A DNA stretch of 60,067 nucleotides, the filler included, from Platydemus manokwari (taxonomy: Eukaryota), in assembly GCA_037951405.1 (NCBI GenBank). It is 5 parts of 5 records of this genome, joined end to end, with 100 filler letters (N's around TTAATTAATTAA, not from the genome) between each part and the next. Parts side by side here need not be neighbours in the genome. Positions count along the whole stretch, not along the records: positions 12,460 to 23,386 come from JBBMOY011051078.1; 4 more parts are not named here. One strand, given 5' to 3'. Positions 1 to 60,067 of this stretch are shown piece after piece. Position 1 is the first letter of the stretch; every line of letters begins with the position of its first letter. The notes under the pieces are model-generated. The model was not told the origin of the DNA. It saw nothing but the letters and a program-made list of their open reading frames with translations, and ran no database searches. Both the position numbers and the translations under genes were made by a program.

Positions 1-3
1 ATT

Positions 4-327
4 ATGGCACATAAAACAACGAAAGAGGACCTAGTGGCATTCCTGGCAGTCCATTGCTCAGAGGATGCGGAATTGGAGAAAGAAATAAAAATGAATGATA
101 TTGTCGAATTACCGAAGATTAAGACGATAATTAAAAAGTTAGACGAACTAAGGGAGGTAAAGAGTGTGAGTGCTGTAACGTCGGATGATTGGATAACAAG
201 GCGTAAACCCAATCATAAGTCAAAGGTGCAAGTTAGGAGAATAGATACCAGAAATTGCTACAACTGTAACAAACCTGGTCACATAGCACGAAATTGTAAC
301 ACCCCAAATGGGTTACAATTACTTTAA
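4..327 (+). mobile_element. LTR-retrotransposon gag C-terminal fragment with CCHC zinc knuckle
   Basis: ORF ends in CYNCNKPGHIARNC (Cx2Cx4Hx4C) preceded by a basic linker. No pol follows and it lies at the window edge. Confidence 0.75.
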
Positions 328-1830
328 CTGTTGTATTAAAATTACCTTTGTTAGGCGCACTATTTTATAAAGAATGCGTTTAAAAAGAACTGGAAAGTCA
401 AGACATATATTGTATATATTTAACCACAATTATTTAAACAAATAAATATCCTTTGATATCAATTTATAAAATCTTTTAAATAAAAAATTTAAAATCCTGA
501 CAACATTAATTAAATTATCAGTTACAAACAATATAATTACTGTGATATTCGCATAGTAATTTTATGATTGCATTTATTGATGTTGAACGGGTATTACTTC
601 AGTAAGAATAAATTATTAATATATACTGTGTCAAAATTATATATTAAATTATACAAAATTATAATTAAAAAAGTGATATAAAAATATTTTAAAAATCCCA
701 TATCAACGCAAAGGTGTTAGTTCGTACATACAATGGAGTTCAATTAGGTGATTGCGGTATATTTAAATCAACAAGATATTAATGATGATTCAAACCCTTA
801 ATGAATAAGCATTTAGAAGCCGATAATTAATGTTTCCACCGAGGATCTGACAACTACCACGTTTGGGCCTCATTGATTTGATCATATTATTAATCTTATT
901 TCTGTTTGATATAACCATTGTCTTGATCACTCTAAAAGAGTTCTTGATTAAGGCCACGGGTGTAATCTACCTTATTTTGTATAATTGTGTGAGGCAACAG
1001 TGATATAGCTTAACTAGTCTCAATTTATATTCCATATTTGAATTCTAAAAGTCGATGACACTAACTATGATGAGCAATGATTATTGATCCCTATTTAATC
1101 AATGACTAAGACTTGTTTATTATTAAATAACAATGATACAAACTGGCTTACAAATAAAATAATAAAATAAAAATTACAAATTGATTTTAATACTCCTCGA
1201 TTCATCAAAAATTACAACAGACTTTAACAGCTCCTTGGAACAAGTACTATTTAACAGACCCTATACTCTTGGAGAAAAACCAATTACCTCCGGAATTTGA
1301 GGTGGAGCTTGATAATATGAGAACAATTATAAAATTATGGTATTGATCAATATGCATTGAATGCATAAAAACACAATTGTTATAAAAATCGATATACAAC
1401 ATCTTGCAAAGTTTAGTTTTATTAAGTTATTTTTGCAAAATCCCCTAACTAATAGATAATTAGGTGCGTGCTGCTAATATAAATAAACATCAATAAACAA
1501 TATGGTACTTTTATTGATTATAATAATTAACAAATGTACTAGCGTGATTTTTAAAGAAGCATTGTTGTGACCTCAAGAATGAAAAATCGACGGAGGGCAC
1601 TATGTTACACCTTGCTTTGATGTAAAAACTGTAGAAGTATTTGATTTTAAACTCCAACAAATTCCAATCAGACTTTGTAGAGAACGCAATTAATATTTAT
1701 TGACTAATCTCCTGTCGAAGACTAATCAGAATGAACTGATAATAAATATTTGCCTTGGTATATAATTTGAAAAATTATAAAAATTTTAATATCAAACGGA
1801 TTTTGATATTAGCTGAATTATGAATGTATA

Positions 1831-1918
1831 AATTGAAATTTGTTCTGACTGTGTTACAAAGGTTCAATTGAAATTTGTTCTGACTGTGTTACAAAGGTTC
1901 AATTGAAATTGATTCTGA
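1831..1918. repeat. 35-bp tandem duplication (2 exact copies + partial third)
   Basis: aattgaaatttgttctgactgtgttacaaaggttc at 1831 and 1866, with a partial degenerate copy at 1901. Confidence 0.95.
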
Positions 1919-4900
1919 TAGATTTCTGAATGACTTAATTAAAATCACGTGAGTCCGATTGACTCAAAATATGTGGGGAATTTTTGTGCAAATGACTGCT
2001 GATTGCTTTTAAACTGTTTCAGATTGTGAGCTTTTCTAGGAGTTTTCTATAGCAATTCTCCAAGTTACCATGGTGATTTAATATTTAAATTCGAATCACT
2101 ACACTTATACATACTGCTTCCACGACAACATGGATAAATTATGATTGCTCATTTATTTTCAAGAAGTCTTATTTTCACCGACAGTGTAATTTTATATTTG
2201 TAGAAAATTTTATATTTATTAATAATTATGCATGTTTTATTTATTATTATTATTATATGACGTAACTGTATTCATTATTCTATATCCATATTGCCAGACA
2301 TTATCTAACAGTGATATCTGAAAATTTGAACTACAGAGAATCACAGGCTCAACTAGTCAGCAGTCAAAATTAAAATTCCTAAACAACACAACAATAAATT
2401 ATCACTTAAGGTGGGATCAGTATCCAAACATGGAATACAGTGCAGAAGACAACCAAGATGACTAGCTGTCAGAAAAGTTACACAAAAGCCACAAAACAGA
2501 ATGAAGGTAATCGACTAAAAAAGATTGGCAGGTAACCGTGAAATTTAACTCTTTTTATAGACTTATTGTGTGTTCTCCCTTGATGTTCTAGAGCTTCGTT
2601 TTTCATTTGATAAATTCGTTCAAACATCAATATGTTAGCAATTCCTCTTACATTTCTCATGTCATTGGTGAATATCAATATTTGTTGCCTTCTATTGGTA
2701 TGCACCAGTCGATTATTAAAGTTTAATTAAGTAAAAGAAGGTTTTAAGTGTATGTTTGTCAGGTGACAAAATGACAACAAAAAATGCAAAATTGTGACTT
2801 AATATCCACTGGACGGATATTGGAAACCAAAACGGGATGTCTGTAATGGAGGTTTAATAATAATTTTACGTTATGAAATGCTAAAAACTTTTAAAATCGA
2901 TTGATAATTGAGTGGTGCAACGACATAAGGAAATAGAAAAATGTTATTCACGGTAGTAAAAATTGGAAAAGTTGTCCTTCTGATGAATGTTAACGCATTC
3001 TAATATCATCAAATTTATCAAAATTCTCTGGAAAACGCCGACTGTCTTACCCCCCGTGAACTGTTGAATGGTAATGTAATTATCTGAACTCTCTTTATAC
3101 ACTGTTTCACTGTACCATCGTTATGTCATTTTGATATTGCATCTCTTTATTGGGTTTCGGGGCCTATGATAATTTTTTAATCCGTTAGTAATTGCATAGA
3201 TTAATGTATAATTTTTATTATTGAATGAAATTTTAATGTAAAACTTTTTTATGAAAATTAGTGGAGATTTTGTGACCAACAGGAATATAATATAACATAA
3301 TATAATATCATATCATATCATATCGTTTAAACCCCAATTTATAATCCCCATAATTAATAAAAAACCCAACATTTTTATAATAAATTTAAAACCATTAAAA
3401 TTACCTTATAATAAATTCACTCATTAAGTCCACACATGGTGAATTTATCCATGAAATAATCAAGCCGAATAAGTCAACGGGCACAGTGAATAAAATATGA
3501 AACTAGAATAAATTAATATCCAATCATTAAATACATTAACTTGTATTTAATCGGGGAGAATTTCTCTCTGCACGATAAAATCTGGTGCATTAAACATATA
3601 TACACTGCATTAAATAAAATTAACAGAGAATATCAGTGAGTGACTCACCACCACTTATATAAGCCAGTAACCCCAATTAGCACCGTACAATAGTTTTATA
3701 AGAAGAACCAGAACGTAACATCCAAGATCATTCATTGCTGGGACCGAGATTACGATATACCCTCATATTATTTAATTTATCACACATTTTCGATTATTAA
3801 ATATCATATGACCTTAATTTTAAGTCTTCTTTCAGTTTGACAATTTTATACAACCTTTTGATAAAAGACAAAGGTCATAAATAAAGACATAAATAATTAA
3901 TACACATTCGTAAACCATAATTATTTAAAAAATGAAAAACAAATATTTATAAATTATTATTAAAATCTGGTTAAAATCACAGCGAATCAAACAGTTTTAA
4001 TTATAATATCACTGTAAATAAAAGCTAGTTTAAATTTAAATTATCAGTTATAATTGCATTGGAACTGAGATGATCAGAATTGGAAATTGGAGTTTGGAAT
4101 GCTGGAATACTGGTACATGAGGTGTTGTGAATGATTTATGTATAAACGGAATCGGAAAATGAATTTTTTTTCTATTATAAAGTTATATATAAATGATTAT
4201 ATATAAATGATTTAAGTGCAAAATATTATTTTACTAAAAATCAAACTCAAATAAAATAATGCCAGAAAATGTACTAAGATTGAAACCTAATGAGTCAAAG
4301 AAATATTTCAAACGAAAATTGATAGTCAGCGAAAAAATTACTGGCCAAAAGACTGTTTGTATCTTGTATGAGAGAATTTTAGTGTGTTTATTGATCCATC
4401 TTGATTCGATTATTATATTTTTATAATCGTTCAAATTTCAGTCAAAGTTAATTGGTTAATTCTCTTCTTTGTATTTTTGCATAAGGACATTGGTTAATTG
4501 TTATGAGTGTGTGTCGAGCTACAGTAATAGTTTAACAATGGCTGTTGATTTGAAAGCCTTAAATTGGCTGCTAGCACATGTGTTTTCTGTTCATGTGTGC
4601 ACACCATTTTTAGAACTTATTTTATCATTGCGTTACAGCAGCAAATGAGGTATAAAAAAAATACAATGAGATATATTTAATTTCGAAATATAATTGCACA
4701 ATTTTTAAAGATGTTGTTGTTAAGGCGTTTTCACCAAGAAATAATAATTGGATAAGTAAAGAATAAGAGCAATAAAATACAATCATCAATCACTATATAT
4801 AAAATGAAAATGGCAATTCAAGTTGAATAGTAAGAGAATGCAAATAACCAGAAATTGGGATTAGATTTAATTGATTTAAAATTCCGTTGTTTTCAGCTTA

Positions 4901-6308
4901 TATTTGGATATAACTGATTTTAAGCAACGATTATTATGACAGTGACCATAGAAGATCTGTGGATCCACTAGAGACTTGAAGATGGTTAGAATTAGGAACC
5001 CCGCAACTATGTATTGGAACTTATTCTATTATGAGTTTGTTGATTAAATATTGTTTGATTGAGCTGGATTTAAGCCAAATAAATTGGTAATAGCAATTAT
5101 GCGAACCACGAATACAGATTGAAAATTATTAAAATACAAAGGGAAAATTTTTGGTCTAGATTAGCAAAAATTAAACAGGAACTTTGGAAAATCTTTGCAA
5201 TGACATTACAATTATCGTGTTCAATATGAATCGATTCCTTTTTTGTGCTCAAATTTCTTTTCTTCACTTGACCTGTGAGTTCGTTATAATTTTTTAGGTG
5301 TGTTTGGATGTCTTGTTCTTCTATTCATAAGGATTGGATTTCTTTGAATTACCTTTATGGTATTATAAAATATTTTTAATACTATTTTAGGTACAAATAC
5401 TGTAGTTTACTATTTTTAGATATTTTTAATCATTTGTCATATTTAAGGATTCAATTTAATCTAATTTTATATTTAATGGTTCTTATGTGTGTCTCGTTGA
5501 AAAATTATGTTATATATCATTATTATTGTGGGGCCTATTTTTAACAACAGTTTTATTTGATAATTCTAATATTATTCATCAACTAATGAAAACCCTGACC
5601 CTAGCATTTGGTTTTTACTGAATTATCATTTGATTTTTGTAGGAAATCTTCAATTGCACCTGATAACTGTCTTCATTAATTTTATTTTGTCTAATTTTTA
5701 ATATTTGATTTGAAAAATTATTTTACTTAATTAAACTAAAAAATAAAATATCGATGTTACTATTAAAATATATTTCGGATAAATAAAATCAAAAATTGAA
5801 TCAAACAAATCATCAAATGAAATATATTTTTTTAAATAAATTAAAGATGTTGTCAAACGATATTGTTTTGGATTATTGACCTTTACATTTTGTAATTTAT
5901 CATGAGATTTACATTTATTTTTAAGAATCTTCTGACGTTTGATTTTGATTATATTTTACTAAAATTATCTGACTTCTTGTTTAGGTTTCTTAGCCATATT
6001 AACTGTGAATTTAAGTCATACTAAAACCGCACAAAAAAGAAAAGCACGCCAAATCGGAGTTAGAGGTTAAATATTTTTATTTTAATTATTAATAGAAATC
6101 CATGAATTTTAAGAATAATAAATCCACAACAAATTAAAGTTTTATTAAGATTATAAAATCAATTAGATGTTTTTGACAATTTCGAATTAATTAATTAAGT
6201 TAAAATAATTAATTCAATATTTTTTGTACCGAATTCAACTGAAAGAAGTCATTTTAATTTGTTTTTATAAACAATAATAATGCAATTGAATAACTTCGTT
6301 TTAAAAAA

Positions 6309-6905
6309 ATGGAAAATTTCGAATGTTTAATTTGTCTACGTGAAATATCGACATCGATTTGTCAACTTGTTGAATGTGCACATGAGTTCTGTCTATCATG
6401 CATTGAACAGTGGTTTAAAGATTCCAATAAATGCCCCTTAGATACACAAATCGTTACAGAATATTTTGTTTTCGATAAACCTAATGGTGAATTAATCGAA
6501 CAACGTTTGGTAACTGATCCAAATGCTATTATTATCAATGATGATATCTTCATAGAAAATGTCCAAGATTTAAATGAAATTTTAGACGAATATTTTCAAT
6601 ATGCTTCAAGTGACGATGATGACGAGAATGATGATGAAGATTATTTTTATTCGGTAGGAGGATTTATTGTGGAAGACTTTAGTAGTGATACGGATGATGT
6701 TGATGACAATTTTGATATGGGCAGTTCAGAAAATGATGCCGATAACATAGGGAATGAAGAACTGGAAGTGAAAAATTGTGAATCAATGGATGAAAGTATT
6801 GGTAGTACTGTAGAAGGAAATGAAAATACAGAAGTGATGACGGGTGGCACCAGTGATAAAGAAAAACATGCCGATTTTGATATTGACGGTCAGCAGCAGG
6901 AATAA
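6309..6905 (+). CDS. C3HC4 RING-finger protein with acidic tail (putative E3 ligase, PHRF1/SCAF11/Topors-like RING)
   Basis: CLIC...CAHEFCLSCIEQW...CPLD RING motif at the N-terminus, D/E-rich C-terminus, single 198-aa ORF. Confidence 0.8.
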   Translation: MENFECLICLREISTSICQLVECAHEFCLSCIEQWFKDSNKCPLDTQIVTEYFVFDKPNGELIEQRLVTDPNAIIINDDIFIENVQDLNEILDEYFQYASSDDDDENDDEDYFYSVGGFIVEDFSSDTDDVDDNFDMGSSENDADNIGNEELEVKNCESMDESIGSTVEGNENTEVMTGGTSDKEKHADFDIDGQQQE

Positions 6906-7510
6906 AGGAAAATTATGCATAATATAATTTAATCCTTGAATTTTATCTGTTTTATAGTTTTTATAATATCACAGTTCAGTATTGATGGCGTTTTTTAAGG
7001 TGTTCCCATGATTTATAAATTAGGATACTCGTACCCACCAAAAATCTTACTCTTAGCAGTTAATTAAGTTGCATGTTAAATACGAATAGGATATCGAGTA
7101 ACAAGTCAAATGTGCAAATAGTGTTGTGAATGAGGACATTGTTGGGCAGAAAATACTGGCCACATGAAGTATGTGAATCCCGATTATAATCAAATAGAAG
7201 ATTTACGGCGAAGTATAGTATAAAATAAGACTGAAGACGAAAATTCTTCGTGTACAGTAAGGATAAGCATCTGCATGGTAAATATTCAATTTCTGTGAAA
7301 TTTCATCAATTTTTAAAAATATAAATTTAATTTAGATGGTATCAATGGGAAAATAGAATAGTAATCAATATTGAGCCGAGAAAGAAATATAGCGACTCTA
7401 AGACTAGTTTGAATAAATAAATCTTGTTTTTTAGTCTTGTTTTTTATATATAAGCATTCTTAGTTTTCTATTAGTGGTGAACATTCCTCCAAAATTCTGT
7501 TATCTTACAA

Positions 7511-7840
7511 CCAATGTTTCCTCTAATTTTGGCAATTTAATATGCGCAATATTTGGTGCTGTGCAAAGTATGACAAACGGAAATTAATTGTGTGCACTGT
7601 GCACACAAGAATGAGCATAAGACAAGAAAATAATTTATTCATTTTATAGACTGTTTATTTCTTTACAAGGCTAATAGCAGGGATACAATAAATTGTTGGA
7701 GATGATATTATAAACTACAATCAAATTATTACTTAAAGAACCGTGGGTTTGACTTTCTCACTCCAGTACTTTGTTCTTAGTAAGAAACTTTTGTGAGCTG
7801 ACGTTTTACAACTGTGCACACCTGTTTCGTCCAACTAATT
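7511..7840 (-). mobile_element. Non-autonomous hAT derivative (MITE-like)
   Basis: Reverse complement matches both ends of the hAT copy at 38.6-39.5 kb (e.g. aaaacgtcagctcacaaaagtttcttactaagaacaaagtact vs 38694; aaaattagaggaaacattggt vs 39496) and lacks the transposase part. Confidence 0.7.
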
Positions 7841-8204
7841 ATTTAAAAATGATGTTTATTCATTGATATATCACATATATTGAATCACTAATTATTATCA
7901 TAGTATATATATAAAATGTTATTGCTCTCAAATAGTTTTAAAGAGGCATACAAATATCACATCAACAATATTAATTAACTCAATAACCTAAGCTTTTACA
8001 TGACACAAGTATTGATTATAGTAAAAAAAAATGCATAATAACCACAATAAAACAAAGCTTAAACAACATTTATTGATTAATCCAATAATCGAATAATCCA
8101 ATTCAATAAAATAGAAACAAAAAGCCAATCATATAAAAATCAATATTTGTATTAAATGCAAAGAAGCGTTAAAAAATGATGAGGAAAAAATCCCCACAAG
8201 ATAA

Positions 8205-10446
8205 TTAAACAAGAAAGCTATTGCTGTTATCAGTTTCTGGATCTAAATTATTGAAATTCAATGCAGGAATCATGCTTCTCCTGGTAGTTGGCAAGATATT
8301 TTCTGTGTTGATATCACTGGTGATGTGATCGAATAAATTGGATTTCTTTCGAGTTGATGATATGATTCCATTGTTGTCATGGTTACCAGATGATATTTGA
8401 TTGGTCGATATTCCTGTTGCAGTTCCTGAGGTCAAATTATCAGAATTTGTGTCAAGATCGTCGAATAATTTCTTCTGAATGGATTTTCTCGCAACATTTT
8501 TACCAGTTTCATTATTATTCAAATATGACGGAAGTGGTGAAAGATTCGAATATAATTTTTCATGCCCATAACCACTGGATTTAATGAAATCTTGAGTATC
8601 CATATAAACGGTATCTTCACAGAAATATTGAGCTGGTTGACTGCCCAAGAAAGATCTCTGCTTGATTTTTGGCGAAAGCAAAATCGATGATGATGATTGC
8701 GATGTGTGTCGATTAACATGAGATTTTCGGACTTTTCTCTGTGCTGGTATTGGTGATTTTAAACATGATTTCAAAGGCGTTTTCGGGCTGCTTGTTTCAA
8801 TAACGGTGATCGATGGTGATAAATTGAAACGATTGTGAGATTTGATTGGTGAAAACAAATTCATTCGACGTGGGGACATTGTTTTCATTTGTTTGTGAGG
8901 TGATTTCAAATCGATATATTTATCATCAGCTGCTTTGACAGGACTGAAAAATGGGCGACATCTCTTCTTTGGTGTTTGTTTATTGGGAGTTCCGATTGAT
9001 TGGTTGACAACATCAATTGAATTTGATTGGTCCAAATTATCACACTGTTTGATTGGCGAATTAAATGCATCAAATAATCGCGATTGAAATCTCGTTGTCG
9101 GTATGGACGAAAAACTGATCGATTCATGAGATTCATTGGAAAATTGTGTCAGTGATCTTTCTTGATTTTCTTGTGCTTGAACCCAATAATCACATTTGCT
9201 GATGGGATTCGATCGTTTACGTAATTGGTTATCCGTTTTTGCAAGAGCCCGTCGCAATTTGCGTTGCATTGTTGGCGTACTGGGAGTGGATCGATTGGGA
9301 ATCGGGGAATTCTTAATGACAATCACTCGTCCATCGAGTTTCTTTTGGGCAGCCAACGCTGCTCGTGCATGTCGTGGACCGGATATGCGCTTGTAATTCG
9401 GTGTTTCCGGTACGAGACTTTTCCGTTTCGTGGATTCCGGCTTTTCTTTTTTCTTTGAATTGGATTTTCGTTTTTCGGGTTTCATTGAGATGAGAGATTT
9501 TCTGGTCGGTTTAATGGTTCGATTGTTGGCCAGCGACGTACCATACTCGAATACCATTCGAATATTTGCTCTAATTGTGTTCATTAATAAATAATACGAT
9601 CAAAATATACATATATATAATCACTTTTCTTCAGATTCAAGTCTTTTTAAATCAATTAGACTATGTCGTTTTTTGGCCTTAGATTTCTCGGTGCATTCTT
9701 TAATGTCGAAGCTCAAATACGATTCATCCGGTTCTTCTTCAACTCCAATGCCATCTGGTGATAATTCCGGTGGAAGATCAAGACCAATCATTTCATAAAT
9801 TTCAATTAAAACTGGTGAAAGCGTTTCATGGAAACTGATTTGAAAATTTTTATGGAAATATTTAATTAATTAAAATTAAACCTTAAAATAAAATTTTGCA
9901 TGAAAATCTTCCAATCGGTAATTTCCATCGTTATATTGAGAGTTGAAACAATATCGAATAACTTAACAACAATATAATTTTATTCGATTATTTTTCATTT
10001 ATAATTTGTATTACCCATGCTGTGAATTCTTCTTTAATCGTACCACTGAGTTCATAAGAAAAGTTTGACACCAGAAATGAATAAAATGATAAAAAGAAAC
10101 CTGCTTGATAAGCTAAACTAAAGTGTGGATGATATTTGTATGATAAAAACCATTAAATTTTACACTTTCACTATCAAATCGTCATCATATTTGTCCGTTA
10201 TTTCTGTTGATGTTAAACTAAAGTTATCGGTGGTGAACTTTATTAACTCATTAATATCTATATCCTAGTTCAAAATAAAATAATCAAAACTAATTTTTAT
10301 TAAATTACTTTTGGATTGTAAGTGAGGTAAGTTAGATCGTCGAATAGATTTTTACACGAATCTTTCAAATTGAAATATGAATACTCCACATTCATCAGTT
10401 GATCTTGTTTTGAGGTAAAGTCAATTTTCAATTTATCCCAATCCAT
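8205..10446 (-). CDS. TICRR: Treslin/TICRR (Sld3)-like replication initiation factor, 6 exons, 665 aa
   Basis: Exons 10446-10309, 10264-10164, 10117-10015, 9961-9882, 9834-9625, 9570-8205 with GT-AG introns of 44-54 nt join to 1998 nt in frame. The N-terminal part resembles the Sld3-Treslin domain (DFTSKQDQLMNVEYSY; DIVSTLNI...FMQNFILSFHETLSPVLIEIYEMIGLDLPPEL). Paired CDK sites VPETP and IKNSP are 32 residues apart, as for human T969/S1001. S/TP-rich disordered tail. Confidence 0.7.
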
Positions 10447-12359
10447 TATTTAAATTTAAATATTAAAAAAAAATCAAAAAATTAAAATATCATTAAATTA
10501 ACATATTAATTAAACAAATATTTAATCCCTATGTTTTAAATTGAAACTATCATAAACTTGTAAGGAATTATTCATATATTAAATAATTAAAAAAATTAAA
10601 TTAACTTAATAGTGTAACACGTTTTCATAGCATTTCTTAATTTTCATATAAGTTTAAATTTGAAAATTTCTAATAAACCAAATATTAATAATATTCTAAA
10701 TTTATAGATAGAATAATTGAATACAAAATACGATTACATATTTTTAGAAATATACAAAACTGCATGAAAAAGAAATTCAATCATCTAGTTTTTGATTTTT
10801 AATTAATTGTACCCTTTAATTAATTTAACGGCATCTATTTTCTATACTACTATTGATTTATTTATTCCTTGTGATTTGATGTATCGTTTGTTTGTTTATT
10901 TGTTTTCCGGTTTCTTCTTTCGTACATGACGTTAGAAACTACTGAATTTTTAAGCAATTTTTATATTCTTTAAGATTATAGTATTTGTTACACCTAATCA
11001 AATATCATATCATATCTTTTTGTAATTGTTAAGATTAATGCTATTTTACGTGGTTCACTCTATTAATTTTACTCTTCACGATTGAATATTCAATATTATT
11101 CAATACATCACACAAAAATTTTAATTTGACAAATAATAAATGACAAATAAAAATGTGTTGTCATTAAAGTGCTACAGAATTCTTAATCACAAAAATTGTC
11201 AACAAATCAGGGTTTGGACTGGATTTTATAGTGTGTTTAGTCAGAGTTGTTTTTACTAAAACTTTGGTAAATACAAAAATTTCGGTATTCAAGCGTTTTC
11301 ATTTATTCCTCATATTTTTGGAATATCTTAGTTGGTCTGTTGAGTCTTCTACTGTCTTGTGTCTGTTTGTGTGTTTGAGATAAATACTTACAATTTAACA
11401 TGTTTCTGATTCAACGATATCCATAATTTCACATATATGTATATGTTTGAAATTAAAATGGTATTTTTAAGGTTCCGGGGTGAAAAGGATCATTAATTTT
11501 CTTGGGAATATGTTAATTTAATAAGTTTTCAAATTTATAATAATTTTTAATTAATCAATTAAAACTTGAAATATTGATTGCTATTTCCTGATCAATAGGA
11601 GACTTTTTTGCTATTCTAGGATTATATAAACTAAAATTTATTTAAGCATAAGCATAAGTGTCTTCACGACGCGGGAGGTTTTCCTAGGTAGATTTGCCTC
11701 ATTTCTTATAAGCTTTTGAGAGTTGATGTTGTTTTTTTTGGTGATTTGTTATTGATTAGAAAGAGCCCATGACGAATTTTTCATCTTTCTTAAGTCGTTA
11801 TGAGCTTAGTACGTTTAGAAGGCGCCCCTCAGTAAGGCGGTAATTAAAAAACCAGGTATAAAGGTGATTTATCCAGACTGATATTTAATAGGACTTCTTT
11901 GTTCGTTTTGGGGTTGCTGGTTTTGATTTTTATCAGTCTCTATATTTAATTAGTTTACGGATCAGTGCTGACTTGATCAGTCTCCATGAGCTCTGACCAA
12001 CCCCTTAAGGTATACGAATTAAACCCTAATTTATTATCTTCTTTTTACACTTCGCTATCAATACTATATGGAGATAGTATGATAGGCAGCAAAGATCCAA
12101 TTGTTAACTTTATTAAAACTATTTTACAAGTCAGTCTCAATTACAATCAGTCTCAAATTATTCAATAATCCTATCCTATATCCTATTTGATCAACAACAC
12201 ATTGCTTTCGTTTACGATAACGTTTATTGATGATACAATGATTACAATTATACAACAATAACAATTTAATGGTTAAAACTATAGTATACAATTAATACAA
12301 TAACCTAAACGAATGACCTTACAAATTCAGGAAGTTCACGGTTACTTGTTTCAACTCGA

Positions 12360-12459
12360 NNNNNNNNNNNNNNNNNNNNNNNNNNNNNNNNNNNNNNNNN
12401 NNNTTAATTAATTAANNNNNNNNNNNNNNNNNNNNNNNNNNNNNNNNNNNNNNNNNNNN
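12360..12459. other. Artificial contig spacer (six-frame stop linker)
   Basis: 44 N + TTAATTAATTAA + 44 N, identical in 4 places. Confidence 0.97.
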
Positions 12460-15400
12460 TAAAATACCTTTCGAGTCCATAGGAGCAACAGCACATTTTC
12501 AAACATTGATGAGCACAACACTGCCTGATGAACAATATTTCATGATTTTGTTATTTTTGATGAAATATCATATGAAAAATAATGTTTAGATCACCGCAAC
12601 CATATATACTGACTAATATCCATCCTGATTCTTCTATTTTCTAAAAGATTTTTGTCATCCCACATTTGAAAATTTGAATCCCCAACCAAATCTTTATATT
12701 ATGAGCACTGCATTTATTATTTCTTATCGCTTATCACACCTGAATACATTAAATTATCATTGATTGAATCACAGCTTTTAATATCCAGTACAAATTGATA
12801 TAACTTTTCAATTCATGACTCATGAATTATTTTTTTGAAAGATAAATATTTTATTTTAGAAAAATATGTAATATTGGTTTAGGAAACTTAGATTAGTAAC
12901 ACGATTTACAAGTAAAAATATTTTAATTTAAGAATTTTAAAGATAAAAAAGAAGTGTTGTTATAAGAAAAAGAGTTGAGTTTAGTATTTTTATCTTATTT
13001 AAGGAATACGTAATTCACATAATAACAAATGGCATGTTCACTTGGAATTTCGAATTTATTAGTGATTATAAAAATAGCATGAATAAAAATACATAAACGA
13101 TTTCGTTCAATTTTTTTTAATGAACAGATAAAGTAAAGATCCATCCAAAGGAATGTTACAAGAGCTAAAGAAATGTCTTTGATCATTTCCAAAGTTTCGA
13201 TTATTTCCTCAATAATAAAGACCTTGTCCATAAGTATTCTCAATCTACCTCATTAAACTAATATTTATTAATTATTGGTGATTTAAAGTAAACAAAAAGA
13301 TTTATTAAATATTGCAGGACAATCTTAATAATATATAACAATTTAATTCTATGTAGAAAAATGTTAGATAAAAAACCAGTAATTACAATTAATTTTTTAA
13401 AATTTTTTAGAATATTACTGCATTAGAATATTTATTGTAAAATTAAGTGTACATAATTTCTATGAAATATAATATAATATTCATCTTATTACATAATTAA
13501 AGCTCAAATAATTACCAGATCATAATAAGGGATTATGAACACGTAATAATATATTGCAATTGCTGAATATAAAAATGGCAAACAATTATAAATAATCTAT
13601 TAATCACAATTATACAAATTTACCTTCAAACAATCTAATAAAATGTTCAACATAAACGCAAAATAACATCTAATACTTTAACAGCTAACTCTGCTGACTC
13701 CAATACACTGACATTTGACTGGCTCGGTCTCAGTATTTATATTTGTGTTTTGTGTGTTTCACTTTTAATTGATTGTTTTATTTATTGTATATTTATTTTA
13801 TCCATCAATCATAAGATTTGGGGATTAGTCAATCCCTATGCGTGTCTCCTCGTGTAGTTATGTTTCTCGTAAAATTATTATTTTTCTTTTCAAATCATCT
13901 GTGATTCGCTGGTTGTCAAGCTTGTATGATTATTTAGGTGTGCCAATATTTAAATTGCTAAAACAAGGGTTTCAATATACGAAATCATTTTTCTTTTTAA
14001 AGATTTTGTCTTCACTCAACACAATCTAATGTGATATTATTTACTAACTAATAAGCATAGGAGTAATTAGATGAATTACTGAATATATTACCAATTTGCA
14101 GATTAGTTTAGAATGTCACTTAACAAATGAAAATGTTCACAAAAAATTTAAATCAATCTTACTATATAATTATGTTTTTAATATAAAAATAATCTATTAT
14201 ATATGTAAATTTTACTGAAATTTCCTTCTACCTCTAACTGTATAACTTATCCCAAAAAAGTGTGGTCTAATATAATACTGATATAATTCGCTAATATTAT
14301 ATCACCAGTATGATTTTTCTTTTTGTCATTTTCCAACCACGTTTTTTATTCAAATAATTTGCACAATTAAATATTTCACTGCATTTTTATCGTACCTTTT
14401 CAAACGACATCTCTGATATTAAAACTTTCGTGTTCTTTTTCATGAAAGCTGGAATATATTCTTTCATGTGGGAAGAGCACTGAATATGGTAATTATATAC
14501 AGATCTTCAATTAAATTTAAAGAATTTTAGAACTGGGGTTCGAATTTTTTCAGTTACCCATTTTTTCAGTTAATAAACCTTTTTAAAATGCTTTTTCATA
14601 CATTTAAATTTTTCCATTATTGCCATTATATATGCATTATATATATATATTATGTTATTGTTTATTTTTCATTTATTTTTCTCATTAATTCAATTTAATA
14701 ACATATGCTTTTAATACGTTGTTGCTTTTGAACTTTTATGGCTTATTGCTACATTGGTGATAACTCAAGTAAATCCAACTAAACAAAAATTTTCAATGAA
14801 ATAATAAAAACACTAGTATTATTAAATCATATCAACTGTATTTATTGTGAGTAAATTTATAATAAAAAAATAAATAAAATATGCCATAATTTAGTCTACT
14901 TGTTTAAATCTTTTAAGTTATGTTTTAGTGAAAATTATTTTAAAGGTTACTTAAATTTAGTTCGTTTTGAAATTACAATAGATGAAATCAAGTGAAATTC
15001 TAAAATTTCCAATTTTCATTTGATAATAAATTATAGACATATTTATTCCTCAACAAATAATGAAGTTCATTTTTCATTTTCTATTAAACGATATCTTGTA
15101 TTTGGATTATTACAATTTTTCAGTTTCAATTCTCATTTATACTAATATAATTCATAAATTTTCTCATTTGTATATTTTACATAATAGAAGACCATTATTC
15201 TAAAAAAATGTTTAATACGAAAACTTTACATAGTTTATTCGAAATACAATAATATTTATGAATTTTATAAAAATTTCCCTCAACCGTCTTATCTGTTTTG
15301 TCGGCATTCTGAGCAGATTTTTACAAGAAAAATAAAATGATAATAATAGTAATATACCCGATAAAATCGTATAAAATAATACTGCAAGAGTAGATTTTAT

Positions 15401-16958
15401 CACATTGCTTGCAGTTCATATTTCAGAATAACTTAAATCAGAGAAAGAAATAAGGATGTGGGACTTTATAGCGTTCCTCAAAAATAAACCATAATTGAAT
15501 TTCTGAATGTGATACTTGAGTAATAAATTTAATAAATGAAAAATAATTTATAAAAGCATTTGACAAAATCATTTACTAGCAATTGATACAACAAAAAATT
15601 GTAACATGTTATCCTTTCAATGAACGAATATGTTTTTCAAATGTGGAGTGGCATAAAGAATACATTCAATACGGGCATTGTATAAATTATTCGTTGAATT
15701 TACTATCAGAACTACACTATATCGATCAATTCTACCATTGCAATTACTTAAAGATAATGGAATTTTTAATTACTCTGCAAGACAATAACATTTGTGAATC
15801 GGATTGTTTATTTAGTCCAAGATATCATCTAGTCTCCCAATTATTATTTCTTTTGTTCAATGTATTGTTATACTATTTTATTGGGTTATGAGGAATGTAT
15901 ATCTCAATATCTTGACTTGTACGTTGTAATATTTGAATAGTTAGAGAACAAAAGCAAAAGTTAATTAGAATCTAAAATTATAATTAATTGTTTGTGAAAA
16001 TGAATTCGAGAATTCTTGAAAGTTTACCAATTATATGAAAATGAATTCGACCAGTTTTGAATATCAACTTAAATGTAGGTTCTAATTATGTAAATGCCAC
16101 TTAGGATGTTGAATACTTTTTTCATACCTGTAAGGCAAATCTCAAATCGTTTGGACAAGAAATTCAAAACTTATAAATTTGTATGAAAATTCTCTAGAAT
16201 TCCAATAGCAATTAAATAATAAAAGATTTTGAGATAAAACAAGATTGCTAGCATTTATTACAATTTCTATTAAAATTTTTAATTTATCTTGGTATGAAAG
16301 TAAATATTCAAATTTAATAAGCTAATAATGCAGGATATAATTGTTGAAGAAAATAGAATGGTTAGATAAACTAAGAGTTAACTTAGCAATGTTAACTTAA
16401 ATTACAAGTTTAAAATAATATCCGAATGATTAAATTATGAAAATACTGAAGCAGTTATTTTGATTGTCATTAGCTTTGAAAACTCTGGAAATATCAATGG
16501 AAGACGACTAATTAAAACCAATAAATATAAGTCAAGCATACCTGAGAGAATAAAATTTGGTTATACATTAATTTTGGCAGCTGAAATTTATCAGATAAAT
16601 GATTTATAAAGATGCAAATTTCGGTGGATACAAAAATTAATAAAAACTTAATGACTCACATTTTCAGATATAATTTTGCTGATAGTTGAAGTTATTTTTT
16701 TAATAATTTAAACTTATTTTAACTCAAATTATTAGTTTATAACATAATTAATATTTAAAAAATAATATAAATCAAATTTAATAAGCAAAAATCTTTCTCT
16801 TCGTCTTAAGATTTTTAAATTACTTTTAGACCATAATTAAACGAAATATGATATTATTGGTTAAGTAAAATGTTCATATTCAGCTTGCTTAACTCTATCA
16901 TTTGATGATATATTGTTTATTATTGATATTGTTTTGTTCCTTTATCTCATTTGTAAAA

Positions 16959-17704
16959 ATGATATTTTTTCTTGTCATTTTATGTATCCATCTAGATTTC
17001 ACTGTGTCAATATGCTCGATAACTTACAAACAATGTGGATCAATATGTGCTTATCAAATGTTAAATATAGAACAAACATTCTGTGAATCATGTGAAACGT
17101 GTCATTCCGCTGGAGGGAGATTAGCATTGGACATTGAAATAAAATCGTTAAGTAAATGTGTTCCAGAGGAAAAACAATTTTTTACAGGTATGACTGATTT
17201 ATTAAATGAACGATATACGAATAAAACAAAATGGTTGAATATTGATGGATCCTTTATGAATGATGAAATATTATGGCATAGTACGGAACCAAATAATCGT
17301 GGTAATAGAGAAGATTGTTTGGTTTATAGGTCAAATGGGTTAAGCGATTTTCCATGTAACAGTAAACAATCAGTAGTTTGCATAAAAGAAATTTATAAGA
17401 ATAGTGGTTCAAAACATTTCAAAAGAGATAATATAAACATCTACAACGAGGGTGATCAAGATGGATGCTACAAATTTGTAAATTCGAGAAGCAAACTACA
17501 TTGCGGATCATTGTAATTTTTTAAAATTCAGATATTGCATTGATATTTCTTTGTAGATGCCTTGGAAAAGGTAAATGCAATTCTTTCTTTTATAATGATG
17601 TGAGTGGTGCTTGTATATTAGTTATGTATGCAAGCAGCACTATACCTGCGAGCTGGAAGAAATTAAATCAAAATTGGCAAGGATATCATTTTATAAAACA
17701 ATAA
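16959..17704 (+). CDS. Secreted C-type lectin + PAN/apple-like domain protein, 2 exons
   Basis: Hydrophobic signal peptide MIFFLVILCIHLDFTVS. CTLD motifs FFTGMTD, WHSTEPNN..EDC..LSDFPC..VVC. A 44-nt intron (17513-17556) restores HCGSLCLGKGKCNSFFYNDVSGACIL (PAN-like Cys pattern). Stop at 17702-17704. Confidence 0.82.
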
Positions 17705-18227
17705 ACAAAAACTAATACACGATTTTAATTACTATTTTGAACTCATGACTTATTTGACCAGCGGAAATATTATTTCTCTTAGAGGCTGTGCATTTTCGTT
17801 ATTTTATATCGATGTAATTCAGTGATAATGGTAAACAGTAGTATGTATAAAATAAAAATTTGTTACCTAAACTGAAATTAATGATACAGTCCAATTATGA
17901 TACATCTGAATGAAATATTAAAAGAATTTGACGAAAATAAAATTAAACGAGTTAAAGAACAAATTTATTGAAATTGACGTTTTAATGCATTAATCAACAT
18001 TCTAATTGAAATTCGAAACTTACTATTAAGTAAAGTTTTAATTGTTGATATTGGTTTTTTAAAAATTTAATTAAGTTATTGGTACTCCATTTTAGAAATT
18101 AAATAAGCTTCTTTATTAAATTAATTTAAGCTTCGAAGTCACTTTTTTATAAAATAACTCTAAAAATTTTAGATATCAGTTCAATTGCTCATAATGATTA
18201 AAAAAGGGGTACTTTTTAATTATTTGC

Positions 18228-18455
18228 ATTTTGACCTACATTGACCCGTTTTTCAAATAATTAATTTTTAGGAGATTCTAAAAATCCTATGCATTTATTA
18301 TTTGATTTTAAATAACTAAAATTATACTCAAGTACTTAAATAAAAATTTCAAAATGTTATTAAAGAATTTAATTAAATAATCTATATAGATTTTTGCAAT
18401 ACACTCTAAAATTTTATTTCAGGACCCCTTTTTTTAACTTTAGCCAATTATTTTG
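18228..18455. repeat. Copy of one arm of a dispersed foldback/MITE family
   Basis: Aligns by eye directly to 36590-36755 and in reverse complement to 36770-36915. Confidence 0.7.
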
Positions 18456-18929
18456 ATATTTGCCATTTTAAATGTAAGTGTGCATTTTCTTTTGATGTTA
18501 TGAATATTTTGTTCAAGTAATGACCTTATGAATTATGTATGAAATGAACATTTTAATAAATATAAGTTCTTAACTGAAAGTATTTTATGGAAGAAAAATT
18601 TACTTCGTAATATTCATTGATCAATGATTTGAGGCATTTATGAATTTTGTATATCAGCGCCTCCACTTGATTGCAATTAATATTGGTGTTACTTTTCTAT
18701 CTTATGAGAAACACTTATCTAAGTAATTTATGATGGCAATTGTTCTTCCAATGTTATGATTAAATCGTTTATGTGGTTGATTAGACAAGATTTCAAATTT
18801 TTAATCGTGTTATAAATTGAGATTTATTATTGTTTTTATTTTGTTCCTTATTTATTAATTTTTATTTTGATTAATGAACTTGTCTCTTCATAAAAATAAA
18901 CAAAAACAATGAGAATTTCGTTAATAGAA

Positions 18930-19500
18930 ACATTATCTACTGCATTTGCTCTAGAATTTCTTCAAACTTTTGTCATTACAAAGATGTGTTGCATTCATCT
19001 ATAGCTGAATAATTGATGTCTCTCCATATTGGATTCTAACAGATAAATTTAATCAAATGTTTTTCCAGAACTTTTACTAAATCCCATGTCGACTATCCGT
19101 TGTTATTGGTGAGACGTAATAATGATATTATTGGCACACTGTTCATTCCACTAAATTGCATCGCACTCTAAAACGACGTTGCTGAATCTCACGATCTAAT
19201 TTTATTTCAATTAATTATTATCTTCATATTTTCTAAAGTTTTTTGAACGGAATTAATGCAAGTTTAGAATGTTTTTTTTGAAATAAATAAGAATGTTTGT
19301 GGGTCATGATGATACTCATTTTCAAATTCACATATAATCGTGTGATCTAAATAGGCTTTGAACTAATACTTCAGTGAGAACATTTATACTTCTTCAAGTT
19401 TTTTTTAAATGACAAACAATAATGACCGACCTTTCTTTATATAGTTTTCAAGTCTTGCCTTTCAAATATGCCTAGTTCATCGCCTATTAATAATATTTGA
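18930..19500 (-). pseudogene. Highly degenerate Ty3/gypsy integrase remnant
   Basis: Stop-riddled minus-strand translation (LLIGDELGIF...; NNNG*STWDLVKVLEKHLIK...W...AIDECNT) resembles the integrase zinc-binding linker and core end. Confidence 0.3.
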
Positions 19501-20753
19501 ACCTCTAAGATACCAGAAATATGTAATTATTCCAATTAATTTGCACTATAAATTATTTAATTACTGTTTTTTTCTAAATTTTATAAATAAATAACACATT
19601 TCTTTTCCATTAATTATTTATTGGCTTAAAATATTGAGATCATTTTTTGACAAATCATAAGCTAATAGGTTTGGTCAAAAAATTATAGAGTTACACGTTT
19701 CACATTTTCATTGATCATTTTTATTGGTTATCATCTATTTATGTCGGTATATATATTTGTTTGTACCAAAAATATCACATTCAACGAAGATATTTCTAAT
19801 TTTTAAATTATTGGAAAGAGAAGATTTGTGTAAGATCTTTGCTATTAAAGAATTAATGGCAATTGAAATGAGTGGTAAACAAAAATCGTTGTGAATTTTA
19901 AAGAAAGAGTGGCTGATTCTGTTAGAGTTTGAGTTGATTTATTTATTTGAGCCATAATAAATTATGATATTAATTTGAAAGCAAATATCGTAGATACCAG
20001 GCTTAAAGATTTGGATAAGATTAGTGAAATTATTGGAATTTTGAGAAAGAACTTTTAAGATTTACATATATATTGTTCAGAACTTAACAGTTATGCAGCC
20101 GATAATAATAATGATAATCTATTAAATCAGAAATTATAAGTGCATCTTTATTAGTAATTTAGATAAAACAAAAAATATAAATCTATAGAATGTGCAAGAA
20201 TAATTAGTTGAAGCAATTATTTTAATATTGTTTGATGACATTAAAAAGCGTCAATTCTTGGGAAAACTGCCAGTTGGAAGCCAGATTTATGGTTGTTATT
20301 TTGTAAATCTTTTCTAAGTCTTTTTTCAGCAGTACTCAATTGACATACAATTTTAGCCTTCTATTATTCGAGTCAGAGATTAGGTATTTGTTTTAATGAT
20401 CCTAAAATAATAACAAATCGACGATTGATGATTTATTATAACTTTATCTTATGACAGTTAGAGAGACAATAAATATTTCCACCTTACTCTTAATAAATTG
20501 GTTATTTTTGTGGTTATGCCAACATGAAATATATAGCAAACTAATTTAAAATGACATATTCCTTATTGTAAATAAATGATGCAAAGTAATTAGACTGATA
20601 AAATCTGTAGTGATCTGAAAGTATTGATAAGTTACCAATTTTATAAGAAATGAAAATTCCAACAACTTTGTGGAAATTTGACTTATTTTTGCAACTAAAA
20701 TACTTATCAATATTGATTCAATTTAAAAGTGCAGTGAAATAATTTAAATTATC

Positions 20754-20820
20754 AGTAGTATGATACACCACTATCTCACGGCATACCTTGAACCGTGAGA
20801 TGCTGGTGTATCATACTACT
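20754..20820. repeat. 28-bp inverted repeat hairpin with AGTAGT...ACTACT termini
   Basis: agtagtatgatacaccactatctcacgg / ccgtgagatgctggtgtatcatactact, 26/28 paired, 11-nt loop. Confidence 0.92.
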
Positions 20821-21048
20821 CTAAAATTTAGGGCATTGGCAAATATCATAAAAATAACATGCATAAAATTCCAATTAAAATAGTATCCTTAAAAATGAAC
20901 GAAAAAAATTGCGAAATTTGTAACAAGGACATGAAAAATCAAGAAACCATATAGTAATATATATAGGAAAATATATAGGAAAATATATAGCAAAAACCAT
21001 ACAATTTTCCTAATATCTTTTCTTCTTTTAAATCTATCAATTTATAAG

Positions 21049-22023
21049 TTATGGGTTTGGTTTTGGAATACTATCCATTTGATGAATTAATTTAACATCA
21101 GCAACATGTCTCTCTTGTAAATCTTCTTAAATATAATCAAAATCATGATGCATTGCTATTATATCTATTCTATTCACAGGCTGATGATTTTCTTTCGGAA
21201 TTGGTGGTATATCTAATTTTCCAGTTTCATTATAATTATTAACAATTTCATCATAATTTTGTAAATGTTCTTGAAGATTTGTTCCTGGCAAAAACGATTT
21301 AGATTATATTTTACGCAATCATTAGGGGTGATTAAACCCTTCATGCCCACCAACGTTTAGTCTCTGAACAGTTTCCATATTTTCATCATAACGAACTTAG
21401 GAAACTTGCTGCGGGTTGCCCATTTATTTTTTATTCTTCAGCCACAAGCGAGAATAAAATATTCCATCGTTTTTACTAAATAGCAGTCATTACCTGAGAT
21501 CCTTCAAAAGATTTCTCAATTGAAGTAGTAGATGAAGACTTTAGAAGTTCCCCGCAATTTGAAGGTTTTGCATTTTTATTTTTTGAAAGTTTCATTAAAA
21601 ACACTAGCATTGACTATGAATTAACACTCTAGCTCATTTTTGACTCGTATAATTATGTACAGGATTACTTTTGTTTAATGGATTCATACCTTTTAAATGA
21701 AATTTTCCAGGATGGCAACTCGTACTAAATTTATTCAAAAATTGATTATTTGTTATTGCTTCTTGTATATCACCACCTGTGGCTAGCTTTGTAGCATCAC
21801 CTCCTTTGAAACCTTTTAATTTGTTTATTACATTCGTAATTTTATTGGTATTATTCGTATTATTCATACTATTCATATTATTCGTACTAATTATACTATT
21901 TATACTAACATTCGTACTTTGTAGTATGCGACTATTACTTTTTTCATGTTAAGCTTTATTAGATTTTGAAATTTCTTCATTACAAGCACCACAAAAATAA
22001 TTTTTAGAATAATTTTTATTCAT
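21049..22023 (-). pseudogene. Zinc finger + parvovirus-type phospholipase A2 (PF08398-like) Polinton gene, disrupted
   Basis: MNKNYSKNYFCGACNEEISKSNKA*HEKS...GGDIQ...PGKFHLKG...HNYT [about 357-bp insertion, 21289-21645] PGTNLQEHL...PVNRIDIIAMHHDFDYI*EDLQERHVADVKL. Exact DxxAxxHDxxY catalytic motif and downstream AD motif. Confidence 0.85.
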
Positions 22024-22038
22024 TTTTCTACCTAAAAA

Positions 22039-22242
22039 ATGGCTTTTGTTTGGAATCAAAATAAAATAAAATTTAATAATCATACAAATATTCCATCATC
22101 CTTTAGAATGTTAATTGTTGGAAGGATTAAAGATTTGATATATTCTGATTTATTTAGTAATACAATAGAAAAAGATTTTAATTTTCGTGTAAATAAACAA
22201 TGGAACGAGAGATATAAATATATAGCTTTTGATAAAGATTAA
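22039..22242 (+). pseudogene. Internally deleted Polinton packaging ATPase (A32/FtsK-like)
   Basis: HTNIPSSFRMLIVG is the strand that precedes Walker A. It is fused directly to a C-terminal-type motif FNFRVNKQWNERYKYIAFDKD, with Walker A/B absent. Confidence 0.65.
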
Positions 22243-22349
22243 GATGTGATTCTTGCAGATCTGTTTATGGATTATGAATAAAATTATTGAAGGAAATTCG
22301 TTCAAATTTATAATTTAAAAATGAATAGCCGTTAGAAGGAACTTCGTTC

Positions 22350-23250
22350 GATGAATGGAAGTAACTTTGTTCAAATTCAAGGTTATAACATAAACAAAAG
22401 AATAGAAGAATTAAAAAATACTTTCCTTAAATAAATTAAATACTGAAGCTGAAGAAAACCTACGTTCAAATATTTTGTTAAATAAAAGTATTGTTGAATT
22501 TTCTAAACCACTTTTAGCACCAGTTGTACAAAATCAAGAAAAACACCAATTAGCAATTGAAGAAGAAAATAAAGCAATTTAGAAAGAAAATAAAGTTATA
22601 AATGTAAAATTCCAATTGGAGCATAACCAGGTGATATGAGCAGTGAAAATTTGAATATAAATTCAGAAGCATTTTTCGGAAGGAATGCTACAGGAAAAGG
22701 TGATAATATTTTCCCAAGCTTGGTAGAATTAGTATATAATGGAGTCATTTTTCCAAAATTAATTATTAATGAACATGAATTTTTAAATATCAAACATGGG
22801 AAAAAATATTTAAATTTAGCTGATGGTTCTCTTTTTAAATTAAATGAAAACTTATATAATTTAATACTTGAAAGTGGAAAGACTAAAACATGATGGAAAC
22901 TTTCCTGTTAAGGATATAGATGAATATCTAAGATTTTTAAAGAGCGCAAAAATTTCCAATCAACAAATTTGGAAAAATTAAATATTTAACGAGTCTTAAA
23001 CAAGTTAAAACCAGAATGATTGAAGATGTTGCATCAGAAACAGGATTAGAGTAATAAATTAAATAATAAATTAAATATTAATAATAACATTAATAATAAC
23101 ATTAATAATAATCCAATAGAGTTATTTTATGAATTAAGAAAATTATTAGCTGCTAAGAAAGGTTGACATAATAATTCAATAAAATTATATAAATTAAGAT
23201 ATATAACTAAAGATAGAAAAAATAAAATCATGAAAAAATATTTTTAAATT
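22350..23250 (+). pseudogene. Conserved uncharacterised Polinton ORF(s), degenerate
   Basis: Coiled-coil with FSKPLLAP, then LYNLIL...KDIDEYLRFLK, then NNPIELFYELRKLLAAKKG*HNN at 23101-23180, resembling the recurrent Polinton DPNELxxRLxLLxAxxxAG motif. Confidence 0.55.
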
Positions 23251-23386
23251 AAATTTCCTCTAGAAAAAAACTTTAATTTTGTCTTTAAAAAATGTGGATT
23301 AAAAAATTAAATGGAATTTCATTAGATCAAAATATTTATAAATTTAAACATAATATTAAGAAAGAAGATTTATATATTATTAATCC

Positions 23387-23486
23387 NNNNNNNNNNNNNN
23401 NNNNNNNNNNNNNNNNNNNNNNNNNNNNNNTTAATTAATTAANNNNNNNNNNNNNNNNNNNNNNNNNNNNNNNNNNNNNNNNNNNN
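23387..23486. other. Artificial contig spacer
   Basis: 44 N + TTAATTAATTAA + 44 N. Confidence 0.97.
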
Positions 23487-23979
23487 TTAAACAATTCTCT
23501 TATTCATGTAAATAATTATCTTAAATTGTGCAAAATTTATTTTAAAACTTAAAAAACCCTATAATTTCAGGTTTGGTTATTAACATGTGATGTGATAAAC
23601 AATAATGAAGAGTAATAATAGTAGATAGAAGTAAAAATAGAGAACAAATAATAATAACCAAATTATTTTTATTTAAAAAAAATATTCAAATGCTTCGATT
23701 TATTAAAATATAATTAAACTACTGTTTTGAGTAAAATCGACTAATGAAGTTTCATCAATCCAAAGTACCAAAAAGTAACAATAAAAAGTGAAAAATACTA
23801 ATTATTCATTTAAGATTTTATAGTATAAGAATAACAAAAACCTTTAAATGTAAGTGAATTTTCATTGATTTAAAAGGCTATCATTACAATTATTTAGACC
23901 AATTTAGTTTGTTTAAATTTCTCAATTAAAGAAGCCATTATTACGTCAACTAATTTTCATTATTTACTAATACATATTT

Positions 23980-25748
23980 ATGCAAACAAGTTCAAATTCA
24001 TCTTTTCCATTTGGTGGTTCTACTGATTTGGCAGCTCAAAACGCTTTGATGCAAGGTCTTGGATTTAATCCTCAAAACATCTCGTCTAATCCACAAGGGG
24101 CTATGGGTGGATTTATTCAAAATTCACAACCGATTGGTTATCCTGTTTTTGACCAGTCATTACAAAACAACTTTCAAACAACTCAAAATGCACTTAATAT
24201 GAATCAATTGAACCCCATGTTAATGCAGCAAAGTATGGGTCAACAATTGCAAGGATTTAATATGTCCCAAAATCAAATGGCTTCTCAATTGCCATTACAA
24301 ATGCAGCAACAAATGTTTGGTGGAAATGGAAATTCATCCATTATTCCGTCTTTTGGGGGTGTGTGTATGATATTTTACTTGTCAATACTGTTTCATATAA
24401 TTCGGACTTTAGGGGATGCTAATCAATTGCAACAGATGAATTCTTATGGGGGAATGAATCCTTTAATCGCTCAATCATTACAAGGAGCACAAATGCAAAG
24501 TAAATAAATTGATCTCTTGCAAACTTTATATTTTTTTCAAGATATGTATGGAGCTTCTGATGCTATGAACATGGCCTTTCAAGGTATGATGTCTGCACAG
24601 AGGGGTCAACTTAGTAACATGTTAGTTTTTATAATTATTGTAAATTGATTAAAATTTTTTCCATAATATTATTAATTATCTTTTTTTCATATTGTAGTGA
24701 GCGGGATAATTACAATTCCAATAATAACGGTATTATTTTATATTAATTTATTATTTGATACGAGAGGCAAATGTTAGGTGGTAATCATCATAATCGATTA
24801 CAAACGAGTAATAAAGATAATGAAGGTTACAAGCCGGATTTATAAACAAAATTAACGATAATTATTATAGATGGAGCTTTGCGTCTCAATACCGTTTATG
24901 TTAGTAATTTACCCCAGAATCTCGATCATGAAATGTTGAAAAATCAATTTAGCAAAGCCGGTTCGATTAAGGTAGTTTTGTTATACTTGCATAATTATTA
25001 ATTTATTTTGTATATTAGCTTAATTCTAAATCAGGAATGCCAATGATTTGGATATTCAAAGACAGGGGAGTTCCCAAAGGTGATGCACTGGTAACGTATG
25101 ACAGTAATTCATCCGCATCAAACGCAGTGGCGCATTTCAAAGGTAAATAAACTGTTAGGTAATTTGTCTTAAGAATTGAATAAATTCAGAGCATGATTTT
25201 AATGGTCGTCGCATTGAAGTTCGTATTGCTACAAATGCTGAACGACCTATATTAGCCCCACCATCAAATGGTCAAAGTAATGGGGGTATGGATAGGCGTG
25301 GTGGTAATCAGTATAAAATTGAGAGTATTTCACGTAACAATGATTACGAATGTAATTCATATGATTGGCAGAAACGAGAAGATGGTGGAGGATTTAACAA
25401 ACAGAGAGATTTTCGAAATAATAATAATAATAATAGAAATAATGATCGTAATAATAGAGGTCCTGATTGGATTTGTTCGAAATGTAACAATAACAATTTT
25501 TCTTGGCGTGAGTCATGTAATAGATGTCAAGTAGCATATTTTATTAACACAGTACATCAATAAAAATGATATCAAAGGAACCCAAAGCTGAAAATGCACT
25601 TGAAGTGCAAAAGCAAGATCGTGGACGTGGTTTTAGTGGTGGTCGTTCGAATAATAGAACAGTGCATAGAAATTCAAATGGACGAAATCAGGACGGTGGT
25701 CCGATGAGGGGTCCAAAACGTTCGACGTCAAGACCTGAGCCATATTAG
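23980..25748 (+). CDS. FET-family RNA-binding protein (FUS/EWSR1/TAF15/cabeza-like), about 9 exons
   Basis: Q/N/M/G-rich low-complexity N-terminus. Spliced RRM TVYVSNLP...FSKAGSIK|LNSKSGMPMIWIFKDRGVPKGDALVTYD...|HDFNGRRIEV with the FET-type extended loop. RanBP2 zinc finger DWICSKCNNNNFSWRESCNRCQ|EPK. C-terminal PY-NLS RPEPY. Confidence 0.92.
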
Positions 25749-26099
25749 GTGTAATTGTAATTTTTTAGAATTTTTTTGATTTTAATCATGTTTAAAGTTT
25801 GGTATTTTTTTAGTATTAAGCATTTTTACAAGATTATTATTGTTTGTAGTTTTCTACTAAATGATATTTTTGATTCGTTTATTTAATTTATTTATTTTTA
25901 TTTAAGTATACAGTTTGGATCTGCTACACGAGGCTGTTTAAACAATATTGCACTTTTAACGTTTTTGAGTATAATGGTTGAAAATTTATTCTTGTCGTAG
26001 TGTTATGTTTATGTAAATATAATTAAATTTATTTGGAAAATTTTATTTTTCAGATTTTATTGATGGTCAAATATTTTTTTTATTTAGAGCATTTTTATA

Positions 26100-26450
26100 C
26101 ATATTTCGATTTTTTGGATGTGCGAGTACCATTTTATTAGAATTGAGTCGAATTAGCATTATCTTATAATAAATTTGTACAGGTATGTACTAATCGTTGC
26201 GCTGTATTTACATTAAGTTTGATTTTGTGTAACTTCTTTTTAAAACACGTGGAAAGCCTCTGTGGAAGCGGTGTTCTATTTTATCGTTTTTTTAGCAGTA
26301 CGTTTTGATAGATTTTTAATTTATACTTTTAATGGACTGATTTCATGCTTATGATTTCTTTTTATTGATGACTTCATTATTTTGTGGCAACTTTCAAATG
26401 AAGTGTGATATTTTACCACAACTTTTAAATTAGCATTTGAACTTGAAATT
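26100..26450 (-). pseudogene. Possible MULE transposase remnant
   Basis: Minus strand gives NTASTEAFH..*K...NVNTAQRLVH, resembling the MULE TNNxxExFHxxLK region. Many stops. Confidence 0.3.
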
Positions 26451-29199
26451 TATTTTTATATTCATATTTAGGTTAATTTAAATTGCTCAATTTTAGTCAA
26501 TAATTAATTTATTTTAATTGAATTTAGCTATAGACTCTTCATGGTTTTGTATTGACACTTAGTTTTTTTATCGCATTCTTTTTGTTTTTGAAGTACAAAA
26601 AACAAGCATTAAATATTTTCGGTGCATTTTTGGTATTTACAAGCAAAATTTTGGGTTGGAAATCAAAATGAAAGAAAAATTAACATATCGATTAAATATG
26701 TAATGTTATTTATAAATAAATATTTTTGTTTTGTAATTGTTATTTATAATATAGGAAAAATAATTTTAGAATTTTTGTCTATTAATAAATGAAATTAACC
26801 AATTAAAATTTAATTGAAGATTAATTGTTTACTTAATGTTTAAAATTGAATTCTTAGGAATTATCGAAAAATTACCTCGATCTTTGAATTTTAATATTAT
26901 AGTATTAGATAAATCCTAAACGCTTTTGCGATGTAGTGTAAAATATTAAATCGTTTTTAATAATATAAAAATCATGATATACTCTATCGCTGGCATAGAT
27001 AATTAACATTAAACCTGTTACTGTTAATTTCTTTCGTTATCGTAATTCCCAAATTTATGATCTCAAACAATACTATAGAAAAGTCAAAATAATTAACATT
27101 TACAAACAGGTTCTTATGAATTGTTTCAGTGATCAAAATTGTGAAACAATTTGGAAGATAAACGATGAAATAATTAAGAAATTTATAAAACAAAAATTAT
27201 GCTAGATAAAACCTTGATATGTGGATACAATTTATAAATCAAATGAAGTTTCAATCTAATTCGACTATAAATAAGATCGTTAGTCAGCTTGAACTATAAA
27301 TATATATTGTTAAATATTTGTATTTTATTTTATCTGACTCCAATTGTGTTGATATTGAGTTTGATAATTACGTATTTATGTTCTAACGTTTGAGTTGGTA
27401 TAATAGACATTTTATTTTTAATTAAATAAATAAGATTTAAAACAATACCAATTCTCAATGCTTCATTTTATTTTAAAATAAAATTTTGTTAAACTCATTT
27501 TTAATTGAGGTTTTCCATTGTGTTCCCACAACTGGCTTTGATATCAATCATGACGCGCAAGTGGTTGTTTAAAATCACCCTTTTGTAATAAATCTTAGTT
27601 TTAATTTTTAATGTAACACATCAGAATTTCCGTGATATTCACATTTTCATAAAAACCAACCAGTTAGTAAAGCAAATTATCTTTTACCGATAATAAATAA
27701 CATTTTAATGAATCCGACTACTTTAGTTGGGAAATTGTTGTTGCATTTATAATTAGAATATAAATTGTCAGTTTCTGTTAATTTACGCAAATCTTCTGCA
27801 GTTATTTTATACTATACCGAGTTTAATTTGCTTTTCTCGTTGTAGTTTATTTTATTTCAAATTCAATGTTAAAATCAATTAAGGGTGGTTGGACAAAAAT
27901 ACTAGCATTGTGGATAACAATATCTATGAAACAAGCTGTTGATAGAGTTTAACAGAAAGATGTTATTTACATAAACTTAATATATAATTGCAAAACGCTT
28001 ATAAACTCCCTTGCGGAAGATGTTTTTACATGAATATCATTGAAAATTTCCTTTAAATCCCTATTAAAATTAGATTTAACATTACTCATTTTAACGACAT
28101 TTTTTTTGCCTTTTATAGACCCTTTTGTAAAAAAATTCATCTGAATTTTTATGGCTCTTGATGCCAATTTTATATGTTTTTCCATGCTTCATAGCTGTTG
28201 AGTACCCATTGTCTGACACATAACTTACAGAGATTCGTCGCACTGAAATTTAGATATCATTTTATTTATTTGAATTCGATGTCATTTAAATGCGATTTTT
28301 TATTTTGATTTCCTTCAATATTCACTGTTTGATAACGAGTAGAGACAATCAATTCAAGTTTTTTTCCAATTTTTTTTACCTTCAAGTATTTCTTGTCATT
28401 ACTTTGTGAGAAAAATGATGGAATTGGATCCCTCTATATATACTGTTCATAGAGGAGTCGATTCTAGTCATGGGTTCATCTAACTTTCTGTTATCCTTCA
28501 ACTTAATATTTATGATTCCTCACTTAGATTTTCTAGATATTTATTTATCTTTCATTTATGATCTATTTGTTATGGTACGTTCATAAATGATTTACAAAAG
28601 CCTTTAAAACAACTTAAAAAGCACCTTAATGAAAACACATTTTAAAATATTGTCATTTCCTTATTATAATAGATTCATCATTGCTCACAATTTCAGATCA
28701 GTGTAATAAATATCACTGAGTTGGAGTCATTCCCAGTTGATCCAGCTTCCAGTTATCTATTAGGTACATTGCTGATTGAAATTTCCAAAGCTGTTCTGGT
28801 CGTGATAGAGTGCAGGGCTACTTAATAGGTTTGTTTAACTTAACTTTTTGATACATAAATTTCACCGGGAAACACGTCTTTTCCAAATTAACCATAACTT
28901 AATCATTGTATTTTATGTTCAATCTATTATTTAATAAGTTTTCCCAATGTGACATATTAGACCCTTAAAGAAACAGTAACGAGAGACTTACCTAAAAAGT
29001 GGTGTAGATGAGCCATGGTTAACAATGGGAATAAGATATCGAAATTTAAACATTCGAGGTTTTATATTCGTTAGTCGATATTATCTCAGTTGATTGATTA
29101 TATATAAATTATTCAGGAAATGAGAACACAAAAGTGTAACTCTAAAGCTTTTATTGAAAATAAAATGAAACGAGATAACAGAAGTACGATTTTAAAATT

Positions 29200-30173
29200 G
29201 AGTCGACCGAACCTTTGAGTTTCGATGATTACCAAAAATTAGAGCGGTTGTTTAAATGATAATAATAAAGCCTTATCGCTCCTAAATATTACCAACAACA
29301 ACCTCTTATCTGTTTGGACTCCAGATAAGTTGGAGATTTAGGATAACCATATTTTGGGAAATTATCAGCGTTAAAAAATCCTTCTGATATTACGACATTA
29401 ATCAATATCTTTTTACAAATTCTGCATTTATAATTTGAATTTATTACTATTATATAAATACTCGTCAATCTTTAACATATCCCATATTTGGATGTCGTCT
29501 TCTTAGATTATTGTATATTTTCAATCCATATCTTTTTAAATGAAATGGCAATCTTTGAAATTGTTGCTCATTATTCAAACCATATACCTGAGCTTCTTCG
29601 AAAAAATCATCAATTTTAGTTGGTTCTCCTGTATAAGCAGTAATTGGCAACCTGGCTGTTCTATCCATATGATTATTATTCCAAACATTAAATATATTTT
29701 CCTCGTCCATTATTCTCCTATGTATGTCCCTATTTCTTATTCTATATACAATTTCCATAATTTATTTCTTAATTATTAACACACAAATATCTGCTTTTCT
29801 TATCAGATTTGCTTACAAAATTATTTATCAAACAAATTATTTATTTTAATAAAACTCGCTCCTTACTCGGGGCACCAAATTTTATTGTTAGGTTGTAGGT
29901 GATGTTTAAATGTTGTTCTGCCAACTCAACGGCGTGAGTTCCCTTGTTATTTATTTTATCTAATCAAAAAAACACTCAAATTCTTTATAAAGTTTATTAA
30001 AAATCGATTAAACCAAATCACAATTAAATCAAACAAATTAACTCAAACCAAAAATTTATTAAACAAATGGGTGGAGTTATCTCACCGAGATCGTGATTTT
30101 ACTCAAATATAAACCATATTATTTATAATATAGAGTTAATGATATTACTCCGATGAGGGATCCTTCAGAGTAC
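29200..30173 (-). mobile_element. Degenerate Ty3/gypsy element: LTR (about 29886-30173), PBS, gag fragment, RT remnant
   Basis: PBS tggtgccccgagtaagg (29861-29877) downstream of a TG...CA LTR-like segment. Gag-like ORF 29465-29758 (YTGEPTKIDDFF...RLPFHLK). Confidence 0.7.
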
Positions 30174-32368
30174 AATATAAAATTTTTGGATATTTTAAGT
30201 AAGCTATATTGACAATATTCACGTTTAACCTCAAATAAATTTTCTCAACAAATTGTTCAGCTGCTAAAGTTTGGTAATTATCTTTGGTTCTTAATTACCG
30301 AAAGTGAATTGTGATGGAAATCCATCAGCTTATATAGATACTGAGATTCGGTACTTTGTATCTAGGATTTTCCGTCACTTAGTGTAAATTTTTAAACATT
30401 ATTTTACCTTAAACCCTAATTATTTATATTTTTAAAAGTTCTTAATCTTTAAATTTTTATTAAATTGTCCGACCTTATAAATTATATTATCAAATAATTA
30501 ACCTTAGAAATTAAATATTACATTTCTTTTTCACTCTGTCTTATTTCTTATCTAATTTATAAATAATTTTATGTGATTTATAAATAATAATCTATATTTT
30601 ATGCATATCAGATTACAATAATATATTCTTTTTATTCCATATTTTAATATCATTAATTTTTTCACATATCATACAAATAATTATTGTTTTACATATCATA
30701 AATTATTACATATCATAAATATATAAATCAAAATATAAATCAAAATATAAATCAAAAATTGAAAGATGGAAAATTAAAAAGAACCAAAATCTTGATCAAG
30801 TTATTTAGAAGTCAAATTATCATAAAAGTCATTATTAGAAATTGTCTGGATTGAATTTTCGAATGAATTGGATTGTCAAATAAATTCCCAATTCGAATTC
30901 TTGCTGACATCTTGCATCTAAATCTACACTCCAGCTTTGGTTGGCCCAAGTTTGCCACTTTGGATTTGGCTTTATAAGTTTAATGAAAATTAGTGTAGCG
31001 GGATTTTTTGTTGTTTTATTGGGGGTATTCTTGGCTTTTTAAACACGGATTCTATGGACTCCTTAGGTGGTTTGATCGTGAGTTTCAGAGGTGGTTGCTG
31101 TTGTTGTTGTTTTTTTCCTCCATTCACTATGAGAGCTAATAGTGAATGGAGTTTTTTCCTCCTCGCTTTCCTCACTGTCTGAGTAGAGCACTAGTTATTC
31201 TATGTTGCTTTCCTAATATACCTAATCTAGAAAATGAGAATAATAAAATCCTAAAGCTAAAAAATAATCCCCACTTAGTTAAACTGTATATTTTTTATTA
31301 TTAATTATCAATTTTTGCTCATCTTCTTTTTATTTGATTATAATAATTCATAAAATTTTGAATTCAATTTAATTTATAACAAACTTTTTCTTTTTGTTTT
31401 TAAATTTTTGCTGTCATGTTATTAAATTTATTTTAATTTGGACAAAACGCAATCAAAGGTTTAAATAATAGCATAATCCGTATTCCAAATCAAGATAATT
31501 TTCTATCAATAAAATTTTTATGTTTATATTATCTTTCTCCGTTAAAGTTTTATTAAATATTATAAATTACAAGAGACTACTTTTTGTAGAATATTCATGA
31601 ATTATCGTTCCAATAAATAAAGTGTTTTTATAAGGAATTTGTAATTATAAAACCTAAACACCATATATTTTGTGAATTTTTATTAAATTCATAAATCAAT
31701 AATCTTGGCTTATACGATATTAAACATTTATCTAAACAATTTATTGTTTTTCCATTAATATTATCGCTGAAAACAGTCCCATATCTTGATCCAATATAAC
31801 TTCCTTATCCACCAATATATTGATTTTAATTGTTACTGAGAAATAATGTATATGAAAAATAAACTATTAAAGAAATGTAGTTTAATCTATTACTTTAATA
31901 TGTTAAAAGCTGGATTAACATCAAAAATATCTCAACATCCCTCAATATCTTCAGTGGGATCATCTGAAGATAAGACTCAAATCTCATAAATCTCAGTCTC
32001 AATCTTCATATCAAAGCCTGCAAAGATTCAAGTGAAAGGTGAATATCATTGAGGGCTTAGAGGTATTTTAAATTTTAATTCTAATTTTATATAAAATCAT
32101 ATTCATATAAAATTAAATTTATTTGTTTAAATATTTGTATTGAAATAGATTTTTGGTGTCTTGACTTTTTAGATTGTTTTTAATGTGTGGTTTTTTAAAA
32201 TATGAGCGGCTAACATGGCGTACGATAATATTTGCGATTTTATTTGTATAATTTCTTTAATATTTGGTCATTATGACGCAATGTCAATATAAATAAAAAA
32301 TATTTATATTTACTGTATGACTTAAATATTAATTTTAATAATTAAATTTAACATGATAATTATCTAAC

Positions 32369-33293
32369 CTTGTCTTCGAACATTGAGAAATGAAGTTAGG
32401 AGAATATTTGGAATGACCCAAATATCGATTAGCGTTGTCATTTGAATTGAAAATAGTAAAATATCATTTGCCGCAAATGCCTGATGAATAAAACCAATCG
32501 TAGTAATAGAATCAAAAATTTTTTCAATGATTTTAATCATAATTTTAATAATAATTTAAAAATTATTACAGAATAATGAAGAGGAGCTATAATTGTGACA
32601 ACCTTTTTAATTATTATTAAAAAATTTTTTATTTTTATTTGTTTTAATCGATTTTAATCTTAAATTTTTAGTACTGTACCCTTATTATGAGATGCAATGC
32701 GCAAAACACATTTAAACCGAAATCTATCCATTGGGCGGTGTACATAAATCCATTATAGCAGTCTCCGATTATGGCATTTTTTGAATGCAGTCTGAAATAT
32801 TTGTTTTTATAAATCAAAAAGATAATTTATTTTTTTACTTATATGTAAATATGACATAGATGGTCCATGACAATAATTGACATGTTATTTGAAGAATAAT
32901 CTCAAATACAATGATTAATAAAAAAATTGTCTGAGCATTTTCTTACTGATACTCTTCCAATTTTCGTTGCTTTCGAAACAAGCGATTCACAAGTAATAGT
33001 GAAGTTCCAAATAACTGATACAAAAGTATTGATATTCTTACCGTAATTTTCGAGACGTGTATTCCAATCTTCTTCTTCGTCCAAGCAGTTCATTAACAAT
33101 GCCGATTTCCTTCGAATGACAATACCTTTTTTATTCTTGTTTCTCATTCGCATAAAATTAAGATCCCATATGCAATAATTGATTCCAATAATAGCAAAAT
33201 TAAATATAATTATTCCTAACGATAGGACAAAGGATAACCACCAAGGAACAATTGAATCACATATGGGACGATTAATAGATGAATCATCGATAT
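32369..33293 (-). CDS. slo: Divergent Slo/BK (KCNMA1-like) Ca-activated K+ channel, exons for S0-S3 only (partial)
   Basis: Exons 33293-32947, 32900-32839 (62 nt), 32791-32680, 32480-32369 (112 nt) translate without stops to ICDSIVPWWLSFVLSLG...ESLVSKATKIGRVS|IILQ..|..DCYNG..QWIDFGLNVFCALHLIIR|AFAANDILLF..TTLIDIWVIP. These match Slo1 WWAFLAS / ISAQTLTGRV / QIDMAFNVFF / FIAANDKL with the same intron positions. Start codon not established. Confidence 0.8.
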
Positions 33294-36200
33294 CTGCGTC
33301 AAAGACAGTTGTAATAAATATTTTTAAAGTTAAAAAACATTTCTATATCACTAATAAATGTTTAAGCCACTGAAAAAATTCATAGAAATCATAAGTCATT
33401 CAAGTTTAAAAATTTTTAAATAAAATTCAAATAATTAGATAAATTACTGAAATACATTTTTGAATATTCTAGAAAATTAACAATATTAAATAAAAATATC
33501 TTATAACAGAAAATGTAGAAATTAAAAATTGAAAACTTATACAAATATTACTGGGAAAAATTTAAATTCTAAAATTTAAACTTTAAAATGAAATTTTAAA
33601 GATAGAGAATTTTTAGTGTCAACCAGGCTTTTATTAATATTTAATTACTAAATGGTTTAAACTAAAATTTGAACTATGGCCTAGTCTAATCGTTTTAATG
33701 CAATACAAAATCATCATTTAAATTGAATAAAATTCAAATATTATAACGAAATCCAGAAATGTTACAAATTCATTTTAAAGAAAAATCAATAAGAATCCGT
33801 GTTTTGGTTTGCATTTGGTTTAAGTAAATATGAAACTTTAAAATAAAAACCGTTGTAAATATTAATGCATTGTATCTCTATGATTAATAACATTATTATG
33901 AAAACAGTTTAACTTACATTTTTTGAAAACATAAGCAAACAAATAAGGATGTAATGAAGTACACAATTTAAATGCCACACGTATTGTTTATTAAAATTGT
34001 AGTAGAGAGTTATAGTGTTTTGAAATTGTAATTGAATCACAACAGATATCCAGCGATAAATGATATTGAAATTTATTGAAATGAGTTCGGGTTAATATTT
34101 TATCTGATATTTTTGAGTAGAATGATCATTCATTACTTATTTGTTGGTTCAACAAACCAACGTACATTAATTCATATAATTAAGTCTGCTATTCACATGC
34201 AATGAATATATTCAATAAAAATTTATACAAAACACATTTCAAGTATAATTAAGTACAACTTATTGGAAAAAGAATGGTACATCCAGAACTTGTTAAAAGA
34301 ACGTGAACTAAGAAATAAATATTAAATCAAGTTAAAGTATTTTTATTTCATATCTATTATGATTTATTTTATATTTAAAATATTCAGGAATTCTATTTAT
34401 ATTCGACACTATGTTTCCCTCGATTATCCAGATTGACTTTCTTAACATCACCAGAACTTCATCACTTTGGGCTTAAATTCAAAATTAACTAAACAATATC
34501 TTCAGTGAATAATATTTTAAAATTGAATCTCTTTTATAGATTTCAGAATATATTTTCTTTCAATACCAGGATTCAGCAACCGATAATTTGTGATAGAACA
34601 TCAATTAATAATTTATGATTGTTTCATGTTGTTTAAAGAAGGCAATTGATGAAATATCAGGAAAAGTTTCGCTAAAACTATTTTTCCTTTTTATGATATT
34701 AAATGAATTTACTGCATTTTATAAACGAGCAAAAATAAAATATAAAATTTCTATCAAGAAAAAATATCTTCTAAATGAAAAGAAGTTTTGAATTTGGTGG
34801 ATAAATGTCGTTTAATAGATGCTGTTATTTCAATCTTTTCTTAATATCTGAGTACACTTATTTTCCATTACAATTCATTTGTTTATTTTATTATTTTGTT
34901 ATTTTATATATAAAAATATTGATGACATATCGACTTCGACCAAAACAAGAACTAGTTTTTTGCTGAATGGAAAAATATCCAAAAGATATATAATGCAAAT
35001 ATGTTCTCAATTTGGTAGAGATTATGAAATCTTTACCAAATTTTAATAAATAAAGATCTTAGATGGTCTGTTAATGGTAATGATGACCTTTTTAGGAAGT
35101 TGGCTAAAAGTAACACCTGGTATACTATAATAGAAATGGAATACTTAATACACCTATCTCACAGAACGAAATTGGTTAGATTTCTTTTCTTATGACAGTG
35201 ATGTATATAGTTTCTATTTTAATTGTCTCGATCCTTTTATTCATTAATATAATACATAAGTGTAATAATTATTAAGGTAATAAATCATAAATAGTGTGCT
35301 TATAATAATATTGGACTCAAAATAAACAAACTCAAAACATAAGTAAACCATTTGATATTATGTATAACATGTATTCATACGAAGATAATCATTTGATTTT
35401 AACAGTATTGCATATTATGAATATTCTCTGACAAATCATATTTTAAAAATTCTTATTTTCATCATTTCAAGAAAGTAATTTACTGAATCTTACAAATAAA
35501 ATATTACGATAAAAGTTTCATCAAAACAATGGAAAAATGGCAACATAAAAATGGTTTAAAATACCCTTCACGCATGAATAAAAAAATTATATTTCGATCA
35601 TTTTTTCTAGTTAATTGATAAAAACCGAATCAATAATGTGATTATATTTGCTAGAAAACAAATAAAATTTCTATAGTGAATAAAATCTCTGAAATAATAA
35701 TACTTATAGACATTATAGTAATATAATAAATATATAACGATGAAATTAATAAATTATATTTGATTAAAATGATATTTAAATCATTAATGAACCAACCTGC
35801 TTTAGTTGTCATAAGAACAGTTATGTTCAATGTTAATTACAAAATAATATTTCTGTAATAACAGATCAACATCGTGGAATCAATATCGGAATTAAAGTAA
35901 TTTCAATCATAAATTCAACCATATTTCTATAATTATAGAAATTTGATTATTGGTTGAATGTAATTGGTCAATGAAAATTAGCTTTATCTTGTATCAAATG
36001 ATTTTATAAATATAAAGTTAATCTTAATTTATTACAATATTAACAGTTTTAGTAGTTAATAAATTTAGTGTTTCAATAAATTTATATTTAAGTAACAGAA
36101 AATTGCCTCATGAAAATTTAATTGATTATAAGCGTATTAAAATAATTTGATTAAGTTAAGAAAGGGCTCCTAAAATAAAATTTTTGGTTTAAGTTAAGAA

Positions 36201-36529
36201 AAAGTGTCGTTTGACCTGCTTTTGTTATTATGAACTTTCGCGCATGAGATAATTTTATAACTTAATTTTATATATAATAGCAATGTTTGATTTATACGTA
36301 TAATTCAGTTAATATCTCATTTTTTAAGATAACTGACAAAACAGTATTAAAACCAAGTTCCCATTCTAATCACAACACTTCTATATGATTATTTGAGTGT
36401 TAAAATTTAAATTTTTATATTTATACATCGAATTAGTTAATTACAGACATTTAATAATACCATTGCTTATTTTTATTAAATAATTGTAAACATTGAGAAA
36501 ATCTTTCAATTTGTTTCTATTGTTAAAAG

Positions 36530-36915
36530 GTCGACCCATTATTATTCCTTTATCAAATAATCAAATTTTATGCGATTTTTAAGCTCTAGTCTATTTAATA
36601 TTTGATTTCAAACAACTAAAATTTTTCTTAACTATTTAATTAAAAATTCAAAAAGTTTTTAAAGATTATAATTAAACTATATAGAATTTTGCAATACACT
36701 CAACAAATTAAAAATTTTATTTTAGGACCCTTTTTTTAAATTTAGCCAAAATTATTAATTTGTTGACTGTTGCAAAAATCTATATAATTTACTTAGTTAT
36801 ATTCTTTAAAAACGTTTTTCATTTTTTATTTAAGTTGTTTGAAATAAAGTATAAAATTCAATAGTTTTTTCTCCTAAAATTTGATTGTTTGAAAAATGGG
36901 TCAAAGTAGGTCAAA
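36530..36915. mobile_element. Foldback/MITE-like element with long degenerate inverted arms
   Basis: 36770-36915 is the reverse complement of the arm seen at 18228-18400 and partly of 36590-36695. Confidence 0.6.
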
Positions 36916-38629
36916 TTATAAATTAGCGAGGATAAAAATAAGTAATTATAGATTATTGAACAAGTTAGGAGCTTATTGATTCCATTTAAAATTTAAAAAA
37001 TTAAAAGTCATATAGAAGTGTTGTGATTATAATAGGAACTTGGATTAGCAATTCTATTAGGACAAAATAATTTAAAACAAAGATATACTTTGATTATTCC
37101 GCGTTTTTCTTGTTTTTTGAGATTTTTTCTTTATCGACGTAAAACTGCTTTGAAAATTGTTATTTTCTGTTTGCTCGATTTCAAAAATCCTGTATGAAAG
37201 TAATGGGCAAAATAAACGAGGGGATGGTGTTACAACAACATTTAAACACCACTTTTTTATAAATTATAAATAATCACTTCACTATGAAATCGGTTGTCAT
37301 TACAAGAAATGGGAAAAATGAAGAAAGCAATTATATTAACTTAGTAATCATAAAATTGATCCCTGCTAATTAAAATTCCGTAATACGATAAAGACACTCA
37401 TAAAAACAATAAAGAAAATTTTGGAAGAGAATTTCCAAAAGACTACATTTTATTTATTGTCGAATATTTTTATAAACAGTTTCATTGTTTTGATATATTT
37501 ATGATAATTTTCAATCATAAAATTCAAAAAAACGAATATTATTGTTATTTAATCGAATTTTACAAAATCCAAATATCTTCATATTTCCAAACTCTTCTCC
37601 AGACAATTTCTGAATTCTTCTAAAACCTTTCTTTTAATCAAACTCGCAGCAATTTGACTAGTCCATGCTCGCACTATCTTTTATTTTTGACTGCATTACT
37701 CAACCGATATTTGTGTTTACTACTATTTATTTATTTGTATTATCTACGTTGTATATGTTGTATTATATCACCATTGACTTTAACTTTGTTGCTAAAACCA
37801 AATAATTATTTGAAATCTAAATTAAATTACTTCAAAAAGTCAGATGTTGACGATATTTAATTTAAACTTCCTTCGTTAGCAAAGTTCACTTAAACAACTT
37901 AAATGTTTCATCTGTCGTAAGTATTGCTGACCCTTAATGAACCAAAACGGAATCAATATGCCATTTTAATTAACTGGGGGTTATACACTTATATGAGGGC
38001 TATATACTTATTATTTGATATCATTATTATATCAATGATTGGGTTATTGCAATATTACAAACAATTTATTAAGTTTAAAAGAAATTGTAATGAATTATGG
38101 AGATAACAAAATAATCAGTAATTCCACAAATAGTTTTCAAAAAAGATCGTAGAGAAGATACAACGAATCAAATTATGCTCGGATAGAAAATAAATAATTT
38201 TAAAAATATTGTAATATTTGATTAGTACCGATATTCCAACATTCCAGAAAACTAATCTATTCAGTCAGATATTTTAAATATTTCATTTTCATTACGGATA
38301 AAAAATCATGTCATCTTTAATTGCTCAAAGCGTAACAGACTTTTCTATTTCAGGATTTCTCCGCATTAATTAATTTTAGTAAATAAAAATTACAGTCACG
38401 ATTCAAGGCCTTGAAGTTTATAATAATAGAAGTTATGATATCTTCTGAAAACTAGTTAAAGTATTTACTATTCTGTCTCGCATTGACAAACGGAAAGAAT
38501 AAAGTACAAGTTGTTATATCCACTATTCATAACATTAAACGGTATAAATTTGAAAAAATTTATTATAGTAAATGATTATAGTCAACAATTTCAAACCGAA
38601 CAATTAGCTTAGAAGAAAATATAACTGTC

Positions 38630-39516
38630 ATATTATGCGTACACAAGGAAAACAGGCGCGTACATTTTTAAAAAGCTTGCGCACACAAAGGAAAAACGTC
38701 AGTGCACAAAAGTTTCTTACTCAGAACAAAGTACTCGCTCAATGACAAAAACTTTGTTTAAATTTCGGTTTTGAGAATGGGATTTTTATTTCTTTAGCAA
38801 AGAAAAAAAATAATTTAAGTATGATTTTATGATTGTTGAAAACAAGGGCTGTGTAACAAAAATTTATGCATATGGACCTAACAAAAGAAGATTTATCATT
38901 AAGCTGTGTTGAAAACTCAAGAACAAAATAAAGAAATGAATAAATACAGTCTTTTTGTCCTTTTTGGACGTGTTAACCTGTATATATATACATATATATT
39001 TTATAATTGTTCATAATTTGCGACATTGAGTTTGGAAATGACGAAATCTGTTCTTCGTGTAAGAAATGTTCGGTTTTTCTTAGTGCACCAGAACGAATTA
39101 TAAGATAACAGTACAATAATTTCAAATTTTATGCACAAAGAAAATTGAGATTAAAATCTGTGAATGGTTTTCTACAACTCGTGCTACTTTCTTATAAAAG
39201 TCAAGAATATTCTGATTTGGGAAAGTTGATGGTACATTTATGTTATCAAGTGCAAATTGTGAAAGAGGATTTAGTTTAATGAATTCCATTAAAACCAACC
39301 ATAGAAATAGAATGAATGAAATACATCTGGACATGATTGTAAGAATTAATAACTTTATTCAAAGTAATGTTATGGTTGATTTAGATTGTGTGTACAAAGG
39401 TTGAGTCTTGTAAAGAAATAGTCTATATAATGAATAAATTGTTTTCTTGTCTTATGTTCATTCACAACACCAAATATTTCGCACAAAGACTTTCAAAAAT
39501 TAGACGGAACATTGGT
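38630..39516 (+). mobile_element. Internally deleted hAT transposon (ZNF862-like clade)
   Basis: 39231-39403 encodes TFMLSSANCERGFSLMNSIKTNHRNRMNEIHLDMIVRI (hAT C-terminal dimerisation domain, PF05699). Subterminal gcgcac/gcacaca repeats. Ends shared with 7511-7840. Confidence 0.85.
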
Positions 39517-39526
39517 TTCTATGTGT

Positions 39527-39681
39527 AAGCTTTAAAATCTTTATAATTGATTTATTATGTTAATAACTAATTCGTGATCATTCATAAAACATTAATATCA
39601 CACGTATTTATATTAATATTTTATGAATGATCACGAATTAAGTATTAACATAATAAATCAATTATAAAGATTTTAAAGCTT
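39527..39681. repeat. 155-bp near-perfect palindrome (72-bp arms)
   Basis: 39527-39598 vs 39610-39681, 69/72 complementary, 11-nt loop. Confidence 0.95.
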
Positions 39682-40393
39682 TACATATCAGCGAAATTAA
39701 TTTTTGCGACCGCATACATTTTAAATTTAAAATATCAACATCTGACCGTCTTAAATCTTACTTATGTTCGTATTAAATAATAATTTTTACTAATTTATAA
39801 TGAAAAGAGAGGTAGTGTGATTTTTTAGTAGTATAATGATAGTTAATTGCCGTTTAAAAGAAATTCAAAACCAATTAATCATTAAAATGACACTTCAGAG
39901 ATATCTGACAATAGAAATGTATCAATACCAGCAACAGCTAAGTGTTATAATTTCTTTGTAAAATAGAGAATAAATATTTTACAAACAAAAGCACATTGAT
40001 GTCAGCCAAAATCAAAGTTTTTGAATAAATTTTTTTAATTAAGATATTAATCACCTTAAAAATCAACTATTGTTTTACCAGATCAGATGCTGTGTGATAA
40101 GTCATAATTTCTACAACCAATTGAAATTTGTATATAATTACGATAAATTCTTTTCAGTTAAATTATAGTTATTTGAGACTTTGAAATTTTTTAATAATAT
40201 TTTATCAAGTGCATAATTTGGTCCCGATAGTCATTTGGTATTAAATCTTATATTCATCATCAAATCGCCAATTGTCAAGTATTTCAAGTAATTTTCGAAG
40301 CATTTTAAATTATTTTATTTTAAAAAAACATTATTTCATATTTTAAAATATTAAAAGTCATAGTAATTTGCTTTTCAATACGTAACAGTATTT

Positions 40394-40493
40394 NNNNNNN
40401 NNNNNNNNNNNNNNNNNNNNNNNNNNNNNNNNNNNNNTTAATTAATTAANNNNNNNNNNNNNNNNNNNNNNNNNNNNNNNNNNNNNNNNNNNN
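40394..40493. other. Artificial contig spacer
   Basis: 44 N + TTAATTAATTAA + 44 N. Confidence 0.97.
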
Positions 40494-43400
40494 TTAAATT
40501 TATTCATTGAAATACAAATTTTAACTCATTTTTGTAAAAGCCGGAATCATACTAATACACCTAATATATTGGATGTTTATAATAATAATTTTCCATAAAT
40601 ATTTAATGATCAAAATGATATAATTTAATAATATCTGAAAAACTCCATGAAAGAAAAACCCATTAATGAATTTATCTAAAAATTAATATAAGAAATAACC
40701 ATTAACATATTATCGCGCAATAACATTAGCAAATAATTTGTCGCATGATTTAATGCAATAAATAGAGCAATGAATAAAATATTAGAAATTGAAATTGTAT
40801 AGAATTTCTCCCTGTTATAATAAATTTAATTATAGAGAAATTCCAACAATAACAATTGTAGAGAATTTCTATACGTGACTCGTCGCTGCTTATATAAAGC
40901 AGTAATCGCAATTATTTCATGCACAATTTGAATATAAAAAGAGTTAGCACAAGATTTGCAATTAATGCCAGCAAGAAAGGAGATCATCTGAGTCGGAGAT
41001 CAGAATTTCATGTATATCCAGTATTTTACTGGAAGGCTAAACAATAAGATACATTTCTATAAAATACTTATCAATATTATAATATAATCTGTTACTATCG
41101 AGTTTTGTCTCAAGCATCTTCAAAGTAATTGGTTTAACTTCAAGAATGTGGAATTTATTAACCATGAGCTTCATCCAGGAATTATTAAGGTTCGTTATAA
41201 GTTTTAATATATATTGCATTATTGAAATCAGCTTGTAAATTTTATTTTATTATTTTTTTATTAGTCAATTTGTCTCAATGCTATTTAATAATATAATAAT
41301 ATTAAATATAATAATAAGCCTTAGCTATTGATTAAATAGAAATCCTAGACCATTGTTCATTATCACTGGTGTCATCCGCGTTTAGGAATCAAGATGTGGT
41401 ACATAAATTGAGACTGATGATTAAGATATATCAATATTGCCACACTTATTGTCTACAAAGAATACAGTTGTGTGAGATGAAGAATAAAATAGTAAAAATG
41501 TACATTACACTGCAACCTTAATAAAGAGCTCATCGAGACTGATTATGGCAAATAGAAATAGATTGATAAAAGTAAAATTACGAAACAAGAAGGTAACAAT
41601 ATTATTCATTTATTTTTAACTCATTCATATTATTTATTTATTTTTATTAACATTTATTTATTGATTTATTTCTATAAATAGTTTTACATGTTGAGCTCTT
41701 CAATAAAATTAAACGTATTTCAGTGTAAATAGGATTAATTAGATATATTGCAAGTCTGTGTATAATCAATAAAATAATAGAACATGGTAGATATTACCTT
41801 ATTTCTAACGTCTTTTCCCGAAAAATATGAAAAAGGTAAAAATTATCTAAACTATTATTCGACACATACTACTGAATCTCAGATCAATTCAATGGTGTAA
41901 ATGAATTTCTTTCCGGTTTTTTTTAAATACTTTTACTTTCACATTCCTAAAGTTATATTACTCAAATCAAATTCTAATCTCCATTCAAATTTTCTTACAA
42001 TTATGGTTTTTTAGAATTTAATTATGTCACTTGGAAAGTCGCCTTCATGTTGTTTTAATGGAGCTGGAGTAAATCTTTCCAGTATTTGCTCGACTCACAT
42101 AATTACTAGCTCATTTTCAGCAACAAACTTTAATCTAATGAAATCACTAGTAGAAATCGATATAAATAATTTCAATTTATTTTTCGAGAAAGCCCAATTC
42201 AATTTAATCCCAAAATTCTGATAAATAGTTTTATCAAGGAATTTGTTTTGATTTTTTTTAAATATTTTCACAGGGAATTGCTTTTAAACTATAAAGTAAA
42301 GGATCTTTAATTTAATTTTTTAATTACTTTTTCTCTTATTGACAAAGGTTTTATCCGTGCAATAATTGGTCTATTAGGGAGTGAGTAAAGAAAAATCCAA
42401 TTCGGTAATACTTGGAATATTTTACTTTTTATAGTAAATTCATTAATTAAATTGGGAATAACAATGTCTTTATTAGCTGCAATTCTGGGATCAACCTTAC
42501 TTTGAGCCAGTGTAAATTTTAAAAATAATATTTAAATATAAGAGACTAAGTTTATAATTATTTTTTAAATTCCAATATTTCCGATTTATGCCTTTTAAAG
42601 TGAATTAAAATTTAAAAAATTAAATTTACGTATTTTTAAATATTTTTAAATAAATATTAAAGCATATTAAGATGAAAAATAACGAGCTGTTTTAACATAT
42701 CTTTAACAGTCAATATTATGTTTAATAATTTCTTATTTTTATGGGTAGTGATCTGATCTGGCAGAAAACAAAAGATCTGGCATGTAAATTATAAATAAAT
42801 TTAAAATTATAGATCAATGTTGGGTTTCAGAGAAAATAAGAAGAACGTATTTTGTTGGGCTCCCCAACATTTCATTGATGGTTCAATGAGAATTTGATAA
42901 TTATTTTAAAAATTAAAATCGAAATAAAAATTTTTATAATTTTGTTTGATTTGATACATTTTTTAACTACATGTTATTTATTCCCTCTAAAATGACTCGA
43001 CACAAACACTGATCTTTAAGAAATAAATCATACGCCCAGTCTGAGTTTGCAAACAGTTGTGACGATGTAAAAGATCAGAGTTCTAGCCTTACAATCCAAT
43101 TTGTCTTTAACGTAAAATTATTTATAGTACAAGAAAATTTATTATTATTAATTTTATATATATATATATATATAATAAAATGAGTAAGATTATTAAATGA
43201 CTGACATGCAAACCTGTATATTCGACCAAAAACCAATGAATCAAAATCAATACTCAATTAAAAAAATGTCACGCAGAGTTTTAAGAATCAAATCGAAACT
43301 GGAACAACGCACAAAAGATAGAAAAAAATATACAACGGCAAAGAAGATTGAGAATTTTTAGTAAGAATTTTTAATAATCCAATGTATAGTTTATTTCTGT

Positions 43401-43661
43401 TTATGAAATAATCGAATGAACAATCCCTCAATCTATTTGCATAAATGATTAACGGAATATTTTTCATAGAGACATTCAAATATTGATTTTTTCGACGTTA
43501 ATAGTTTCAAGCTTTATTTTGATTTACATACAAGATCATTTGGTAGAATAATTTCCAATCAGAAGTAATAACACAAATTATATAATAAATAACTTAAATA
43601 TCACTTTCTTTCCTGTTTAATAAGGATATCAACATCAATTGAAGACTCTGGTTTAATAACA

Positions 43662-44066
43662 TACGAGGTGGGACACAAGTAAAGCAAAATCTTTGAACTA
43701 TTATTTTATAGCTCCAGTCATAATTTTAAAGACCGTTCAGAATTGATTTGGATTTTAAATTTTCTTCATCAATTTATCGCTTGTTGAAAGAGTTAATGTG
43801 CAGCAGAATGCCTCAAACAATCGAAGAATTGACTGCAGTAATCACAAATGGTGTACAATCAACTGACAATGAATTGTGCGAAAGGGTATGCCAACCGTAT
43901 CTTCAATGCTGCAGAAATGTTTTAACAGTGATGGTCATAATTTTTGAAGAATTAATTCGAACAGGAACTGAAGTGACGGTTTTGTTGTGTTTGAATAAAA
44001 ATTTAATATCTTATTAGTATTTTTTATTTTAATTTCAGAATTGGCGTTATTTTGTAATACTCTATA
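43662..44066 (+). mobile_element. Tc1/mariner transposon remnant
   Basis: PQTIEELTAVITNGVQSTDNELCERVC plus frameshifted QKCFNSDGHNF is typical of a Tc1/mariner transposase C-terminus. TIR-like tacgaggtg at 43662. Confidence 0.65.
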
Positions 44067-44560
44067 GGTTTTGCTCTTATTGTTGCAATTTCTAGGAATC
44101 CTTATAAATTTCTGTTGTGATTGGTGTATCAAATAAATTTATCATGAACTATGTTTTATTCAATTAAAACAGTAATCAGTGGTAACACCGGAGTTAACTT
44201 ATATTTAACAACGATACTATGGTTTGAGTCCGAAATAATTGAATTATGTTTCTAGTGATTCATCCACACAATCAATAAATTAATTGTTTATTCGTTCAGC
44301 TAGCATTTTCCTTCATAACTTTTTGTTTTCATACTGAGTTAAACATCAACTATCCAAACCAATGAAAGTAGTTATAATTATCAAATCAAATTAATAAAAA
44401 CCCATGAAATGCATTACTTTGATTTAACATTATCATTTTATAGTAGAAATTAAAAAATAATTTAACTGAAACAACAGTAAAAATAGGTCTGAAAGTCAAC
44501 AAAATAAAAATGTTGTCAATAGGATATCGATAAAGTTGTAATTAATTTTAATTTTAGATC

Positions 44561-46033
44561 ATGATTATTTTAGTCATTTTAATTATCAAAAGTCATATAA
44601 GTATAATTGATTCTCAAGCATTTTCAAAATATGTTTGGTCTGCGTGGTCGGAATGGCCTATGGCTTGCAGTTCAACTTGTAAATTAGGTCAACGGTGTCG
44701 AATGAGAAAATGTGAAGATGTTAAAGGATCTGTTGCAGAACCATCTAACTGTGGCAAACCTCAAGATGCAAAGGAATGTCAGAATTGTGTTGCTAAAGGT
44801 ATATGTCCCATAGATGCAGGTTGGAGTGAATGGTATGAATGGAGTGAGTGTAAAATGCCAGGTGGCAAAAAATGTGGCTTGGGAACAAGAGAGCGATTGC
44901 GAATTTGTAACAATCCTAAACCAAAATACGATGGAATGCAGTGTATTGGTAATTCTACTGAACATGGCGAATGTTTATCTTCATGTAGCGATCCAAGCAA
45001 TCAGCCGGGATTTCTTAAGCAATTAATTAATGAACATTTTAAAACATTGAATCACAATGTTAAATTATTAAGTCCAGGTGATCCTCTTTCATTGGACTGT
45101 TATACTGAGGCATATTTGAAAGCAAGTTCTACTGATAAAAAATTGTTTATCATCTGGAATTTCAATGGAATACCATTAAGGCCATTGAAAGAACTGATAT
45201 TGGAAGACATGAAATCTTTACAAAGTAAAATGAATAAAGCAGGAGCAAAATCTTCATTCCAATTACCGACAAGTCATATACAATTCTCTGGAAGTAAACT
45301 ATTAATTGATTCGGTAACAACAAATGATTCCGGGGTATTTACATGTGTTCTAAATTATGATTATTCAGATTTGAGTAACACGTTTTTTGTAATTATGGTT
45401 TTAGGTAAATACGAATACGCCAAAGAATTTGATATTTATACGTTTAATTCAAACACCGATGGGTTACAGAATATTGAATATTTTGATCAGGCCGAAATTA
45501 GATGGTATTTGAATCGGCAATTAATGATGAACGGTTTATTAGCTAATTTCGAAAATCGTTTTTACACAACATATGTGAATAAAAGTATGGAAGGTCATTG
45601 GGAATGTCATATATTTGCAAATTTTCGTGAAACCAAACATTGGATCGTTAATTCATTTGAATTAAAAATAAACTATCCTAGATCGGTATTGGACAAATTA
45701 ACCGATATTCCAATTCTTTACAATTTTAGTTATTATTTTCTCTTAGGAATTTTCTTAATTTTAATAATCTTTGTGACTTCTTTTTTGGTTGTGAAATTAA
45801 GAGTGAGAAATTGGCTGAACTACATTAGAAAAGAATCTATAATTGAAGAAGAAACAAAAAACAATAGAATGCTTTTGATATTAGCTCGAAAAAGAGCAAT
45901 AGAGAAAACATTTGAAATAATGATGGATGCAGGACAATTAAATCGAATGGAAGAATATGAGCCTTTACCAGATGATGATGATGATGACGATTTATCACCA
46001 CAAATGGATAATAATGATGAGGATAAAGATTAA
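44561..46033 (+). CDS. Type I membrane protein: signal peptide, 2x thrombospondin type-1 repeats, Ig-like domain(s), TM, acidic tail
   Basis: WSAWSEW..CSSTC..G.R.R and WSEWYEWSEC..CGLGTRERLRICNNP TSP1 motifs. Ig motif LDC..W..DSGVFTC. TM YFLLGIFLILIIFVTSFLVV. Single 490-aa ORF. Confidence 0.88.
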   Translation: MIILVILIIKSHISIIDSQAFSKYVWSAWSEWPMACSSTCKLGQRCRMRKCEDVKGSVAEPSNCGKPQDAKECQNCVAKGICPIDAGWSEWYEWSECKMPGGKKCGLGTRERLRICNNPKPKYDGMQCIGNSTEHGECLSSCSDPSNQPGFLKQLINEHFKTLNHNVKLLSPGDPLSLDCYTEAYLKASSTDKKLFIIWNFNGIPLRPLKELILEDMKSLQSKMNKAGAKSSFQLPTSHIQFSGSKLLIDSVTTNDSGVFTCVLNYDYSDLSNTFFVIMVLGKYEYAKEFDIYTFNSNTDGLQNIEYFDQAEIRWYLNRQLMMNGLLANFENRFYTTYVNKSMEGHWECHIFANFRETKHWIVNSFELKINYPRSVLDKLTDIPILYNFSYYFLLGIFLILIIFVTSFLVVKLRVRNWLNYIRKESIIEEETKNNRMLLILARKRAIEKTFEIMMDAGQLNRMEEYEPLPDDDDDDDLSPQMDNNDEDKD

Positions 46034-46089
46034 ATATATAATAAATGTTATTTTCATTGATTTATTTAAAACAAACAGAGATTTAAATT

Positions 46090-49000
46090 TTAAAAGGCGA
46101 ATTTCGCTCTGATCTTTTCTAAATTCTTGGCAATGTCACTGGGTTCTTTGCCAAGTTCAAGACTAATTGATCTCTGTTTTGATAGGTCCAATGTTGAAAA
46201 TGCTTCACATAAATCACCATCAATAACATTTTTACATGGGAAATAATAAGATCTATAATGTAAATGATCTCTTCCCACCAATGATATATTTTCTGCTCTG
46301 ATGTGTGATTCTAATGTCTGGAAGAATTCATAGAAATCATTGCTTTGGAATGGAACCAATATTCCAATTCCACCATTGATTGTTGTATAAACTAATGATT
46401 CCAAACCACTGGGATTCAAAGTTGCTTTCTGTAAACTGGTAACAATTTCTCCCACATAGAAATGACACAGCACCTATAATATAATATCAATCAATCTATA
46501 ATCCAATATTAATTCCATTCAATTCATTACTTCCACTTTCTGACTAGCTCCTCCTAAATGACCTCTTTCCCATAAAGCTTTACTGCCACTGGGATCTTCT
46601 TCCACATCATCAGTAACATCTTTAGGCAATCTCAAAACAGCAATATTGCCAAATTTATCTGCTGTTGCACAGGTATCATTATCAAGAATGCAAATGTGAT
46701 TCACCCATCGAGTTGTGGTGTCATCTGCAAATATAACCAATTGATTCTCGGGTCGTCGATGATATTTGACCCAGAATATACTGTCTTGCATATCAGCTAC
46801 AACAATTCTGCTCTTATGGGCTTGGATCGATACGATTCTGTATGGGAAATTCTATAAATAATTAAATATTATTAATATTTGAAATATAATTAAACAATAA
46901 TAATATGATTATAATAATAACTTATTCTCATTATATGTTGATGTAAACGGTAATATTTATAATTAATTATAACCAATACGCCTATAAATTGATTTTTAAA
47001 ATCACACACACGCACATATATTATAGAAACGTGCATGTGTGCGAGAAGAGGCGTCTGTCTATATAATCATAATTTTATAATCAAATATAATATCAATTAA
47101 TCAAAAATATAATTATATTCAATATAATGTTAATATATTATCAGACAGATCATATACAATACATCAAAACTTACTTTATTAACAGCTTTCCTTAACAATT
47201 TCTTCTTGCCCATATCATATATAATTAATCGATTTGATAATCCAACCAATAATCTTCCTTGAAAACTGCACATAGCATCTGGAGAATCATCAACATTGGT
47301 AACATGAACTAATTCAAGGAAATCTGATGATTTGGATATTTTATAAGATCTAATATTGCCACCACTATTGCTATAAGGGGATAAAACACAATCTATCACT
47401 GTACCAATCACAATATATTGTTCATCCGGTCTGTAATAAAATGGTTATTTCATTGATCAATCAACAAATAATATCACCTTGTTGAGAATTTGGCCATTAC
47501 CATGGATACTGCAGCTTCATTTTGTGGTAATTCGATTTGTTGAATGACAGTACCATCCAAAGGTTTGATCACTTTAATCACACTAGCCCAGAACCCTGTT
47601 CCAGCTTTAGCAGCACCGAATACATCCTCGGGTAAATTCTCTGCTAAAAATGCAGTTGCCATTTCATTAGCTAATTCTTGTTCTTCATCGCCTGGAGCTT
47701 CTTGCATTTTGAGAGCAATTTGTTGTTTGCGATCTTCTTTAGATTGACGTGTATATGCATTGTGATCAGTTTCTATAATGATAGCATTTCCTGATTGAGG
47801 GTGTAAAACAAATCTTCGTGGTGTGTATGTCAATGGATGAGATATTTGATTAAATATTGTTCCCAATTTTTCCAGAGCAAGAATTCGTAAGGAATTCTGA
47901 TAAATCGCCACAATACCTTCAGGACATTGTTCAGATGAAAATCCACTAGCATATTCCAATGCTTCATAACTCATTGGGGTCAAATGGAATCTATTTTGAT
48001 AAGTATAACTCAACCAAGGCCTAGTAGATACAGCCAATACAGCTTCACTGCCTTGAACAATGATTCTGAATAATTTGACGGGTTGTGATCCAAGATAACG
48101 TGTTCGAGTATCTGATAATTCACCTTTGACTGGATCGAGTACAGTTCGAAGTAATCCACCATTTTGTAATCCAATATTCAAATATAACGTTCCCGTACTA
48201 CCTTTTTGTTGATCCGATTGATCATTACTACCTAATTCAGCAATGCAAAGAGATTCTGGATTAACAGGCAATCCTTGCATTGTCAATTGCGTTAAACAAG
48301 CCGAGGGATCCAACAAATATACTCTTACAGTTTGATCACTCAGACCAACTGCTAAAAATCGAGAACGTTGCTCATCCGCTGGCACTGAACCAAGAGCCAT
48401 ACAAATAATATCGGCTGGGGCCTCTTTGCGGCCTTGAAATTCATTTAATTGTCCAGAATTGGCATCCATCTCAAAATAGACCAATTCGTTGCCTGTCAAT
48501 GCTATGACAACCTGGCGTCGATTAAGAGCACATTTAACGATAGTTTTCTTAAGAGGCGCTCTCCATACATGAACACGTCTATCTGGTCTTATGTGACGAA
48601 TACCATCAGGATAAACTTGAACCAAAGCATCATCACCGAGTTGTGCACACATAAGAGTTGGTGTTGTTCCTAGAAATCCACTATCAGTTACTTCTTCAAC
48701 TGTTTCACCAATAGATAAAACTAGTGTAGCATTTACGAATGACACAACAATATAAGCATCATATAATTCATCCATAGTTCTTTTCACTGTCCAAACGGCA
48801 TTAGGATGACCGGGTAAATCAGATTTGGCCATGACAGACACTTCCAATCCATGTGATAGAAGTCTTAGAGATGATCGAGGTCCACGACCACATAAAACAG
48901 CAAGTTGTGGTGTATCTTCGTTTGTCAAATCAGCAATGTGGCAACCAATAATCGGAGCTAAGCTATTCATTTCATCTATTTGGACCAAATTTTTAAGACT

Positions 49001-50214
49001 TCTGGGAGCAAAATAAAAAGTATCTCCTTCCTCAAGAGGCATAGCCGACGAAAATTCAGGTTCATCGTCTCCATCAGCGAGATTTGTTATTTGATACAAA
49101 TAATGATTTCCGAATTCGGTGGCGACGAATAAAAATCCGGTTTTCAGAACACACATAGATGTTGCAACAGGAACGGTATCGAAATACTTCAATCTCATTT
49201 CTCGAACCATTTCACAATCAGTTTCTAAAGTAATTTTGAAAATGTCGCCTTGTTCGGTTTGAGCCAGAAAGAAAAATAATTTCTTTTTTGTTGTATGAGT
49301 GGCGCTACACACGAATAACATCCCTCTTTCTGGATCTTCTAAATCATTTCTTCGTCTAGGTATTGGACAACGAATATCAGGTTGATCTCCAAAATTTTTG
49401 TAAGTAATATAATTTTCTGAACAAATAATAATCCCTGAAGGGCCTTCTTTAGATCCTGGAACAGAAATGAGAAAATTAGCGTTTTCTTCTAACCTTTCAC
49501 TGTACTTTCGAACAACATGATTTAAACCCAAATCCAATTCATAATAAGTTAAATTTTTACGAATATCTTCGATCGATTTACCAGTAGTATCAGAATCGGC
49601 ATCAGAATAATCAACTTCAATAACTGCAAAAGTTGGATTTTCATATCCAACATCAACTCCAATCATATGTAATGTTAAAGTATTTGATCGGTGAGCTTCT
49701 AGCGGTGATGAAATTGTTAAATTACTTTCTGAATCTCGATTAAGTATGTAAACCATTTTTTGTTTTTCAATGGCACCGATCATTATAGCTCTACCACTTG
49801 GATCCATTGCCAAAAATTGACCAGGAATAATTCTACGACATCCGCTTTTACCATAAGTTTCTTGTTGCAATTTAACAAAAATGTTTTTAGACGGTATATA
49901 TTCCAAAATCACAATTCTACCAGAGTCACTAGCTACTACAAGGTAATCTACAAAAATATCATATAAATATACTAGTTGACCTCTAAAATACCTTTTATTC
50001 CAGTTAAATGAAAGGCGTATATTCCTCGAATAATTCCAAAAACTTCTGTGGATAAAAGCGTTTGGATTTTACCTGAAGTTGTATCTGGGCGTAGTAATTC
50101 TAAAACCTTTCCTTTAGCTACAGCTATTTCTTGAGCTTTTGTTCCAGAAAAATGACCGTGAACTGCTTCAATAATTGAAGTGCTTTTTTGTAGTGTTAAA
50201 TTATACAATTTCAT
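46090..50214 (-). CDS. SF3B3: Splicing factor 3B subunit 3 (SAP130/Rse1), 5 exons, 1217 aa
   Basis: Exons 50214-49992, 49947-47478, 47430-47175, 46851-46531, 46473-46090 total 3654 nt in frame. Hallmarks MKLYNLTLQ, QETYGKSGCRRIIPGQ, YYELDLGLNHVVRK, GRDHLHYRSYYFP, KNVIDGDLCE. Confidence 0.98.
46975..47056 (-). ncRNA. Candidate intronic structured RNA (hairpin) in SF3B3 intron 3
   Basis: GC-richer island in a 323-nt AT-rich intron. cacacatgcacgt pairs with atgtgcgtgtgtg, closed by cgcct/aggcg. Confidence 0.3.
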
Positions 50215-50671
50215 TATTAACTCAAATAAAATACAATGGTATAAAAATATTCAAAATGGCACAATATTATTTAAAATAGTTAAAAAATTGATATTTAAAC
50301 AAAGTTATTTTCACTATTGAAATAACGACAAAATATGAAAATAATCGTAAGTTAGAAAACATTAATCTTAAAAAAATTTATCCAAAAAAATGAACAACTA
50401 TCTTTCTTAATAACTTACAATTTTATTTTTAGAACTTTCTAAATTAAAGCTCCATTATTAATTTCTAATAAAATTCCTAAAATTTAATGTATTCAGAACG
50501 ATTTTACCGAAAGTCATGTTTTCACTTATAATCAATTCAATTTATTAAATAAGACAAAAAATGCTTTTAGTTTTTTAGTTTTATTTAGAATATGTAATAT
50601 TAGGCTGAGTCAAAAGTTATTCATGTTTTTTAGTTGTTTAAAGTTTTTGTTTTACCAAATCATTTAAACAT

Positions 50672-50771
50672 NNNNNNNNNNNNNNNNNNNNNNNNNNNNN
50701 NNNNNNNNNNNNNNNTTAATTAATTAANNNNNNNNNNNNNNNNNNNNNNNNNNNNNNNNNNNNNNNNNNNN
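50672..50771. other. Artificial contig spacer
   Basis: 44 N + TTAATTAATTAA + 44 N. Confidence 0.97.
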
Positions 50772-51840
50772 ACTTCAAATACATAACAATTTACTGATTT
50801 ATAATTATTATAATAATTATTTTTATTATGTTTATAACTATCATAAAACCGATGATATTCAGAGTGAGCGATTTACCAACAGAACCTTTCTGTTGTATTT
50901 TCTATACAAGTAGTAGGCTCAATTTTTACATAATTTCAGTGTTTATTTCCCAAAGCCATTGGTACGACTTATCAGATTAGTACAGATAACAATAATAATA
51001 ATAATAATAGTAATAATAGTATTAATGAAGATGTAAAATTTAGAGAAAAAGTAAACGAAATAACAAAAGTACATTTATCGATCCTATTTCGCGTGTCCAA
51101 AAGTCTCTTGAGTGTCTCAGTATATGAAAACATACAGGACTGAAGAAATTTTGGAAAACGGCTATTCGTTCCTATATCAGTTAAAAATAATTTATCCAGT
51201 AATAATTCAAGCAATTCAAAATCCTGGATCATTGAATTGCTAAAAGCATCGGATGAATTCAAAAATCTTGACAAGAATAAATTATGAGGCGTTTTTGCTG
51301 TTAGAAATGAGCTCGATATTCCAACTGAAATGCTCAGAAACAAGTTCAGAGCAGATTAAAAATTGAACTACAATTGATAATATTATTAATTTATAAGAAA
51401 TATAAATATAAATGTGAACTTGCCAGTGTTGAGAGAACCTGGAAGTGAACTTAGACAAAAGCTTTAAAAACCATCAGTAGAAGTGTAATAAACTCCAATA
51501 ATCCAAGAAAACTCTGAAAAATCCATCTTATTGAGTTAGATGAAATCTTACAAAAGACAAACAGATTTGCACGTTGGAACTATCGTTTAAGCACTTTAAG
51601 CATTTGCAGGCCTGCACAACCATGCAGGTATGACCATCAAACAATCATAGTTGATTTAGATAGAAAACGACCAATGGGAAAAGGGACATAGGCGTATAAC
51701 AACACACAAATAAGCATTGACCAATCCCACACTACAAAAATCAATAAACTCCACAGCAACATGAGTAAGTACAGATCAAATCAATATGTGATATAAAAAT
51801 GACACAAATATTACACAAAGATCTCGAGTATAAATACCGA

Positions 51841-52070
51841 TGTAAAGATGGTCAACTGCCAATTGGTAGCCAAGTTTTGGTTACATTTTTTGAGACATTG
51901 TATCGAGTTTTAGAGACATACTGAGTAGTACATGTGCCAGTTGAAAACTAAGTTTTGATTGTGTTTTTGTGTCACTTTGTGAGGCATACTGATTAGTTGG
52001 TGAATTAGAAATAAAGCTTGCAACCTTCGATTTTTCGAGTCAGCAGTTATTTGGTTATTCAGAATTGGGA
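51841..52070 (+). mobile_element. Degenerate gypsy-type LTR with PBS
   Basis: Starts tgtaaag, has AATAAA near 52009, followed by tggttattcagaattggga resembling the tRNA-Leu PBS TGGTGTCAGAAGTGGGA. Confidence 0.45.
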
Positions 52071-53215
52071 CCCAAACATTATCAATGCCACTGATTATAT
52101 TTTACATTTACAATTATATATAAACATGATTACACCTGTTAATTGTAAGGACATGTAATATTCAGACTGTTATTGAGGTGACAACAAATAATCACTGCAG
52201 AATTTGTTGAGGAGATACAAAAATAATTATATCAAATATATATTTATTTAAACAAAATATTAATAAAACGATCGTCGACAATAACCAGTGAAATGAGGGG
52301 ATAATTGAAATTTCCAAAAATTGTTCCAATTCAAAATAAAGAAATATATTTCTAAACGAACTGAGAAGTTTGAGCAAAAATTGTAGCGGACTTGATAATA
52401 TAAAAGGTTATGGGTTTAAAGATAGTATTATTGTTTATTTGAGAACATATGCTAATCGATATCTACGTGCAAAATGCATAATTATTAAGTGGATCTTTCA
52501 ACAGTTCATTATAAAAATAAACACTTAATATAGTATGAAAATTCAGTGACAATGTTATCAGTAACTTAATGATTATATCAAGAATAATATTTTTGTGAGA
52601 TTTACACGTGACAAACTCATCTACTGGATTTAATCATAACAGTAAATTAAATTTGTCTCCTTTATCCAGTTCAATTTATTGATTGAAAATTAACAGGAAA
52701 CCCCACACTAGTTTAAAAAGGGCTAATATATTAAAGGATTTTTTGCAACATCGATATGATTCTGGTATTGCATTATCATGTGTTACACTGGGGTATCATC
52801 ATTAATTAATTATAATTGCTCATAAATATTTACTCTAATTGTATCTCATTCTCATCTCATTTGGAAATAAGTGAAGTCGATATAATGATATTAACATTGA
52901 TTAAGGTAGTAAAAATAATACTAATAACTCCTGTTCTTTCAACATCATTTAATATAATGATTGAAATATTTATTGAACAATTTAGCCAGAACATAAACTA
53001 TAAAAATACTTACAAATCATAGAAATCGTGAGCCTATAGTCAAACGCATCAGATATACACAATAGACAGTATTTCTATTGGATCAGTAAGAGATAAAATA
53101 AACAATCTATAAAATCAGTTATCAGTGCTGATATAAACACCGTGAGTAGGCCAAATTGAAACTAGTAGGTTTATAATCTCTTTTTGACCTTTTCATCTAT
53201 CATACGGGTTCATTG

Positions 53216-54291
53216 ATGGAGGACCTGGATCAATTCAATGAAGATTGTATTTATTCTCACAACGTGTAAATTATGCCTCCCACTTGTTCAGGTTTTAATT
53301 TCAAATAATTCAGATTGAGAAAAGCACACAAAGTTCCGGCTTTAATTTACAATAAAAGTCTTGCGATTGAAGCTGAAAAATACGCCAATGTAATTGCAGC
53401 GAAAAAGTCCTTACATCATAGCAAAATTGAAGATCGGATAAATATCGGAGAAAATCTGTCACACAGCTCTAAAGAATTCCTCAATTACATATATTCCGGT
53501 GAATTATTTTTGTCAATCATTATTTTTATTGATAATCGTATTATACATTCAGGGTTAGCCGTCAGTGTGCAGTGGTATGCAGAGATTTATGATTATGACT
53601 TTTCTTTAGAGGAACAGACAACTAATAGATCGACAAGTAAATCATTATAACAAGCTAGTTATGGAATACATTTTCTTATCAGATCACTTCAGTCAAGTCA
53701 TCTGGAAAGAAACAACAGAAGCCGGTTTTGGTCGAGCAAAAAGTCTCATTGGTAATTCTTGGTATGTTGTTGGAAGATATTATCCAGCTGGGAACATCAA
53801 AGGACAATTCCAAAAGAATGTTCCTCCATTGCCTAGTGGTTGTAAGATGATAATTGTATTGAATAAGCATTAAATCCATCTTACAAAAGTAAATTGGGAT
53901 TCCATATCAGTAGTCCAAGATTACTTGGCCGAGCTTAGGACATGGGAATACACTGGTGGCAGAAAACATATATTGGATTCTTATTCTGTCTGCGTTACAA
54001 GAGCCAAAGACAATCAAGGATATCTCGTGAAAGAGAGTTTTAAGCCACCAGACGAAGAAATTTATCATGTGTCGCAAATATTCAAAAGCGATGTTACTAC
54101 AGAGGTAAAATTGATTTTCGAAAGATTATATTTCGCTTATAAAAGTATTTAATAAATAATAACGACGATATTATTATTTATATTTGCCACAGCCCCGGCC
54201 GATTTATGTCAATGAGAACAGGCTTATAAAGTCAGATGATGAAAACAGTGATGTTACCGACGTTATTGATGATGGAAATCGTGGCGGTTAG
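53216..54291 (+). CDS. CAP/SCP domain protein, GAPR-1/GLIPR2-like (no signal peptide; group-2 VAL-like), about 6 exons
   Basis: Spliced HNVLRKAHKVPAL, GENL, QWYAEIYDYDF, HFSQVIWK, YVVGRYYPAGN motifs. Short GT-AG introns. A C-terminal extension ends at tag 54289-54291. The 5' end may include an upstream exon. Confidence 0.88.
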
Positions 54292-56756
54292 ATTTTATTG
54301 ACTAAATATTTTTATATCGAACAATCTCTCCGTTATATTTTTGATAAGTTATCTTGGAAACTAATCCAGAATAAAATAAAGTAGAAAAACGTTTATTTAT
54401 ACTCGAATATAATTTGGCGTGTGATTTATCCAATGGAATTTGTGATTCTCTCTGAACACAATTACAGTGCAATGATGCAAGATGATCATTTGAGTGAAGC
54501 GAGAAGATAATTCCATACAAGTTCCATATCATTGAATTAATTGCCTAAAATAGCGGCTTGAAAAATTTGTAATTTTTAATGAGATGATCTCCATTTATTC
54601 CGCTTATTGAAAGCCAATAAACGGCAAGAAAAAATCATTAGAAAATATTTGTTCATAATACCAGTAAGTGACTTTTAAAGTACACATTAAGGATTTAAAA
54701 GCTGGAAGTTTGTTTATTATTTCCTAAAAATGCATTCCATTAAGAAAATCAAACGAAGTGAAATTCTAAGAGAATAATTTTCAAATATCATTTAAGATTT
54801 CCCCCTAAAGCTATTTCTCCAAGAGAAATTATTGACAGAAAACTATTCACCAATTCGGTGTTGTTTGATTGATATTCTATGCATAAATCAACAAAACCGC
54901 CAGAAAGCAATCAATAAACACAAAATAACAAATTAAAGAATCAATTGAAAACATATGTTTATCAAAGTACCACGTTATTGGCTGCCATTCTGCTATAACA
55001 TTGCCAATAGATGTGGTGATGAACAAGCACACAGTGTTTATGATGTTAAAACATTTATAATATGTAGATTTTGAAATCAGTAGAGATAAAACAATAAGTA
55101 GAAAATCAATACATGATCAAACAATGAAATCAATAAAGTCATTTACCCCACGTGTTTATCATGAAAAATTAGACTGATATAGAATAATTGACACAACAAA
55201 TGTGGCAAATTTTAACTCTTCAAAATTTTAAGGAGCAGAAGACAGAAAGAACACTTTTGTTTATTGTGGAAAATATTTCTGTATGCTCAATGATTTGGGT
55301 TGGAAATAGACTATCATCGAAATTGTTCCCAATAATCATATGACTATTAAACATTTAATTATAACGTATCGATTAATTTCTCAGTTATGATGTAAAAAAT
55401 AAACAAATACATGGTGGGCCAGAAGTTAGGGGGTAATGACACATAAATTATTCAATCACTAATTTTGTGCCCTAATAATAATAAAGCACGTGCCAATAAG
55501 GTCAGGAGCAGATTCTCGGTCGGTTTTTGCAACTTGGTATTCGGACGTGATCCGACTTTTATTGACGAATCTATTTAAGGGCTCGGCTCTTGTGTTAAAT
55601 AACTTTGCACAATAAGCTTACATAGTGTTATAATCAATAAATCTTAGTGGTCAACTTATTTATCTTTCGGAGTCAGATTAATAAGTTTACGAGTTTTGTT
55701 GTGCTCTACATCAGGCAGACCCAGCGTCGTTCTTATAAAAATATAATATTTACTTCTTTGAAATTGTTGGGACAATTTATCGATTTCTAAATCGATTCTG
55801 ATAAATATTCATAATAAGTGTTTGTAGAGATATAAAATCCATATAATCAATATTCTATTCGTTAGATATTATCATCGAAATAAGCAATCATGAAGATGAA
55901 ACGAGAAATATTGTTAAATGCATCGTGGAACGACATAATCTCTACAGGAGGAACTATGGGGTTGAACCATTGGCATTAGACATAGTAAGTCAGTATGATT
56001 GTTAGATTTCTCTAAAAATCAATCTATTGAATCAGATCTTATTCCAGATCACAAATTATAACCTAAAATATTTCTCGATATCTAATAGATGTACCTTCAA
56101 ATTTTAACAGAACACTGGAAAAAGATGAAGAATATGCTTCCAAATTTGACAGGTGTAGATTTGTGTGTGAACTTCATTGTAACAGTTGAATGGTTGTGCA
56201 CAACAACAGCAATATTTGAGTTACTAATTTACAAACTCTATTGAGAGTGGTTGCCATGGTTTTATATTTTTCTATCTGTTGAATTCATTAATGTTTCATA
56301 CAATTGTCTCATTGAACGCCACTAAAGGCTGCCAAAGATGAATCATTATAATTGCTAATAGCTTTTCCTTTAAATAGATTCTCGAAAAATTAATCTAATC
56401 TAATGTCATCGCCAGAATAATATGATTAACAATAATAGTGTATTGATTATCTATAATTGTCAATGATCAATACTAAATTAGAATTGCTTACCACTGAAAC
56501 AAATGGCCATGTGGTATGTTTTGAGATGAGGAATATAATATGAAAGGATTTTGGGGTGATTTTTACTTTCTCATTTGAAATAACATTTTACATTTACTGT
56601 TCCCATTGAAATGCCTAATAATTATTCTCAGATCCAAAGAGTTCATCAAAATAATCACAAATACATTCATCTTGATTTATATTTCATTAATTACAATAAA
56701 TTATCGATTGATTACTAGTGATTTTTAATTTTTTTCGTAAAACCCATTGTCTAAAT

Positions 56757-57280
56757 CAGAGGACTTAACACTTTTTGTGTTGCGACCCACTTTACAAGTC
56801 CAAATTTTTTCGCGACTCACATGAAATAAAATAAAAATAATAAAGTATAATACATTTTTATTTCAACACCAAAAATTGAAAATATATTTAATAATAATAA
56901 CGATTTTGTATATTCTGGCATAAATCATCAAATCTTGGCTCTATTTCGGTGATAGCTGTTATTAGTACTAATTCCAGATCTTTAAAATTCGATTGATATT
57001 TTGTCATAATATAAGTCAGTGTCGAAAATGATTTTCACACAAATAAGTAGAGGCAAAAGGAAGAAGAGAAAGTAAGGCTAGTTCCGATAATAGTGGATAT
57101 TTTGTTTTCAATAAAATAAAAGAATAATCGTATTAAATACTATTTAAAATTATACTTCTCATATTTAAAGAATATTTTCTTACGATAACTTTACTATAAC
57201 TTTGAAATTTCAAGCGACTCCCAAAAATCTTTTCGTGACCCACTGATGGGTCGCGCCTCCCCCCTTTTTGAAGAACATTG
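56757..57280 (-). mobile_element. Internally deleted Buster-type hAT element with 8-bp TSD
   Basis: Flanks gtctaaat (56749-56756) and gtttaaat (57281-57288). Subterminal gcgaccc repeats. Minus strand LPFASTYLCE../..FSTLTYIMTKYQS..ITEIEPRFDDLC matches the Buster/ZBED5 transposase C-terminus. Confidence 0.88.
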
Positions 57281-58854
57281 GTTTAAATCACTGATGTGAA
57301 TTTTATTTGGGATTATTTCCCCATTTATCTCATCGCATCAACTGACTAACAAACATAATTGACAGATATGATTGATTTATTATGACAAGCATTCAATAGA
57401 TATGCTTAATTGTTATTGTATTCCGTGTAGGAGCTGGGTAAATTTGCTCAACATTGGGCTCAGGTTTTATCCGAAGGTTATTTCATGGGATACAGCAACT
57501 ACGAGTTCAACGATACTCCGATTGGAGAAAATATTGCAATTAAGAACAGTAAATTAACGATTGAGTCATGTTGGTGCTTTATAATTCTTATAATGATATC
57601 TTTTTATAATTGTGATGGCATAAATTATAATTATTTACATTAATAATAATAATTATTATTATTATTGATAAAATCGAAAGTAATAATTAAAGAAATAAAT
57701 AATAATAATAATAAAATCGTAGCAATCGATCGGAATCAAAAGAAAATATAGATTATGACATGCATAATAGTGAAAGTAAATGAAGCCTAATATTAATCAA
57801 ATATAATGAAATATAATTCTTAATGTTTCGATTAATTCACAAATCAAACAAATGAAGAACAAAATCTTTTATCAATTAATAGACGTGTTAAGTTTTGAAC
57901 TACGCAAATTCAATGTGTTCCTTATTTGTATATCATTTTTTCTTATCTTGGTTCGCACTGCTGATAAGTAACGCTTCTGATTATAAAGATGAATTTATTA
58001 TTGTACATTATACTGCAAAAATGATCACATGGACTGCAAAACTCATTCAATAACTGTTAATAGTTTATAACGGTGAGCTCGGTCCAGATATTTCTTAAGA
58101 AATAACCACATAAGAAATTCGTCTAGGTTGCTATAGCAATTAAACAAATTATATCGTACAGTAAATACCAATAAATACGTTACCACCTCTAAATTACACA
58201 AATTGCAAAATACTCTAAATTTAAACATCATTTTTTACTTTATGTCTTCTGCCTGGTTAAATGGCAAATTACTCAGTTTCCCCGCTCGTTAAATACCATT
58301 TTCAAGAGCATCCATTCATCTCTGCAATGCGCTAACCAATCTACTTCCACATTGGTCGCCTTTTAACACTTTATTGAAATTATTTCTAATTTCATATCAA
58401 TTATGCCAAGTTGCCATAGTTACCTCTACCTATTTTTTATAAAATTTTGTTCATTCATAACTATAATATTATTTTATTATTATATCACAATTTTGAATTG
58501 ATATTTCAGCGTTATTTTTACGATTATCTTGAATTATATTTTTATTTCATGTAATGTGTTTATATCCACATTTTATTTTATTTATATCTTTAGTTTTATT
58601 TGTTTCTTATTCCATTGGCCTTTGCTGGGTTAATTTTGTCTTCAATAACGATTGAGCACAGCTTATCAAAAAAGTAAAAAATTTATATAAATTATCAAGT
58701 AAAACCAAAAATTTATAATTAGAAAAAAAATCCTTTTAAGAAATTATCGAAAACCAATTTATTTTCCTTTGGTACACACAACAGGTCAGTACCAGTAATT
58801 AATCTTTAAATCAAAGAAAACAGGTGTTTGTCATTTCAAAAAATAGAAATTTAT

Positions 58855-59037
58855 TTAATTTGTTTCGATAAAATGATTGCAGCAGGCATGAGAATTACCT
58901 GTGATATTGCATCGATAAAGATACGCTTGTATTAAGGGTACAATCATGTTGTAACTCATTTTGTTGAAATCTATGTCACCAGAACATTTAATTAAGAATT
59001 TTAAAAAACTTTCAGGAACTGTGTTCTCATTTAACAA
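58855..59037 (-). pseudogene. Possible Cys-rich C-terminus of a DNA transposase, degenerate
   Basis: VPESFLKFLIKCS...C...C resembles the PxxLLxLIxCxC Cys-rich tail of several DNA transposases, with most Cys lost. Confidence 0.3.
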
Positions 59038-60067
59038 ATCACACTTGGGGTTTGGCCTTGTGTGGTGATTTGAGATTGTGTTCTGTTTGCCGCTTCTATT
59101 TTAAAAAGTACACATTAAAAACGAACTGAAAAGCCAAAACACCATAAAACTATTTCAATACAAATATTTCAACAAATAATTTTATTTTCACACAAATAAG
59201 ACTTTATATTAAATTAGAATTAAAATTTTAATTCATATAAAATATGTCACATGCTCAAACTGTTATTGGTAAATTTTTAAATCAAAAGCAGTCCTCACAG
59301 TGTTTGACCAAGAATAAAAATTGCTATTATTATTAATATTGTTTATGTAAAGAAAAGGGATAAAAGAAACCTGACTAACGATTGATCAGCATAGTTTATA
59401 AATCACGTATGATCCAAGAATAAAATTAAACATTGCTGTAGTTCACAGTTAATGAGGAAGAACATGTAATTATAATGAGAATTTTGATAACAATAATTAA
59501 TACGGCAGAGTAAACACGTAAGTAATCAATAAATAAACCCAATAACGAGAGAGTTATGAACTAAATAGATAATGAGTAATGTAATAAAATTGTCGATGGA
59601 TGAAATGTATTCACCATTATGGATGAAAGAGAAGATATGGCCATTCTAACAAATGATTGGATGAAAGATAATCCAAGAGAAATAATATGAATATTTTTAG
59701 CAAATATATAAATTATTTTAAAAAAAAATTATATAAAATTTTAGAAGTAATAAGTTATTGATAGTAACGAATAGCTAAAGATTGAAACAAGTGAAGTCTT
59801 GAGAAAATATAGAAGGGAAAACAGAAAAATATATTTCTCAATTTCAACAGAAGTTACGAAAATTAAGGAATGATGTCGATTAAAACTAGTATTATGGCGT
59901 GCTGGTATAGTAAGAACTTAAAGTGGAAGTTTTGTTTCGTATAGTATTTGAACGGTGAGTGTATAGAGAGTGACGTATTTTGATAATAATTTAGAATATA
60001 TCTAGACTTCCAATTGTGGTGAACTATTGAGGATAACTTTATAAAGTTGTAACTCTTGGTAAATACT

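What the first reader, a model, noticed from the sequence alone, without database searches (positions are those of the whole stretch)
8205..10446. Minimal Treslin/Sld3: starts at the Sld3 core, apparently lacking the MTBP-binding and N-terminal domains
Seen: a clean 6-exon 665-aa ORF whose large last exon looks like anonymous low-complexity protein. Known: metazoan Treslin has an N-terminal CIT/vWA-like region, an M domain that binds MTBP/Sld7, the Sld3-Treslin domain, then two CDK sites (human T969, S1001) that bind TopBP1. Here VPETP and IKNSP are exactly 32 aa apart and the first about 200 aa resemble the Sld3 core, with the Met only a few residues before it. Inference: a strongly reduced origin-firing factor, predicting loss or uncoupling of MTBP in this lineage.
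Basis: partly seen in the sequence, partly recalled or inferred. Interest (0 to 1): 0.7.

Follow-up and report, generated by a model that had tools for sequence, protein, structure and literature searches.

The report
Possible minimal Treslin/Sld3 replication factor
[quoted passage not shown] Its claimed Sld3-like core could not be tested here, so the identification remains about even odds.

Summary
The gene is real. It has six minus-strand exons (10446..8205) and five GT-AG introns of 44-54 nt. It encodes 665 aa, is single-copy, and has a TAA two codons before the ATG.

The protein starts with a hydrophobic, apparently helical region of about 160 aa. A basic stretch follows, then a mostly disordered tail. 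The tail holds 19 S/T-P sites (7.5 expected) and 8 full CDK sites (1.1 expected).

T267 and S299 are 32 residues apart, as in human and Xenopus Treslin.
- The T267 context matches the published human pT969 peptide at 7 of 15 positions and fits the TOPBP1 BRCT2 consensus.
- The S299 context fits the BRCT1 consensus.
- By chance such a composite is expected about 0.1-0.2 times per proteome, and far less often at exactly 32.

The central claim, that the N-terminus is the Sld3-Treslin domain, is untested. The spliced domain has no reference, so it could not be given to the profile or fold tools. Single exons hit nothing. No relatives, RNA data or taxon were found.

No vWA or beta-barrel coding sequence lies within 1.9 kb upstream. 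My odds: Treslin/Sld3-type about 0.6, truly minimal about 0.5. Sld3 forms without a known MTBP/Sld7 partner already exist in C. elegans and S. pombe.

The parts
10309..10446 (-). Exon 1 (residues 1-46). ATG at 10446-10444; in-frame TAA at 10452-10450 just upstream.
   Evidence: AlphaFold on this exon alone gives one helix, residues 3-43, with mean pLDDT 94.
10164..10264 (-). Exon 2 (residues 47-80, last codon split)
   Evidence: AG acceptor and GT donor, frame kept. GC 0.29 against 0.14-0.24 in the flanking introns.
10015..10117 (-). Exon 3 (residues 80-114), containing the most hydrophobic helix-like stretch
9882..9961 (-). Exon 4 (residues 115-141, last codon split)
9625..9834 (-). Exon 5 (residues 141-211). 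Holds the end of the ordered N-terminal region (to about residue 160), an acidic linker and a basic stretch with a K-R-L motif at 204-206.
8205..9570 (-). Exon 6 (residues 211-665 plus the TAA stop at 8207-8205). Mostly disordered and rich in CDK sites.
9417..9497 (-). Strongly basic stretch (residues 236-262) directly before the first CDK site
9288..9425 (-). TDIN-like module (residues 260-305). T267 (codon 9404-9402) sits in an S-L-V-P-E-T-P context; S299 (codon 9308-9306) sits in an I-V-I-K-N-S-P context.
9135..9275 (-). Predicted helix pair (residues about 310-330 and 336-356) just after the CDK pair. It contains an RxxLxxxxN match at residue 317.
   Evidence: (10-residue blocks with pLDDT up to 86)
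8069..8074 (-). AATAAA polyadenylation-type signal about 130 nt after the stop codon

Best explanation
The gene most likely encodes a Treslin/Sld3-type origin-firing adaptor in a reduced form.

Shown: a helical N-terminal region of about 160 aa, a basic linker, two closely spaced S/T-P sites, and a long disordered tail dense in CDK sites.

Inferred mechanism:
1. S-phase CDK phosphorylates T267 and S299.
2. The phosphorylated pair docks on the N-terminal BRCT1 and BRCT2 repeats of the TopBP1/Dpb11 orthologue. S299, with its hydrophobic triplet, fits BRCT1; T267 fits BRCT2.
3. This brings Cdc45, held by the N-terminal helical domain, to licensed MCM double hexamers.

The vWA (CIT) domain and the Ku70-like beta-barrel that binds MTBP/Sld7 appear to be absent. 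Any dimerisation or MTBP coupling would then have to be done differently or be lost.
For: - The gene model is solid and single-copy.
- S/T-P sites: 19 against 7.5 expected. [ST]Px[KR] sites: 8 against 1.06 expected. Neither count was reached in 20,000 shuffles.
- Residues 260-274 match the published human Treslin pT969 peptide at 7 of 15 positions (V-3, E-1, T, P, K+4, I+6, S+7), BLOSUM62 score 28.
- S299 fits the published TOPBP1 BRCT1 consensus [FILMV]3-x-x-[ST]-P, and T267 fits the BRCT2 consensus [FILMV]-x-x-[ST]-P (PMC6175577). It is the protein's only BRCT1-type site.
- The order of the two site types and the spacing of 32 are the same as in human (T969/S1001) and Xenopus (T944/S976) Treslin.
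- Chance expectation of an anchored pT969-like site with a BRCT1-type site 14-60 residues downstream is 0.13-0.2 per 7 million random residues. In shuffles that keep this protein's S/T-P sites it is 4e-4 per protein, and 0 of 30,000 at exactly 32.
- These two sites are the first S/T-P sites after the ordered region and follow a basic stretch.
- Exon 1 alone is predicted as a confident helix, not the start of a vWA domain or a beta-barrel.
- No coding-like sequence lies in the 1.9 kb upstream.
Against: - No profile, sequence or fold evidence links the N-terminal region to the Sld3-Treslin domain. Single exons give no Pfam or PDB hits, though pieces of 26-70 aa have little power.
- About 160 ordered residues is shorter than the Cdc45-binding regions described for C. 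elegans SLD-3 (151-388).
- The motif statistics were partly defined after seeing the data, and the random-sequence null understates false positives among real CDK substrates.
- A pT969-like score on its own occurs in about 1% of shuffles. A BRCT1-type plus BRCT2-type pair occurs in 12% of shuffles that keep the S/T-P sites.
- The second site is not similar to the human pS1001 peptide by BLOSUM (score 9).
- The spacing is not conserved in yeasts (22 and 14) or in C. elegans (49).
- No relatives were found at all, so conservation of the sites cannot be checked.
Confidence: 0.5

Rival explanations
1. It is a lineage-specific or fast-evolving nuclear multi-site CDK substrate that is not homologous to Treslin/Sld3. 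The TDIN-like pair would be chance, or a convergent TopBP1-type docking motif of the kind found in other ligands such as RHNO1, Crb2 and Mdb1.
For: - No homologue of any part was found in the word-index searches or in 1.84 billion representatives.
- There are no family hits.
- [FILMV]-x-x-[ST]-P motifs occur in several unrelated TOPBP1/Rad4 ligands.
- 12% of shuffles that keep the S/T-P sites carry a BRCT1-type plus BRCT2-type pair 14-60 residues apart.
- An unexplained fivefold 'LFD' motif (0.18 expected) hints at a different partner.
Against: The full composite (pT969-like context, BRCT1-type partner, same order, same spacing) is expected well under once per proteome. The layout of helical domain, basic linker, CDK pair and long tail follows the STD, TDIN and C-terminus order of Treslin.
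Confidence: 0.33
2. It is the Treslin orthologue, but the model lacks 5' exons. The vWA and beta-barrel parts would lie beyond the repeat at the edge of the piece, or in a separate gene, so the protein is not truly minimal.
For: - No RNA data exist to fix the 5' end.
- The piece ends 1.9 kb upstream in a very high-copy repeat (11833-12359).
- AG dinucleotides inside exon 1 (10404, 10384, 10362) could in principle serve as acceptors.
Against: - An in-frame TAA lies two codons before the ATG.
- All five introns are 44-54 nt, so a first intron longer than 1.9 kb would be out of character.
- Upstream DNA is 24% GC with about 9% stop codons per frame, and its longest open stretch is 55 codons.
- Exon 1 from its first residues is predicted as one continuous confident helix.
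Confidence: 0.1
3. It is not a functional gene but a chance ORF or a decaying pseudogene.
For: No expression data and no homologues.
Against: - A 455-codon open exon has a chance probability of about 1e-19 at the local stop density.
- Five further open exons join in frame through canonical short introns, with a clear GC step between exons and introns.
- The strong non-random enrichment of CDK consensus sites argues for selection.
Confidence: 0.03

Closest known systems
Vertebrate Treslin/TICRR (human, Xenopus)
   Same: - Two CDK sites 32 residues apart.
- The first site has a V-x-E-T-P-x-x-K-x-I-S context identical at 7 of 15 positions to human 962-976.
- The second site has hydrophobic residues at -3 and -4.
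- A long disordered region follows the pair, and a helical domain lies N-terminal of it.
   Different: - 665 aa against about 1,900 aa.
- No room for the CIT/vWA domain or the Ku70-like beta-barrel M domain that binds MTBP and is essential in human cells.
- About 100 residues lie between the ordered region and the first site, against roughly 180 in human.
- STD homology is not shown.
C. elegans SLD-3 (ZK484.4)
   Same: A reduced metazoan Sld3/Treslin with a Cdc45-binding domain, two essential CDK sites that bind MUS-101/TopBP1, a long C-terminal region, and no MTBP/Sld7 orthologue found (PMC7771872).
   Different: SLD-3 is 873 aa, with about 150 residues before the Sld3-Treslin domain (151-388) and sites 49 residues apart (T438, T487). 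Here the ordered region starts at residue 1 and is only about 160 aa long.
Yeast Sld3 (S. cerevisiae, S. pombe)
   Same: Similar overall size (the S. pombe sites lie at 636 and 650). A pair of one BRCT1-type and one BRCT2-type S/T-P site docks on Dpb11/Rad4. No Sld7 has been found in S. pombe.
   Different: - In the yeasts the CDK pair is near the C-terminus and 14-22 residues apart; here it lies at 267/299 and is followed by a 366-residue tail.
- Budding yeast Sld3 has an N-terminal beta-barrel that binds Sld7.
Other TOPBP1/Rad4 BRCT1,2 ligands (RHNO1, Crb2, Mdb1)
   Same: They use the same [FILMV]-x-x-[ST]-P or hydrophobic-triplet phospho-motifs.
   Different: They have different architectures and roles (DNA damage signalling). 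None shows the pT969-like flanking residues or the 32-residue pair spacing.

Membership tests
Treslin/TICRR-Sld3 family | Sld3-Treslin domain (helical Cdc45-binding domain) recognisable by profile or fold | tested here: inconclusive
   Exons 1-5 searched singly give no Pfam hit at E up to 10 and no PDB hit. These pieces of 26-70 aa have little power. The spliced domain has no reference and was not submitted. Exon 1 is predicted helical, which is compatible but not specific.
Treslin/TICRR-Sld3 family | TDIN: two nearby CDK sites C-terminal of the helical domain that fit the TopBP1/Dpb11 BRCT1 and BRCT2 phospho-peptide rules | tested here: met
   T267 (V at -3) fits the BRCT2 consensus and S299 (I-V-I at -5 to -3) fits the BRCT1 consensus. 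The spacing is 32, as in human and Xenopus. Chance expectation is 0.13-0.2 per proteome-sized random set and 4e-4 per protein in shuffles that keep the S/T-P sites. This is a motif-level test only.
Treslin/TICRR-Sld3 family | Sequence similarity of the TDIN to known Treslins | tested here: inconclusive
   The first site matches the human pT969 peptide at 7 of 15 positions (score 28; reached in about 1% of shuffles). The second site scores only 9 against the human pS1001 peptide. Only short published peptides were available for comparison.
Treslin/TICRR-Sld3 family | M domain or N-terminal Ku70-like beta-barrel that binds MTBP/Sld7 (part of the essential core in human cells) | tested here: not met
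   Only about 160 ordered residues precede the linker, and they begin with a 41-residue helix. No coding-like sequence lies 1.9 kb upstream. Caveats: the 5' end is not verified by RNA, and no MTBP/Sld7 has been found in C. elegans or S. pombe either.
Metazoan/plant Treslin (as opposed to fungal Sld3) | N-terminal CIT/vWA domain | tested here: not met
   Same evidence as for the M domain. There is no vWA Pfam hit on any exon.
Treslin/TICRR-Sld3 family | Physical binding to Cdc45 and CDK-dependent binding to TopBP1/Dpb11; requirement for origin firing | not testable with these tools
   The partner proteins of this organism are not available, and no multimer prediction or experiment was possible.
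Multi-site CDK substrates (functional class) | Significant excess of S/T-P and full [ST]-P-x-[KR] sites in a disordered region | tested here: met
   19 against 7.5 and 8 against 1.06 expected. Neither count was reached in 20,000 shuffles. Disorder is shown.

The most novel reading that the evidence does not exclude
This would be a truly minimal animal-type Treslin: only a short helical Cdc45-binding domain, a TDIN with vertebrate-like spacing, and a CDK-rich tail. It would have lost both the vWA domain and the Ku70-like beta-barrel, so origin firing in this lineage would run without a Treslin-MTBP heterotetramer. The long N-terminal helix or the repeated LFD motifs might take over dimerisation or partner recruitment.
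Probability: 0.35. Interest if true: 0.55.

Novelty: new variant of a known kind. Interest (0 to 1): 0.35.

Why it matters
In human cells the MTBP-binding M domain of Treslin is essential, and the Sld3-like core alone does not support replication. A natural Treslin reduced to a helical domain plus TDIN would show which parts of the origin-firing hub are dispensable in evolution. It would also give a compact protein for structural work on the contacts with Cdc45 and TopBP1. It would help find 'missing' Treslin orthologues in lineages where none is annotated; the literature states that none has been found so far in Drosophila. The weight is limited for two reasons. Reduced Sld3 forms without a known Sld7/MTBP partner are already described in C. 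elegans and S. pombe. And the identification here rests on a short motif module only.

Tried and rejected
- Exon 6 (454 aa) gave no hit in Pfam, in the word-index protein search, in 1.84 billion representatives, in PDB sequences, in JGI metagenome contigs or in the ESM Atlas.
- A second word search restricted to the TDIN region at E up to 10 found nothing.
- Exons 1-5 searched singly gave nothing in Pfam, PDB or, for exon 5, the Atlas.
- An exact look-up of the exon-6 ORF in public assemblies found nothing on record.
- The search for RNA runs found only one DNA run, so splice junctions and the 5' end could not be checked.
- Taxon identification failed. The neighbouring RING ORF has no relatives in the word search and Rfam finds nothing. 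This shows the lineage is poorly covered, so the lack of relatives of the candidate says little.
- Step left out on purpose: submitting the spliced N-terminal domain (residues 1-235) to Pfam, PDB, AlphaFold or Foldseek.
- Rejected readings: a transmembrane protein (the most hydrophobic 19-residue stretch, in residues 76-100, averages about 1.4 on the Kyte-Doolittle scale by my own hand calculation, below the usual 1.6 threshold, and sits among amphipathic helices); a transposon gene (single-copy depth); an APC/C D-box at residue 317 (it lies inside a confidently predicted helix, and one such match is expected in 18% of shuffles).

Full report
**Observation.** The minus strand between 10446 and 8205 carries a clean six-exon gene. 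The exons are 10446-10309, 10264-10164, 10117-10015, 9961-9882, 9834-9625 and 9570-8205. All five introns are GT-AG and 44-54 nt long, and the spliced frame is open for 665 codons. Exons are 26-38% GC and introns 13-24%. At the local stop-codon density the 455-codon last exon has a chance probability of about 1e-19 of being open, and exon 5 about 1e-3. A TAA lies two codons before the ATG, and an AATAAA signal lies about 130 nt after the stop. The only public run holding this DNA covers 7766-10489 with one contig, no differences, at depth about 17. The flanks at 7537-7894 and 11833-12359 are repeats at depths of thousands. The gene is therefore real-looking and single-copy.

**Anatomy of the protein.**
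- Residues 1-160 are hydrophobic and ordered by composition. Exon 1 alone folds as one confident helix, residues 3-43, with pLDDT 94.
- An acidic linker follows, then a basic segment (236-262), the two S/T-P sites, a predicted helix pair (about 310-356, pLDDT up to 86), and a tail that AlphaFold leaves unstructured. In exon 6, 378 of 454 residues have pLDDT below 50.
- The protein has 19 S/T-P sites against 7.5 expected from its composition, and 8 full [ST]-P-x-[KR] sites against 1.06. Neither count was reached in 20,000 shuffles. This is the signature of a multi-site CDK substrate.

**Test of the Treslin reading, C-terminal module.** Published sequences allowed a real comparison.
- The human Treslin phosphopeptides are LTKSVAEpTPVHKQIS and DIGVVEEpSPEKGDEI.
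- The TOPBP1/Rad4 consensus motifs are [FILMV]3-x-x-[ST]-P for BRCT1 and [FILMV]-x-x-[ST]-P for BRCT2 (PMC6175577).
- Candidate residues 260-274 match the first peptide at 7 of 15 positions (V-3, E-1, T, P, K+4, I+6, S+7), BLOSUM62 score 28. This is the best match in the whole protein, and it is anchored on T267.
- S299 has I-V-I at -5 to -3. It is the protein's only BRCT1-type site. T267 fits the BRCT2 rule.
- The order of the site types (BRCT2-preferring first, BRCT1-capable second) and the spacing of 32 equal those in human (T969/S1001) and Xenopus (T944/S976).

**How much better than chance is this?**
- A score of 28 or more to the first peptide arises in about 1% of shuffles of the tail.
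- A BRCT1-type plus BRCT2-type pair 14-60 residues apart arises in 12% of shuffles that keep the S/T-P sites.
- The composite (an anchored pT969-like site with a BRCT1-type site 14-60 residues downstream) arises in 4e-4 of such shuffles, and in none of 30,000 at exactly 32.
- In 210 million random residues the composite is expected 0.13-0.2 times per 7 million residues, roughly one proteome, and it never occurred at exactly 32.
- These criteria were partly set after seeing the data, and random sequences understate false positives among real CDK substrates. I therefore read the result as good but not decisive support.
- The second site is not similar to the human pS1001 peptide by BLOSUM (score 9). 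The spacing is 22, 14 and 49 in budding yeast, fission yeast and C. elegans.

**Test of the Treslin reading, N-terminal domain.**
- The domain is split over five exons of 26-70 codons.
- The exons searched apart give no Pfam hit at E up to 10 and no meaningful PDB hit. The Atlas gives nothing for exon 5. Pieces this short have little power, so this is absence of evidence only.
- What can be said: the region is helical rather than vWA-like or beta-barrel-like at its start. About 160 ordered residues is short compared with the Cdc45-binding region of C. elegans SLD-3 (151-388).

**Is it really 'minimal'?**
- 266 residues precede the first CDK site, against 968 in human Treslin. The human stretch holds a vWA domain, a Ku70-like beta-barrel (299-424) and the STD (PMC8807876).
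- The 1.9 kb upstream of the ATG is 24% GC. It has about 9% stop codons in every frame, its longest open stretch is 55 codons, and it ends in a very high-copy repeat.
- With an in-frame stop just before the ATG and introns of about 50 nt throughout, missing 5' exons are unlikely. They cannot be excluded without RNA, and no RNA run exists.

**Relatives and taxon.**
- No relative of exon 6 was found in the word-index database, in 1.84 billion representatives, in metagenome contigs or in the Atlas.
- The neighbouring RING-finger ORF is equally blank. The lineage is therefore simply poorly covered, and the blanks say little about the age of the gene.
- The organism is coded and could not be identified. 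The DNA is about 29% GC with introns of about 50 nt.

**Comparison with what is known.**
- The layout follows the Treslin order of STD, TDIN and C-terminal region.
- Reduced forms are not new. C. elegans SLD-3 is 873 aa and no Sld7/MTBP orthologue was found there. None has been found in fission yeast either.
- Against the family's defining features: the TDIN is met at motif level; the STD is inconclusive; the MTBP-binding barrel and the vWA domain are not met; partner binding is untestable.
- I therefore do not file it as an established family member. I say it most likely works like one: a CDK-switched adaptor that docks on TopBP1 BRCT1 and BRCT2.

**Verdict.** I estimate about 0.6 that this is the lineage's Treslin/Sld3. 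That splits into 0.5 for the minimal architecture as modelled and 0.1 for a model lacking 5' exons. I give 0.33 to an unrelated multi-site CDK substrate and 0.03 to its not being a functional gene. Interest is moderate (0.35): the idea is testable and would be a useful evolutionary data point, but precedent exists and the key homology test is still to be run.

Noticed in passing
window protein residues 34, 115, 376, 579, 623 (exons 1, 4 and 6): The tripeptide L-F-D occurs five times against 0.18 expected, a count never reached in 20,000 shuffles. Two copies sit in near-identical K-x-L-F-D-D-L heptads, one at residues 32-38 and one at 577-583. The second lies in a predicted short helix of the disordered tail. 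It may be a repeated docking motif; the partner is unknown.
   Followed up: partly
window 6309-6905 (+): A 198-aa single-exon ORF has an N-terminal RING finger (Pfam zf-RING_2, E 1e-8) and a long acidic tail. The last zinc-ligand position reads C-P-L-D rather than C-P-x-C. The word search finds no relatives.
   Followed up: partly
window 4-327 (+): An ORF cut by the edge of the piece carries a CCHC zinc knuckle (Pfam zf-CCHC, E 8e-7). It is probably a retrotransposon Gag remnant.
   Followed up: no
window 7537-7894 and 11833-12359: Two repeated elements flank the gene. Summed contig depths reach about 2,100 and about 27,000, against about 17 for the gene, and many variant copies are present.
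   Followed up: no
window 10456-10507 / 11507-11558 and joint 10487 to 11554: A 52-nt inverted repeat (75% complementary) lies 999 nt apart just upstream of the ATG. One contig of the same run joins 10487 to 11554, skipping 1066 nt with TA at both ends. This could be a polymorphic TIR or MITE-type insertion in the promoter. The supporting flank is only 21 nt in AT-rich DNA, so it may be spurious.
   Followed up: no
window 9135-9275 (-), protein residues about 310-356: A predicted helix pair lies directly after the CDK-site pair. It is the only confidently predicted element in exon 6 (pLDDT up to 86). It contains an RxxLxxxxN match at residue 317 that is probably not a degron, because it lies inside a helix.
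   Followed up: partly
window 1831-1918: A perfect tandem repeat of a 35-nt unit, 2.5 copies, lies in otherwise non-coding AT-rich DNA.
   Followed up: no

Follow-up and report, generated by a model that had tools for sequence, protein, structure and literature searches.

A degraded Polinton/Maverick-type element of an unnamed lineage in a probable flatworm genome

Introduction

What kind of element left a cluster of compact and broken coding remnants at the very end of an animal contig, and how much of it survives? The locus that raises this question occupies the right-hand end of a contig at positions 12460-23386 of a 60,067-nt stretch of DNA, which was analysed as a whole and is hereafter called the window. 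A sequence-only reading had proposed that it is a segment of an endogenous Polinton or adintovirus, starting at 20890 and comprising four tightly packed, stop-interrupted reading frames. The tight packing and the interruptions are plainly visible, and the proposed identity is supported by a match to A32-family packaging ATPases, by a phospholipase A2 (PLA2) gene lying beside a piece of integrase, and by a layout like that of a related element, L002. The count of four frames gives way to at least six gene remnants (the additions being an integrase piece at 20999-21061 and a CxxC-bearing gene start at 20895), and the start of the element moves to a probable position of 20754, where a hairpin carries the Maverick end motif.

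Results

Genomic context and content of the locus

The window consists of AT-rich animal DNA (GC 0.17-0.40 per kb), and its contigs are joined by four N44-TTAATTAATTAA-N44 spacers, one of which (23387-23486) directly follows the relic. The base composition of the relic is that of the host, its left flank is continuous host-like DNA, and its own contig carries a C-type lectin gene as well as repeats common to another contig of the window. Frames elsewhere in the window encode C-type lectin, RING, RanBP-type zinc finger, TSP1/Ig, SF3B3 and CAP domains. A large SF3B3 exon has one relative at 94% identity, with the remainder at 75% or less. A quick tree was made from the window sequence and 44 of the at least 120 matches listed, whose rows include no named free-living flatworms or monopisthocotyleans; in it the exon groups with the sampled parasitic flatworms (SH-aLRT 100) on a long branch. 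By this grouping the host is probably a flatworm. An apparent inverted repeat between 23328-23486 and 50672-50830 was discarded as a product of the N spacers, and no continuation of the element was seen in the contig at 50772.

The following features were delineated at the locus:

20754-20820, no strand: hairpin of 67 nt (28-nt arms, 11-nt loop), opening with AGTAGT and closing with ACTACT; probable left terminus
20895-20954, plus: 19-codon stub with a CxxC motif in an AAAA-ATG context; possible start of a zinc-finger gene, of uncertain identity
20949-20995, no strand: tandem repeat of 12 nt in 3.9 copies (TRF score 73), separating the stub from the integrase piece
20999-21061, minus: rve integrase piece, 21 codons of the C-terminal region, matching the L002 integrase
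21055-21294, minus: catalytic part of a parvovirus-type PLA2 (PF08398) with HHD..D and a single in-frame stop; truncated 3' where it meets the integrase piece
21295-21681, no strand: inserted DNA of about 385 nt, splitting the PLA2 gene in its calcium-loop region; boundaries approximate
21682-22023, minus: N-terminal part of the PLA2 gene, with a CxxC..H zinc-finger-like start, one stop and an Asn-rich linker
22039-22281, plus: relic of an A32-family packaging ATPase, 81 codons, with a premature stop at 22240-22242
22321-23050, plus: frameshifted coding remnant, its longest open stretch being 22627-22893
23110-23244, plus: C-terminal motif of a conserved Polinton accessory protein, with one stop and an 8-codon gap
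23292-23386, plus: first part of another frame (MWIKKLNG) that runs off the contig

AAAA stands before each of the five ATGs examined in this region (20895, 22023, 22039, 22321 and 23292), compared with 70 of 2150 window-wide; as three of the five were chosen by eye, this comparison is supportive only.

Gene order in related elements

A scan of prokaryotic genome assemblies yielded 29 pattern matches, of which three were confirmed as loci (L001-L003); their gene content suggests eukaryotic elements that were binned with bacteria. One of them, L002, encodes in order an integrase with rve and chromodomain modules on the minus strand (rve E=4e-9), a DUF5679-PLA2 protein, also on the minus strand (PF08398 E=5e-10), a divergent Pox_A32 ATPase on the plus strand (E=8e-10) and, later, a double jelly-roll capsid protein (E=2e-54). 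L001 likewise carries the integrase, PLA2 and ATPase, and the integrases of both combine the rve and Chromo domains. To the left of the L002 integrase, a frame of 688 aa that is truncated where the contig stops matches only Rho_N and Endonuclease VII, which gives no evidence of a polymerase. We then compared all L001-L003 frames of at least 80 aa with the whole window at E<=0.05, which gave three matches with BLOSUM62 and four with BLOSUM45. All of them fall within the relic, two in PLA2 and the others in the integrase stretch and at the start of the ATPase.

A packaging ATPase that has lost its core

A phmmer search with the plus-strand frame of 22039-23244 against 1.84 billion representatives returned three matches, all of them cluster singletons without names (P0001-P0003). 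The sole full-length match, P0003, is identified as a Pox_A32 ATPase (E=7e-10). Named Caenorhabditis proteins belong to the same family, as does the ATPase of an element that encodes capsid and integrase and shows the divergent PLA2/ATPase arrangement seen here. Among the at least 120 listed of the 275 proteins found from P0003, the intact, 255-residue P0011 (Pox_A32 E=1e-9) permits a direct comparison: its residues 1-28 are identical to the relic at 24 of 28 positions (86%) and its residues 199-251 at 38 of 53 (72%), and these two portions align to the directly adjacent window stretches 22039-22122 and 22123-22278. In the relic, the N-terminal 28 codons are thus joined in frame at 22122/22123 to about 52 C-terminal codons, while the intervening approximately 170 codons (about 510 nt), which in the alignment hold the Walker A, Walker B and RGRH motifs, are gone. 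Consistent with this, a profile built from those relatives among P0005-P0048 that are under 300 aa matches the relic at positions 3-31 and 201-248 of 249 and nowhere in between, and none of the three motifs occurs in any frame of 20754-23386. The same profile found no second ATPase copy in the 60-kb window, and Pfam ATPase families did not match 22039-22122 or 22039-22434 even at E<=10.

The relic gene cannot encode an ATPase. Of what had been read from the sequence, the assignment to the A32 family and the head-to-head start codons at 22023 (minus) and 22039 (plus), with 15 nt between them, hold good, whereas the ATPase gene itself proves to be an 81-codon relic with its core deleted. In a quick tree of 61 of the at least 120 listed matches, the three locus ATPases and the relic, which fills 31% of the columns, the relic pairs with P0011 (SH-aLRT 96) inside a clade of 34 rows (SH-aLRT 97) made up solely of unnamed proteins from short contigs. 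This clade stands apart from the one (SH-aLRT 100) that contains L001, L002 and three Caenorhabditis proteins.

A PLA2 gene split by an insertion and truncated beside an integrase piece

The 88-residue catalytic piece alone matches PF08398 with E=0.0015 and 19.2 bits, under the cut-off of 23.9, and a six-frame Pfam scan with stops read as X gave a single match in the six frames, again to PF08398 (E=0.029). With PLA2 below the cut-off and the ATPase matching no family, Pfam alone established neither identity. Direct comparison with the L002 PLA2 gave 42% identity over 50 aa (E=1e-5), a score that none of 1000 shuffles reached. None of nine candidates passed in a word-based homolog search of this piece among longer proteins, and against PDB sequences there were four chance matches (E>=1.3).

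In the N-terminal part, the finger scores against the N-terminal finger of P0004 at a level reached by none of 1000 shuffles, and more weakly against that of P0007 (40 of 1000). The same part also carries a motif similar to the beginning of the calcium loop of PLA2. Evidence joining this part to the PLA2 domain is weak, with 189 of 1000 shuffles scoring as well when it is taken alone and 11 of 300 when it is read with X across the break. The intervening insert differs in composition (GC 0.33 versus 0.26 on either side), and it matched nothing in Pfam, NCBIfam (none of its six frames), Rfam or the rest of the window; Rfam had no match anywhere in 19000-24000. The zinc-finger-like start and the PLA2-like HHD..D motif noted earlier on the minus strand are both present, as are the two parts of the proposed ZnF-PLA2 gene, but these do not form one continuous frame, being separated by about 385 nt of unrelated DNA.

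The integrase piece is identical to the L002 integrase at 11 of 21 residues (tblastn across the whole window, E=0.004-0.007), and its scores against the L001 and L002 integrases were reached by none of 1000 shuffles in either case. Its strand and side are those expected from L001 and L002. It abuts PLA2, overlapping the very point at which the PLA2 similarity stops, and we therefore infer a second large deletion that removed the PLA2 tail together with most of the integrase. The integrase catalytic core and chromodomain are absent from the locus, and no intact rve integrase was encountered. Further to the left, the CxxC stub resembles the N-terminal fingers of P0004 and P0007 weakly, its scores being reached by 5 and 36 of 1000 shuffles, respectively.

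Remnants downstream of the ATPase

Within the frameshifted remnant, the stretch 22636-22785 shares 84% identity with the 51-aa fragment P0001, and the motif at 23110-23244 is 66% identical to P0002. The latter protein matches (E=2e-7) a C-terminal profile built from the L002 gene at 7339-8211 and the ATPase-fused halves of P0034 and P0042, which ties the last motif of the window to a Polinton accessory gene; 'PZ-like' can serve as a tentative label for this accessory protein. P0034 and P0042 are natural proteins in which the accessory gene is fused behind an A32 ATPase, and their C-terminal halves are homologous to the L002 gene (E=3e-10 and 5e-8). The 23110-23244 piece of the window is itself weak, with 12, 100 and 561 of 1000 shuffles reaching its scores.

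The body of the 22321-23050 remnant had no Pfam, NCBIfam or usable Atlas match, and Atlas queries with P0002 and with 22630-22890 likewise returned nothing usable. A two-sequence profile of the P0034 and P0042 C-terminal halves did not match the window. The three-sequence profile found collinear pieces in 22321-23244, with E>=0.027, and as many as 713 of 720 piece orders and 488 of 500 shuffles scored the same as, or better than, the read-through of that interval. The two conserved-motif frames previously distinguished here may be pieces of one frameshifted gene, although the gene at 22321-23050, read with X at each break, scored -8.1 bits against this profile; that 22321-23244 is a single gene is a guess. 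The ATG frame MWIKKLNG does begin at 23292 and enter the gap at 23387 as had been described; it has no Pfam match, and its best score among nine L002 proteins was reached by 43 of 1000 shuffles.

A hairpin with the Maverick end motif

The hairpin has a folding energy of -25.6 kcal/mol (z=-10.15; none of 200 shuffles equally stable) and arms that are 93% complementary (26 of 28 pairs). Just one other hairpin in the window has exact arms of at least 17 nt. Of the 12 AGTAGT sites in the window, the one opening the present hairpin is alone in having ACTACT inside 200 nt. A Tc1-like reading of the hairpin was rejected; the motif of that kind is CAGT after TA, and the flanks do not fit it. In the available part of a survey of vertebrate Mavericks, (AGT)2//(ACT)2 is the end motif seen most often (PMC8097293). 

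No target duplication of 4-8 nt is present around the hairpin, no second copy of its arm with up to three mismatches occurs across the 60-kb window, and ATTATC, the 6 nt preceding 20754, follows none of the eight ACTACT sites in the window. Nor is a right terminus seen in the window, the contig stopping at 23386. L001 and L002 hold no matching terminal hairpin, and we found none comparable described in the literature, a weak negative drawn from partial texts, with subscription papers and Repbase largely outside the search. Most simply, the hairpin is the left terminus of the element, bearing an inverted copy of its own first 28 nt. As the arms are well kept and there is no duplication, we favor such a fold-back terminus over an independently inserted mini-element, and its partner end would be expected to lie beyond the contig gap.

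Discussion

Identity of the element

Taken together, these observations identify the relic as a Polinton fossil, of a known kind and from an unnamed lineage. The identification draws on the 86% and 72% identity of the ATPase halves to the intact Pox_A32 protein P0011; on the layout of integrase and PLA2 on the minus strand facing ATPase on the plus strand, as in L002; on the integrase piece lying on the expected strand and side; on the Maverick end motif at 20754, with ACTACT in L002 too; and on PLA2-like genes being typical of the virion modules of Alpha adintoviruses, as given in the available text of PMC8502044. The C-type lectin gene on the contig and the repeats shared within the window add to this. 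Genes for the integrase, PLA2 and ATPase stand in the family order, as in L001 and L002, with inactivating lesions. It is not an intact Polinton, since an entire polymerase, integrase and ATPase are all lacking; 20754-23386 contains no PolB motif, and the sequenced part yielded neither a polymerase, capsid or protease nor an NS1.

Weighed against this identification are the PLA2 match under the Pfam cut-off, the limitation of the integrase match to 21 residues, the lack in the window of any remnant of a polymerase, capsid or protease, the failure of the 22321-23050 body to match the profile of its relatives, and the lack of a target duplication or right terminus, with 60 kb as the scope for judging decay in place. 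With these taken into account, we hold with good confidence that an adintovirus-like element of Polinton/Maverick type entered a flatworm chromosome and, once integrated, decayed in place by deletions. The relic is most likely inert today and encodes no working enzyme.

Alternative origins

A terminus motif that survives with 26 of 28 pairs though the genes are gutted, together with several clean large deletions flanked on both sides by high identity, could also be expected of a non-autonomous or defective-interfering Polinton derivative, shortened by deletions during replication, keeping its ends and moved in trans by an intact helper. In a variant of this, the 67-nt hairpin alone, which bears both end motifs facing outwards, would be a minimal two-ended element moved by the helper. 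However, the hairpin lacks a 4-8 nt duplication, neither a second arm (at most three mismatches) nor another ATPase copy exists in the 60 kb, the stops, frameshifts and insertion fit neutral decay, and Polinton copies of that kind are apparently absent in Anolis, going by the available text of PMC3014272. We consider such an origin unlikely.

A further candidate origin is another A32-encoding virus, such as a Polinton-like virus, virophage or giant virus. The closest ATPases do form their 34-row clade (SH-aLRT 97) apart from that of L001, L002 and Caenorhabditis, and all are unnamed proteins from short contigs; yet the order of integrase, PLA2 and ATPase and the end motif fit animal Polintons, and P0034 and P0042 of the wider group carry a half homologous to the L002 gene, making this origin very improbable. 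Equally hard to sustain is an assembly artefact or foreign DNA, in which collapsed or chimeric reads would have produced the 'deletions': the relic does reach the end of its contig, with the gap at 23387, and assemblies frequently break at repeats in such places, but its base composition matches the host, its left flank is continuous host-like DNA with the lectin gene, and stops and frameshifts run across all genes, as in an old insertion.

Parvoviruses have terminal hairpins, and a parvoviral, densoviral or bidnaviral endogenous element would join such an ssDNA-virus hairpin to a VP1 PLA2 of the PF08398 type, but we give this origin hardly any credence: PLA2 is flanked by an A32 ATPase and a piece of integrase, the hairpin ends in the Maverick motif, NS1, SF3 helicase and VP jelly-roll have no Pfam match in six frames, and 20754-23386 holds no HUH or Walker A motif, nor any NS1-type motif of the parvoviral context that had been named as grounds for refuting the Polinton reading.

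Decay history and significance

In the Polinton reading, the parent would have been a linear dsDNA element of 15-25 kb with a double jelly-roll capsid and with PLA2 as a virion protein, to judge from what is known of the family. On the model in the available portions of PMC8502044 and PMC6431247, it would have inserted by means of its own rve integrase and been copied by a protein-primed polymerase; the A32 ATPase would have packaged its DNA, and PLA2 presumably breached membranes at entry. After insertion, at least two large segments appear to have been lost, namely the ATPase core (about 510 nt) and the PLA2 tail with most of the integrase, and a third loss between the terminus and the integrase is probable, given the left-terminus reading and an L002-like parent. 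One insertion of about 385 nt would have been gained, and stops and frameshifts would have accumulated.

The fossil itself is likely without function. Through it, an ATPase clade so far made of short anonymous contigs gains a flatworm host, and the end motif and P0011 can serve as probes for natural intact copies in the host genome. If the host is a neodermatan, this would be a Polinton infection of a lineage that has lost piwi, as stated in the available part of PMC4040987, unlike the PIWI-silenced planarian Polintons; piRNA coverage might then be inapplicable as a test. One may also conceive, as a rather long shot, of the relic as a member of a non-autonomous Polinton family, derived by deletion and hosted by a parasitic flatworm without piwi, with the hairpin as a functional fold-back terminus or 'mini-Polinton' and a parent from an undescribed clade. 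Were the hairpin to be multicopy with target duplications, it would define a minimal cis signal for Polinton integration.

Comparison with known systems

One close counterpart of the relic is L002, on a 14.7-kb contig from a metagenome-assembled genome. The two share the minus-strand integrase and zinc-binding-domain-PLA2 genes with the plus-strand ATPase, a short gap between PLA2 and ATPase (34 nt there versus 15 nt here), a later gene of the same C-terminal motif family, and ACTACT, found in L002 where its genes end on the right. In contrast to the relic, L002 is intact, with a double jelly-roll capsid whose genes lie on the side where the contig of the relic ends. Its ATPase belongs to another clade, its PLA2 has DUF5679 at the N-terminus, and several genes separate its ATPase from the motif-bearing gene, which here apparently follows the ATPase closely. 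In the last respect the relic is more like P0034 and P0042, where the motif-bearing gene appears close behind the ATPase.

Among described viruses, the Alpha (Mayetiola-class) adintoviruses and PLA2-bearing Polintons resemble it in having a parvovirus-type PLA2 that adjoins the packaging ATPase, with the integrase nearby; in the available material of PMC8502044, FtsK and PLA2X stand side by side in the text of Fig. S2. They differ in that every gene of the relic is damaged, its sequenced part lacks PolB, adenain, hexon and penton, and the 3' end of its PLA2, where the pX-like tail that defines PLA2X in that source would lie, is lost. Another paper mentions PLA2 in one figure legend only (PMC3671162). 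Degraded vertebrate Mavericks share the (AGT)2//(ACT)2 ends, stops, frameshifts and insertions, and 96% of their loci are degraded; they have other gene modules, and the available text of that survey has no occurrence of 'phospholipase' and describes no terminal hairpin (PMC8097293).

As to flatworms, we found no report in the literature of a Polinton in a monogenean. A survey of parasitic-flatworm viruses has no occurrence of 'adinto', 'dsDNA' or 'DNA virus' (PMC9241645), and neither Polinton nor Maverick occurs in the available text of a monogenean genome paper (PMC4040987). The Polintons of Schmidtea mediterranea are from the same host phylum as the relic, and in these planarians they are silenced by a PIWI protein, as the available part of PMC8532177 describes. 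Finally, the accessible text of a recent preprint places Orthopolintovirales insertions in Rhabditophora (bioRxiv 10.1101/2025.04.19.649669).

Other genes, repeats and spacers in the window

The remaining features of the window, which include coding frames, repeats and spacers, are as follows:

1-324 (+): Gag-like frame that encodes a zinc knuckle of CCHC type (E=8e-7)
8208-9599 (-): open frame of 464 codons
23971-25748 (+): multi-exon gene, Gln/Gly-rich at its start, in which RRM-like exons accompany a zinc finger of RanBP2 type
18334-18447 and 36136-37046: dispersed repeat that occurs on two contigs, in either orientation
7609-7816 / 38684-39463: inverted pair of dispersed repeats
32067-32199 / 59099-59231: inverted pair of dispersed repeats
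39527-39681: long AT-rich inverted repeat with 72-nt arms (96% complementary) and an 11-nt loop
From 12360, 23387, 40394 and 50672: four identical 100-nt spacers, N44-TTAATTAATTAA-N44

The zinc finger of the multi-exon gene was recovered with E=1e-6; the gene resembles members of the FET/Cabeza family. A Pfam search with the 464-codon frame returned no match at E<=0.01. The region of the Gag-like frame matches 41177-41392 in inverted orientation, and the frame is possibly the remnant of an LTR retroelement.

The repeat shared by two contigs is probably a small DNA transposon; inverted arms lie around 36136-37046. The two inverted pairs showed 84-90% complementarity. The AT-rich inverted repeat might be a MITE or a foldback element; it is the sole further long hairpin in the window besides that at 20754-20820. 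The spacers, which carry stop codons in all six frames, are an assembly convention; therefore, the order of the contigs and the sizes of the gaps are uncertain.

Polinton-like loci and ATPase relatives

The three Polinton-like contigs from our scan of prokaryotic assemblies (L001, L002 and L003) are located within bacterial metagenome-assembled genomes, where their presence probably reflects binning contamination. L003 encodes an rve integrase, an adenain-like protease and a 1243-residue polymerase-like frame, for which no PolB Pfam match was obtained at E<=0.1. The capsid-encoding L002 has a 33-nt hairpin at 2266-2298, different from the window hairpin, and ACTACT, half of the Maverick end motif, at 2318, both just past the integrase stop; this area shows short inverted matches to the right end of the element.

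Among the natural A32 ATPases related to that of the relic, two (P0034, 528 residues; P0042, 546 residues) are fused to the downstream accessory gene, and two others (P0004 and P0007) bear C2H2-like N-terminal extensions.
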